From NCBI GenBank assembly GCA_964016885.1, contig OZ024743.1, positions 250,666,001-250,730,000 on the forward strand: DNA of 64,000 nt, in the 5' to 3' direction. The notes beneath the pieces were generated by a model. It saw only the letters and a program-made list of their open reading frames with translations. It had not been told where the DNA came from and searched no databases. Origin of the DNA: Eledone cirrhosa. Lineage: Eukaryota. Positions 1 through 64,000 of this stretch are shown here, piece after piece (positions within the stretch are counted from its first letter, which is position 1; every line of letters starts with the position of its first letter). The translations under genes were made by a program, and so were the position numbers.

Positions 1-325
1 AAGAAAAACACAAATTGTCAATGATGAAATCTTGAGAAAGGCAAACAATTCTTATTTGTATTGATTCTGATCTTTGCAATATACTAACATAGGACACTCA
101 TAGCTATCTATAATTTACATAAAATAATATATCTTATATTCGAAAGTCCAGTCACAATCTTTTTAAAATGATGGATAGCTTTCCAAAGAGAATGTAAATA
201 TAATGCTATTTGATCTCTCAGGTGAGAAAATGGTTTAATGTTTTTTTCTGTCATTTAAATATATGAAATTTAATGTCGCCAAAAAGAAAAAAAAGTTCTT
301 TTAACCTTTCTAAATGCTTTTATAG

Positions 326-1100
326 AATTTTCTCCATAACAGCTTAACCATTTTAACACCAAAACACCTGAAACTACTTCTCATTCTATAATATGAACCT
401 ATTTATAGTTATCTAAAAATCTTCCACCATAATTGAGAACCATTGTTAAGATATATTTCAAACACTAACTCAATAACAAGAAAGACAGTTCAAATTGGAT
501 CATATCAAATCGATCGACAAGATCCCAAACCTCATTTGTTTACTGAGTGGAGTGGAACTTGTCAAATTGGACCAAGGAAACAATGTTTCCATTGATATTT
601 CCATTGCTGACACTCTCTACCATTTGCAACTACTGGCAGAAAGAGCAATGTGAAATAAATTGTCATACTCAAAAATATAATGCATCGTCTAGTCTAGGAA
701 TTGAACTCACAACCTCACAATTGCAAATCCAATTCTCAAACCTTCACAAAGATAGTTATATTACAAAATCCCTCCAAATACTTGACTATTTTCAAGATTA
801 TTTGAAAATCATAGGCATTGTCTTTCATTAGATATATGGTAATAAAAGAGTTACATATAATTTTCCCCATAACAGCTTAACCCTATTGATACCAAACTAC
901 TTGAATCTACTCTTGGTTCTATGATACAAAACTGTTTATTTTAAGGTGCTTATATTTATCTAAAAACCCTCTACCAGAATGTTATGTAAGAACCTTTGTT
1001 CCAAACACAAGAATTATTCTTGTTTATTTTAAAACTTGTTTGAAAATCATAGGCAGCGTTTTTACTTAGCTGTACAATAGTAGAGAGTTACATATAATCT
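326..1100. repeat. Diverged tandem copies of a short MITE-like repeat (possibly piggyBac-type TTAA-CCC ends)
   Basis: 'ataacagcttaacc..' recurs at ~335 and ~868; 'tttgaaaatcataggca...gagttacatataat' recurs at ~801 and ~1039. Confidence 0.35.
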
Positions 1101-1234
1101 TCTCCAAACCAACTGAACCTACTACTATGATAATAAATGGGTTCAATAAAGGCAACATATCCCATTTGTCAGGTATTTATCAGCTGAAAGGCATATATAG
1201 ATCCACATAAAAAATTAATTATATATAAGGGTTT

Positions 1235-1560
1235 CTGATTTAGGCATAAGGCCTACAACTTTGGTGGGAGGGAAAAATTGATTAAACCGATCCCAGTACA
1301 TCACTGGTACTTTATTTTATCAACCCCGTAAGGATGAAAAGCAAAGTTAACCTTGGTCAGGCTTGTACTCAGAATGTAAAAGGCTGTGCCAAATGGGTTC
1401 TAGTGTAACCACAAGAACAGCATTTTCAGGAGAACAGTAAACCAATTAAATCAACCCAGTATTTGACAGGTACTTGATTTTATTGATGCTGGACAGAAGA
1501 AAAGTAAAGTTGACCTTGGCTGGATTTGAACACAGAATATAAAGAGCTGGAATGAATGTT
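1235..1560 (-). mobile_element. Two degenerate Nin/Deu-domain tRNA-SINE copies
   Basis: Reverse complement of the core 'ctttgcttttcatccttacggggttgataaaataaagtaccag', seen twice. Confidence 0.65.
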
Positions 1561-1816
1561 GTTATGTATTATATATGAATATAGATAGGTATTTTTATTT
1601 ATTTATTTATATATTTATGTATGTATAATTTTTTAGACCACATACAATTTCTTTATGCTTGCACGCGCACACACACTCACATCCATACAGGTGTGTGTGT
1701 TTGTATGCATGTGTATGTATGTGTGTATGGGAGTGTATTAATAAACATGCATACCTATAGAGCTAATTTGGTTTCATTTGTAAACTACATAAACAAACAA
1801 GCAATCACACATATTT

Positions 1817-1859
<43 letters not shown>

Positions 1860-2363
1860 CGCATACATGTATAGAGAGAGATAGAGAGAAAGAGAGGTGG
1901 AACGGGGTGGAAAGCTGCTCATTCAAGTAGAAACCCACACCTTATTGATGTTAACATACATATAGCTTATACATAGCATCGTTTAAAGAATTTCAATATA
2001 TACACAATATACACACGTATAGACATCAAAGACTTTGTATATACACGTGTATGTATTGATTGAGTTAAACCTACTGCATTCTGAACACATGCATTCATGT
2101 GTGCATCTATTGAAAGATGTAAGTATGCAGTACATGCAGCAACTCATGCATGCTCAGATGCACATAGATGCATATGAATAGGAAAGATTGCAGCCATACA
2201 TCTTGACATAGGTAACTATATAACTATGTACGATATATGTGAATAAATACACACCCATACATGAGTGTGTATGTGTATTTATGAATTTTATATACATATA
2301 TATATATATATATATATAAAGAGAGATAGGTATGCAAGGCTTGGAAAAGCATACGTAAAAAAG

Positions 2364-2418
<55 letters not shown>

Positions 2419-2727
2419 GTTTGTCTGTATAAATATATCTTTGAGTATATAAATATATATTTTGTTAACTATTCAAAGAAATACATATGATGGTCTCATG
2501 TTGGAAAGTGAGTCGATTTAGATTAAGAACCATCCATATACCAGCATGGAACCATGTCATGGATTTAATTCCATATTTACTGTAATATATGTGTATATGT
2601 GAATTTATGAATCTCTCTCTCTCTGTATACATACATACACCCAGTTTCACTACACCTCTTACTGCCGAAATATTAATACACGTCAAACTATTATACACAC
2701 TATAAACCATATACATTTATACACATA

Positions 2728-3420
2728 CTAGCAGTCTCCCAGCCTTCACCCCGGTCTGTAATGTGCTCAAATCTATTTATAAGTCACCTATTGCCATCTA
2801 TCATAATGCCAATTTTCCTTGAAATAAAACATGTAGAGGTATTTAAATATTTCATGACACAATTTAAAACTTTATTTCGTATATCTAAATACAGAAAATA
2901 ATAAAGAATATAATAGAAAATTTATTCTATGAAAATTATAAAACATTTACAGAACTTTAGTGTATACAATGTTTTTAACTTTTTACTTTGGGGCATATAC
3001 AAAGAGTTTGTGGTGTCTTCCTTATCTGGAATAACCTACATACAATTGACCATGTGAGAAACAGCTTTCTTCTAGATTGAGACAGACAACCTGCAGGATT
3101 TGACCTTTGAACTTGTTGATAGTCATTGTACAACTGACTCGCACTGGGAATTGCAATCATTTGAAACAAAAAGTGACATCTTGTTGGTATTAGCAGTATT
3201 CTAGGTATAAATACAATGTTTCCCTTACCACATCCAGTGAAGATTTTGCTTCGATAATGTGAGGCTCTAGATCAGTTACAACAATACACATTCTAATCCA
3301 AAATCGTAGCTGATACAGATTTCTGAGAAGAATGATGACTGTGCCCTTCATCAATTCAAGGTTGTGTGGCAGCATAGTGGATGATTCCAGACTGTTGAGA
3401 AATTGCAATGTTTTGGGGGC
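2728..3420 (-). mobile_element. Helitron 3' relic: decayed Pif1-type helicase C-terminus plus CTAG 3' end
   Basis: Minus-strand translation gives FLNSL..LPHNLEL.KG..IILLRNL and (other frame, with stops) LQFPVRVSCTMTINKFKGQ...CFSHGQLYVGYSR; weak GC hairpin ccgg..ctgg precedes CTAG (2731-2728). Confidence 0.8.
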
Positions 3421-4009
3421 CAAGGATTGCTCTTTCACACAGCCATTCCTTATTGGAATGGTAGATTTTGAAATTGGGGATCGCTTAATTAAGTTTACAA
3501 TGCTTTTCACAAGAGAAGAAAATGATGAAGGATCAAAACATCCTTCAGTATCAAGGAATCTTTTCCTATAAATTTAAACGGCTGAGAGGTGCTTATCTCT
3601 AACTCCAAGAGTCCGCCCCCACTCCTTGCCGCCGTTTTCGGAAAAAGGAGTAGTTGGCAAGTGAGTTGGATGTCAGATCTGTCGAAAACAAATGAAAAAC
3701 CAGAAAAAAAAATTTCCATAGAAGAAATCTCTGAGGCTGGTAAAATTGGAAGGTCAACTCCTCACCCCATATCTCTACTGCTGATACATCAGCCATTTTG
3801 GAAGTTAGATACCTTGTTGGACATATTACATTTTTGTAGTGCAAATGTGGCAGCAAAGCAACCATTGTTGATGTATTTACACACATACTTTATAGGTTCC
3901 CCCATTCTGTTTTCGAAAAGCAAAAAGCAACTGAAAGCATATTGTACAGAATGCGAGCAGGTTTTATTTCATCATTGCTTTGTTTCATTATGTGCTATGT
4001 ATTTAGCAG

Positions 4010-4350
4010 CGTGTTCTTTAAAATATGCAGATGTTCTTGAAGGATGTAGCAGGCTGTTTGATTTATTGTTGTGATTAGTGGTAGTGGAGTTATAGTGTCT
4101 AGGGGTTGCTCTATGAGTTAACTTATGTTTGTGCATAGATGTGTGGTCGATTCTGTCACTACCTATGTATTCTATTTCCTCCTTGTATCCAGCCCTAGCT
4201 AGTGCATCATTGTAGTAACTAGCCTTGCCATAGAAACTGTCTCTATGAGCAGAAAACATAGAAATTTCCTGAGCCACACTATTAACAATGGCCTTAGTCA
4301 CTGCCCTAGAGTGATTATAATTGTAACTATCATAATTGAAATGTTTAGTT
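4010..4350 (-). pseudogene. Fragment of a PLE reverse-transcriptase thumb region (probably Naiad-like)
   Basis: NHSRAVTKAIVNSVAQEIS...YYNDALARAGYKEEIEY resembles the PLE SNHP...RIS...Y..AL..SGY pattern. Confidence 0.55.
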
Positions 4351-5111
4351 ATAGACATAGCAACCCCTAGCCACAATAAACCCACTACCACTATAAAGGT
4401 TTTGAGAGTGTTTTAAAAATGAACATGTGAGGGTTGCAAACACAGAAAATAACTAATAACAGTCGGTCCACATAAATAATAACTGACAAAATTGGTAAAT
4501 TACCCTTAGTGATAGAAAAAATGGACAGAGGCAACTACTAGGAATCGACTTCATATGTCTTGAATACCATTGCACTAAAAGGTGAATGAAACTTCTTCCT
4601 GTCACCCTGTAACATAATGATAATGCACTCATATGGTATCCAAGAGATACAGGGTCCGATTCCTCACAGGAATATCTGTAGGAAATTTACCAAATGTACT
4701 CAACAATTATTAATAGTGATCGACATATTACAGTTATTTTCTGCATTTGGGACTCTCATATTTTCAGATTGTTATTTTGTTTGTATTAACACTTGTAATT
4801 TACTATCCACATCAAAGTAAATATACATAATCTATATGTTTAATATTTCTGGTCAAAGTATATTGTCTCTTGCAAAGAGACAATACACAACTTTATGCAT
4901 ATGCACTGCCTTAACCAGCAGCAGATGGAATAACACAGCTAATGGTTAAGTGTGTACCTGCAATTATACACACAGGAATTGGGGAAAGCATAAAATATTA
5001 GTGATATTGATAAATATATTTCATACATGCATTAAGAAAGTTATCAAATGGCATTAACATTGCCTCTTCAAATTGTTTGTCAATATTGCTAGAATGCTAG
5101 TGTGTATATCA

Positions 5112-5142
<31 letters not shown>

Positions 5143-5192
5143 AGTATGTATGTATACGTACATACATATATGTATACAGACGTACAGTAGCA

Positions 5193-5232
<40 letters not shown>

Positions 5233-5239
<7 letters not shown>

Positions 5240-7760
5240 ATACTTGGGGAGGGTCATATTTGCGTAATATTGCCAGAATTAATAACAAAACACACTCACT
5301 GTTTGGTTGGTTTTCGCTTCTCGCTGTCTTTTATATCTGCGATCTAACTTACTCGGTCCTCAATGTTGCCATTGACTGACCGACGGTCAAAAATAATACA
5401 GATACAATATAGACACAAACACATATATATAGTTTACATAATTTACATAAATCTTTCGTTGCACATCTGCAACATCGTCAGTGGTGTTATATATATATAT
5501 TTTTTTTTCCTCCTGTTGTGTTGTATGTCTACGCCATTTTTTATTCAGTCTGTCTATATATTTATTTATTTATTTGCTTATTTGTTTATTTTATTTTGTC
5601 TTCTTTGTGCATGCGTTTGCGTGTGTGTATAGTGTTATGTGTGCTGTGTGACTAGTGTGTATAGTGTTGTGTCTGCTGGGTGACTAGTGTGTGTTTATGT
5701 GCTTGTTGTTATCGTGCTTGTGTATGTATTTATTTATCTTATTTTATTTTATTTTATTTTATTTATTTACTTATTTATACTTCTCTTAGGTCAGTGTTGT
5801 TTGTTTGGGTGTTGTTGTTGTTCCACTCATTCTTTCTGTTTAGCTTTGGTCTTCTAATTTCTATTTCACTGGCCTCTCTGATTTGCCTATCTGCTGGGTC
5901 ATTCCTATGTTTAGATATTATTCTAATTTCTATGTTGTCTATGTTACCGTCATATTGTTGTCTAGCATGTTCATATAGTACTGACCCGTTTTTTCGTCCT
6001 TTTAGTTCCCCCCAGTGTTGGTCTATCCTTTCACCTATGCTACGAGCTGTCTCACCTATGTATGTTGTTGTCATGTTTCTGCAAGTACCCTCTGTACATC
6101 TTATGCTATAGACTACGTTTCTAGTTTTACAGTTTATCCGGGGGTTCACCTTACATATAATACATTTCCTATTGGTACAGTGGGTTTTCTTAAAAGGGTA
6201 GGTTTTGCTGATCAGGGATTTTATGGTGGTTCCTGGCTTTTCTACCACCTTTATTTTTAAGTGGGTCTTTCTCAGGGCCTTTCTACACTGGTTAGCTAAT
6301 TTCCCTCCAGGGGTGGCGTCCACAAACATGACACTCTGATATCTCTGGTTGTCGTACCATGATGTGGCCTTCCCTATCTTATGTCTAGCCCTATCTAAGC
6401 TATTCCAGGATTTGCTCCTGTATAGTGGGCAAATACCTTTCATGTCCAGTTCTATGAGTGTCTTATACTTTTCCATGGCTCCTTCGTATACTCTGACTCT
6501 GTCTCTTTGGTTGTAGCCAGAGAACTGCATGCGGTTGATGAAGTGTTGGATGTGTCTTTCCATTTCTGTTGGGTCGCACATGCTGGACACATTCTTCATC
6601 ACTCGGACCAAATCTGCGATCAGAATATTAAACTTAGCACTACTGGACATTGCTGAGTTTTTGAGTATCAGGTATTTGGAGGTATAAATAAGTAAATAAA
6701 TAGTGGTAGAAAAGCCAGGAACCACCATAAAATCCCTGATCAGCAAAACCTACCCTTTTAAGAAAACCCACTGTACCAATAGGAAATGTATCATATGTAA
6801 GGTGAACCCCCGGATAAACTGTAAAACTAGAAACGTAGTCTATAGCATAAGATGTACAGAGGGTACTTGCAGAAACATGACAACAACATACATAGGTGAG
6901 ACAGCTCGTAGCATAGGTGAAAGGATAGACCAACACTGGGGGGAACTAAAAGGACGAAAAAACGGGTCAGTACTATATGAACATGCTAGACAACAATATG
7001 ACGGTAACATAGACAACATAGAAATTAGAATAATATCTAAACATAGGAATGACCCAGCAGATAGGCAAATCAGAGAGGCCAGTGAAATAGAAATTAGCAG
7101 ACCAAAGCTAAACAGAAAGAATGAGTGGAACAACAACAACACCCAAACAAACAACACTGACCTAAGAGAAGTATAAATAAGTAAATAAATAAAATAAAAT
7201 AAAATAAAATAAGATAAATAAATACATACACAAGCACAATAACAACAAGCACATAAACACACACTAGTCACCCAGCAGACACAACACTATACACACTAGT
7301 CACACAGCACACATAACACTATACACACACGCAAACGCATGCACAAAGAAGACAAAATAAAATAAACAAACAAGCAAATAAATAAATAAATATATAGACA
7401 GACTGAATAAAAAATGGCGTAGACATACAACACAACAGGAGGAAAAAAAAAAAAAATATAACACCACTGACGATGTTGCAGATGTGCAACGAAAGATTTA
7501 TGTAAATTATGTAAACTATATATATGTGTTTGTGTCTATATTGTATCTGTATTATTTTTGACCGTCGGTCAGTCAATGGCAACATTGAGGACCGAGTAAG
7601 TTAGATCGCAGATATAAAAGACAGCGAGAAGCGAAAACCAACCAAACAGTGAGTGTGTTCTGTTATTAATTCTGGCAATATTACGCAAATATGACCCTCC
7701 CCAAGTATAACAATATCTGTTTCGACACACGATTTCATATAAAAAACCTCGCTAAACTAA
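5233..7760. mobile_element. Penelope-like element, two 5'-truncated copies back to back (- 5233-6682; + 6703-7760); same family as 26451-32055
   Basis: ORFs 5775..6746(-) and 6703..7176(+) reproduce the C-terminus of the 1210-aa ORF; pLTR at both ends; embedded in (TA)n. Confidence 0.95.
7467..7494 (+). ncRNA. HHR-like core in the PLE pLTR (also 5454-5481 -, 16794-16821 +, 26737-26764 -, 30870-30897 -, 31800-31827 +)
   Basis: CTGACGA-t-GTTGCA(gatg)TGCAAC-GAAA; stems I and III could not be closed convincingly. Confidence 0.5.
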
Positions 7761-7937
7761 TATATATATATATATATATATACATACAGGTACACATACA
7801 TATATGTACGTATCAGTTTAGCGGACGCTTATTATAACGCCCGCTTTGTTCGTTTGTAAACAAACTGAACAGCCTGAATTTATGCCGTACGGTGTTAAGG
7901 CAACCACGTCACCTTTTTGTTCAACACTGACACAGGA

Positions 7938-7980
7938 ACGATGTACAAGTTTCAAGCTTGTTAGCTATCATTAGCACCGT
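7938..7980 (-). ncRNA. Mutated copy of the 8548 HHR
   Basis: Core reads CTAATGA and stem III reads ACTTGT instead of ACTAGT. Confidence 0.7.
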
Positions 7981-8212
7981 ATACCCTTCTGCCAGATGGT
8001 TGAACGTTCGAAAGTATATACTTTCCTTATGAAAATTAACGGCTGAGCAGCCTAATTTGCATATCGAGTGAGTTCGGTCAGGCGTACCGAGTACGATAAG
8101 TTGTAATAAAATGAAAACGAAATTTCATTTCTCACTCTTAGTACGGCACATACTTAAATGTAAGTATGTATGTATACGTACATACATATATGTATACAGA
8201 CGTACAGTAGCA

Positions 8213-8248
<36 letters not shown>

Positions 8249-8547
8249 CAGGTACACATACATATATGTACGTATCAGTTTAGCGGACGCTTATTATAAC
8301 GCCTGCTTTGTTCGTTTGTAAACAAACTGAACAGCCTGAATTTATGCCGTACGGTGTTAAGGCAACCACGTCACCTTTTTGTTCAACACTGACACAGGAA
8401 CGATGTACTAGTTTCATTTTATTACAACTTATCGTTCTCGGTACGCCTGACCGAACTCACTCGATATGCAAATTAGGCTGCTCAGCCGTTAATTTTCATA
8501 AGGAAAGTATATACTTTCGAACGTTCAACCATCTGGCAGAAGGGTAT

Positions 8548-8590
8548 ACGGTGCTGATGATAGCTAACAAGCTTGAAACTAGTACATCGT
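8548..8590 (+). ncRNA. Minimal type I hammerhead ribozyme
   Basis: ACGGTG-CTGATGA-tAGCT(aaca)AGCTt-GAAAC(ta)GTA-CATCGT; 6-bp stem I, palindromic stem III ACTAGT, predicted cut after 8584. Confidence 0.85.
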
Positions 8591-8741
8591 TCCTATGTCA
8601 GTGTTGAACAAAAAGGTGACGTGGTTGCCTTAACACCGTACGGCATAAATTCAGGCTGTTCAGTTTGTTTACAAACGAACAAAGCGGGCGTTATAATAAG
8701 CGTCCGCTAAACTGATACGTACATATATGTATGTGTACCTG

Positions 8742-8772
<31 letters not shown>

Positions 8773-9035
8773 GCATGCTACTGTACGTCTGTATACATAT
8801 ATGTATGTACGTATATATACATACTTACATTTAAGTAAGTGCCGTACTAAGAGTGAGAAATGAAATTGCGTTTTCATTTTATTACAACTTATATATATAT
8901 ATATATATATATATAGTTATGTACACACATATATATATACATATTTATATACATATATATATATATACATATATATATAAATATTTATATACACATATAT
9001 ATACATATATATATATATACATATATATATATAGC

Positions 9036-10208
9036 ACAGTTGATTAGGGACCGGGTGAAACTAGATGGGTTTGTGCCAGGAAGAGGCACCACTGATGCCC
9101 TCTTCCTTGTGAGGCAGTTACAGGAAAAGTACCTAGCTAAAAGTAAGCCACTCTACCTGGCATTCATCGATCTCGAGAAAGCCTTTGACAGAGTTCCCCC
9201 GTGCTATAATCTGGTGGGTTCTTAGAAAACTAGGAGTAGATGACTGGCTTGTGAAAGCTGTACAAGCCATGTATAGGGAAGCAGTCAGCAAAGTTAGGAT
9301 TAGCAAAGAGCATAGCGAGGAATTTAGCATACAGGTCGCTGTCCACCAGGGCTCTGTTCTTAGCCCTCTCCTGTTCATCATAGTCCTGCAGGCAATAACG
9401 GAGGAGTTTAAGACCGGTTACCCATGGGAACTCCTGTATGCAGATGACCTCGCACTTATAGCTGAATCTATGGTAGAACTAGAGAAGAAATTCCAAACTT
9501 CGAAGCAGGGACTAGAAAGAAATGGTCTCAAAGTCAACATGACAAAGACTAAGGTCCTTGTAAGTAGACGAGAAAACAGAACCCAGATCCCCTCAGGGAA
9601 ATGGCCTTGCTCAGTATGTAGGAAAGATGTAGGTAGTAACTCTATTCTCTGCCTCAAATGCAAACAATGGGTACACAAGAAATGTAGCGGGATCTCAAGA
9701 AGCTTAACTAAGAATGTAGGCTTCACATGCAGCAGCTGTGCTGAGACAGCAAGCAGCAAACAGCCACAGGAAACAAGTACCACCAATTTCTGGGAGGGCT
9801 CTGTAGAAACTGTAGACAGCTTCTGCTACCTAGGTGACTGAATTAGTAGCGGAGGTGGGTGTTCGGAAAGTACAATAACTAGGGTAAGAACGGGATGGAA
9901 GAAGTTCATGGAGCTACTGCCACTGCTAGCTGCTAGCTGCAAAAGGCTTCTCCCTCAGAATGAAAGGCAGACTGTATGATGCGTGTATACGAACAGCAAT
10001 GTTACATGGTAGTGAGACCTGGGCACTGTCTGTGGAAGACTTGCGTAGATTAGAAAGAATGAAGCCTGCATGCTCCGGTGGATGCTCTGGTGGATGCTCT
10101 GGTGGATGCTCCGGTGGCTGTAGAAATCAAGCCAGAATCTGTTCCCGTCCCACTCTTGCAAGCAGGGAAAAGCGGACGTAAAATGAAATGATGATGATGA
10201 TGATGATA
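9036..10208 (+). mobile_element. 5'-truncated RTE-clade LINE with internal deletion and (ATG)n tail
   Basis: FIDLEKAFDRVP, HQGSVLSPLLF and LYADDL motifs, with frameshifts. Confidence 0.9.
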
Positions 10209-10325
10209 TATATATATATACATATACATATATATACATATATATACATATATATACATACATATATATCCATATATATATACATATATATATATACACA
10301 TATATATATATATATATATATATAT

Positions 10326-10427
10326 CATCATCATCATCATCATCATCGTTTAACGTCCATGTTCCACGCTTGCATGGGTTTGGACGGGAGTTTTCCCACT
10401 TGAGGCAAGAGTGGTTGTCTTGCTCGC
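10326..10427 (-). mobile_element. Short 3' end of an RTE LINE (family of 33078 and 37151)
   Basis: (CAT)n followed by 'cgtttaacgtcc..ttccacgcttgcatgggtttgga', matching ~33094 and ~37176. Confidence 0.8.
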
Positions 10428-10834
10428 ATATATATATATATATATATATTTATACATACATATATCTACACATTTATATACATATACATATATACGCATA
10501 TATGTATACAGACATTCAGACAGACAGACAGATAGACAGAAAAAGGGAGGAAAGAGAGAAAAATAAGTCTGAGAGAGAGATTGAAGAGAATATTGAGAAC
10601 AGACCATTCTAGAAGTTGGTTTGAATGTCAACCCAGAATTCCAATTCCACAGAACCATAATGTCCACAAGAATATTACATTGTGCCCTATGTTGTCTGAG
10701 GTTGCAATAAACTTCATTTAATGTGCTTCCGTACTCTAGTCTATATTAATATTTAATTAAACCAATCTAGTCATTGTTGGGGGCGTGAGGTAATAAAAAC
10801 TTATCAATATCATTATTATCATTATCATTATATG

Positions 10835-11470
10835 CAGTGGTTTGGTAATATTTGTAATGTGTTGGACACCATGCTTCGTTGCATAGAGTTACATTCCTTT
10901 ATGTTCTAAGTTCAAATCCCACTGAAGTTAGCTTTGCCTTTCATACTTATGGGGGTCGATAAAATAAAGTTCTAGTCATGCATTGGGGTTGATTTAATCG
11001 ACTTTCCTCTCCCTCAAAATTGCTGGCCTTGTGCCTAAATCAGAAACGATTATTATTGTTATTATTGTGGTAGATTGGCAGACTCATTAGAATGTTGTAT
11101 AAAAGTGTTATAGTATTTGTTTTGGTTCTTTCTGTTCTGATTTCAAATCCCACCAAGGATAGCTTTGCTTTGTGAAGTCAATAGAATAAAGCTCTAATAA
11201 TGAACTGGGGTTGATTTAATCAGCTTTCCTCTCCCTCATAATTCTTGCCCTTGTACCTAAATCAGAAATCGTTATTAGAGTGTCATTAGAGTGTCATACA
11301 AATGCTTTGCAGTATTTATTCCAAGATCAAATCCTGTTGAGGTCAACTTTGCATTTCATCCTTCTGGTGTTGATAAAATATAGTACCAGTAATACACTGG
11401 GGTTAATGTAATTGACTTATCTCTGCCCCTAAATTGCTGGCCTTGTGCCGAAATTAAAAGCCATTATTAT
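10835..11470 (+). mobile_element. Three tandem Nin/Deu-domain tRNA-SINEs
   Basis: B-box-like gttcaaatcc, core 'ctttgcctttcat...gggtcgataaaataaagt', (ATT)n tails. Confidence 0.8.
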
Positions 11471-12763
11471 TTTTGCAGTTGATATTAATCTTACTGATAG
11501 TATCTGCCAATCAGATCTCCTGGCAGAATAAACAAAGGAGCAGCATGAAATAAAATATTTTGATCAAGAACCCAGTTTGCTACCTTATGATCATGAATTC
11601 AACACCCAAAACATTATGCCATGTTCCTTCCATAATACAAATAGGGACCCTTTAAAACTGGTGGTTTTGTTTCATAGAATCAGAACCAGTTTTGTCTGTG
11701 TTGTTATAAAAAGGGTTAAAGGTGTAGTTTACAACCAAAACAATTAGTATATTTATAACTATAATGTTATTTTAAAGCTGAAATGTATAATTAGAATAAC
11801 TAGTATATTTATACTTATCATCTCCATCATCTTTAATATTATGTTGTACTAGCCATGGTTTTTGGCCAGATGCCCATGCTATCACCACACACTTTACAGC
11901 ATGAACTGGGTTCATTATTTGTGCCACCAGCACTAGAGAGGCTGTCTGACTAACCGCAAGAGTCACTCCTCTCTACTCTTTTCAAGAATGTCTTGTTAAG
12001 GTGGTTTCATGTGCTACAGAATATTAAGAATTAAATCTGTACACTATAAACACCATAACTTGTGTGCTTATACCTATGATGTTATTTCTGACACTTTTCT
12101 ACTCAGAATGCAATAAACAGCTAGTTTTCTTAACTATTATAAGATATTAAAACTGTAATTTATAACCACAACGGCCCAGAATGTAATGAATAATTAGTTC
12201 TTTTAACTATTATAAAATATTAAAGCTGTACTTTATAACTCCCACTCCCTTCATTTACTGTGTCTATACATACAACCCTATTTCTAACACATTTCGAATC
12301 ATCATCTTAATCAATCATCATCATTTAACATCCCCTTTCCCTGCTAGTAAGAGTTAGTTGGGTCTTCACTGACTGAGTTTGTAAATAAAGCAGAGCTACT
12401 GACCTCCCAGACAGGCTGAGGGTTCACCTGTTTTCATTTTTCTAAATATTACTTTCACTCAACTACAGATTAGTTTTTCCACCTTCATATATATTATATA
12501 GTATTACTATTTAATATGTTATATAGTGTTGCTATACTGATGTATTTCTATATCAGTTACATCTACTACTAAATACACTTATGTAGAGTTCTCTTCTAAT
12601 TTAGTAATTTTTCAAATTATCATTATTGTTGATGTTGTTATTATCGTCATGATTATTATTTCTACTGTACTATTATTATTGTTGTTGCTAGCATCATCAC
12701 TATTATCATTATTATTAATATTATTATCATCATCATTATTTTTTTGTTATAATCTATATTATT

Positions 12764-12811
<48 letters not shown>

Positions 12812-13240
12812 TTATCACTCTTTGGCACCTCTCTAATTTTCATTCTCACTTCCATGTGAAAGGAATGTATTTCCTGGCTAAATATCTAATTTGTGCAATT
12901 TTTTTTGCTTTTCTTATGTTTTTTTTGCATTATTTATTTATATACTTTTTAAAACTCATCTTGCTCCTTTCTGTAATTTGATCGCTAAACTAATCAATAC
13001 TAAACGGATGATCAATATGTGTAGAAATTACATCAGTGCTGTAGTGGTGGTAGTAGTAGTAGTAGTAGTAGTAACAGCAGTAGTGGTGATGGTGGCAGTG
13101 GAGGTGATAGAATTATCATTAAAGTGTAATGAGAAAAAATAATCTTCCTATTTTAAATAGTTTGGGATTTTTTTTTATATAATGGAAATGGCTCTTTGCA
13201 GCATCTGTCTTTCCCACACATATACATATATATATTTATA

Positions 13241-13249
<9 letters not shown>

Positions 13250-13300
<51 letters not shown>

Positions 13301-13737
13301 AACATATATACATGCATACATACATATACACACACATATATATATATATACACACAAACATATATACATGCATACATACATATACACACACATATATATA
13401 TATATACACACAAACATATATACATGCATACATACATATACACACACATATATATATATATATACACACAAACATATATACATGCATACATACATATACA
13501 CACACATATATATATATATATACACACAAACATATATACATGCATACATACATATACACACACATATATATATATATATATACACACAAACATATATACA
13601 TGCATACATACATATACACACACATATATATATATATACACACAAACATATATACATGCATACATACATATACACACACATATATATATATATATATATA
13701 CACACACATACACACTTATACTTATATATATATATAT
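13250..13737. repeat. Minisatellite of 7 units (~56-60 bp) with variable (TA)n
   Basis: 'cacaaacatatatacatgcatacatacatatacacacacata(ta)n' repeated seven times. Confidence 0.9.
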
Positions 13738-14593
13738 CGCTCCAGTAACTCATCATATAGTAGTAGTAGGGACGCCATCATGACATATGACATGACTTAT
13801 GAATTCTTAAAATCTGGGAGAGCCTACCCCCTTTTCAGGTCAGAACACAGTCGACTTCTCCCAGAGAAAGAGAGAGGGTAAGTGAGAAAAAGATATAGAT
13901 AAAGAACCAAGCTCAGTCTTGAATTGATACTTTATTTATTGACCTCAAAAGAATGAAAGGCAGAGTTGACCTCAGTGGGATTTGAGCTCAGAGTACAGAG
14001 AACTGGAATGCATTCTATCTAACATTCCATATTCCCATATTATCAACTCACCTACTCTAAAACTTGTGAACTTTTAAGCTTAGTCAAAAAATAAAAAAGA
14101 ACCAATAACCAAAAACAATAATAATAGTAATAATGGTAATAATAATAATAAAAATAAACCCACAACATGCTATGTAGGTAGCAAACTACATTTACCATTG
14201 TTCTTTTACCAGGAAATTGATAAGATGCCAATAGAAAGACTAAAATAAAAAAATAAATAAACCTTTCTATATAATTAGAATCACTTCACATTTTAAATGT
14301 TATGTCCCATTAGACATAAGTGCAAAATATGTTTTTTGTCATTATAGTGCTGAATCTATCTATATTAGTTGAACTATTAATATATTCATTTTGTTCAGTT
14401 AGTTTAGTGAGTAAGGTTTGAGGAGTGGTAGAGGAGTGTTGCTCCCTCCCCCTCGGACATTTTCAAATTTTCAAAATGGCCGGAGCTTAGCCGTTGGGGT
14501 CCAGACTCTTTTCATATTACCCACTCTACTACCCTAAGTATTGAGTACTCTGGTGCGTTATCGTCCACATGGTATCTTACCACACCCTCCTTG

Positions 14594-14649
<56 letters not shown>

Positions 14650-14662
14650 ATATACGCGAGCA

Positions 14663-15219
14663 ACAAAGCAGAAATGAACTGAGAGAGAGAGACTGAGCAT
14701 AATAGGAATCAAATGCTGTGTGCAGGAGAGGAGGATTCGTTGGTATGGACATGTAATGCGTATGAAGGATGACAGCTGCATAAAAAGGTGCAGAGCACTA
14801 AAAGTTGATGGAAGTCGTGGAGTGGGGAGACCCAAGAAGACCTGGGATGAGGTGATAAAAGTGTACCTTGTCCAATTGCACCTCTCAAAGGCGATGACAC
14901 ACGACCACGACCTCTGGTGTCATAGAGTAATACAGAAGACCCGACTTCCCACAGGAACAAGCTGAAGCCGAAGCATATAGGCAATATGCCCCCATCTCCA
15001 TCCACTGCAAAGTGGTCATGGAGGTGTCACGACAAAAAAGTAACCAGACCACACTGTAAAGTGGACGTGTAGGCACCACGGAAACAAAGCACCCAGCACT
15101 CACTGTAAATGAGGTTGGTGTTAGGAAGGGCATCCAGCTGTAGAAAGCAAGCCAAAATCAGTTCCCGTCCCACCCTTGCAAGCAGGGAAAAAGCGGATGT
15201 AAAATCAAATGATGATGAT
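14663..15219 (+). mobile_element. RTE LINE 3' fragment
   Basis: [14 protein letters not shown]...GRPKKTW followed by the RTE 3' UTR and an (ATG)n tail. Confidence 0.9.
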
Positions 15220-15517
15220 ACACAGTTCAAGAGTAACTAATCTTAAAGAGAGAGATGGAGATAGGTGAGGAGATAGGAGAGGAGAGATTGGTGAATTAGT
15301 TAGAAACCAAAGCGTAAAGGCATGTGCTCAATGTGCAATATGCAGTGGAAAGCAGCTAGGTGGCTGGGTTCATGCAGAAGTTAGGTGCGCAAAGCTGGAA
15401 ATATTCATTAGTTAAGCAAAACAAGACCACAAATTTCACAAGGAAGACATTATTAAAAGATTATCAACATATTTTAGTTTGATGTAAGGAATGTAGAGGA
15501 TAATAATAATAATGTCC

Positions 15518-15636
15518 GTTTACAGTTGTTTCGCTACTCCATATAATATTTCTGGATCAAATGACTATATATCATTATTGATCTGGTTCAGTTGAAAATA
15601 ATTAACATAATTAAAGATAGAGCGGCTCATCGGAAC
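15518..15636 (-). ncRNA. Mirror copy of the long-stem-II HHR
   Basis: Reverse complement reads GTT-CCGATGA-GCCGCTC...GAGTAGC-GAAAC(aact)GTA-AAC. Confidence 0.65.
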
Positions 15637-16061
15637 TTCAAAGGAATATAAATTAAAATGAGGAAAGAATGTTACATAATGTAATGTTCCATATATTGGT
15701 ATTTCACTATGGTTTCCTGGGTGTATCAATTGTCTGCCATAATCAAGCAGTATTCTTCTGTCGAGGCTGCATTGTGTGAGATCTGCCTATGGGTAAACAA
15801 GATGGCCGCCAATGGACATATTTACCTTACTAATTCGAGGGTGGTTTCAGGGAAAGTAACACCACGAGAGATTAGAAATTGTGGGTAGTTTATAGTTAAG
15901 TGCTAATTTTTTAATTTTTTAATTGAGAGACAATGTAGGGGAGGTAACTTATAATTACTTATAATTATCTAAGTTAGTTATAGCTATTTAACTTATTAGC
16001 TACAAGTAAAAATGGGGCTAGATGACTATGTTGGGTCAAATATTCTGTTGGCAAAGGAATA

Positions 16062-16180
16062 GTTCCGATGAGCCGCTCTATATTTAATTATGTTAATTAT
16101 TTTCAACTGAACCAGATCAATAATGATATATAGTCATTTGATCCAGAAATATTATATGGAGTAGCGAAACAATTGTAAAC
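16062..16180 (+). ncRNA. Type I HHR variant (CCGAUGA core) with ~94-nt stem II
   Basis: GTT-CCGATGA-GCCGCTCTATAT...ATATGGAGTAGC-GAAAC(aatt)GTA-AAC; palindromic stem III ACAATTGT; predicted cut after 16177. Confidence 0.7.
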
Positions 16181-16323
16181 GGACATTATTATTATTAATA
16201 TTATTATTATTATTATTCTCTACATTCCTTACATCAAACTAAAATATGTTGACAATCTTTTAATAATGTCTTCCTTGTGAAATTTGTGGTCTTGTTTTGC
16301 TTAACTAATGAATATATATATAG

Positions 16324-16370
<47 letters not shown>

Positions 16371-16428
16371 ATTATAAAAATTATAAAAATAGACAAAGAA
16401 GACTTCAATACATCAAAAGTCTTTATTC

Positions 16429-16469
16429 GCCTACAATGTTTCGTCCCATTAATAAGGACTCATTAGGGC
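16429..16469 (-). ncRNA. Mirror HHR copy with mutated core (CTAATGA)
   Basis: Reverse complement of 16487-16527 with a G-to-A change in the core. Confidence 0.75.
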
Positions 16470-16486
16470 AATTAATCTGTTTAATT

Positions 16487-16527
16487 GCCCTGATGAGTCC
16501 TTATTAATGGGACGAAACATTGTAGGC
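16487..16527 (+). ncRNA. Canonical minimal type I hammerhead ribozyme
   Basis: GCC-CTGATGA-GTCC(ttattaatg)GGAC-GAAAC(att)GTA-GGC; predicted cut after 16524. Confidence 0.92.
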
Positions 16528-16674
16528 TAATAAAGACTTTTGATGTATTGAAGACTTCTTTGTCTATTTTTATAATTTTTCGGCTCTGTTGTATTACATT
16601 GAGCTATATCCTATACTGCCATTTCTATAATATGACGAGTGTGTTTTACTCCAACGCACTCTAGTATTTTAATT

Positions 16675-16707
<33 letters not shown>

Positions 16708-16709
<2 letters not shown>

Positions 16710-17026
16710 CGCATGCGCAGAGAAGAAAAATAAATAAATAAACAAACTAAATAAAGATGGCATAGGCATACGGGAGGAAATATAATAGCACCACTGACGA
16801 TGTTACAGATGTGCAACGAAAGAACTTTGTTAGACTATATATATGTGTTTGTGTCTATATTGTATCTGTATTTTTGACCGTTGGTCAGTCAATGGTAACA
16901 TTGAGGACCGAATAAATTAAATTAACCGATATAAAAGACACAGAAGCGAAAACCAACCAAACAGTGAGTGTGTTCTGTTATTAATTCTGGCAATTTTATT
17001 TCACAAATATGACCCTCCCCAAGTAT

Positions 17027-17032
<6 letters not shown>
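16708..17032 (+). mobile_element. Diverged solo pLTR fragment of the main PLE family
   Basis: Aligns by eye to ~7335-7713; ends in 'ccccaagtataacaata(ta)n'. Confidence 0.85.
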
Positions 17033-17116
<84 letters not shown>

Positions 17117-17243
17117 TTAGGGTAAATATTGATGCAATTCAATTCAAGCACTCAACGTACTTTTTCCACATAGGAGTGACGGAGTAAATATCGAATAAAT
17201 AAAAGCGAAGTAGTTTCAGATGTTCAAGTCCTTTAATAATAAT

Positions 17244-17317
17244 GCTGTGATATATATTTCAATGACGACACTGGCCACACTGTTCTGTGTGCGAGTGTCG
17301 TGACATCATCAGACAGC
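17244..17317 (-). ncRNA. Type I HHR, unit 1
   Basis: GCTGT-CTGATGA-tgtcACGACACTcgCACAC(agaaca)GTGTGgccAGTGTCGTcatt-GAAA-TATATA-TC-ACAGC. Confidence 0.85.
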
Positions 17318-18505
17318 TTGTTACATAATAAGGTTATGTTTCCGAGGCAATCCAAGTTGAATCGACATGGGAATGGACGAAGTGTGTGCTTTTGGGTTCA
17401 TCCGTTCCCCTGTGAGTACCAATTCACCCCCACCGGTCTGCGCAGGCGCATGTCCGAAGGAAGTTGACCATTAGCTACCCCAGATTTGAACGAAATTCGC
17501 TTAGTCAGTTCACCCTCTCAGCCAAATAATGACCCATTTAGGCCTGCTACCCGCCCGTCTGTGGCAGTCAGCCGAAAGCCAGAGGGGATGGGAGAGTGTT
17601 AGTTTTATACTACCTCTCAACAAGCATGGACAGTACGACTGACCATCAACTCCCAAGAGAAAATATACTTAATTCTAGGTATCATGGTTTTACATTGGAA
17701 GTTATGAGTGAGAGTTGGAAATAAAAATAAAAATCCTAAATCAAAAATCAGAAATTATAAATTAAACAATTAAAAAATTAACAATTAGAAATAAAAAAAT
17801 TGTTCAAGTGAGAATACGGATTGAGGTGAGTAAAAAAATATATAGATTGAAGTGAGTAAATAATATGGAGAGAGATGTTTAAGTAAGAAGTTCTGAGAGG
17901 AGTTCCAATGTCACAGTTAACACTATCCACATATTGAACGATAGTGCCGTACATTAGAACGGAGGGTAAACTACAGTATTCAAGACAGTAGTCAATCTGG
18001 TACACAGTCATAATTTCCATCACATGGAACAAAACCAAAGAAAGACAGATATAAAGTACACAAAAGAAAAGAACCAATAATGAATAAATGCAAAAACACA
18101 GAGTACATATATGCAAAATGATCCATATGATTGTCAATGTATAGATTGAATTGAGGGGGCTTCTGTTCAAAAGCGATTTGGTGCAGGAAAATATGGGTTT
18201 ATCTTAGTTTTTGTTTCCGCGTATTTATCCTGCTGAAAGTTACTATTATGTCCGTCCAGTGTCAGGGGTTTCCATCCCCATGGTAGAGGGAATTTCCAGG
18301 GGTAGCTCATGGTTGGTTCCTCTCTTCTCCACCATATCGGTTATATCATAGAGCGCTCAACTAATTGGAGCTAAATTCTTAGGATAAATATTGATGCAAT
18401 TCAATTCAAGCACTCAACGTACTTTTTCCACATAGGAGTGACGGAGTAAATATCGAATAAATAAAAGCGAAGTAGTTTCAGATGTTCAAGTCCTTTAATA
18501 ATAAT

Positions 18506-18579
18506 GCTGTGATATATATTTCAATGACGACACTGGCCACACTGTTCTGTGTGCGAGTGTCGTGACATCATCAGACAGC
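18506..18579 (-). ncRNA. Type I HHR, unit 2
   Basis: Same sequence as 17244-17317, shifted by 1262. Confidence 0.85.
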
Positions 18580-19767
18580 TTGTTACATAATAAGGTTATG
18601 TTTCCGAGGCAATCCAAGTTGAATCGACATGGGAATGGACGAAGTGTGTGCTTTTGGGTTCATCCGTTCCCCTGTGAGTACCAATTCACCCCCACCGGTC
18701 TGCGCAGGCGCATGTCCGAAGGAAGTTGACCATTAGCTACCCCAGATTTGAACGAAATTCGCTTAGTCAGTTCACCCTCTCAGCCAAATAATGACCCATT
18801 TAGGCCTGCTACCCGCCCGTCTGTGGCAGTCAGCCGAAAGCCAGAGGGGATGGGAGAGTGTTAGTTTTATACTACCTCTCAACAAGCATGGACAGTACGA
18901 CTGACCATCAACTCCCAAGAGAAAATATACTTAATTCTAGGTATCATGGTTTTACATTGGAAGTTATGAGTGAGAGTTGGAAATAAAAATAAAAATCCTA
19001 AATCAAAAATCAGAAATTATAAATTAAACAATTAAAAAATTAACAATTAGAAATAAAAAAATTGTTCAAGTGAGAATACGGATTGAGGTGAGTAAAAAAA
19101 TATATAGATTGAAGTGAGTAAATAATATGGAGAGAGATGTTTAAGTAAGAAGTTCTGAGAGGAGTTCCAATGTCACAGTTAACACTATCCACATATTGAA
19201 CGATAGTGCCGTACATTAGAACGGAGGGTAAACTACAGTATTCAAGACAGTAGTCAATCTGGTACACAGTCATAATTTCCATCACATGGAACAAAACCAA
19301 AGAAAGACAGATATAAAGTACACAAAAGAAAAGAACCAATAATGAATAAATGCAAAAACACAGAGTACATATATGCAAAATGATCCATATGATTGTCAAT
19401 GTATAGATTGAATTGAGGGGGCTTCTGTTCAAAAGCGATTTGGTGCAGGAAAATATGGGTTTATCTTAGTTTTTGTTTCCGCGTATTTATCCTGCTGAAA
19501 GTTACTATTATGTCCGTCCAGTGTCAGGGGTTTCCATCCCCATGGTAGAGGGAATTTCCAGGGGTAGCTCATGGTTGGTTCCTCTCTTCTCCACCATATC
19601 GGTTATATCATAGAGCACTCAACTAATTGGAGCTAAATTCTTAGGATAAATATTGATGCAATTCAATTCAAGCACTCAACGTACTTTTTCCACATCGGAG
19701 TGACGGAGTAAATATCGAATAAGTAAAAGCGAAGTAGTTTCAGATGTTCAAGTCCTTTAATAATAAT

Positions 19768-19841
19768 GCTGTGATATATATTTCAATGACGACACTGGCC
19801 ACACTGTCCTGTGTGCGAGTGTCGTGGCATCATCAGACAGT
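19768..19841 (-). ncRNA. Type I HHR, unit 3 (a few substitutions, core intact)
   Basis: Shifted by a further 1262; CTGATGA, GAAA and ATC retained. Confidence 0.8.
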
Positions 19842-20994
19842 TTGTTACATAATAAGGTTATGTTTCCGAGGCAATCCAAGTTGAATCGACATGGGAACGG
19901 ACGAAGTGTGTGCTTTTGGATTCTTCATCCGTTCCCCTGTGAGTACCAATTCACCCCCACCGGTCTGCGCAGGCGCATGTCCGAAGGAAGTTGACCATTA
20001 GCTACCGCAGATTTCAACGAAATTCGCTTAGTCAGTTCACTCTCTCAGCCAAACAATGACCCATTTAGGCCTGTACCATAGTTTACTGCTACCCGTCCCG
20101 TCTGTGGCAGTCGCTTTTGAACAGAAGCCCCCTCAATTCAATCTATACATTGACAAATTGACAATCATATGGATCATTTTGCATATATGTACTCTGTATT
20201 TTTGCATTTATTCATTATTGGTTCTTTTCTTTTGTGTACTTTATATCTGTTTTTCTTTGGTTTTGTTCCATGTGATGGAAATTATGACTGTTTACCAGAT
20301 TGACTACTGCCAGATTGACTGTTTACCAGATTGACTACTGCCTTGAATACTGTAGTTTCCCCTCCGGCACTATCGTTCAATATGTGGATAGTGTAACTGT
20401 GACATTGGAACCCCTCTCAGAACTTCTTACTTAAACATCTCTCTCCATATTATTTACTCACTTCAATCTATGTTTTTTTTACTCACCTCAATCTGGATTC
20501 TCACTTGAACAATTTTTTAATTTCTAATTGTTAATTTTTTAATTGTTTAATTCATAATTTCTGATTTTTGATTTAGGATTTTTATTTTTATTTCCAACTC
20601 TCACTCATAACTTCCAATGTAAAACCATGATACATAGAATTAAGTATATTTTCTCTTGGGAGTTGATGGTCAGTCGTACTGTCCATGCTTGTTGAGAGGT
20701 AGTATAAAACTAACACTCTCCCATCCCCTCTGGCTTTCGGCTGACTGCCACAGACAGGGTAGCAGGCCTAAATGGGTCGTTATTTGGCTGACAAGGTGAA
20801 CTGACTAAGCGAATTTCGTTGAAATCTGCGGTAGCTAATGGTCAACTTCCTTCAGACATGCGCCTGCGCAGACCGGTGGGGGTGAATTGGTACTCACAGG
20901 GGAACGGATGAAGAACCCAAAAGCACACACTTCGTCCGTTCCCATGTCGATTCAACTTGGATTGCTTCGGAAACATAACCTTATTATGTAACAA

Positions 20995-21068
20995 GCTGTC
21001 TGATGATGTCACGACACTCGCACACAGAACATTGTGGCCAGTGTCGTCATTGAAATATATATCACAGC
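20995..21068 (+). ncRNA. Type I HHR in the inverted unit
   Basis: gctgt CTGATGA ... GAAA tatata TC acagc read directly on +. Confidence 0.85.
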
Positions 21069-21070
21069 AT

Positions 21071-21180
21071 TGCCGAGGTTAACTTTGCCTTTCATCCTTA
21101 CGGGGTCGATAAAATAAAGTACCAGTAATACACTGAGGTAATTGCTGGCCTTGTGCCAAAAGTAGAAACAATTATTATTA
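21071..21180 (+). mobile_element. 5'-truncated Nin/Deu SINE inserted just 3' of the HHR
   Basis: SINE core and tail; the host repeat resumes at ~21181. Confidence 0.85.
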
Positions 21181-21455
21181 AATGACTTGAACATCTGAAA
21201 GTACTTCGTTTTACTTATTCTATATATATATATATAAAAAAAAAATAAATAAATAAAAAAAAAAATAAATAAAAATAAAAAAAAAATTAAAAAAAAAAAA
21301 TTATCCGGGAAAGACTGCCCTAAAACCGGTCAGAGTTACCTCCCTTGACCTGCAGCAAAATCAAAACAAGATATTTTTGCGAGCAATGAATCTTGATGTA
21401 GATTTAACCCCCAAAACTCTTTCCGAACTATATAAGGAGCACTTGTGATTATTTA

Positions 21456-21495
21456 TGCCCTTGAGAAGCCCAACTGGGCGAAACGTACGTAGGTG
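21456..21495 (+). ncRNA. HHR variant with U3:A8 core (UUGAGAA)
   Basis: tgccc-TTGAGAA-GCCC(aact)GGGC-GAAAC(gtac)GTA-ggtg; palindromic stem III ACGTACGT; stem I imperfect. Confidence 0.7.
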
Positions 21496-21711
21496 ATATT
21501 TTAAATAAACATGTTTTAACGGTCTATTCTCCGATTATTTACTTTCCCACGTGCTTACGCTCTGCTAACTCTCTAGCCCACTAAATATTAACACTTCAAA
21601 TATTTAATACTGCCAGCATTAGTATCGAGCACCTTTGGCATACGCTACTTGGCAAATAACTATATGTATCCCCTATCTCTCCCTTTTCTCTCTTTCTCGA
21701 TACGTAAATAC

Positions 21712-21757
<46 letters not shown>

Positions 21758-21776
21758 TATATACATAGATATATAT

Positions 21777-21853
<77 letters not shown>

Positions 21854-21914
21854 TATACACACAATATATATATATACACACACACACATTTATATATATA
21901 TACATATATGCATA

Positions 21915-21953
<39 letters not shown>

Positions 21954-22321
21954 TACACACACGTACATATATATATGTAAATATAGTAATAATAATAAAT
22001 TTGAAGACTAAAATCCAAAGAGGGCTCGATAAGGATAAATATATATCAAATATATAAGAACCATAGAGCAAATATTTATTAAAATAACAGATTAAAGTTT
22101 AAGCAAAGAATCGCTGCTTTTACCCTTACATAATTCCATACACTTTCCACACCTTAAAACCCCACCCACATCTGGTCATACCACCCTTTCCCCACATCTC
22201 ACTGTAAAGTTGTCATGTAGGTCTCACAACTAAAAACACCCAGCACACACTTTAATTGGGCTTGGTGTTAGGAAGGGCATCCAACTGTAGGAACAAATCC
22301 AGAAACAGTTCTGTATGAGCA

Positions 22322-23250
22322 AAATCCGGTCACCTTTGGAGTGTCTTTCCAAAAGACACTTCACCAGACATGACAACCGCTGCAGGCTAGCCAACTGCCC
22401 CATCAACGACACAGACCTATGCCACCAGGCTTACATCGTATACAGACTAGAGTGCGACAAATGCAGCAACTTCTACGTAGGTAACACCACCAGACCACTC
22501 CACATAAGAATAAAAGAACACCTCAATACTAACGCTACCTCATTTAATAAACATCTAGTTAAATGCAAAAACACCGACAAAACCATAACAGTTAGGATAG
22601 AAACTAAGGAAAGAAACCTCGGCAATCTTAGAATTAAGGAAGCACTAATTATAGACAAAACACAACCACCAATCAATAATAGACTAGAACTCAACACCCA
22701 ATTTATAACTTGATAGAGCATCTGGCCCCATACTTACACCCCCTCCCACACACATACACGCTAACACCTTCACTTATTCTCTCTCACACACACACATACA
22801 CACACAAATACCAGTTCTAACACGAGAGAACATCTATCCCCTACATTTACGTATAGACATATCTTCTCACACACATGCTTACACCTTCACGCATTCTCCC
22901 ACACACTTAAACAGGTATGTACAAAAAACCCTTTTAAAGGGAGACTACTCTTTATCCACCTAACCTTAACTCTTTGACATTAGAGATAGAACAGATACCC
23001 TATACCATTTCCTGTCAGCATGACTTGGCAAGCTATTTAGAACACTGGTTTAACCGCTTTACTTCCCTTCGAAGAAGAGATATCTCGAAAATTAAGGACA
23101 TTTAAATAAATCTAAGGTAAAAGACTAATTGTCAACAATATCTTTTGCATTCTTTATTTGATGTCCATACCTGCATTGTCTTGGCTTTACAAATACAAAC
23201 GTTTATATCTCATTACACAATGCTTCAAGTGAACTATAACTTCCTCCCTC
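22322..23250 (+). mobile_element. 3' fragment of another PLE family (GIY-YIG endonuclease to 22713 plus 3' UTR/pLTR), fused to an RTE 3'-UTR piece
   Basis: CRLANCP...LCHQAYIVYRLECDKCSNFYVGNTTRPLHIRIKEH...KEAL...PPINNRLE. Confidence 0.85.
23066..23097 (+). ncRNA. Degenerate minimal HHR-like motif
   Basis: CCT-tcgaagaa-GAG(atat)CTC-GAAA(at)TA-AGG at the expected pLTR position; core non-canonical. Confidence 0.45.
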
Positions 23251-23269
23251 CATATATATATATATACAT

Positions 23270-23335
<66 letters not shown>

Positions 23336-23721
23336 ACACACATATATGTATATATATATATGTACACACACACATATATGCTTATGTGAACTTTGAATTC
23401 CTACATTTGATTTTTACCCTGGAACTTTAGTTTTACATTTTCACCTGGATTCTACCTGAACTCCCAGTTGGATGGATATATATATATATTATGATGTGCA
23501 ATCTATTGTCGCACTTGGTGAATTGATGGTAATTTTTGTTTTGTTTCTGCTTCCACCTCTTTTTTCTTTCTCTCTCTTTTATGCCTTTATATTAGTGTTT
23601 ATCAATGACATTATATTTGTAATGTTATTTATACAACAGTGAATAAAATTTATATTGTTTCAGAATTTAAAATTATATATATATCATCATCATCATCATT
23701 TTACACCCGCTTTTACCTGCT

Positions 23722-23809
<88 letters not shown>

Positions 23810-24205
23810 CACACAAAGATAAATAGATAGACAAAAAGATAGACTGGTAGTTAGAGAGATTATTGTGTATGTGTCCTATAAGGTAAATATTTGAACATCT
23901 TTCTGTTCAGGTTTCAAAACGTACTGAGTTTAACTTTGTATTTCATTAACATAGTTTGAACAGAATAAATACCAGTAATATATTGGTCCAACTCAATTGA
24001 TAAGTAGGCCAATTCTCTCATAAAATTTAGCCTTGCACATAAATGAAAGCAATCAATGTACTTACATGTCATTATTCTGAATGAAATGTGTGTAATCTGT
24101 GGATAAGCTCTTTGATCAAAATATACACCCTGTTATTACAAACAACCATTTCATGTTGAAACAAAACAAATCAATATTAGTGCTGTAGTCATTGTTGTTA
24201 TTGTT

Positions 24206-24645
24206 GGCAGTGGATTGGCAGAAGTGTTAAAGTGTCAGTCAAATAAATGCTTTGCAATATTTGTACTGGGTCTTTACTTTCTGAGTTCAAATCTTACAGA
24301 GGCTAACTTTGCTTTTCAATGTTTGGGAGTTCATAAAATAAAGTAGCAGTAACACACTGGAGACAATTTAATTAACTTTCTCCTCCCCCAAAATTGTTGG
24401 CTTTGCGCTTAAATCAGAAACCAAAGGGCAGTGTATTGGCAGTATTGTTAGAGCATCGGACAACACGTTTTGCAATATATAGTTATGGCCCTTTACATCC
24501 TGATTTCAAATCCTGTCAAGATTAATTTTCCTTTGGTTTTTATGGGGTCTATAATATAAAGTTCAAGTAATGTAATGGGGTCGATTTAACCAGTTTTTCC
24601 TTCCTCAAAAATGGTTGGTGTTGTGCCTAAATCAGAAACCATTCT
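24206..24645 (+). mobile_element. Two tandem Nin/Deu tRNA-SINEs
   Basis: 'ggcagtggattggcag' heads, B-box, 'aaatcagaaacc' tails. Confidence 0.8.
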
Positions 24646-25157
24646 TATTTTTAGACACAGAGACAGTAGAATATTTAACTGTGCCTCCCTATGGTCCAAG
24701 TCCAAACTCTACAAATGTTCTGCTGTATAGTTGTTATGGTGTTTAAATTATGATAAAAATGTCATAAGTTTGATTCCAAGTGACACTAGAGAAGAGGTTG
24801 TTTGCCAGGACTTATGTGTAACCTTTACACAGTATACATTTTTATTGGGAGAAACTGTTCTCCTAGATAGGTTGCTCTTGCTACAGCTTATGAATATATA
24901 TAGTAATCATATATAAAATACCTTTTGAGTTCATGGGAAACTATATACACACACACATATATACATATATATATATATACATACATAAATATATATATAT
25001 ACGTACATAAATATATATATATATATACATAAATATACGTACATAAATATATATATATATATACACATAAACATATATGCATACATAAATTTATATATAT
25101 ATATACACATAAATATAAGTATGTATGTATACGTACATACATATATGTATACAGACG

Positions 25158-26345
25158 TACAGTAGACAGCTTCTGCTACCTAGGTGACCGAATTAGCAGC
25201 GGAGGTGGGTGTTCAGAAAGTACAATAACTAGGGTAAGAATGGGATGGAAGAAGTTTAGCGAACTACTACCACTGCTAGCTGCAAAAGGCTTCTCCCTCA
25301 AAATGAAAGGCAGACTGTATTATGCGTGTATCCGAACAGCGATGTTACATGGTAGTGAGATCTGGGCGCTGAAGGTGGAAGACTTACGTAGATTAGAAAG
25401 AAACGAAGCCTGCATGCTCCGATGGATGTGTAATAGTAATATACGCGAACGACAAAGCATAAATGAATTGACAGAGAGACTGAGCATAAGAGGAATCAAA
25501 TGGTGTGTGCAGGAGAGGCGGCTGCGTTGGTATGGACATGTGATGCGTATGAAGGATGACAGCTGCATAAAAAGGTGCAGAGCACTAGAAGTCGATGGAA
25601 ACCACGGTGTGGGGAGACCCAAGATGATCTGGGATCAGGTAATAAAAGCCAACCTTACCCAATTACACCTCTCAAGGTGATGACACATGACCGTGACCTC
25701 TGGCGTCACGCAGTAATACAGAGTACCCGACCTCCCATGGGTACAAGCTGAAGCATATAGACAATATGCCCCCACATGCCACACTGTAAAGTGGACGTGT
25801 AGGTGCCACGAAAAAGCACCCAGCACTCACTGTAAATGAGGTTGGTGTTAGGAAGGGCATCGAGCTGTAGTAATCAAGCCAAATCAGTTCCTGTATGAGC
25901 AAGGCATGGTCAGCCGACCAGACACTGCCCACTACAGGACAACCCGTCTAACCCATGCTAGCGTGGAAGAACGGACTGTGATGATGATGATGATGATGAT
26001 GATGATGACCTTTCCTACATACTGAGCAAGGCCATTTCCCTGACGGAATTTGGATTCTGTTTTCTTGTAAAGTTGACTTTGAGACCCTTTTTTTCTAGTT
26101 CCTGCGTCTCTAGTTCTACCATAGATTCAGCTATAAGTGTGAGGTCATCCGCATATAGGAGTTCCCATGGGAATCCGGTCTTAAACTCCTCCGTTATTGC
26201 CTGCAAAACTATAATGAACAGGAGAGGGCTAAGAACAGAACCCTGGTGGACACCGACCTGTATGCTAAATTCCTCGCTATAGTCATTGCTAACCCTCATT
26301 TTGATGACTGCTACCCTATACATGGCTTGTACAGCTTTCATAAGC
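25158..26345. mobile_element. RTE LINE 3' part on + (25158-26008, (ATG)n tail) joined to an RT fragment on - (26009-26345)
   Basis: ORF 25240..25680 (+) and ORF 26015..26416 (-) containing LYADDL. Confidence 0.88.
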
Positions 26346-26395
26346 ACTATACATAAATATATATACATATATACATACATATATATATACACACG

Positions 26396-32162
<5,767 letters not shown>

Positions 32163-32197
32163 CATACATAAATATATATACATATATCTGTATATAT

Positions 32198-32818
32198 GAT
32201 GGCTGCCCCCTCGTTATCGAGTAAGACCATTGCACATTATACCATTATTAATAATTATTGATTAATTCTTTCGTACAATGCCTGTGTGTGAAGATATTTT
32301 TTTAAAGTGAGGAAAGACTGTGCACTGAGCCAATCCCACTCTCTGAGCGACAGTAGCTATTACACAAAAAGAAGAAAAGATCAACATCATCGGTAACTAC
32401 TGAGCCGCAGGTTTTATGTCGGAGTTATCCCAGTTTCCTGAGTTGCCTTCTCCTAGAAGAATGCCCTGACAAAGGCTAGGGGTCCTTCACTCCCAGTGGT
32501 TTAACTGCACGATCGGGTGTTCAGCCCGACTTTTTCTATGTCCCTGCGCAATACATACATATGCACCCATGTATATACACATATACATATACATACATAT
32601 GTACATGTGTATATACATATTTACACACTATTGGATGGCCTTTGACTCTTATGAGTTCTTCCGCCCTTTGTCAGGTTTTGTTTTTTGTCCTGCAGGGTGT
32701 CCAAAATCACCCTCCTCACCAAATAAACTTGGTGGGGTTGCCGGTTTAGTCGCCAACGACCCGACCATGCAACAGGCTGTACTGGGTTACATGTTATCAG
32801 TAGCACTCAAGAGTAACC

Positions 32819-32820
<2 letters not shown>
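32198..32820 (-). mobile_element. Probable RTE-related non-autonomous relic
   Basis: End motif 'ggctgcc.cctcgttatcgagta' also at ~56222; minus-strand 'ctaggagaaggcaactc' resembles RTE 5'-UTR motifs (from memory). Confidence 0.4.
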
Positions 32821-32891
<71 letters not shown>

Positions 32892-32932
32892 TATACATAC
32901 ATAAATATATATACATATATATACATAAATAT

Positions 32933-32971
<39 letters not shown>

Positions 32972-33077
32972 CATACATAAATATATATACATATATATAC
33001 ATAAATATATATACATATATATATATACACATATACATACATAAATATATATACACATATATATATATATATATATA

Positions 33078-34877
33078 TCATCATCATCATCAACGTTTAA
33101 CGTCCGTGTTCCACGCTTGCATGGGTTTGGACGGGGGTAGTCCCACTTGAGGCAAGAGTGATTGTCTTGCTCGCATAGGACTGTCTGGCAGGTTTTCTAC
33201 AGTTGGATGCCCTTCCTAACACCAACCACATTTACAGTGTGGGTCTGGGAGGTTTTTACCGTGTTGCCTACACGGCCACATTACAGCGTGGACTGTGTGT
33301 TTCTTTGTCGTGACACCTCCACGATCTCATTTGTTTCGGCCTGGATGGTGTGGCAACAACACAACTTTACATAGAACGGGGTGGCGTGGATGGGGTGGGG
33401 GTGGTGGGACGGGGGGGGGGGGTATTTTGTTAGAGATGCCTACTGGCTGTAGTAGGTTTTACTATGTATTTAGGTAAGGCGGGTCTTCTCTGTTACTGAG
33501 TACCGCCAAAGGTCTCGGTCCAGTGACATTGTCTTGGAGAGGTGTAAGTGTGTGAGGTCGGAGTTTATCAGCTCGTCCCAGGTTTTTCTAGGTCTGCCTA
33601 TTCCGTGGCTACCGTCTATCTTTATTGCCCTGCACTTTGTTATACAGCTATCGACTTTCATGCGCATCACGTGTCCATACCAACGTAGCCTTCTCTCGAG
33701 TAAACAACATCTGATCCCTCTTATTTCTAATTTTTTCCTTAGTTCGTTTATGCTTTGCCGTTCACGTATATTACTGTTACACATCCAGCGGAGCATGCAA
33801 GCTTCGTTCCTCTCTAGTCTGCGTATATCCTCTGCACACAATGCCCAGGTCTCACTGCCATGCAACATTGCTGTTCGTATGCAGGCATCGTACAACCTGC
33901 CTTTCATTTTTAGGGAGAACCCTTTAGCAGCTAATAGTGGTATAAGCTCTCTGAACTTTTTCCAACCAGTTCTGACTCTAGCTACTGTACTTTCAGAGCA
34001 CCCTCCCCCACTGCTGATTTTATCACCCAGGTAACGGAAACTGTCCACTATTTCTATAGAACCCTCTGCGCAATTGAAAGAGCTAGTATTTGTGGGCACT
34101 TGCTGCTACTTATTGCACCAGAGCACCGGCCACATGTAAAATCTATGTTCTTAGTTAGCTTACCTGTGATCCCACTACATCTTTTATGCACCCATACTTT
34201 GCATTTAGGACATAAAATGGAGTTTCTACCTACGCCATTCCAACACACCGAGCACGACCATTTCCCAGAAGGGACCGCCGCCTTATTTTCTTTCCTACAA
34301 ACTAGAACTTTAGTCTTAGCCAGGTTAATTTTAAGGCCTTTTGATTCTAGGCTGTGCTTCCATGTTTGGAATTTCTTCTCTAGCTCGGCCATTGATTCCG
34401 CTATGAGTGTCAGGTCGTCTGCGTATAGGAGTTCCCATGGGCAGCCGGTCTTGAACTCCTCTGTTATAGCCTGAAGGGCAATAATAAATAGTAGGGGGCT
34501 GAGAACAGAGCCCTGATGGACGCCAACTTTTACGCTAAACTCTTCACTATATTCGTTGTTAATTCTAACCTTGCTGACTGTTTCTTTATACATGGCTTGT
34601 ATAGCTCTCACAAGCCATTCGTCAACGCCTAGTTTTCTAAGAGCCCACCAGATAATGGAACGGGGAACTCTGTCGAAGGCTTTCTCCAAGTCGACAAAAG
34701 CTAAGTAGAGGGGTTTACCTTTAGCTAGGTACTTCTCCTATAGTTGTCGTACAATGAAAAGAGCGTCTGTGGTACTTTTGCCTGACACAAACCCGAACTG
34801 CATTTCATCTAGGTCAATTCTCTCTCTGATTAGTTGCGCTATTACTTTTTCCGTGACCTTCATGACCTGGTCGATTA
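33078..34877 (-). mobile_element. 5'-truncated RTE LINE, near-identical to the 37151 copy
   Basis: ORFs 33470..34099 and 34054..34689 carry RT motifs; (CAT)n tail; inserted in (TA)n. Confidence 0.93.
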
Positions 34878-34918
<41 letters not shown>

Positions 34919-35014
34919 CATAAATAAATATATGTACATATATATATATACATATATACATATATGTATATATATATATATACATATATGTATATATATA
35001 TATACATATATACA

Positions 35015-35052
<38 letters not shown>

Positions 35053-36680
35053 TACATATATGTATATATATATATACATATATATATATATGTATATATA
35101 TATACATATATACATATATGTATATATATATATACATACATATATATATACATACATATATATGCATATATACATACATATATATATAGACATACATACA
35201 TATATATATATATACATACATATATACATGCATGCATATATATACATACATATATACACGCATAGATATATATATATATACATACATACACATATACATA
35301 CATAATACATACATATATATATATACATACTTCGTTCATAATATAAAATGTTATTATATGTTGTTGTTTGATGTGTTTCTGTTATTAGTCTTTTTTAAAT
35401 TGATTTTATGTTGTAATTGTTTTGTCTTTACCATTATTATTAGTAAAATGCATTAAACAGTTTCTTCATGTCGACATCAAAGTAAATAACAGGCTTAAAA
35501 CTCTAATAGAATATTAATGTAATGATAGTAAAAGGCTCAGTGAATAATCGATATAGGAAACATTAAAAGCCTTAAATATATATCTAATAATATCAGAATG
35601 GAATGGCTACACCTGAATAGTGGAACCCAGCTGTTGATTTTAGTTCAGATTTTTTTTACATAACATAACTTTACCAAAATAGTATCCAAAATGGCTGTAA
35701 AAAACCCCAATACTTCTCCAGTTCTCCAGCGTCAGGAAACAGGGAGATATGGAGAGATTACATCAGCTCTGAACTATGACTGGCTGTTTTGGAAGGGAGT
35801 TGATGCTTGCTGCACAGGAGAAATGTTCTGAATTGGATCCAAATCTAACACTAGCAATGCCAACATACCCACCACTAATTCCAACACACCCTGCACCACC
35901 ACTAGAAATACCAACACCACCACCAGCACCACCAGTAGCAATACCAACATCAACTCCAGCACCACCACTAGCAATACAACACCCACAGCACTACTACCAA
36001 CAGTGCACTCAGTAAAATGATCATGAGAGTGCCACAGTTTACTTTATAAAAATGCTAGTGTTGGTACTTCAATAAAATACACCTAATACACACTGTAAAG
36101 TGTTAGCGCTGGTGTCACAATAAAATGCCCCTGTAATATGGATGTGTTGGAGCACAATTAAACATGCCTTTTCAATGTACAAAGTCTTACTTAATCCTTG
36201 CAACAATATATATATATTTCGTTACTATTATCTTCATTGCTTAAAATATGGCATTTCTTCTAGTCCTGTCAAGTCCTACTACAGTTGTTAAAATAAACTA
36301 ATTTTCATTTTTAGAATGTGCAAAATTATTGTATACGTATTTATGTGTATATTTATATACGTTTATATAATTATATGTATACACGCACACACACACACAT
36401 ATATATATTTTTTTATATATATTTTTATGTGTATTTGGTGTATACGTTCGTATGTGTACGGGTACAGGTGTTGCGTGGGTTCTATATGTGCGTGCGTGTT
36501 TTTGTGTACGTGCTCGTATTTGCATACCCATGGCGGGTGTTTCGCGTATGCATGTGTATGTACGTATATGGATGCGTGCATGTTTATATTTTTGTTGATT
36601 TCAATTACCTCTGTAATTTATTTACATTATTCTTAACTCTGAAGTCGAGAATCATTCGGTTTCCTAAATATAATTTTAAT

Positions 36681-36950
36681 CTACGACTTCAGTTATACCA
36701 TAAAAGTGGTTTTGTCTTTGCGTGTAATTGTTCTCACCGCTCCACACCATGACGTATTATCTTCGTTTTTTTTCGTTCATTGCCAGTAAACGTCTCCACG
36801 AACCACATAATAGAATATTAGTCTACGACTTCATTTATACCATAAACGTGGTTTTATCTTTGCGTGTAATTGTTTTCTTAGCTCCAAATAATGACGTATT
36901 ATCTTCGTTTTTTTCCCGTTCTTTGCCAGGGAACGTTTCCACGAACCAAA
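36681..36950. repeat. Diverged tandem duplication, ~142-bp unit
   Basis: 'ctacgacttca..tataccataaa..gtggtttt' at 36681 and 36823. Confidence 0.75.
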
Positions 36951-37101
36951 GTATTTGTCTTATTGTCTTCCTTCGGCTGCAACGTTTTTCGAAATATTTA
37001 CTTCTGCGTCACAGATTGATTCTTCTAGTTTCAGAAGATCCCGTTAAGGGTGAAAGCAGCGATTCTTTACTTAAACTTTAATCTGTTATTTTAATAAATA
37101 A

Positions 37102-37150
<49 letters not shown>

Positions 37151-37151
<1 letters not shown>

Positions 37152-40100
37152 CATCATCATCATCATCATCATCAACGTTTAACGTCCGTGTTCCACGCTT
37201 GCATGGGTTTGGATGGGGGTAGTCCCACTTGAGGCAAGAGTGATTGTCTTGCTCGCATAGGACTGTCTGGCAGGTTTTCTACAGTTGGATGCCCTTCCTA
37301 ACACCAACCACATTTACAGTGTGGGTCTGGGAGGTTTTTACCGTGTTGCCTACACGGCCCCATTACAGCGTGGACTGTGTGTTTTTTTGTCGTGACACCT
37401 ACACGATCTCATTTGTTTCGGCCTGGATGGCGCGGCACCAACATAACTTTACATAGAACGGGGTGGTGTGGATGGGGTGGAGGTGGTGGGACGGGGGGGG
37501 GTATTTTGTTAGAGATGCCTACTGGCTGGAGTAGGTTTTACTATATATTTAGGTAAGGCGGGTCTTCTCTGTTACTGAGTACCGCCAAAGGTCTCAGTCC
37601 AGTGACATTGTCTTGGAGAGGTGTAAGTGTGTGAGGTCGGAGTTTATCAGCTCGTCCCAGGTTTTTCTAGGTCTGCCTATTCCATGGCTACCGTCTATCT
37701 TTATTGCCCTGCACTTTGTTATACAGCTATCGACTTTCATGCGCATCACGTGTCCATACCAACGTAGCCTTCTCTCGAGTAAACAACATCTGATCCCTTT
37801 TATCTCTAATTTTTTCCTTAGTTCGTTTATGCTTTGCCGTTCACGTATATTACTGTTACACATCCAGCGGAGCATGCAAGCTTCGTTCCTCTCTAGTCTG
37901 CGTATATCCTCTGCACACAATGCCCAGGTCTCACTGCCATGCAACATTGTTGTTCGTATGCTGGCATCGTACAACCTGCCTTTCATTTTTAGGGAGAACC
38001 CTTTAGCAGCTAATAGTGGTATAAGCTCTCTGAACTTTTTCCAACCAGTTCTGACTCTAGCTACTGTACTTTCAGAGCACCCTCCCCCACTGCTGATTTT
38101 ATTGCCCAGGTAACGGAAGCTGTCCACTATTTCTATAGAACCCTCTGCGCAATTGAAAGAGCTAGTATTTGTGGGCACTTGCTGCTACTTATTGCACCAG
38201 AACACCGGCCACATGTAAAATCTATGTTCTTAGTTAGCTTACCTGTGATCCCACTACATCTTTTATGCACCCATACTTTGCATTTAGGACATAAAATGGA
38301 GTTTCTACCTACGACCATTTCCCAGAAGGGACCGCCGCCTTGTTTTCTTTCCTACAAACTAGAACTTTAGCCTTAGCCAGGTTAATTTTAAGTCCTTTTA
38401 ACTCTAGGCCGTGCTTCCATGTTTGGAATTTCTTCACTAGCTCGGCCATTGATTCCGCTCTGAGTGTCAGGTCATCTGCGTATAGGAGTTCCCATGGGCA
38501 GCCGGTCTTGAACTCCTCTGTTATAGCCTGAAGGGCAATAATAAATAGTAGGGGGCTGAGAACAGAGCCCTGATGGACGCCAACTTTTACGCTAAACTCT
38601 TCACTATATTCGTTGTTAATTCTAACCTTGCTGACCGTTTCTTTATACATGGCTTGTATAGCCCTCACAAGCCATTCGTCAACGCCTAGTTTTCTAAGAG
38701 CCCACCAGATAATGGAGCGGGGGACTCTGTCGAAGGCTTTCTCCAAGTCGACAAAAGCTAAGTAGAGGGGTTTACCTTTAGCTAGGTACTTCTCCTGTAG
38801 TTGTCGTACTATGAAAAGAGCGTCTGTGGTACTTTTGCCTGACACAAACCCGAACTGCATTTCATCTAGGTCAATTCTCTCTCTGATTAGTTGCGCTATT
38901 ACTTTTTCTGTGACCCTCATGACCTGGTCGATTAATTTAATGCCTCTATAGTTACTCCTATCTAGGGCGTCTCCTTTACCCTTATAACAGTTAACGATGA
39001 TGCTGCTATGCCAGTCCTTCGGAACAACCCCATTCTGTACGACTTGGTTAACTATGCGGGTGACCATGGTGTGTCCCACCGTGCCAGATGCCTTCAGCAT
39101 CTCAGCAACTATTTCCGAAGGCCCAGCCGCCTTACCCGTCTTCATATCCTTGATTGCCTTACTTATTGTACTCCCCTCGACTAACACTGCTGGTCCCTCT
39201 ATTCGGTCGATATGGGGGAGACTGTCTTTCTCCCATTTATTCTCCTCATTTAGTAGCCTTTCATAGTGACACTTCCAAGCTACCTTCTTATCAGCGTCGG
39301 TGATGGCAAGTGTGCCATCATCGTTTAGTACACACTTCTCCCCGACAATATCACGGTTTTCCTTGACGCATTGCCTAGCAATCCTGAACACCTCACGTTT
39401 TTGGTCCTCGCGTTGTAGAACATGCTTGAACTTTCTTTCCTCAGCTTCCCTTCTTGCTAAGTACACTTGTCTCCTAGCTTCCCTCCTGGCCACTTGATAG
39501 TCTTCTCTACTTCCCCCATCCCGCCATACTTTCCAAGCCTGCTTTTTGGCCTTAATTGACCCCTCCACTTTACTGTTCCACCACCATGTTACTCTCCTCC
39601 TGCCTACAGGCCTGCTCCAGCCACAGACTTCGTCTGTCGCCATCAGCAGGTTTGCTTTCAGAAATTCCCACTGTCCCTCTATATTGTCCGACTGTAAATG
39701 TTCTTCCTTACTGTCGAAAGCATCAAGTAATATGCTTTGAAATTTATTTCTGGCTGTGGGGTCCTTTAGCTTCCATATTTTTCTCCTGAGGATAGTCCTC
39801 TTCTGCTGTCGAGTACGTCTCGTCCTGACTATGAGGTCGCTAATTATCAGTCTATGTTGGGAGGTGCATTCTTCATGGGGGAGGGATATAGTGTTTACGA
39901 CAGACACTCTGTCACGTCTTCTGGTAAGGATATAATCTACCTGGCTTGTGTTCCCCGGATCTATAGGTGATCAGGTGATTGTCACGTTTTTTGAAGTTAG
40001 TGTTACAGATAGTTAGATTATTTGCATCACAGAATTCCAGAATTCTGGAGCCTTCCTCATTTCTAGTACCAAACCCATAGCCTCCATGGATTTCGTCGTA

Positions 40101-40885
40101 GCCGTCACAATGTTGTCCAACGTGACCATTTAGGTCGCCTGCAATAATTATATAGTCACTGTCGGATATTTGGGAGGTAGTTAGCATCAGTGTCTCATAG
40201 AATCTGTCTTTTATAGTGTCGGGCAGTCCGGATTGGGGTGCGTACGCAGATATTACTGTCACCGTAGTTCTATTGAGGACAAGTCGTATTTTAATTATTC
40301 TGTCGTTCACTCTATTTACGTCTATTATCTTATCTGCCCACTTTTCTGCTACCATGATTCCTACTCCACCCAGCCCATCGTCGTTTCCCACCCAGAAAAG
40401 CTTATAACATCGTTTTTTACCCTCAATGAATCTAGCAGACCCACCCCTCCACCTGGTCTCTTGAATACAACATACATCGACCTCCTTACGTTCAAGCATT
40501 TCTACAACCTCGTTAGCGCGACCCTTTAGGGTTCCTACATTTATGGTACCAACTCTGAAGTTTGGGATTGCGTTTGGAGGATGGGGGCGGTGGGGGGCGG
40601 GGGGAGATGGGGTTATGTTAGCCATCCGCGGACGAAACAAAGAGGAGAGCTCGCATTCTCGTCCACGAGGTGAATTTGACTTTAACTTTGGCATTTTCGC
40701 TGAGCGTCCAGATTTTTCTCTCCCTTCCACTCTCCAGGATTCCGCAGTCCATCCATCCATCCATCATATATCGAAGGCAACCGGGCAAGCGATAGTATAG
40801 GCCTCTGGCTTATGATTGGTCCGCGTAATAATAATAATGGTGATGCGGGGGGGGGGGGGCTCTGGCTTATGATTGGTCCACGTAT
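37151..40885 (-). mobile_element. Near full-length RTE LINE, single ORF broken by frameshifts
   Basis: APE endonuclease (TINVGTL, CIQETRW, SAYAPQ, GDLNGHVG; 39912-40760), RT (38309-39907), C-terminal RWYGHVMRM. Confidence 0.95.
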
Positions 40886-41437
40886 TAAGAATGGTGGTGT
40901 GTGGGGTAGCTAGCTGGAAGGTTATGATTGTTTAACAAGCGATTAACAAAAAGCAAAAATGCAAGATTTGTTCTGTTCAATACGACAAAAACTACCGTAT
41001 TTAACATAAATAACAAAATAATACAGATTTCGGATTTTGCAAGATTGGATGTTTGGACTAGGTACGAACTTGAAGCGTGGAGTAGATAGAAAAATGTGTA
41101 CGTTACGATTACATGAGGTACACCGTAGTAGGAAACAGCACTGAATTGAAACAGCAATGAAGTGGCGAAAAGTGATTAAACATGAAGGGGAGTTTATCTT
41201 ATATATATATATATGTAGCTAAGAGAGAGAGAGGGTGGGGGAGAGAGAGTGGCTGACCGCAGTCCCTCGTGAAGTAGATGGAGGGTGAAGGGTGCCTGGG
41301 TGCCTGGGTGTAGAAGCGGGATTTGACTTTCGAAGTAGCATAATATATATATTTTAAAGGAATTTATAAGAAGCAGAATGGGAAGGATTTTGTTTTGTTT
41401 TGAGAATACGATAGAATTAAGGAATTAAGGAATTGAG

Positions 41438-41477
<40 letters not shown>

Positions 41478-41479
41478 AT

Positions 41480-41541
<62 letters not shown>

Positions 41542-42028
41542 AGATAAATCAACGGAGCCATAGACTCTCGTTATTCCCTGTAAATTATGTGCTCAAAGGA
41601 AAAGGAAATCTGAGCTCTTTAAAATACAATATGTAGAAAGGGTAACACACTAGAGAGAGAGAGAGGGAGAGGGAGAGAGAGAGAATGAGAGAGAGAGAGA
41701 GAGCGTGTGACATCAATAAAACAGGGAAACCACCAGTGTATGGAATCTATAGCCTATGGAAGGCAGGGTAGACACACAATAATTAAAAATATAAATTAAA
41801 ATGCACATACGCACCTCTATAACTATATAACACACACGTACAAATCCAAAGAGATCTGTTTCGCCAAGAAATTATTGACTGAAATGGAAGCGATTATGGG
41901 TCATCAGCGGGTATAAGACAAATAGATTCCAGACAACTCTAAAAAGATATAAGATAACAGTTCTGCAACACGTGGCAATATATACATATATATACATGTA
42001 TAATACAAATATATATATATATATATAA

Positions 42029-42814
42029 TCATCATCATCATCATTATCACGGTTTTACGTCCGTTCTTCCACGCTAGCATGGGTTAGACGGGTTGTCCTG
42101 TTGTGGGCAGTGTCTGGTCGGCTGACCATGCCTTGCTCATACAGGAACTGATTTGGCTTGATTTCTACAGCTGGATGCCCTTCCTAACACCAACCTCATT
42201 TACAGTGAGTGCTGGGTGCTTTTTCGTGGCGCCTACACGTCCACTTTACAGTGTGGGCTGGGTGCTCTTTTGCCGTGGCACCTCCACGACCACCTTGCGG
42301 TGGGGGGGGGGGGGGGGGGCATATTGTATATATGCTTCAGCTTGTACCCATGGGAGGTCGGGTTCTCTGTATTACTGCGTGACGCCAGAGGTCACGGTCG
42401 TGTGTCATTGCCTTTGAGAGGTGTAATTGGGTAAGGTCGGCTTTTATCACCTCATCCCAAGTCATCTTGGATCTCCCCACTCCGCGGCTTCCATCGACTT
42501 CTAGTGCTCTGCACCTTTTTATGCAGCTGTCATCCTTCATACGCATCACATGTCCATACCAGCGCAACCGCATCTCCTGCACACAGCATTTGATTCCTCT
42601 TATGCTCAGTCTCTCTCTCAATTCATTTATGCTTTGTCGTTCATGTATATTACTGTTACACATCCATCCGAGCATGCAGGCTTCGTTTCTCTCTAATCTA
42701 CATAAGTCTTCCACCTTCAGCGCCCAGGTCTCACTACCATGCAACATCGCTGTTCGGATACACGCATCATACAGTCTGCCTTTCATTCTGAGGGAGAAGC
42801 CTTTTGCAGCTAGC
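42029..42814 (-). mobile_element. RTE LINE 3' fragment
   Basis: [20 protein letters not shown]...RWYGHVMRM; (CAT)n tail. Confidence 0.9.
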
Positions 42815-42895
42815 AAATATATATATGTATATATACATGTATATACAAATGTATATATATATATATATATAGATGTATATACAAATATATATATG

Positions 42896-43031
42896 TTTTG
42901 TGAGGTTTTTGATATGAAATCGTGTGTCGAAACAAATATTGTTATACTTGGCGAAAACCAACCAAACAGTGAGTGTGTTCTGTTATTAATTCTGGCAATA
43001 TTATTACAACAATATGACCCTCCCCAAGTAT

Positions 43032-43038
<7 letters not shown>
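42896..43038. mobile_element. Miniature inverted remnant of the main PLE 3' ends
   Basis: About 55 bp of the - sense tail joined to about 90 bp of the + sense tail, inside (TA)n. Confidence 0.8.
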
Positions 43039-43112
<74 letters not shown>

Positions 43113-43169
43113 CATATATATATATACATATATATATATACATATATATATATACATATATATATATAC

Positions 43170-43261
<92 letters not shown>

Positions 43262-43263
43262 AT

Positions 43264-43309
<46 letters not shown>

Positions 43310-43311
43310 AT

Positions 43312-43355
<44 letters not shown>

Positions 43356-43357
43356 AT

Positions 43358-43401
<44 letters not shown>

Positions 43402-43403
43402 AT

Positions 43404-43439
<36 letters not shown>

Positions 43440-43449
43440 GTATATACAA

Positions 43450-43480
<31 letters not shown>

Positions 43481-43515
43481 TAAATATATTTATAGATATA
43501 CATGTATATACAAAT

Positions 43516-43546
<31 letters not shown>

Positions 43547-43740
43547 CACGTAAATACAAATATATTTATACATATATATATATATACACGTAAATACAAA
43601 TATATTTATACATATATATATATATACACGTATATACAAATATATTTATACATATATATATATATACACGTATATACAAATATATTTATACATATATATA
43701 TATGTATATATATATATGTGTATATATATATTTATTTATA
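43039..43740. repeat. Long compound (TA)n microsatellite; similar tracts at 21712-21975, 32056-32195, 32823-33077, 34878-35330 and 62866-63165
   Basis: Directly visible. Confidence 0.95.
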
Positions 43741-46700
43741 TTATACATGCACAACCACACATACATATGGAGCTATACAACTGAATGATTGCTAAGGTAA
43801 CCACATGCCGATTATTCAAGATTTTCAAAGCCAAATAATAATAATAATAGTAATGATAATAATAATAGTAAAAGCTCTCTTAAAATCTCTTTTATGATGA
43901 ACATGCAGAAAGATTATTTGTGACAAAAACTGCTACAACAGCATCAATGCTTGATGATAGATATGGCATGGAATATTCTGGCATTATTTCTGCTCCAATT
44001 ACAGATAATAACAGATAATGATCAACAACAGAAAATATATAATGAAGTAAAATAAGTTGATGTATGGTATATTTACTGAATTCTGACTTTATTTCTAGTT
44101 AAATTTCAATACACATGTGGTACTTTATGTAGATATCAAAGTTTCATAAACAAGACTAAAATAATATCAGAGACGTTTTTTTTTGTTTTGCTTTAAAATT
44201 GTTTTCTGTGGAGGAAGGTATGGGTATGTTGGTTAAGAAGTTTGATTTCTAACCATGTTTGTTTTAGTTCCTCTCTCATTGCATGGCACTTTGGGCAAGT
44301 ATCTTGATCAATGTTCTGTGAGTGAAATGTGAAATTTTGCATTAGCCCATTATGTATATATTTGTGTGTGTTTACAAACATGCATACATAAATACACACT
44401 TATACTTACATGTTATACATATATGTGCATATATACATGCACACATACATAAATATGCACACACACATACACACACATAAATATGCACACACACATATAT
44501 ATATAGGATAAGCAACCACAGGACATGGTGGGCAGGGGTCTCTCGTTTAACTATATCAGCAACTTTATATAATTTTTTTGTGTAGCCTTTACTTAAAGTT
44601 GTTAGCCTGAGGAAGGGCAATCAACCTTAGTTTGCAGAGGTGTTGGTGATGTCCAGGGTCAACTCCTTGATTGTGTGCCCCTAACTCTCAAGTTATAGGG
44701 CTTTTTCCATCTGAATGGAAAACTGTACACATATTTCTGGTAGGCACCTGATAAATATAGTGGGCCTTGTACTCTGTAGCTGTATTGAATGAAGGACCCT
44801 GCACGACACTTTGGTTAGATGCTACTCCTCCTGCCCCCAACATGGATGCCCAAGGCTGTTGTACTCTCTGTGTCCCCCCCCCTCTCTGCACATTGCTTCT
44901 AATATGGCTACAATAGAAGTCACTTGCCAAATTTTCCACACAGTAGGACTGAACCCAGAACCATGTGATTGCAGAGCAAAGTCTTTAACCACACAGCTAC
45001 ATATTTTTTGTAACTATTTTTTTTTATTTTGTATTTTCATAGTTTTTGTAATTTTGTAGCTTTTGTAATTTCTATAATTATTTTGTATTTTGGTAATCTA
45101 AGAATTAAAAAGAAGATAAAAATAAGGAAAAGAAAACAAGCAGACGGTAAAGATTAAATGAAAGAAAATATAAAATACCTCAATAAATATAAACCATGAC
45201 TAAACAAGAAAGAAAACTAGTATTTCTAAGCAGATACAATATGGAACCATTTGTTTCAAAACAAGCTTGTCTTACAAACTAAACATACAGCTATATTTCA
45301 GCTACGATATTGCCCCCAAGTCAAAACTAAAGCAGGGATACTTTTCTGCAGGAGGCTAAAATAAATAAACTCAGTTTGGTGTACAAGAACATGTTTAATA
45401 GTTCGAGGTTTCAAATGTTTGTCTCTGTGGCTCTCTTATCTCTCTTACCATGAAAAACAATAAAACAAAATAAAAAAAAATAGTAAAAGCAAAATATACA
45501 GAGAAATATTTGCTGTAATAGCATCTTACCCTGACCTCCTCCAAACGTTTACATCTTGTTTTTGAACCCCCCACCCACACACACCTGAGATGAGATGAGA
45601 CAACAGCTTGTGGTATTTGCTTTTGATTTAATTTTTTTCTGTTTTTTTTAATGTAAACAGTTTTACTGTGATCACTTTCTGGTCAAAGATACCTTCTGGT
45701 CAAAGATACCTTCTGGTCAAAGATAATAAATTGAGGTAGGATGGGAGTGGAAAAAGAGGTAGGTGAGGTGAGGGGGTGGAGAGAAGACGAGGTGAGAGGG
45801 AGGAGTGAGGAAGTAGAGAAAGGGATAGGTAAGATGGAAATCTGGAGATAGGAGGAGGTAAGAAGGAAGAACAGAGAGACAGGGAGGTGAGAAGAAAGAC
45901 TAGAGACATGGGTAAAGAGAATGGGGTTGAAAACTATCAGTTCCTGTTGTTGGAGGGTAAAACAGCAAAAGGATTTATTTTCATGACAAAATGAGTGGCA
46001 AAGAGAGCATGAAAGATAGAATGAGAGAGAGCAAGAAAGAGAAAAAGTGTGAGAGAGAGAGAGAGAGAGAGAGTTAGAAAAAGTGGAGGGTTGGAGAGAG
46101 GGAATGATGCTAACAACGAAAGGTATTTGATATATTTTCACATGAGAGAATAAGTAGGGAAAAGACAGGGCAGTGGTAACAGAGAAAGACAGGGTAGAAG
46201 GGGGATGGAGAGTTAGAGGGAGAGACAGAAATGAGAGATATATATAGATGTGTATATAAGAGAGAGAGAGAGAGAGAGAGAGAGGAAGAAAAGGCACCAA
46301 AGTTATGATAAACAAAATGTAACAGTTTAAAATAAACATCTTTAGTGGGAAGCGGAGCCTTGGGGTAGATGTGAGGTGAGGTGAGAATAGATGTAAAGGA
46401 GGGTAGGGGTTGATGTACCAGTGTCAATGCAATGATCTGGGGTCGTATAGATATATTCATATATCTGTATGTGTGTATGTATGTACATATATATATAGAG
46501 AGAGAGAGACATATATATACATGGATATATTTCCTGATTTCAAGACTCACTAATATAAATAAATAATAAACAGAACCCTTAGCCAGCTGTCTTTCTCTAC
46601 CTGTCTGTCTGTCTCTCTCCCACTCTCCTTTTCTCTCCTCCTCTCTTGAAAAACAAACAAACAAACAAAAATAAAAACAAAACCCCTCTACTCACCCACC

Positions 46701-47006
46701 CACTTTTTGTTCTTCCTCTATATGTTATTGTTGTTCACTGCTCTTCACCAAATATTGTTTTTGGTGAAATTCCTGACTTTCTGCCATTTATTTACTCAAG
46801 TATCAAGTCAACAATGATAAATAACAGACAGGCAGTTTTCAAAGGAACATACGAAACAAGAGATATGTTTCATGTTTTACAAATTTGGAATAAACCCTTT
46901 TTATTATATATTTTATTATGCTTTTTTGTTTTTATTCTTATTTTAATTTTTCATCATATTTATTATTATTATTATTATTGTCGGCCCTTGTGGCTAATAA
47001 ATGAAA

Positions 47007-47059
<53 letters not shown>

Positions 47060-48339
47060 TTATTTGTTATAATCATAGATCAAGGTGAAATTTCCATAGA
47101 TATTATTTTGGATCTACTCAATGTTTTGTGATTACATATCTTTCTGAAAGGTGCTGTGATGTATGCATATATATTTTTTTTTTGTGAAACACTTAGAACC
47201 CTTTTCATAGCAACCCACTGGAAACTGCCCTTGGAGTTTTAATAAAGGGGTTGTAATAAAACAAAAACTTCATTTTAAACAAATAAACAAACATATATTC
47301 ATACATACAGTACACTATAATTTAATGTATGGTTCCTTGTAATAAGGCAAAATGTATTATGAAGCTTAAGCTGATTCATATAACTTAGGCTCACAGCAAA
47401 AAAAAGGTGACCATTAAAGATAGTTCTCCCACTAAAAGTAACAGTTTTTACAGTAATATTATGAAACACGACAGCGATGGACAGTGAGTCAGGACCACTG
47501 AACCTAGTGGGAACCAATAAATCAACAACAATTTATTTTAAATTTAAAGCTTTTCATATAAACATAGGCAAAACTTGCCGATACTTTACAAGTGAACTGG
47601 AATGATATATTTCAGCAGGTTCATAATCTTAATTTGTATGACAGGCCATTAGACAGCATTTAAAAAAAATAATTCTCTAAATTACAACTGGAAGTATGAA
47701 TGAAATAGCAAATAACAATCTGAAAGTCACACAGTCAAGGGACAAGGAAACATGTAAAACCATAAACTTCCTGATATATGTGACAGTTATCACTTACTGA
47801 CTTATCACAAGGAACTAAAGCTATGCAATCAAGATACCAGCAACAATCCTGAGCCAAAATGAGCACAGATTTTTAAAAATATACTTTTATTCTTTGAAAG
47901 TATCTCACAGAACCTTGTTATCACAAACTGTAACACAGACAAGAATTTCACTAACCAGAAAGACTTAAAATAAAAATTAGAGAGTTGATTTGAAACCCCA
48001 AAACCCAAACAACATTAGTTGAAACAAAAATTCACAGCCATAGTAGAAAAACTAAAATATGTATCTATGGCATATATTTGACAAATGCTGAAAAGATTAT
48101 TTGCTAGATATCCCAAATAGTTCATTGTAACTTCAAAGTAAAAGGCTTAATCTCTAGAAAAAAAACACCCCAAAGAAGATCAGGTTGAGAAGTACTGGAG
48201 ATCTTAACGAGAAAGAAACTATGTGTTCCACATGCAAGCTTTATGGCTAGAAGAACTAAAGCCAGGTTGCTGCAAGTAAAATTATGAAATAGATGACGCG
48301 CAATACTAGGGCTTACAGAAAGTGGCAACAGGAAATCCC

Positions 48340-49315
48340 TATGCCCAGACTTCATAACAGGGTACTGGCTTTAAGGATCTTCCCTTTTATCAGTGAAATT
48401 TGATGAGGTTGTACAGAGAGAGTATCAGAGACATGCTAGAAATACCCAAATAGCTATCAACTGCCATTATTCTCCTTCTCCCCCAAAAGAATTTCCACTA
48501 AAATAGTTTGACAGAACTTTATGTGCCTCAATCTGTTCTTACAGGATCATCTTGTCCCCAATATCATCATACTTATGCAAGCTGGTGGAAAGAGGGAAGT
48601 GTGGAGCTGTATAGATGCAGGGGAAAACACAGGTGGCTGTAATTTGGCAGAACTACCAGTTCTATAAATGTATACCACATGGGTAGAATATCAAGACTTT
48701 ACAGTTAGCCAAAATTTCACAGCCACTAATAGCTGCTATCGAACACTTGACCAAAGCTTGGAATACCATTCTGTTTCTTAGAAGTGATGAGAAGCAAATT
48801 AAAACTGATACCATACACTACAAAATGGCATTTGCCAGGGTGATACCTAGTTAATGTTATTTTTTGTCTTCTCATCATAACAGCTTGCAGAATATAGTGA
48901 ACATAAAAATGGATCCAGATGTATCTCCCACCTTTTCTTTATCAACAACCTGAAGTTGTATGGATCTAATATCAACTACATGAAAAGCAATTCGACCTCA
49001 TTAACCCAATTCTTCACAAGTTCAGATGTACAATTTTGGTGACAGAATGTGGAAACGTACCCTCCTCATCCAAAATTTTAAACGTGAACAGCATGACTTT
49101 TCAGTCAGGTGACGAATACAAATATCTTGAATAGGATCAGAATGTCAAATATGATGGAATCATAAATAAGGAGACAATCAGGAATAAATCTCTCATGAGA
49201 GTAATTAGAATATGGTCATCACAACTCTCAGCCTACAACAAACATTGCCCACAATAGCTTTTCTGTTCCCAGCCTAATACCAATAATTTGGCCTTCTGAA
49301 TTGGTCACTATCCAG
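48340..49315 (+). pseudogene. Highly decayed R4/Dong-like non-LTR RT
   Basis: Fragments PDFITGYW, GICQGDT, ISHLFFINNLKLYG, YKYLE, RIWSSQLSAYNK in the expected order, with stops and frameshifts. Confidence 0.6.
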
Positions 49316-49318
49316 ATG

Positions 49319-49915
49319 CTAAACTCCACCAGTTGCAGACGGCACATCAACATGAGATATTTTTCTCCACAAAGTTCGATCACCAACAGCAAAGTTTAAA
49401 GAGCAAAGGTCAAGTCCAGTCCATAAGTTGACATTGTCAAGCCATCGTTTTGGCTGCCAACCTCTGTTTCTCTTACCAGCCAACTTTCCTTCTAGGCATA
49501 ACTTACACCATGAGTTGATCTTTTGATATGACCAATTTAAGCACTCTTGATATGACAACTGATGTGATTGGTCTAAGCTTGGTGATGTTAAGCAGTTCAC
49601 TGATACAGATACGGTACCTTGCCAATCATAAGTCTCATGATGTGGTTCTGGAATGTAGAGAGCTTCTGAAGTGACCTTGTTGTCCAATTAACACAATCAA
49701 GACCGTAAAACAACTGGTAGGATGTAAGTATCAAAGATCTTAGCCTTCAAATGATAGGAAACTCGTTTTGATGTAAGTACTTCCTTGTTCCTGTTGAAAG
49801 CTGCCCAACCTAGAGTGATGTGATATTGCACAGCAATCATTCCATTGTTGTTTGATGATAGTTGGTCACTATAAGGACTAAATGAGATGATAGTAAGAAC
49901 ATGTGAACTGATCAC
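49319..49915 (-). pseudogene. Old RTE-type LINE C-terminal relic
   Basis: LGWAAF...KAKIFDTYILPVVL and LEGKLAGKRNRG.QPKRWLDNV. Confidence 0.7.
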
Positions 49916-50337
49916 TGTAAGAACTTAATGTAAGAACTTATGAAGTGGTCACTGCAAGAAGTAAAAATGAATGTAAGCTTTTAAGCTGCTGAGTGTTACT
50001 GGAAATGTTACCATCAATGAACATGTGGATAGACTATAGATGATAGTTGAAATATATGGAGTAAAATCTCCTTGAAGAGGGGACAAATATGGTAATTAAC
50101 AACCAGAGATCCTTTGATGTATATCTAAATCTGCTCACATGGTATACAAGGGACATCTGTCCACTTTTTCCATATCCAGGAGTACTTTAACAGATATATT
50201 TAATTATTATTCATAGTTATCAAATATCTTTCCAGTTATCTGCATTGTGGTAAATAAATTTACAAATTTCCAATTTCCCAATGCTTCTTAAGTCAACAAA
50301 ACACATACAAGCATATATGTGTATGTATGTGTATATA

Positions 50338-51062
50338 AGGAAGAGGAAGACCAAGGAAAGCCTGGTTTGAAGTGGTAACAGCTGACCTCACACAATTACA
50401 CCTCTCAAAGGTGATGACATAGAATCAAATTCTCTGGCATTATACAGTATTGGAGAAGACACTCCTTCCTATGTGCATGGAATGAAGCAAACATCTAGTG
50501 GTCACTAGTATGCACCACTTCTCCTTCCACCTTAGACATACCTCCCCAATCTCCTTCCTACTTACATATATGCCCCCACCACTTTCCACATCTAATGCAC
50601 CTCTCTTGTCCAACACATGTACACAAGCATGGAAAGCTGGACCCACCACCTTCAAATGCTGCTGAAATGGCTAAAAGTTCCCAGTTCACTCTATAAGATG
50701 GTCATACTGGTAACACAACAAAAGCCCCTAGTCTACCATATAAAGTGCTCATGATGGTGACATGACAAATAAGCACCCAGTCTACACTGTAAAATGGTTG
50801 TGTTGCTGACACAAAAAAAGAGCACACAATCCAGCATGTCAGTCGGTCATTTTGGTACCACAATAAAAAGCACAATCCAGGCTGTAAATGTGGTTGGCAT
50901 TAGGAAGGGCATCTAGCCATAGAAACCAAGCCAGGAACAGTTCTGTATGAGCAACACACAGTCATCTGATCTGATTTGTCTCACAACCGGATAAATCGTC
51001 AAATCCATGCTAGCCTAGAAAATGGACTTAAAGGGTCATCACCATCATCATTATCATCATCA
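50338..51062 (+). mobile_element. RTE LINE 3' end, diverged
   Basis: GRGRPRKAW..VV..DL; 3' UTR 'ttaggaagggcatc'; (CAT)n junction. Confidence 0.7.
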
Positions 51063-54058
51063 TTTTACATCCGCTCTTCCCTGCTCGCAAGGGTGGGACA
51101 GGTCTTATTCAGCACAGCATCTCTCCACTCATCACGGTCCTTCGTCATCTCCACCGTGAGCTTCAACGATCTGAGGTCTGTACTTACCACCTCCGCCCAT
51201 GTTTTTCGTGGGCTACCTCTACCACGTCTTCCTTCAACTGGCATTTCCTGGCACTTCTTCACCTATCGGTCATCCCTCTCAGACACAATTTCTCTTTCAA
51301 CACATTCATGCTGGGTCGTTCACGTACATTTACACTGCACATCCAACGGAGCATGCTTGCCTCATTTCTCTTCAGCCGTCGCATATCCTCTGCAGTTGCT
51401 GCCCATGTCTCACTACCATGCAGCATCACGCTCCTTAGACAGGCATCATTCAACCGGTCTTTCATACGCAGGGAAAAACCCTTCTTCGTCAGCAGAGGAA
51501 GCAGCTCCCTAAATTCTTCCAACCTGTCCTTATTCTAGATACTATAGCCTTGGAACACTCTCCTCCCATGCTAATCTGATCTCCTAGGTACCGGAAGCTA
51601 TCCACCACTTCTATAGCACCCTCCTGCATTTGAAAAATGTAATATCAATGCGACTTTTACTGTCTAATTTCCCTGTACATCTACTGCATACATATTTCTC
51701 CCTACCTGTTAGTTTGCCTGCTATCCCGCTACATCTCTTGTGTACCCAGGATCTGCATTGTGTGCATTTTATAGAATTTATGCTAGTTCCTTTTCTGCAT
51801 ATCGAACATGGCCATTTCCCTGGCGGAACCAGAGTTTTGTCCTCTTTTCTACTCATCAACACTTTTGTCTTAGCTAGGTTCACTCTGAGTCCTCTTGCTT
51901 CCAACTGCTGTTTCCATAGCCAGAATTTATTCTCTAGCTCCTCTACTGATTCTGCTACAAGAACCAGATCGTCAGCATAGAGAAGTTCCCATGAAGAGCC
52001 AGTCTTAAACTCCTCTGTTATGGCTTGGAGGACTATAATGAACAAGAGCGGGCTGAGGACCGAACCTTGATGTACTCCTACTTGTATCTGGAATTCCTCA
52101 CTAAACTCCATTCCTACCCTGACTTTAATGAGTGTACCTCTGTACAAAGTTTGCACTGTCCTCACAAGCCATTCCTCAACACCTAGTTTCCTTAGGGACC
52201 ACCAGATGACAGATCGGGGTACCCTATCAAAGGCCTTCTCTAGGTCAACAAAGGCTAAGTATAGTGGCTTATTTTTCTCTAAGAACCTCTCTTCCAATTG
52301 TCTCACCAAGAAGAGGACATCTGTTGTACTCTTCCTAGGCACAAAACCAAACTGCATCTCATCTACTTTGACCCTTTCTCTAATTAATTGTGCTAATATC
52401 GTCTCTGCAATTTTCATAACCTGATCCATCAGTTTTATACCCCTATAATTGCTCCTCTTCAGAGCATCCCCTTTACCTTTGTAGCAATTTATGAGAATAT
52501 TGCTGCACCAGTCTTTGGGTATGACACCACCATATATAGCCTGATTGATGATGCGCGCAACCAGTTTAGTGCCTACATCCCCTGATGCCTTCAGCATCTC
52601 AGCAACTATTCCCGATGGTCCAGCAGCCTTACCATTTTTCATTTCCTTAATCACCTCTTGGACCCTATATTCGTCAATCTCAATAGCTGGTCCCTCTGTC
52701 GGATCTACTAAGGGTAATTTCTCTCTCTCCCATTCGTTCTCCACATTCATCAGTCTCTCATAATGACATTTCCAGGCCTCCTTTTTCTGATCATTCGTGA
52801 CACTAAGTACACTGGCATCATCCCAGACACATTTATCTCCAACAACATCCTGATTTGCATTGGCACACTGCCTTGCAATGGGGAACACCGCACGCCTCTG
52901 ATCTTCCCGTCGCAGAACATTGGCAAACCTCCTACTCTCAGCCTCCCTGCGTGCTAAGTACACCTGACGTCTAGCTTCTTTCTTAGCGGCTGTATATTCT
53001 TCCCTACTCCCACCCTTTTTCCAAGCCTTCCATGCTAGTCTTTTGTCTCTAATGGCCTTATCTACTGTGCTGTTCCACCACCAGGTCACTCTCTGTCTGG
53101 TTGGAGCTCTGCTCCAGCCACAAGTTTCATCAGTAACCTGTAGCAAGTTGTCACGTAAGAAATTCCAGTTATTATCTATGTCATGAATGAAAATGAAAAA
53201 AATGAAATGATGTCATACGTCTATAAATCGTCTCCTTTTTCGTCATATACATCTTGAAGGGCTTTCCTAAATTTGTATTTTAGTGAAAGGTCTTTTAGCT
53301 TGCAGACCTTTCTTCTCCACACTTTCCTGTATGTCTCATTCCATCTCTTGCTTACTGAGATATCACTAACGACTAACCTATGCTGTGGGGTACAATATTC
53401 CCCAGGGTATGCCTTGGTATTAGACACTATCTGCCTGTCCTGCTGCCTAACTAGTAAGAAGTCAATCTGGCTTATGTGCTCGCCAGATTTATAGTTTATT
53501 AGGTTATTGCTCGCCAGATTTATAGGTTATTAGGTTATTGGCAGGTTTCTGGAAGTTTCTGGAAGTCAGTGTACTTGCATCACAAAATTCAAGAAGTCTC
53601 AATCCTTCATTTCTTGAGCCGTAACCGTGCCCACCATGTACCCCAGTGTAACCATCCTGGAGCTGTCCAACATAACCATTGAAGTCCCCTGCTAGCATAA
53701 TGATGTCTCCGTCCTCTGTCATTGCGGTTGTTTGTAAAAGTTGCTTGGGGAGCATAGGCAGAGATGATTGTCAGTAGTCTCCTGCCTACAACTAATTTAA
53801 GCTTAATTATTCGATTACTAAATCGAACTACCTCTATTGTCTTATTGATCCATCTCTCAGCCAGGAAAATGCCTACTCCCCCTAACCCATCATCCTTACC
53901 TACCCAGAAAAGCTTATATCTAAGATGTTTGCCTACGACTAGTCTCGCAGAGGCACCTTTCCATCTCACCTCTTGCACGCAGCACACATCCACATGCCTT
54001 CTCTCCAGCATCTCCGCTATTTCAGTAGATCTACCTCTGAGAGTGCCAACATTAAGTG
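51062..54058 (-). mobile_element. Near full-length RTE LINE of a second subfamily, disrupted
   Basis: APE (CCVQEVRW, SAYAPQ, GDFNG), RT 51611..53146 (LYADDL), C-terminal GSETW. Confidence 0.93.
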
Positions 54059-54406
54059 ATGATGATAATAATGTGTGTGTGTTTATGATTATGTATCTAT
54101 GTGTATAATCATTTGTATTTGACGCAATGATTTTTTTCTTCTTTTAAATAACCTATTAATGAGGTATTTCCAGTCAACAGACAAATTGACTAGTCTTAAA
54201 TCTTCCCCTGAGTAATTAACTATCAAACATTATAACACACACACACACATAGACACAAGCTCATTACATTTTCTTTTATATTTTGCAAATAATTACGGGT
54301 CACTAGTAATTAGAACAACAATAAAAAATGTATACCAAACACTTAAAAATGATTCTTCTGATTTGTAATAAAAATATTATTATTATTATTATTATTATTA
54401 CTATGA

Positions 54407-55287
54407 CTGAGGATTGGCTATTTCGGTAGAGCATTGGACAACATGCTTTGCAGTATGTAGTTAGTTAAGGCTCTTTACATTCTGAGTTCAAATCCCTCCA
54501 AGGTCTGCTTTATCTTTAATCCTTCCAGGATTGATAAAATAAAGTACCAGTAATGCACCGGCGTCAATTTAATCAACTTTCCCCTCCCCTAAAATTGTTG
54601 GTCTTGTGATTAAATCAGAAACCATTATTATTATTGGATTGGCAGTATCGGTAGAGGGTCAGACGCCATTCTTTGACGCATAGAGTTACGGTCCTTGCCA
54701 TTCTGAGTTCAAATCCTGCCGAGGTTAACTTTGCTTTTCATCCTTACGGGGTCGATAACATCAAGTACCAGTAATGCACTGGGTAATTGCTGGTCTTGTG
54801 CTAAAAGTAGAAACAATTATTATTATTATTATGGAGGGCAGTAGATTGACGATATTGGTAGGGCACTGGACAACATGCTGCATGACATAGAGTTACGGCC
54901 CTTTACGTTCCGAGTTCAAATCCTGTCGAGATTAGCTTTGCCTTTTATCCTTACGGGGTCGATAAAATAAAGTACCATTAATGCACTGGGGTCGATTTAA
55001 TCAACTTTCCACTCCCCTAAAATTGTTGGCCTCGTGTTTAAATCCCAAACCATTATTATTATTATGGTAGTGGATTCGGCCCTTGTGGCCAATAAATAAA
55101 ATCATTATTGGCAGTATCGGTAGAGGGTCGGATGCCATGCTTTCCAGCATGGTTACGTCCCTTTACGATCTGAGTTCAAATCCCACCAAGGTTGACTTTG
55201 CTTTTCATCCTTACGAGGTCGATAAAATAAAGTACCAGTAATGTACTGGGTAATTGCTGGCTTTGTGCCTAAAGTAGAAACAATTAT
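54407..55287 (+). mobile_element. Four head-to-tail Nin/Deu tRNA-SINEs
   Basis: A-box tggcagtatcgg, B-box gagttcaaatcc, core 'tttcatccttacggggtcgataaaataaagtaccag', (ATT)n spacers. Confidence 0.9.
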
Positions 55288-56327
55288 ATCTCTTTCACTA
55301 ACATTCCTCTCCTTCCCCTGATTCCTCCTTTTCCTTCTTTACCCCTCTTTCACTGTCATTTGGCCTCTTTTCGATTCACCTGCTCTATCCTTCTTTCCCC
55401 TCTTTTCCACCCATGGCTCCTCTTTCACCATAGTTTAGCCCTTTTCTGTCTCTTTTGCCCTTTATATACTTCTTAACCACACAACACCGTATATCTTTTT
55501 ATTTCCTCTTTCCTGACGGTTGTGATGGTGGTGATGGGCGTTGCCATTTGCAGTAGTGTTCTGTGGTTGGGGGATGTCGATTGTTGTGGTGTGAGAGTTC
55601 ACCGGTCTTTCACTTAGTGTTAGTAGTGGTGGTAGTGGTGGTTGTGGTGGAGAAAGTAGGTAATGGTATTGAAGCAAGTGTATGATGATGGGTTTAGCCA
55701 ATCATATGTAACCCACCCATATGTAACCTGCAATCAATCATCAATAGTAAATGAATATAACAAGGAAGTCAGAGGTGCTGAATATTTCCAGATGGTCAAG
55801 ACCCTATTTTTGATATCAGATAAACTATGTTAATGTAAATGATAAATATTCTAACCAGAAACAAAACACCAGCAAAGGATGTGAAACCTTGATCTACAGC
55901 TTCACAAGAAAGTTAACCAATTACTTTAAACGTTATCCACTCACCCACCACCTCATTGTTGGTTAGTTAAATAAGTGTGAATCCTCCCAATATTACCTTT
56001 ATTTATAAAAGTCCTTAGATGGGAATATATTGAAGTCAGTTAATAAGTTTGAATGTAATCAATACTACGTAAGGATCCAGATCACCTATGAATTTGTAGG
56101 AGCACCATAATGACATCTTAGGCAAATTTATATATATATATATGTATAAAACCCTTTTTGTACAGCCGACCATGTTATTCTTCAATCTTTCACCATATAT
56201 ATATATATATATATATATAGTGGCTGCCTCCTCGTTATCGAGTATGGCCATTGCACGAGGAGAAATAAAAATAAAAAAATTAATAAATAAATAAAAAATA
56301 AAAATAAAAATAAAAATAAAAAAAAGA

Positions 56328-56358
<31 letters not shown>

Positions 56359-56407
56359 TAATAAAATAATGAATAAACAAAGAACCAGTTCCTTATATTA
56401 AAAAAAT

Positions 56408-56512
56408 TCATCATTTTACGATCGTTTCTAGGATATATATGTGTTAGAGTTGGTATGCATATTCTATAGATCTATGTACAATATTTATACAAACTATCAG
56501 AGGGAATATACA
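56408..56512 (-). ncRNA. 3' half of an HHR split by the Gypsy element
   Basis: Minus strand: ...GAATATGCATACC...ACACATATATATccta-GAAAC(gatc)GTA-AAATGATGA. Confidence 0.8.
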
Positions 56513-56915
56513 CATAACGGGTTTTAGGGTCAATTCTTAATATACATAATAGAGATCAGAAGGCATTTAGAACATTGACTAAATCCATTATCGATGTTGT
56601 AACTCTATTTATTAGTCGTACATGTTGAACGGATACATTAGGTACAGGTCGTATCTACATGTGTAGGATGTAGCTTGGTCCGCTTCATTGCAAGATGGAG
56701 ATGTTGTTAGCAGCAATGAGTGTAGCCTGGTCTTGTCGATAAGAGAGGTGCGTGTAGACTAATGACTCTCTTGGTCACCTCCGCTCACACTGGTGACGTG
56801 GTTCTGGACAGTCGAATTAGTGCGCCGAAGGTTTTGATTGGCTCACACTTCAGCCAACTTACCTCCGTAACACCATTCCTCCGCAGAAGGAAAATACATT
56901 TTATTCACTGCTACA
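56513..56915 (-). repeat. 3' LTR
   Basis: About 4 differences from the 5' LTR by eye; starts TGTAGC on -. Confidence 0.95.
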
Positions 56916-56928
56916 TCACCCCCTGCTT
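56916..56928 (-). other. Polypurine tract
   Basis: AAGCAGGGGGTGA immediately before the 3' LTR. Confidence 0.8.
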
Positions 56929-57137
56929 AGGCTTACAGCCGACAGAGAAATAAGGGTAGCAGTTGAATGAAAGAAAAAGTACTATATAATAGTAAACACA
57001 ATAAAATATATCACTGATAAAGAAATGTTCATATTACAGGAAAGTCAGAAATAGTGTAATGTTCACCTTAGTTCATACATTTAATACAAATACAAGGGCG
57101 GAGCAAACTCCAAGAAGATTGCTGTAAATAACATAGT

Positions 57138-60100
57138 TCATATATAAAGAGTCTTGCAAAGCTTCTTGGGCCAATGTACTCGCCGACCGCTACGTGTGGT
57201 GGTGACATATGTAGGTGTAGGTGTGTGCGATGTTATATGTGTATTGTGGTTTGGCTGATGCCAGGTGTATGTGGGGGGAAAATGGGGCTCTTGTGTGAGA
57301 GTGTCTGTATAGGCCTGTTTTACCCTGTCAATGGACACAGTCTCTTTTTTACCCCCAATGTCTAGGGTGAATAGCTTATCTGTGCGCTCAAGCACGCGAT
57401 AGGGACCGGTATAAGGTGGCATGAGAGGAGCTCTCACGGCGTCCTTTCGTAAAAAGACGTGGGTCCATGAAGCAATGTCTTTCGGGACCGAAGATTTGAT
57501 TGTCTGTTGGCGAGGGTGCATAGGCGGAAGATTGCTGAAATATGATTGCAGTCTGCTCACATACAGAGCTGGGTCTGTTGCTGGTAGGTCCAATGGAGCT
57601 AACATCTGACCAGGCAGAGATATAGGCACTCCGTAAACCAACTCGGCGGGGGAGTAGCCTAGATCTTCCTTGATGGCTGCACGACAGCCCAGGAGGACAA
57701 TTGGTACATATTCGCTCCACCGCTGCTGATCCGGATAAGCGCGCAGTGCGGCTTTCAATTGGCGGTGGAAGCGTTCAACCATTCCGTTAGAAGCTGGATG
57801 GTAGCTGGTCGTTCGAATGCGTTGCATTCCCAGGATCCTTGAAAGCTCTCGGAAAAGGTGTGACTCAAATTGTCCACCGCGGTCAGTGGTGATAGTGGCT
57901 GGAACTCCGTAACGCGATATCCAACCCGATACTAGGGCTCGCGCTACAGATTCCGCCGAAATGTCACTTAAAGGAATGGCTTCAGGCCAACGTGTGAAGC
58001 GATCTATGCAGGTCAGGAGGTATGTAAATCCTCGGCTGACCGGCCATGGTCCGACAAGATCTATATGGACATGGCTGAACCGAGCGTCTGGAGTGCTGAA
58101 AGTTCCAAGGGGTGCGCGGATGTGTTTGTGCACCTTTGACTTTTGGCAGGATAGGCAGGAACGTGTCCAGGCAGTGATGTCACGCCTCATATTAGGCCAG
58201 AAGAATCTAGCCGAAATGAGCTTCACCGTGGTCGATATTCCAGGGTGTGCCAGACCGTACAAGGTGTCGAAAACTGCTCGACGATGAGTCACTGGCACTA
58301 GAGGGCGAGGTGCATCTGTCGAGGTGTCGCAGATAATCTGTGTGTCCGAAGTGGGCACAGGCAGATATGCAAATTTGCCAGTTGCAAATTCAGAAGACGA
58401 GAGGTCCAAAGTATCCAGAGGTGGTTGTTCTGTGGCCATTCGTTGGAGGTCGATTTCCGCTGGCGATGACAGGGAATTAATTGGGAGGCGAGACAGTGCA
58501 TCTGCCGCCGCATTCTGTTCACCAGAGATGTGTCGGATATCGCTGGTAAATTGCGAAGCGAAGTCCAAGTGGCGAGTTTCGCGAGGTGAATATTTGTCCG
58601 GCTTAGAACGCAGTGCGAACGTAAGCGGACGGTGGTCAGTGTATATAACAAATTGGCGACCCTCCAGTGAATGCCGAAAGTGTTTCACTGCAAGGTACAT
58701 AGCCAAGAGTTCACGGCCGAATGTGCTATACCGTGTTTCTGCAGGCTTCAGCTGTTTAGAAAAGTAGGCAAGAGGTTGTAACTGTTGTTGGTGATGTTGT
58801 TGCAGTACTGCACCTACAGCTGTGCCTGATGCATCAACAACCAGTGAAAACTGGGCACCAGACACAGGATGTGCAAGCAGTGATGTCTCCGCAAGCTTCC
58901 GCTTCACTTCGTCGAAAGCTTTTAGCTGATTCGTGTCCAATGAAATGGAATCGTTCTTCTTTTTCCTGTTACGTAACAGGTCGGACAGAGGAGACAGGAG
59001 ATCCGCACAGTGTGGGATAAAGCGCCTGTAATAGTTCAGTAGCCCAAGGAAATGTCGTAGTTGACGAAGTGAAGTGGGTGGTTGGAGGTCTTGTACCGCT
59101 TTCACTTTATCAGGTAGTGGCGAAATTCCTTCTGGGCTGATGACATGGCCCAAGAAGACAAGTGAGGAAGCACCGAAAACACATTTTGCCGGATTAATTC
59201 TCACTTGGTATTTTTGAAATCTCTCGAACAGGAGACGGAGGTGAGTGACATGTTCCTCAGGTGAGGCACTTGCCACAAGAATGTCGTCGATGTAGTTGTA
59301 CACGAAGTCTAAATCGCGCACAACTTCATCCATAAATCGTTGGAACGTGCTGGCTGCGTTTCGCAAACCGAAAGGCATGGTCAAAAATTCAAACGCTCCA
59401 AATGGAGTTGTTACTGCAGTTTTAGGTATGTCTGCCGGGTTCACCGGGATTTGGTGGTATGCTTTGACCAAATCCAATTTGGAGAATATGTTGCATCCAT
59501 GCAGCGAAGATGCAAAATACTGTATGTGTGGTATCGGGTAGCGGTCGGGTACCGTCATTGCATTTAACCGGCGAAAGTCCCCAGTGGGACGCCAATCACC
59601 GGAACGCTTTGGTACCAAATGCAAGGGTGCGGCCCACGGGCTTGAGGATGGGCGAATGATCCCGAGCTGCAGCATGTGATTGAATTCAGCCTTTGCGGCC
59701 TTCAGTTTCTCAGCAGAGAGACGGCGAGTTCGCGAAAACACAGGAGCTCCGGATGTTTCAATGTGGTGCTTGGTGGAGTGAGTAGGCTCACTCATCACAA
59801 AATTCAAATTTGTTAATTCCGGGAAGGAATGCAAAAGTGATTGGTAAGGATCTTCTGTAGCAGCGATAAAGAAGACCGGGCTGACCGACGAGACAGTCGA
59901 TCTGGTACCCGGCACAGACAGTTCTGTGTTGGCATCCAACAACCGGCGTCTGCGCATATCCACTATCAAGTTATAGTGGTGCAGGAAATCTGAGCCTAGG
60001 ATGGGGTAAGGCAGATCAGCAACAGTGAAGATCCACGTGAAATCTCTACGCAATTCCAGGTTCAAAGAACGAGAAATCTGACCGTACGTGGGGATCGGTG

Positions 60101-60299
60101 ACTGGTTTACTGCTTGCAGAGAGACGGTTGAGAGTTGGGGCTTCTCTTTGAGAAGTTTTAGCGGCCAAATGCTACAAGCCGCGCCGGTGTCGATCAGACA
60201 ACGTGCTTGCGACTCAGTGTCTGTGATGAAAAATACACGGTTATTAGGGAGGGTCAGAGGAGACTGTGCCGTGCTCAGGTCTCCTGAAATCTGTTTCCC
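57138..60299 (-). CDS. pol: Gypsy Pol (protease, RT, RNase H, integrase), likely expressed by -1 frameshift
   Basis: [50 protein letters not shown]. Confidence 0.96.
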
Positions 60300-61124
60300 T
60301 GGTCTGAAAATGTACAAGGCTGTTTACAGGAGCGTGCTGCTGCGCCAAAACGGCTGTGGTAGTAACACAAACCTGAACTGCTTGTGTGACGGCGTCGTGG
60401 TGAGGGTGAACGGCTCTGGAAACGGCGTCTGGGCGAATGAGCCCTGTGAGTGCTTAGTTTTCTCACTTCCTTGGTTAGCTGCTCTATTGCTTGCAGCATT
60501 TGCAAGTGACTGGTCGGTATAACTGGCAGCCGCTGGAGTGAAGGAAGCGACCGCAGTCGGCGGCTGAGATACATTGAAGGAGACAGGAGCGAACGGATTG
60601 ACCGCAGCCGGTGGCTGAGGTGCCTGGAAGGGGGCAAATGAGGCTGGGTGTCCGATGACACTCATAACCCTGTCGGCCGAAGCCGCTAGCTGGTCGACAG
60701 GAGCAGCCTCCATCATGGGCGCTAAGATCGCCTGAACTCCGGGGGGTAGCCTTGAGACAAAAAGCTGTCTAAGGAGGGCACTGTCAGCTGGGGCATCTTC
60801 CGCCAGCTCTCTCATCCGACGCAGTAGTTGTGTGGGCGTCCGATCACGCAAATGTTCGTCATTGACGAGCGTCTGAAATTTTTTTTCTGCGGACAATGTG
60901 GTCCGCCGCAACACTTCGAGCTTCACGCTCTCATAGGAGGCCCCAGGGCGAGGATCGGTAATTAAGTCTTTGACGACCGACGTCAATGACGCTGGAAAAG
61001 CGCTTAACAGGAGATTTAACTGTCTGTGGTCACTGGTGATGTTATTCGCTGTGAAATGTGCTTCTATCTGGGCGAACCAGACAGTGACGTCACCGGTAAA
61101 CGGTGGCAATGAAGTGCTACCCAT
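60275..61124 (-). CDS. gag: Gypsy Gag, split by one frameshift at ~60500-60660
   Basis: [13 protein letters not shown]...[11 protein letters not shown] in one frame; coiled coil and [18 protein letters not shown] knuckle in another. Confidence 0.88.
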
Positions 61125-61766
61125 TGTGTATACTGATGTAAAAGCAAAGGGCAAAGAAAGGACAACTCTGCACTTGTCACCGAGACAAAAGTGAAAATTC
61201 AGGCCAAGAAAAAATATAATCCGAGTGAAGGACAGAAAAAGAAAAATATATCAAAAACAATGTTGGAGGGAAAAACGTCAAGCTTTAAAAAAAAAATTAT
61301 GATTTATCTTTGTCCTATTATTATTTTTTTTGTGTACTTTTCAAAATGGCGTTGCCTCCGTCGTTTTGGCGGGAAAACAGCTGAAGAAGACGGAAGTCGG
61401 CCATCTTGCTCTGACCGGCTATCAGCACCAACAGTTTTTTTTTTTTTTTATATAGCGTCGCCCAATCAGAAATTGAGAGGGAAAAATAAGATTTTTGTAT
61501 TAACGCATGTGTTCGGTGATGTTAGAAAGTGAAGGTGTGATGTGCAGATTTAGTAACAATAAGACAATATATCAAATACATATTAGGACTCACGCTAATC
61601 GCGTACATACCCCGAGAAAAGGCGAGTGGCTTTGTTTTTTCTTTTTTTTTGGGGGGGGGGGATGCGAAATGTTGATGTGTTCGTTGCAACGGAAAGATGT
61701 GGTTTCTTCTGTGTTGATGTCCTTAAACGTTCGGGTCACCATTTATAATGTGATTTGTTGTATCGT

Positions 61767-61784
61767 ATCACGTCGGGGTCACCA
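61767..61784 (-). other. Primer-binding site for tRNA-Trp
   Basis: TGGTGACCCCGACGTGAT, complementary to the 3' end of metazoan tRNA-Trp, 2 nt from the 5' LTR. Confidence 0.9.
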
Positions 61785-61786
61785 TT

Positions 61787-62189
61787 TATAACGGGTTTTA
61801 GGGTCAATTCTTAATATACATAATAGAGATCAGAAGGCATTTAGAACATTGACTAAATCCATTATCGATGTTGTAACTCTATTTATTAGTCGTACATGTT
61901 GAACGGATACATTAGGTACAGGTCGTATCTACATGTGTAGGATGTAGCTTGGTCCGCTTCATTGCAAGATGGAGATGTTGTTAGCAGCAATGAGTGTAGC
62001 CTGGTCTTGTCGATAAGAGTGGTGCGTGTAGACTAATGACTCTCTTGGTCACCTCCGCTCACACTGGTGACGTAGTTCTGGACAGTCGAATTAGTGCACC
62101 GAAGGTTTTGATTGGCTCACACTTCAGCCAACTTACCTCCGTAACACCATTCCTCCGCAGAAGGAAAATACATTTTATTCACTGCTACA
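61787..62189 (-). repeat. 5' LTR
   Basis: Direct repeat of 56513-56915. Confidence 0.95.
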
Positions 62190-62230
62190 TACATACCTAC
62201 ACATATATATGCTGTCTTCAGAAATAATGA
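62190..62230 (-). ncRNA. 5' half of the HHR split by the Gypsy element
   Basis: Minus strand: TCATTATTT-CTGAAGA-cagcATATATATGTGTaGGTATGTA. Confidence 0.8.
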
Positions 62231-62925
62231 TATTTGTTTATTGAAAAAACAAAGATTCAATACAATAGGTCTGTTTGGGAACAGGTTTTGAATTGACCAA
62301 TAGAGAGATAGTGAGGGTCAGGATAGTAATACAGTAGTAGAAGAACCTTAAATTATGGGTAGAGGAAGGTAGATTTCAGTTTTGGATGGAAAAGAATATT
62401 ATGAATGAAGGATTATTTTAGGGAAGAAATAGGTCTTATGCTGACCTCAGAAATAATTTTATTTTTTCATTGAATAAAACCAACAAAGATCTAATATATT
62501 CTGTCTGTTTGGTAAGAGGTTTAGAATTAACCAATAGAAAGTTAATAATTGGCCAAATGGTAAAATAGTAGTAATTGATGGTTAATTTAAGGGTGAAAAT
62601 AGGGCAGGTGGTCAGTAAAAGGTATACAAGCAGTTGCTGTTATAAAATAGTAATGCCAATACAAATATCTAAGGTGACTAAAGTTTTAAGATAAGAATGT
62701 TAGTAAAAAAATATACATCTATGAAAAGAATATAAATTAATTTAATTGATGGGTATATTTATATTGATAAAATTATACTAATACATATAGATATGATAAA
62801 TAAGAGTTAGATACAGTTGAAAAGTGCTGTTAAAGATGAGGGGAAATTAAAAGAATATAAAAATAATATATATATATATATATATATACTTATACATATA
62901 TATATATATACATATATATACACAT

Positions 62926-62979
<54 letters not shown>

Positions 62980-63320
62980 TTATATATACATATATATATA
63001 TACATATATATACATACACACACACACATACACACATATATACATATACATATACATATATATACACTTATACATATATATATATATATATACATAGATA
63101 TATACATGCCCATATACATACATACACATACATATACACACACATATATATTTATATATACATATAATTATTGGGGGGGGGGATTAAATTTATTAGTGAG
63201 AAATAGTAAATATATATAGTTTTCAAGGAACATAGAGTCATAACCTGAAGTTTAAGCATTATATATGTTTACTTAATGGTATCAGTTTTAGGAAATGATA
63301 TTTGTAAGAAGGAAAGTAAA

Positions 63321-63542
63321 ATTATGTAGTTCATTAGTAGTAGAATATTAATTATAGGTTAACTAAATTAAAAATAGTTTATATATTAATTTCTAAAGTG
63401 TATATTAATTAGGTTTATAATTTTTAAAGCAGGATTATGTAGTTCATCAGTAGTAGAATATTAATTATAGGTTAACTGAATTAAAAATAATTTATAAATT
63501 AATTTCTAAAGTGTCTATTAATTAGGTTTATAATATTTAAAG
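63321..63542. repeat. Tandem duplication (~113 bp) spanning the PLE stop codon
   Basis: 'attatgtagttcat.agtagtagaatatt' at 63321 and 63434. Confidence 0.85.
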
Positions 63543-64000
63543 GTTTTTCTCAGTTTATGATTACACGATATAATTAATTCCTGTCGCTTATTTAATAGGA
63601 TATCCTTAGATTTCATTATTTCAAAAAGTTCTTGGGAACATAATCTACATTCATTTCTACTATTTTGATAAGGGGTGGCCCTTTTGAGCACACTCCAGGT
63701 CAGGTCATATTCTATATTCCTCTTTCTATAACTATTTATTATTTCAGCTAGAGATGTTGTATTAGCTAGTGCGGCATTTTTAAAACTATGTGTGTGGGTA
63801 TTAAATCTTACCTTAAATTTGTTAGAGGTAGCTCCTATATATGAATAAATTGGGTCCTTAGTGTTAACTTTACATTTATATACTATGTTATTAACAAGGC
63901 AATTTCCTTTTAATGGACAGTATGCCTTGTTTCTACAGTTACAACCTTTCGTGAATCCTGTATCTGAGGAGATATTATGGTTAGTTTGATGTACTGGTGG
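63518..64000 (-). CDS. C-terminal GIY-YIG endonuclease of another PLE (Naiad-like), open to the window edge and absent from the ORF track
   Basis: Manual translation: GCNCRNKAYCPLKGNCLVNNIVYKCKV..YSYIGATSNKFKVRFNTH..WSVLKRATPY..CRLCSQE..LLNKRQE..CNH..*. Confidence 0.88.
   Translation of the reverse strand, partial: PPVHQTNHNISSDTGFTKGCNCRNKAYCPLKGNCLVNNIVYKCKVNTKDPIYSYIGATSNKFKVRFNTHTHSFKNAALANTTSLAEIINSYRKRNIEYDLTWSVLKRATPYQNSRNECRLCSQELFEIMKSKDILLNKRQELIISCNHKLRKTFKYYKPN

What the first reader, a model, noticed from the sequence alone, without database searches (positions are those of the whole stretch)
17116..21220. Giant retrozyme candidate: 1262-bp non-coding tandem unit with an intact hammerhead in every copy
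Seen: four HHRs (three spaced exactly 1262 bp apart, one inverted), 5-bp stem I, extended two-part stem II, palindromic ATATATAT stem III, AUC cleavage site, near-identical units 1 and 2, no credible ORF, and (TA)n at both ends. Established: described metazoan retrozyme monomers are typically a few hundred nt. Inference: tandem transcripts would self-process to a ~1.26-kb monomer or circRNA that is reinserted by a PLE RT, with multimers from rolling-circle-like reverse transcription. Best candidate here for an undescribed system.
Basis: partly seen in the sequence, partly recalled or inferred. Interest (0 to 1): 0.88.

Follow-up and report, generated by a model that had tools for sequence, protein, structure and literature searches.

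The report
Oversized ribozyme-bearing Penelope parasite element
A 1.3-kb non-coding repeat carrying an unusual hammerhead-ribozyme motif has been copied about a thousand times into TA repeats of this animal genome, likely by borrowing the enzyme of a Penelope-like retrotransposon, and its copy ends follow a strict one-long, one-short rule that likely shows how that enzyme inserts DNA.

Summary
The repeat and its four hammerhead motifs are real, but this is a large variant of a known kind, not a new system. It is one copy of a dispersed non-coding family (1,023 exact hits of a 23-base ribozyme arm; monomer about 1.30 kb; sister families about 1.23 and 1.44 kb) with Penelope-like-element (PLE) insertion marks: (TA)n targets, 5' truncation, inverted arms, partial tandems. 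No linked PLE gene was found. Corrections: 1,262 bp is a locus-private deletion length; the near-identical units are a later local duplication, not rolling-circle products; the third ribozyme is damaged; none has the canonical G10.1-C11.1 pair (U·U or G·U instead), so cleavage is untested. New points: copies end at +56 or +132/133 after the cut site, and 45 of 46 two-ended insertions use one of each; both arms carry the same subfamily variant; 5' ends do not pile up at the cut site, so the template was circular or uncut. The scan earlier noted ribozyme-free PLE-type repeats in other genomes, not this family.

The parts
17031..17113 (.). (TA)n target tract at the long 3' end
17116..17248 (-). 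Long 3' end: 133 nt after the cut site (inferred long reverse-transcription start; +57 to +133 is the 'tail')
17244..17317 (-). Hammerhead motif 1 (5-bp stem I, U10.1·U11.1, C×C in stem II, palindromic stem III, AUC; predicted cut 17249/17248)
17371..17410 (-). 11-bp hairpin upstream of the ribozyme, kept in three families
17440..17449 (-). NRF1-like palindrome (label recalled), 127 nt before the core; candidate internal promoter
   Evidence: same spacing (124 nt) in the pLTR of the window's intact PLE
17249..18510 (-). Monomer 1, cut site to cut site (1,262 nt, GC 38%)
18506..18579 (-). Hammerhead motif 2, identical to motif 1
18511..19772 (-). Monomer 2; 3 substitutions from monomer 1; inferred later local duplicate
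19768..19841 (-). Hammerhead motif 3, damaged (4-bp stem I, extra stem II mismatch)
19773..20112 (-). 5'-truncated third unit (unit 942-1262), 2.6% substitutions and 3 indels from unit 1
20111..21071 (+). Inverted arm (unit 335-1262), 3.3% substitutions from units 1 and 2
20995..21068 (+). Hammerhead motif 4 (predicted cut 21063/21064)
21072..21170 (+). SINE-like 3' fragment (label recalled) inserted in the ATT run just after stem I
   Evidence: the same site is hit in 28 of 150 heads examined
21171..21220 (+). Short 3' end, stopping at +56 (inferred short reverse-transcription start)
21221..21236 (.). (TA)8 target tract at the short 3' end

Best explanation
This is a dispersed non-coding 1.3-kb repeat with a hammerhead motif whose copies are likely inserted into (TA)n by the reverse transcriptase-endonuclease of an as yet unidentified Penelope-like element. 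SHOWN: copy number, dispersal, (TA)n targets, two fixed 3' ends (+56 and +132/133 after the predicted cut site), one of each per two-ended insertion, variable 5' breakpoints, the same subfamily variant in both arms, no conserved ORF. INFERRED: an upstream partial copy supplies a promoter; the PLE protein binds the structured region around the ribozyme, cuts both strands of (TA)n and primes one cDNA from each DNA end, one at +56 and one at +133; the two cDNAs run upstream through the ribozyme, drop off at variable points and join head to head. The template is continuous across the cut site and longer than one unit; I take it to be a self-cleaved and re-ligated circle (about 0.5), with uncut tandem transcript close behind. 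INFERRED for this locus: the insertion had about 1.4 units plus the inverted arm, decayed about 3%, and then one unit was duplicated in place. Odds: non-autonomous PLE-mobilised element 0.9; two-primer model 0.7; local duplication 0.85; ribozyme cleaves in vivo 0.55.
For: 1,023 exact hits of a 23-base arm, reversed control 0; matches on 13 contigs among 40 candidates scored of 2,334. End rule 45 of 46, p about 7e-13 against an even split; true end positions read from junctions; the window's intact PLE shows the same short/long pairing in 2 of 2 two-ended insertions. Arms agree at subfamily sites 517 of 550 (33 differences, 228 expected) and direct duplicates 445 of 462 (17 vs 192). In 99 arms from 63 pattern-picked loci none stops at the second cut site and 7 pass it; in 35 best-hit arms 13 pass and 2 stop at +6. 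Sister families keep the scaffold at about 63-70% identity with monomers of 1,229 and 1,439 nt and no long ORF. Structure covaries across families. Two internal start sites, a tail, AT-rich targets, both-strand cutting and a predicted dimer are shown in vitro for Poseidon (PMC11167929); tails at one end, inversions and (TA)n bias are PLE marks (PMC8557442).
Against: The partner PLE was not found: no shared sequence with the window's PLE, 30 GIY-YIG loci or 13 local PLE ORFs, a small sample of 10,597 candidates. G10.1-C11.1, called highly conserved in PLE ribozymes (PMC4209133), is absent in 186 of 186 copies. The Poseidon study saw no start-site difference between strands and no need for ribozyme cleavage. 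Only 1 of 9 retrozyme dimers cleaved in the preprint. Arm concordance could also come from gene conversion or from one source being active at a time, and pairs are not independent. The covariation control ignores relatedness. Loci came from best hits and from the first 100 pattern hits on one chromosome.
Confidence: 0.8

Rival explanations
1. Same element and enzyme, but the template is an uncut linear transcript read through locally amplified tandem arrays (like this locus). The hammerhead is slow, protein-assisted or dead and is kept mainly as the structure the PLE protein recognises.
For: No G10.1-C11.1; lowest-energy fold blocks the core through AUC, the effect proposed for AUC in PMC1636495; in Poseidon uncut RNA is the main substrate and no reads end at the cut site; homogeneous multi-unit loci exist that could act as sources.
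Against: Core, GAAA, stem I and the stem III palindrome are kept across families about 35% diverged; an unrelated 0.47-0.5-kb family with 10,934 hits has the same U·U pair and near-identical multimers (adjacent units 0-0.7% in 9 of 12 comparisons printed as 0-2.7%, between loci 3.8%); 11 of 18 distinct breakpoints beyond a second cut site lie upstream of the candidate promoter.
Confidence: 0.4
2. One reading: the near-identical tandem units were made at insertion by rolling-circle reverse transcription of a 1,262-nt circle.
For: Units 1 and 2 differ at 2 bases; more-than-unit copies are common among best hits; the small family's multimers look like this.
Against: Unit 3 in the same arm differs by 2.6% and 3 indels, the inverted arm by 3.3%; five deletions of unit 1 occur in 0 of 17 other monomers; the same pattern holds at L005 (0.2% between full units, 3.5% to the partial) and the 10-unit array has an alternating A/B arm.
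Confidence: 0.1
3. The unit is the pLTR plus leader of an autonomous PLE whose full copies were not sampled, and the family is only its 5'-truncated debris.
For: pLTR-like layout (candidate promoter, ribozyme, two ends) as in the window's intact PLE; small sample of the genome's PLEs.
Against: The unit closes on itself head to tail without an ORF in 18 monomers and in two sister families; nearby PLE ORFs are nested or separate insertions.
Confidence: 0.07
4. A satellite DNA spread by DNA-level recombination, with a chance or fossil ribozyme.
For: Local duplication did act here and at two other loci.
Against: Fixed 3' ends, variable 5' ends, inversions and (TA)n targets in 86 loci; only 7 of 99 arms exceed one unit.
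Confidence: 0.02

Closest known systems
Animal non-LTR retrozymes (Cervera and de la Pena 2020, PMC7229834; Li, Clavereau and Pollet 2026, 10.64898/2026.07.22.740005)
   Same: Non-coding, low-GC unit with one type I hammerhead per monomer, dispersed monomers and tandems, proposed mobilisation by PLEs.
Poseidon PLE of the green anole (Frangieh et al. 2024, PMC11167929)
   Same: Two internal start sites downstream of the ribozyme, tail between them, AT-rich targets, no homology needed at the start site.
   Different: Autonomous there; tail 30-40 nt against 76-77 nt here; no strand difference in vitro, whereas here each insertion uses one site per end.
[quoted passage not shown]
   Same: 4-5-bp stem I, long stem II, palindromic stem III, predicted dimer action.
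   Different: They keep G10.1-C11.1 with an extra base after A9; here stem II opens with U·U, R-U, U-A, C×C.
Non-autonomous Chlamys PLEs such as MRC1 (Craig et al. 2021, PMC8557442)
   Same: Non-coding PLE parasites with pLTRs, head-to-tail copies and microsatellite targets.
   Different: Algal; they usually resemble their partner at the 3' end, and most Chlamys lack canonical hammerheads; no partner found here.

Membership tests
Non-LTR retrozyme | Type I hammerhead motif in each repeat unit | tested here: met
   Core and stem I intact in 105 of 139 family copies; motif in all four window copies, one damaged
Non-LTR retrozyme | Canonical hammerhead (G10.1-C11.1) | tested here: not met
   U·U in 139 of 139 family copies; U·U 32, G·U 13, other 2 of 47 in sister families; G-C in none
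Non-LTR retrozyme | No protein coded | tested here: met
   No ORF shared by 18 monomers; no PLE remnant; no Pfam hit over cut-off, though Pfam also misses the intact PLE
Non-LTR retrozyme | Short monomer (about 170-400 nt; up to 972 bp in the 2026 preprint) | tested here: not met
   1,262-1,322 nt; sisters 1,229 and 1,439
Non-LTR retrozyme | [quoted passage not shown] | tested here: met
   Met at this locus, but only 7 of 99 pattern-picked arms pass a second cut site
Non-LTR retrozyme | GC below 45% | tested here: met
   38.4%
Non-LTR retrozyme | Highly self-paired monomer | tested here: inconclusive
   Circular fold z = -2.1, 0 of 40 shuffles as low, 58% paired
Non-LTR retrozyme | Self-cleavage | not testable with these tools
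   Needs in vitro assay
Non-LTR retrozyme | Expressed as circular RNA | not testable with these tools
   Needs RNA from the organism
Autonomous EN+ Penelope-like element | ORF with RT and GIY-YIG endonuclease | tested here: not met
PLE-mobilised non-autonomous element | 5' truncation, partial tandems, inverted 5' copy | tested here: met
PLE-mobilised non-autonomous element | Tail at one end only | tested here: met
   45 of 46 two-ended insertions
PLE-mobilised non-autonomous element | Microsatellite / AT-rich targets | tested here: met
   121 of 134 ends classed as TA or TC runs
PLE-mobilised non-autonomous element | Sequence shared with an autonomous partner's pLTR | tested here: inconclusive
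   None found in a small sample

The most novel reading that the evidence does not exclude
A long-lived lineage of 1.2-1.4-kb non-coding circular RNAs, the largest animal retrozymes so far, processed by an active hammerhead with U·U in place of the conserved G10.1-C11.1 pair, and copied by a dimeric PLE enzyme whose two halves prime the two DNA ends at different fixed sites and sometimes stutter at the short site like telomerase, making new (TC)n microsatellites.
Probability: 0.2. Interest if true: 0.72.

Novelty: new variant of a known kind. Interest (0 to 1): 0.45.

Why it matters
How PLEs make their tandem and inverted insertions is named as open in PMC8557442. A family of about a thousand coding-free copies gives a clean readout: the 45-of-46 rule predicts that the enzyme uses a different start site for each DNA end, which can be tested in the existing in vitro system. 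The size shows that surveys capped at 1 kb miss such elements. If the U·U ribozyme cleaves, hammerhead descriptors need widening: Rfam missed all four copies, and two unrelated families here carry the variant in about 12,000 exact hits. If it does not cleave, the motif is a conserved protein-binding structure.

Tried and rejected
Expression: no RNA holder listed; four contig sets of unknown kind from one study cover 28, 28, 28 and 22 of 30 bins but cannot show strand, ends or level. Rfam: no hammerhead match, only weak unrelated hits. No tRNA. The sigma-70 scan is not relevant to an animal. Partner search: window PLE, 30 GIY-YIG loci (only L105 holds a separate family copy), 13 local PLE ORFs (best E 0.34 for this family, 0.04 for a sister; the L046 hit is an ORF running into the element), upstream walk of family B over 30 loci: none found. 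An AUG inside the ribozyme, as in Poseidon, gives only 15 codons here. BLAST ends at +64 and +139 were overshoot into (TA)n; junction reading put them at +56 and +132/133, so my first idea of priming by microhomology was dropped. A promoter-bounded linear transcript from a two-unit source does not fit breakpoints far upstream. Lunse et al. 2017 on PLE ribozyme variants was not held and may describe U·U forms. The last part of the script failed and was redone. Earlier-finding look-ups by sequence and by place were empty.
Full report
1. Observation. Units 1 and 2 differ at 2 of 1,262 bases. Both ends abut (TA)n. There is no credible ORF and no tRNA. The layout is a 2.4-unit arm ending at 17116, joined head to head at about 20111 to an inverted arm ending at 21220, the latter interrupted by a 99-bp SINE-like fragment (label recalled). 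'Intact in every copy' fails: copy 3 is damaged, and in all four stem II opens with U·U, G·U, U-A, C×C. Rfam sees none of them.

2. A dispersed family. The host is an unnamed 3.0-Gb animal genome. The unit has 2,334 first-look candidates, 40 scored, on 13 contigs. A 23-base ribozyme arm has 1,023 exact hits, reversed control 0; a few of these belong to sister families. I examined 86 family loci: best hits and the first 100 pattern hits on one chromosome, after merging overlapping loci and dropping two duplicates and six sister-family loci. Seventeen other complete monomers are 1,275-1,322 nt, median pairwise divergence 6.1% over 153 pairs; the window unit carries five deletions (38 nt) seen in 0 of 17. 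Sister families align over the whole unit at about 63% (family C, monomer 1,229) or around the ribozyme at about 70% (family B, monomer 1,439, longest open frame 64 codons). The lineage has therefore stayed large and non-coding for a long time (inference).

3. Insertion anatomy. Junctions show two fixed 3' ends, +56 and +132/133 after the predicted cut site; the internal sequence after +56 does not match (TA)n, so no target homology is needed. Of 134 ends, 121 run into TA or TC repeats; 45 of 46 two-ended insertions have one short and one long end, and the exception has a second end broken at +48. The intact PLE in the window (27033-30686, 1,217 aa) shows the same pairing in its two two-ended insertions but shares no sequence with the unit. 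At 53 subfamily-diagnostic sites the arms of one insertion agree 517 of 550 times (228 differences expected if independent, 33 seen) and direct duplicates 445 of 462; these pairs are not independent and conversion could add to the agreement. 5' ends are scattered: in 99 arms from 63 pattern-picked loci none stops at the second cut site and 7 pass it; in 35 best-hit arms 13 pass and 2 stop at +6, which is also an insertion hot spot. So a cleaved linear monomer is not the usual template (inference).

4. Origin of the near-identical units. Partial direct duplicates within an arm differ by 3.1% pooled (25 pairs) and inverted arms by a median 3.9% (44 pairs). Full extra units are far closer: 0.2% here and at L005, and in a 10-unit array 0.9-1.9% in one arm, an A/B alternation (0.2-1.0% within, about 5% between) in the other. 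Here unit 3 lacks the private 15-, 3- and 1-nt deletions of units 1 and 2. The simplest reading is duplication in place after insertion, not rolling-circle copying.

5. The ribozyme. In 139 family copies the core is intact in 126, GAAA in 138, core plus stem I in 105; position 10.1/11.1 is U·U in 139, and U·U or G·U in 45 of 47 sister copies; C×C at the fourth pair is kept in 174 of 186 (copies were found by anchors on the core and GAAA, which inflates those counts). The second pair changes from G·U to A-U between families, supporting the register; the named structure is 90.4% paired with 17 two-sided changes, above nearly all shuffles, a control that ignores relatedness. An unrelated 0.47-0.5-kb family, present in the window at 8554, has U·U too and 10,934 exact hits. 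Against activity: G10.1-C11.1 is described as highly conserved (PMC4209133), the lowest-energy fold pairs the core with AUC, and AUC is rare in natural hammerheads for that proposed reason (PMC1636495). The stem III palindrome can pair between two copies (-3.2 kcal/mol). Activity is open.

6. Mechanism. I infer target-primed reverse transcription by a PLE protein in trans, one cDNA from each end of a cut in (TA)n, started at +56 and +133, on a template continuous across the cut site: a circle (about 0.5) or an uncut tandem transcript (about 0.4). An NRF1-like palindrome (label recalled) lies 127 nt before the core, 124 nt in the window's PLE, and may be the promoter. A side result: (TC)n of three or more units lies between the short end and (TA)n in 12 of 76 short ends and 0 of 58 long ends (Fisher p 0.001), and 6 of 7 such two-ended insertions have no matching (GA)n on the far side. 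Telomerase-like stuttering would explain it, but (TC)n(TA)m of this polarity is also common away from the element (40 cases against 2 of the other polarity), so later slippage from the terminal TC is as likely.

7. Comparison and novelty. It works like a non-autonomous PLE and meets those tests except for a named partner. As a non-LTR retrozyme it fails size and canonical ribozyme, and cleavage and circRNA are untested, so I file it as retrozyme-like, a new variant. The 2026 preprint reports 51-972 bp with the repeat period capped at 1,000, so 1.3 kb is a modest extension. Tails at one end are known qualitatively. I found no report of a larger-than-1-kb animal retrozyme, a U10.1·U11.1 hammerhead or a counted one-short-one-long rule in nine searches; subscription papers and repeat databases were not searched.

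8. What I read. 10.64898/2026.07.22.740005: parts 1-3 of 5 (abstract to discussion); its supplements are closed and may list longer families. PMC4209133 and PMC11167929: parts 1-2 of 4; supplements not opened. PMC7229834: passages and sections 14 and 17. PMC8557442, PMC6765202, PMC8490949, PMC13282606, PMC1636495: passages only. PMC5785218 (Lunse et al. 2017): not held, title only; it may cover such variants.

9. Verdict. Real feature, new variant of a known kind, interest 0.45. The value lies less in size than in the end rule and the non-canonical ribozyme, both directly testable.

Noticed in passing
window 8270-8715 (core 8554-8584, +): Palindromic insertion of a second, unrelated hammerhead repeat family (monomer about 0.46-0.52 kb, U10.1·U11.1, GUA site) with 10,934 exact hits; young multimers nearly identical within a locus and 3.8% apart between loci. 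A better candidate for an active rolling-circle retrozyme.
   Followed up: partly
window 16376-16580 (core from 16490, +): Palindromic insertion with a third hammerhead that has the canonical G-C pair.
   Followed up: no
window 27033-30686 (-), pLTRs 26450-27033 and 30640-32060; fragments 5147-7804, 16709-17030: Intact 1,217-aa PLE ORF with a hammerhead-like core and short/long ends in (TA)n; Pfam does not detect it. A pLTR fragment sits tail to tail with the finding in the same (TA)n.
   Followed up: partly
window 21072-21170 and 28 of 150 heads in family loci: The ATT run 6-9 nt after the cut site is a hot spot for a SINE-like element with an (ATT)n tail.
   Followed up: partly
L031-L032 (G000:C1:130881868-130893894): Ten-unit head-to-head array of the family; one arm homogenised, the other alternating A/B; a template jump at unit position 2 near its short end.
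   Followed up: partly
L033:4743-7001: A PLE 64% identical in protein to the window's PLE is nested inside the AT-rich part of a family copy.
   Followed up: no
all fetched loci: Compound microsatellites are polarised: (TC)n followed by (TA)m 66 times, (GA)n followed by (TA)m twice.
   Followed up: partly
window 38309-40763 (-), 51611-54143 (-), 57138-61250 (-): RTE-like LINE ORFs and a gag-pol-like LTR retrotransposon region (labels recalled from the translations).
   Followed up: no

What the first reader, a model, noticed from the sequence alone, without database searches (positions are those of the whole stretch)
56408..62230. A long-stem-II hammerhead cut in two by the Gypsy insertion
Seen: removing 56513-62189 and one TACA rebuilds a 142-nt minus-strand type I HHR. 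It has a 9-bp stem I (TCATTATTT/AAATGATGA), CTGAAGA, a ~105-nt stem II with a 12-bp helix and a 13-bp helix (GGTATGTATATTC/GAATATGCATACC) that spans the insertion point, then GAAAC-gatc-GTA. It lies 3' of the GIY-YIG ORF at 63518, so it is that PLE's pLTR ribozyme. This independently supports the TSD and gives a second example of ~100-nt stem II HHRs.
Basis: partly seen in the sequence, partly recalled or inferred. Interest (0 to 1): 0.75.

Follow-up and report, generated by a model that had tools for sequence, protein, structure and literature searches.

The report
Long-armed hammerhead split by retrotransposon
A jumping gene recently landed in the middle of a self-cutting RNA motif (a hammerhead ribozyme) whose side arm is about five times longer than in its relatives, and intact long-armed copies exist in other public data, so this is a real and unusual variant of a known ribozyme whose cutting activity has not yet been tested.

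Summary
Observation confirmed. Leaving out the 5.7-kb Gypsy (LTRs 99% alike) and one TACA gives a 142-nt minus-strand type I hammerhead: 9-bp stem I, CUGAAGA core, 105-nt stem II (z -5.3), perfectly palindromic helix III, GUA site. The decisive test passed: contigs join the two flanks at exactly this point in 3 of 4 public runs, from three organism labels and three studies, so the long stem II is the family's normal form. In 80 Hydra-clade PLE loci, 61 hold a hammerhead and all 56 distinct motifs have a 10-30 nt stem II. The ORF at 63518 is a Hydra-clade endonuclease and the motif has Hydra-type marks, but it lies 1.3 kb away across a microsatellite, so 'that PLE's pLTR ribozyme' is likely, not shown. 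The fold does not fix the TSD length. A second, unrelated and weaker 94-nt candidate lies at 16062-16180. Cleavage is untested; this copy is probably dead. Verdict: new variant of a known kind; the insertion itself is ordinary nesting.

The parts
62222..62230 (-). Hammerhead stem I, 5' strand
   Evidence: pairs with 56408-56416, pair probabilities 0.64-0.97 in the 142-mer
62215..62221 (-). Catalytic core CUGAAGA
   Evidence: sequence
62194..62214 (-). Stem II, 5' part: weak proximal pairs, 5' strand of the 12-bp helix, first 4 nt of the 13-bp helix
62190..62193 (.). Target-site duplication, right copy (TACA on +)
   Evidence: empty site read in contigs
56513..62189 (-). Gypsy-type LTR retrotransposon inserted in stem II (5677 bp, same strand as the hammerhead)
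   Evidence: LTR pair; RT, RNase H, integrase
61787..62189 (-). Gypsy 5' LTR (403 bp, starts TGTAG, ends TTATA)
61767..61784 (-). Primer-binding site, 2 nt after the 5' LTR; tRNA-Trp-like (tRNA identity recalled, no call)
   Evidence: sequence
60324..61250 (-). gag-position ORF (DUF7041)
57138..60323 (-). pol frame: RVT_1, RT_RNaseH, Integrase_H2C2, rve; no env seen
56916..56928 (-). Polypurine tract
   Evidence: sequence
56513..56915 (-). Gypsy 3' LTR (403 bp; 4 differences from the 5' LTR, one at the last base)
56509..56512 (.). Target-site duplication, left copy (TACA on +)
56429..56512 (-). Stem II, 3' part: rest of the 13-bp helix, apical hairpin (56475-56491), 3' strand of the 12-bp helix
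56418..56428 (-). GAAA box and palindromic helix III (ACGAUCGU, 56418-56425)
   Evidence: self-duplex of 8 pairs, -10.0 kcal/mol
56417..56417 (-). Residue 17 of the GUA triplet; predicted cut 3' of it; other copies read GUU
56408..56416 (-). Stem I, 3' strand
   Evidence: G.U to A-U variant at 56412 in all 4 runs
56358..56407 (-). 3' tail of the element, ending at a (TA)n tract (56325-56357); in this copy it can fold back on the cleavage site
   Evidence: loose ends at 56363-56364 in X1, X2, X8
62437..62620 (-). Upstream partial duplicate (~73-78% alike to 62208-62390) ending in a variant core CUGAGGU (62444-62450) and the first 7 nt of stem II
62860..63160 (.). Compound TA/CA microsatellite between the hammerhead region and the ORF
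   Evidence: sequence
63518..64000 (-). C-terminal endonuclease of a Hydra-clade Penelope-like element (5' part outside the window)
   Evidence: CxCx5C linker, CxxC before E, CxH after N, no CCHH; 44% to full-length RT-EN relative P0114

Best explanation
The two flanks are the 3' end of a very abundant, TA-targeting Penelope-like element of Hydra type, whose hammerhead has a 105-nt rod-like stem II as its normal form. Shown: the anatomy, the empty site in other copies, the 3' end at (TA)n. Inferred: as in other PLE hammerheads, helix III is too short in a single motif, so two motifs in one tandem or inverted transcript pair through the ACGAUCGU palindrome (8 bp) and cut after GUA/GUU, about 60 nt from the element's end. 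The long arm folds on itself, leaves the core intact and is tolerated, not catalytic; its tip is too far out for the usual loop II-stem I contact, so cutting is probably slow and may need the element's protein. A young Gypsy then integrated into the AT-rich 13-bp helix with a 4-bp duplication and put 5.7 kb between the halves, which most likely inactivates this copy.
For: Depth in X2 is alike at the stem II tip (95,557 at 56482) and beside the 5' half (99,600 at 62243), against 301-1628 in Gypsy-internal bins (not a copy number). Variants seen in all 4 runs keep the motif: GUA to GUU and G.U to A-U in stem I; the four-change haplotype of single contigs in X1, X6, X8 extends stem I by 5 pairs after an internal loop. 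Hydra-type marks: unpaired base on each side of stem II (C...A in 2 of 56 motifs, e.g. L026 with the same CUGAAGA core), palindromic helix III, GUA in 40 of 56. Dimer cleavage and low rates of PLE hammerheads: PMC4209133, PMC6765202; protein assistance: PMC11167929. Large inserts in another arm are tolerated in the Clec2 hammerhead (PMC6155905).
Against: No cleavage data, and no RNA run was laid. No listed contig spans core to cleavage site; joints have only 20-40 letters on the shorter side, so the whole intact 142-mer is pieced together from overlapping evidence. X6 shows no joint and covers only the 3' end. Depth at the 3' half (up to 723,262 at 56417) is about 7 times that of the stem II tip, so many copies sharing the 3' half may have another 5' half or be truncated. 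Proximal helix II is weak in this copy (C.A, C.C). With more than 44 nt of tail, stem I probability falls from 0.76 to 0.01 in this copy. Covariation in the 12- and 13-bp helices could not be read: only 40 of 683 variant rows were shown. The link to the ORF is untested.
Confidence: 0.6

Rival explanations
1. The long-armed motif is a dead or nearly dead ribozyme: the arm disabled it and the family multiplied anyway, because PLE copying does not need the cut.
For: Cutting was not needed for insertion in vitro by the anole PLE (PMC11167929); Naiads spread without canonical hammerheads (PMC8557442); weak proximal helix II and a competing tail hairpin here.
Against: The listed variants keep the core, a cleavable triplet and stem I pairing; the tail hairpin does not win in the variant haplotype (stem I probability 0.53-0.68).
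Confidence: 0.3
2. The hammerhead region (56358-62850) is a separate truncated or non-autonomous Hydra-type element that landed in the same TA tract, and is not the 3' end of the ORF at 63518.
For: 1297 nt from stop to core against 44-462 nt in related loci and about 170 nt in two published consensus sequences (read by eye); a 300-bp microsatellite, the clade's preferred target, lies between.
Against: The 350 nt between the stop and the microsatellite hold no hammerhead, though the clade is said always to have one; same strand; one X8 loose end beside 62740 begins with 13 letters identical to 63639-63651 in the endonuclease gene (0.01 expected per such pattern, but picked from 24 listed loose ends, one contig).
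Confidence: 0.3
3. Origin of the arm: an old 83-bp inverted-repeat element (TGTGT...ACACA, 4-bp TATA duplicate) jumped into a TA-rich loop II of an ordinary hammerhead and was fixed in the family; the Gypsy is then the second insertion at this spot.
For: Without the inner 83 nt and one TATA, stem II is 18 nt, the median of the survey; Ginger2 transposons make 4-bp duplications at RTATAY (PMC2836005); the upstream duplicate stops right after the TA start of stem II.
Against: The ends read TGTGT, not the TGTNR of Ginger; the inner piece has no free copy in the window or the 80 loci; no short-stem joint is among the listed joints (6 rows not shown in its table 5); slippage of TA/CA repeats explains the 12-bp helix as well.
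Confidence: 0.25
4. The join is a chance or assembly artefact.
For: The 12-bp helix is made of self-complementary TA/CA repeats.
Against: Joints in 3 of 4 runs, null 0 in 10 Mb, z -5.3 against dinucleotide shuffles.
Confidence: 0.02

Closest known systems
Type I hammerheads of Hydra-clade Penelope-like elements (Craig et al. 2021, PMC8557442, file S2)
   Same: Position near the 3' end, (TA)n target, CUGANGA core, unpaired base on each side of stem II, palindromic helix III, GUA/GUU site; C-terminal endonuclease with the Hydra motifs on the same strand upstream.
   Different: Stem II is 105 nt against 12-26 nt in the 26 Hydra rows of that table (hand count) and 10-30 nt in 56 motifs of my survey; stem I is 9 bp against 3-8; the listed Hydra-1_oBim motif is another sequence; distance from the stop is 1.3 kb.
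Minimal, dimer-forming hammerheads of metazoan PLEs (Cervera and de la Pena 2014, PMC4209133; Luense et al. 2017, seen only as cited in PMC6765202)
   Same: Short palindromic helix III, no clear loop-loop contact, most copies dispersed and truncated.
   Different: Their 'large' helix II is 6-8 bp; the usual G10.1-C11.1 pair is not present here.
Discontinuous Clec2 hammerhead of mammals (as described in PMC6155905)
   Same: A natural hammerhead that bears a very long insert in one arm.
   Different: That is a type III motif with 150-1500 nt in helix I, in a host 3' UTR; here type I, helix II, in a retroelement.
Ty3/Gypsy LTR retrotransposon nested in another repeat
   Same: TG-starting LTRs, PBS, PPT, RT-RNase H-integrase order, 4-bp duplication at an AT-rich site.
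   Different: Nothing unusual but the landing site; LTR ends in TA/TG, not CA.

Membership tests
Type I hammerhead ribozyme | CUGANGA and GAAA boxes, NUH triplet, A15.1-U16.1 | tested here: met
Type I hammerhead ribozyme | Three helices round the core, ends in stem I | tested here: met
   constrained fold -34.7 kcal/mol; helix III only 2 bp as a monomer, 8 bp as a dimer
Type I hammerhead ribozyme | Stem II closed by G10.1-C11.1 next to the core | tested here: not met
   C.A, then A-U, G-C, C.C; but 31 of 56 Hydra motifs start with U...U and 2 of 56 with C...A
Type I hammerhead ribozyme | Match to an Rfam hammerhead model | tested here: inconclusive
   0 matches at gathering level in the window as it stands; the joined form was not scanned
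Type I hammerhead ribozyme | Self-cleavage at residue 17 | not testable with these tools
   needs an assay or RNA ends
Type I hammerhead ribozyme | Covariation in the helices | tested here: inconclusive
   stem I G.U to A-U kept in 4 of 4 runs; long helices not among the 40 of 683 rows shown
Hydra-clade PLE | C-terminal GIY-YIG endonuclease with CxCx5C linker, CxxC and CxH, no CCHH | tested here: met
   (reads IVY...YIG; Pfam gave no family)
Hydra-clade PLE | RT with RWK and DKT motifs in the same ORF | not testable with these tools
   window ends inside the ORF; no genome held; full-length relatives P0113, P0114 show RW and DKT
Hydra-clade PLE | Insertion into (TA)n | tested here: met
   element end at 56358-56364 runs into (TA)n here and in X1; same end in X2, X8
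Hydra-clade PLE | Hammerhead in the 3' UTR or pLTR of the ORF-bearing copy | tested here: inconclusive
   same strand and 3' of the ORF, but 1297 nt away across a microsatellite; no second pLTR in the window
Ty3/Gypsy LTR retrotransposon | LTR pair, PBS, PPT, RT-RNase H-integrase order, TSD | tested here: met
Ginger2-type non-autonomous element (as origin of the arm) | TGTNR termini | tested here: not met
   both ends read TGTGT
Ginger2-type non-autonomous element (as origin of the arm) | 4-bp duplication at RTATAY; free copies elsewhere | tested here: inconclusive
   TATA on both sides, but inside TA repeats; no free copy in window or 80 loci

The most novel reading that the evidence does not exclude
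Active PLE hammerheads with ~100-nt structured stem II arms are a recurring class in this lineage (two unrelated families in one 64-kb window, one at very high copy) and are invisible to the descriptors used so far, which cap the core-to-GAAA spacer at 17 nt and note split cores only to 35-50 nt (PMC8557442). Some PLE families reported to lack hammerheads may then carry long-armed ones, and the arm may be a functional module (protein-binding site or folding switch working with the 3'-tail hairpin) and not just a tolerated insert.
Probability: 0.25. Interest if true: 0.7.

Novelty: new variant of a known kind. Interest (0 to 1): 0.5.

Why it matters
Hammerheads in Penelope-like elements are known, but their role is open, and surveys find them with short-stem descriptors. 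A high-copy family whose stem II is five times the clade's median shows that such surveys can miss whole families, and gives a natural test of whether PLE hammerheads are kept for cutting: core and stem I stay intact in the variants seen while the arm varies in length. The Gypsy insertion is ordinary, but it shows that ribozyme structure can be used to spot and check nested insertions.

Tried and rejected
No whole genome is held, so the BLAST for copies was replaced by laying public contigs. No RNA holder listed; this says nothing on expression. Rfam: 0 matches at gathering level in the window; only sub-threshold hits in 15900-17400. A 20-letter pattern of the 3' half found 0 matches in viral contigs and 0 in bacterial and archaeal genomes. 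The search for homologous proteins for longer relatives of the endonuclease found none among 122 candidates; the single protein found no locus in metagenomes and alignment A3 none in viral contigs. My first three scans missed the 94-nt candidate at 16065 because of its variant core and 3-bp stem I; a looser scan of 414 core/GAAA pairs found it. In the 80-locus survey 22 long core-to-GAAA pairings were listed besides the 56 short motifs; 1 of 22 closed a helix next to the core, and the four I inspected (L068, L043, L055, L023) are not credible; 19 of 80 loci had no motif, many being cut before or just after the stop. The fold as a test of TSD length was rejected. The tail hairpin as a family-wide switch is not supported: it wins in this copy only. 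Luense et al. 2017 is not held. Eight literature searches showed no report of a ~100-nt stem II in a PLE hammerhead; subscription journals, Repbase and Dfam were not searchable, and bioRxiv supplements and the supplements of PMC4209133 were not read.
Full report
Observation. The Gypsy has LTRs at 56513-56915 and 61787-62189 that differ at 4 of 403 places, a PBS 2 nt behind the 5' LTR and a PPT before the 3' LTR, and a pol frame with RT, RNase H and integrase. It lies on the minus strand. The hammerhead-constrained fold costs 3.3 kcal/mol over the MFE (-34.7 against -38.0). Stem II is far more stable than its shuffles (z -5.27; 0 of 500), and a motif with a 9-bp stem I and palindromic helix III did not occur in 10.0 Mb of null sequence.

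Uninterrupted copies. No genome is held. A run search with 62190-62840 listed 14 runs, 10 holding the stretch or part of it. I laid 4 of them (X1, X2, X6, X8; all contigs; 4 organism labels, 3 studies) on 56360-62840 at 80% likeness. One run may be the window's own source; leaving out any one leaves two. Five further X2 joints differ by small changes within stem II, and one (56510 to 62212) lacks the 5' strand of the helices. In X2 the depth is 293,990 in 56360-56576, 93,878 in 62219-62435 and about 19,000-21,000 in 62436-62840, against 301-1628 in Gypsy-internal bins. The tool warns that this is no copy number, but the flanks are plainly a very abundant repeat with a 3' bias. Depth at the arm's tip (95,557) matches depth beside the 5' half (99,600), so copies with this 5' half mostly have the long arm; depth at the 3' half is up to 7 times higher, which I cannot explain. 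Limits: no listed contig spans core to cleavage site, and only 40 of 683 variant rows were shown. The listed variants in the motif keep it: 56417 turns GUA into GUU and 56412 turns a G.U into A-U, in 4 of 4 runs. With 56403 and 56406 they lie in one contig in X1, X6 and X8, and that haplotype adds 5 pairs to stem I after an internal loop. Loose ends at 56363-56364 mark the element's 3' end at a TA tract.

The TSD. The contigs give the empty site. A 4-bp TACA duplicate with 403-bp LTRs, or a 5-bp one with one change and 402-bp LTRs, both need one mismatch. The 4-bp model gives an LTR end TTATA followed by a 2-nt spacer before the PBS, which is the more usual build (my knowledge). The fold cannot choose: all models give 142 nt and -38.0, and removing no duplicate gives -36.5.

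The host element. The frame 63518-64000 has no Pfam match but 4431 relatives at E up to 0.001. It shows CxCx5C, CxxC before the conserved E, CxH after the conserved N, and no CCHH, the marks of the Hydra clade in PMC8557442 (section 11; alignment in its supplement), and is 44% identical to a full-length RT-EN relative. 61 of 80 hold a hammerhead; the 56 distinct motifs have 10-30 nt between core and GAAA, median 18, and lie 44-462 nt behind the stop where both were found. The 26 Hydra rows of the published table give 12-26 nt, and its longest entries of any clade, marked as deviating, about 50 nt (hand count). The window's motif shares the clade's marks (unpaired base each side of stem II, with C...A also in L026; palindromic helix III; GUA) but has four to five times the arm. 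Its link to this ORF copy is not shown: 1297 nt, a 117-nt tandem duplicate, a 300-bp microsatellite and a partial duplicate of the hammerhead unit lie between. For the link: the 350 nt after the stop hold no hammerhead of their own, and one X8 loose end beside 62740 starts with 13 letters of the endonuclease gene, a weak, single-contig hint. The host is probably an octopus, from a SINE motif at 54400-55290 that I recall; no call tested this.

How it most likely works. Helix III has 2 bp in a monomer; the palindrome ACGAUCGU gives 8 bp between two motifs (-10.0 kcal/mol). PLE hammerheads of this build cut as dimers, slowly (PMC4209133, parts 1-2 of 4 read; PMC6765202 passages), and one needs its element's protein and is dispensable for insertion in vitro (PMC11167929 passages). 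I infer the same here, with the arm as a self-folding passenger. An inverted copy starting at the core was seen in X8 (loose end behind 62228), so two motifs can lie close. In this copy the last 14 nt of the tail can pair over the cleavage site, which removes stem I once more than 44 nt of tail are made (0.76 to 0.01); the variant haplotype keeps 0.53-0.68, so a co-transcriptional window is possible but not established. With 5.7 kb and two LTRs between its halves this copy is most likely dead. The arm may come from an 83-bp inverted-repeat insertion into a TA loop, since its removal leaves exactly 18 nt, but the ends do not fit the Ginger TGTNR rule (PMC2836005 passages) and no free copy was found.

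The other long motif. A looser scan found a plus-strand motif at 16062-16180: CCGAUGA core, 94-nt stem II closed by G-C, palindromic ACAAUUGU, GUA, but only 3 bp of stem I and z -1.78 (25 of 500 shuffles as low). An inverted copy, 91% alike, at 15401-15637 keeps the core and 94 nt. It has no sequence likeness to the 105-nt motif (best match 10 nt).

Literature. Searches. Seen besides the above: PMC8557442 passages and supplement parts 1, 2, 52; PMC6155905, PMC10085705, PMC13725137, PMC3088659 passages; bioRxiv 10.64898/2026.07.22.740005 part 1 of 5 and passages. 'Long' helix II there means 6-8 bp. None reports a ~100-nt stem II in a PLE; Luense et al. 2017 was not held, and repeat databases and most subscription journals were out of reach. 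Earlier notes of this scan held nothing on this genome or sequence; one note describes a bacterial type III hammerhead with a 77-nt arm (unchecked).

Verdict. Real feature, correctly read. New variant of a known kind: a Hydra-type PLE hammerhead with a family-wide 105-nt stem II, here broken by an ordinary young Gypsy insertion. Interest 0.5; it would rise to about 0.7 if the long-armed form cleaves and proves to be a class that short-stem surveys have missed.

Noticed in passing
window 16062-16180 (+) and 15401-15637 (-): Second long-stem-II hammerhead candidate (94 nt, CCGAUGA core, 3-bp stem I, palindromic helix III) in two inverted copies 91% alike; unrelated in sequence to the 105-nt motif; no ORF found beside it.
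   Followed up: partly
window 16377-16577: Near-perfect inverted repeat with a short-stem (17 nt) hammerhead on each strand, between TA tracts.
   Followed up: no
window 17116-19939 (-) and 20995-21068 (+): 1262-bp tandem repeat (3 units), each with a hammerhead of 45-nt stem II and AUC triplet, plus an inverted copy; no long ORF, so retrozyme-like.
   Followed up: no
window 27033-30686 (-), copies near 5500-7450 and 31130-31933: 1217-aa PLE frame with an asparagine-rich insert and a Neptune-like CxxxxCxxC linker (clade by motif only); tandem and inverted copies 96-100% alike, each with a CUGACGA core and 17-nt stem II but no clear stem I.
   Followed up: no
window 8548-8590 (+) and 41820-41915 (-): Two more hammerhead-like motifs (14-nt and 38-nt stem II; the second looks decayed).
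   Followed up: no
window 63313-63542: 117-nt tandem duplicate (92%) covering the endonuclease stop codon and the start of the 3' UTR.
   Followed up: no
window 62247-62476: Contigs of run X2 skip 227-228 nt here, so some family copies have one unit of the duplicated region and not two.
   Followed up: partly
window 60324-60326 (-): The Gypsy gag-position ORF ends in TAA and the pol frame follows in the same frame; how pol is expressed was not examined.
   Followed up: no
window 38309-40763, 51611-54143, 34054-34737, 9137-9841: Several LINE copies with AP endonuclease, RT and a C-terminal PHD finger.
   Followed up: no
L039 about 2399: Hydra-clade hammerhead with a U3-A8 core (UUGAAAA), the covariation described in Schistosoma PLEs.
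   Followed up: no
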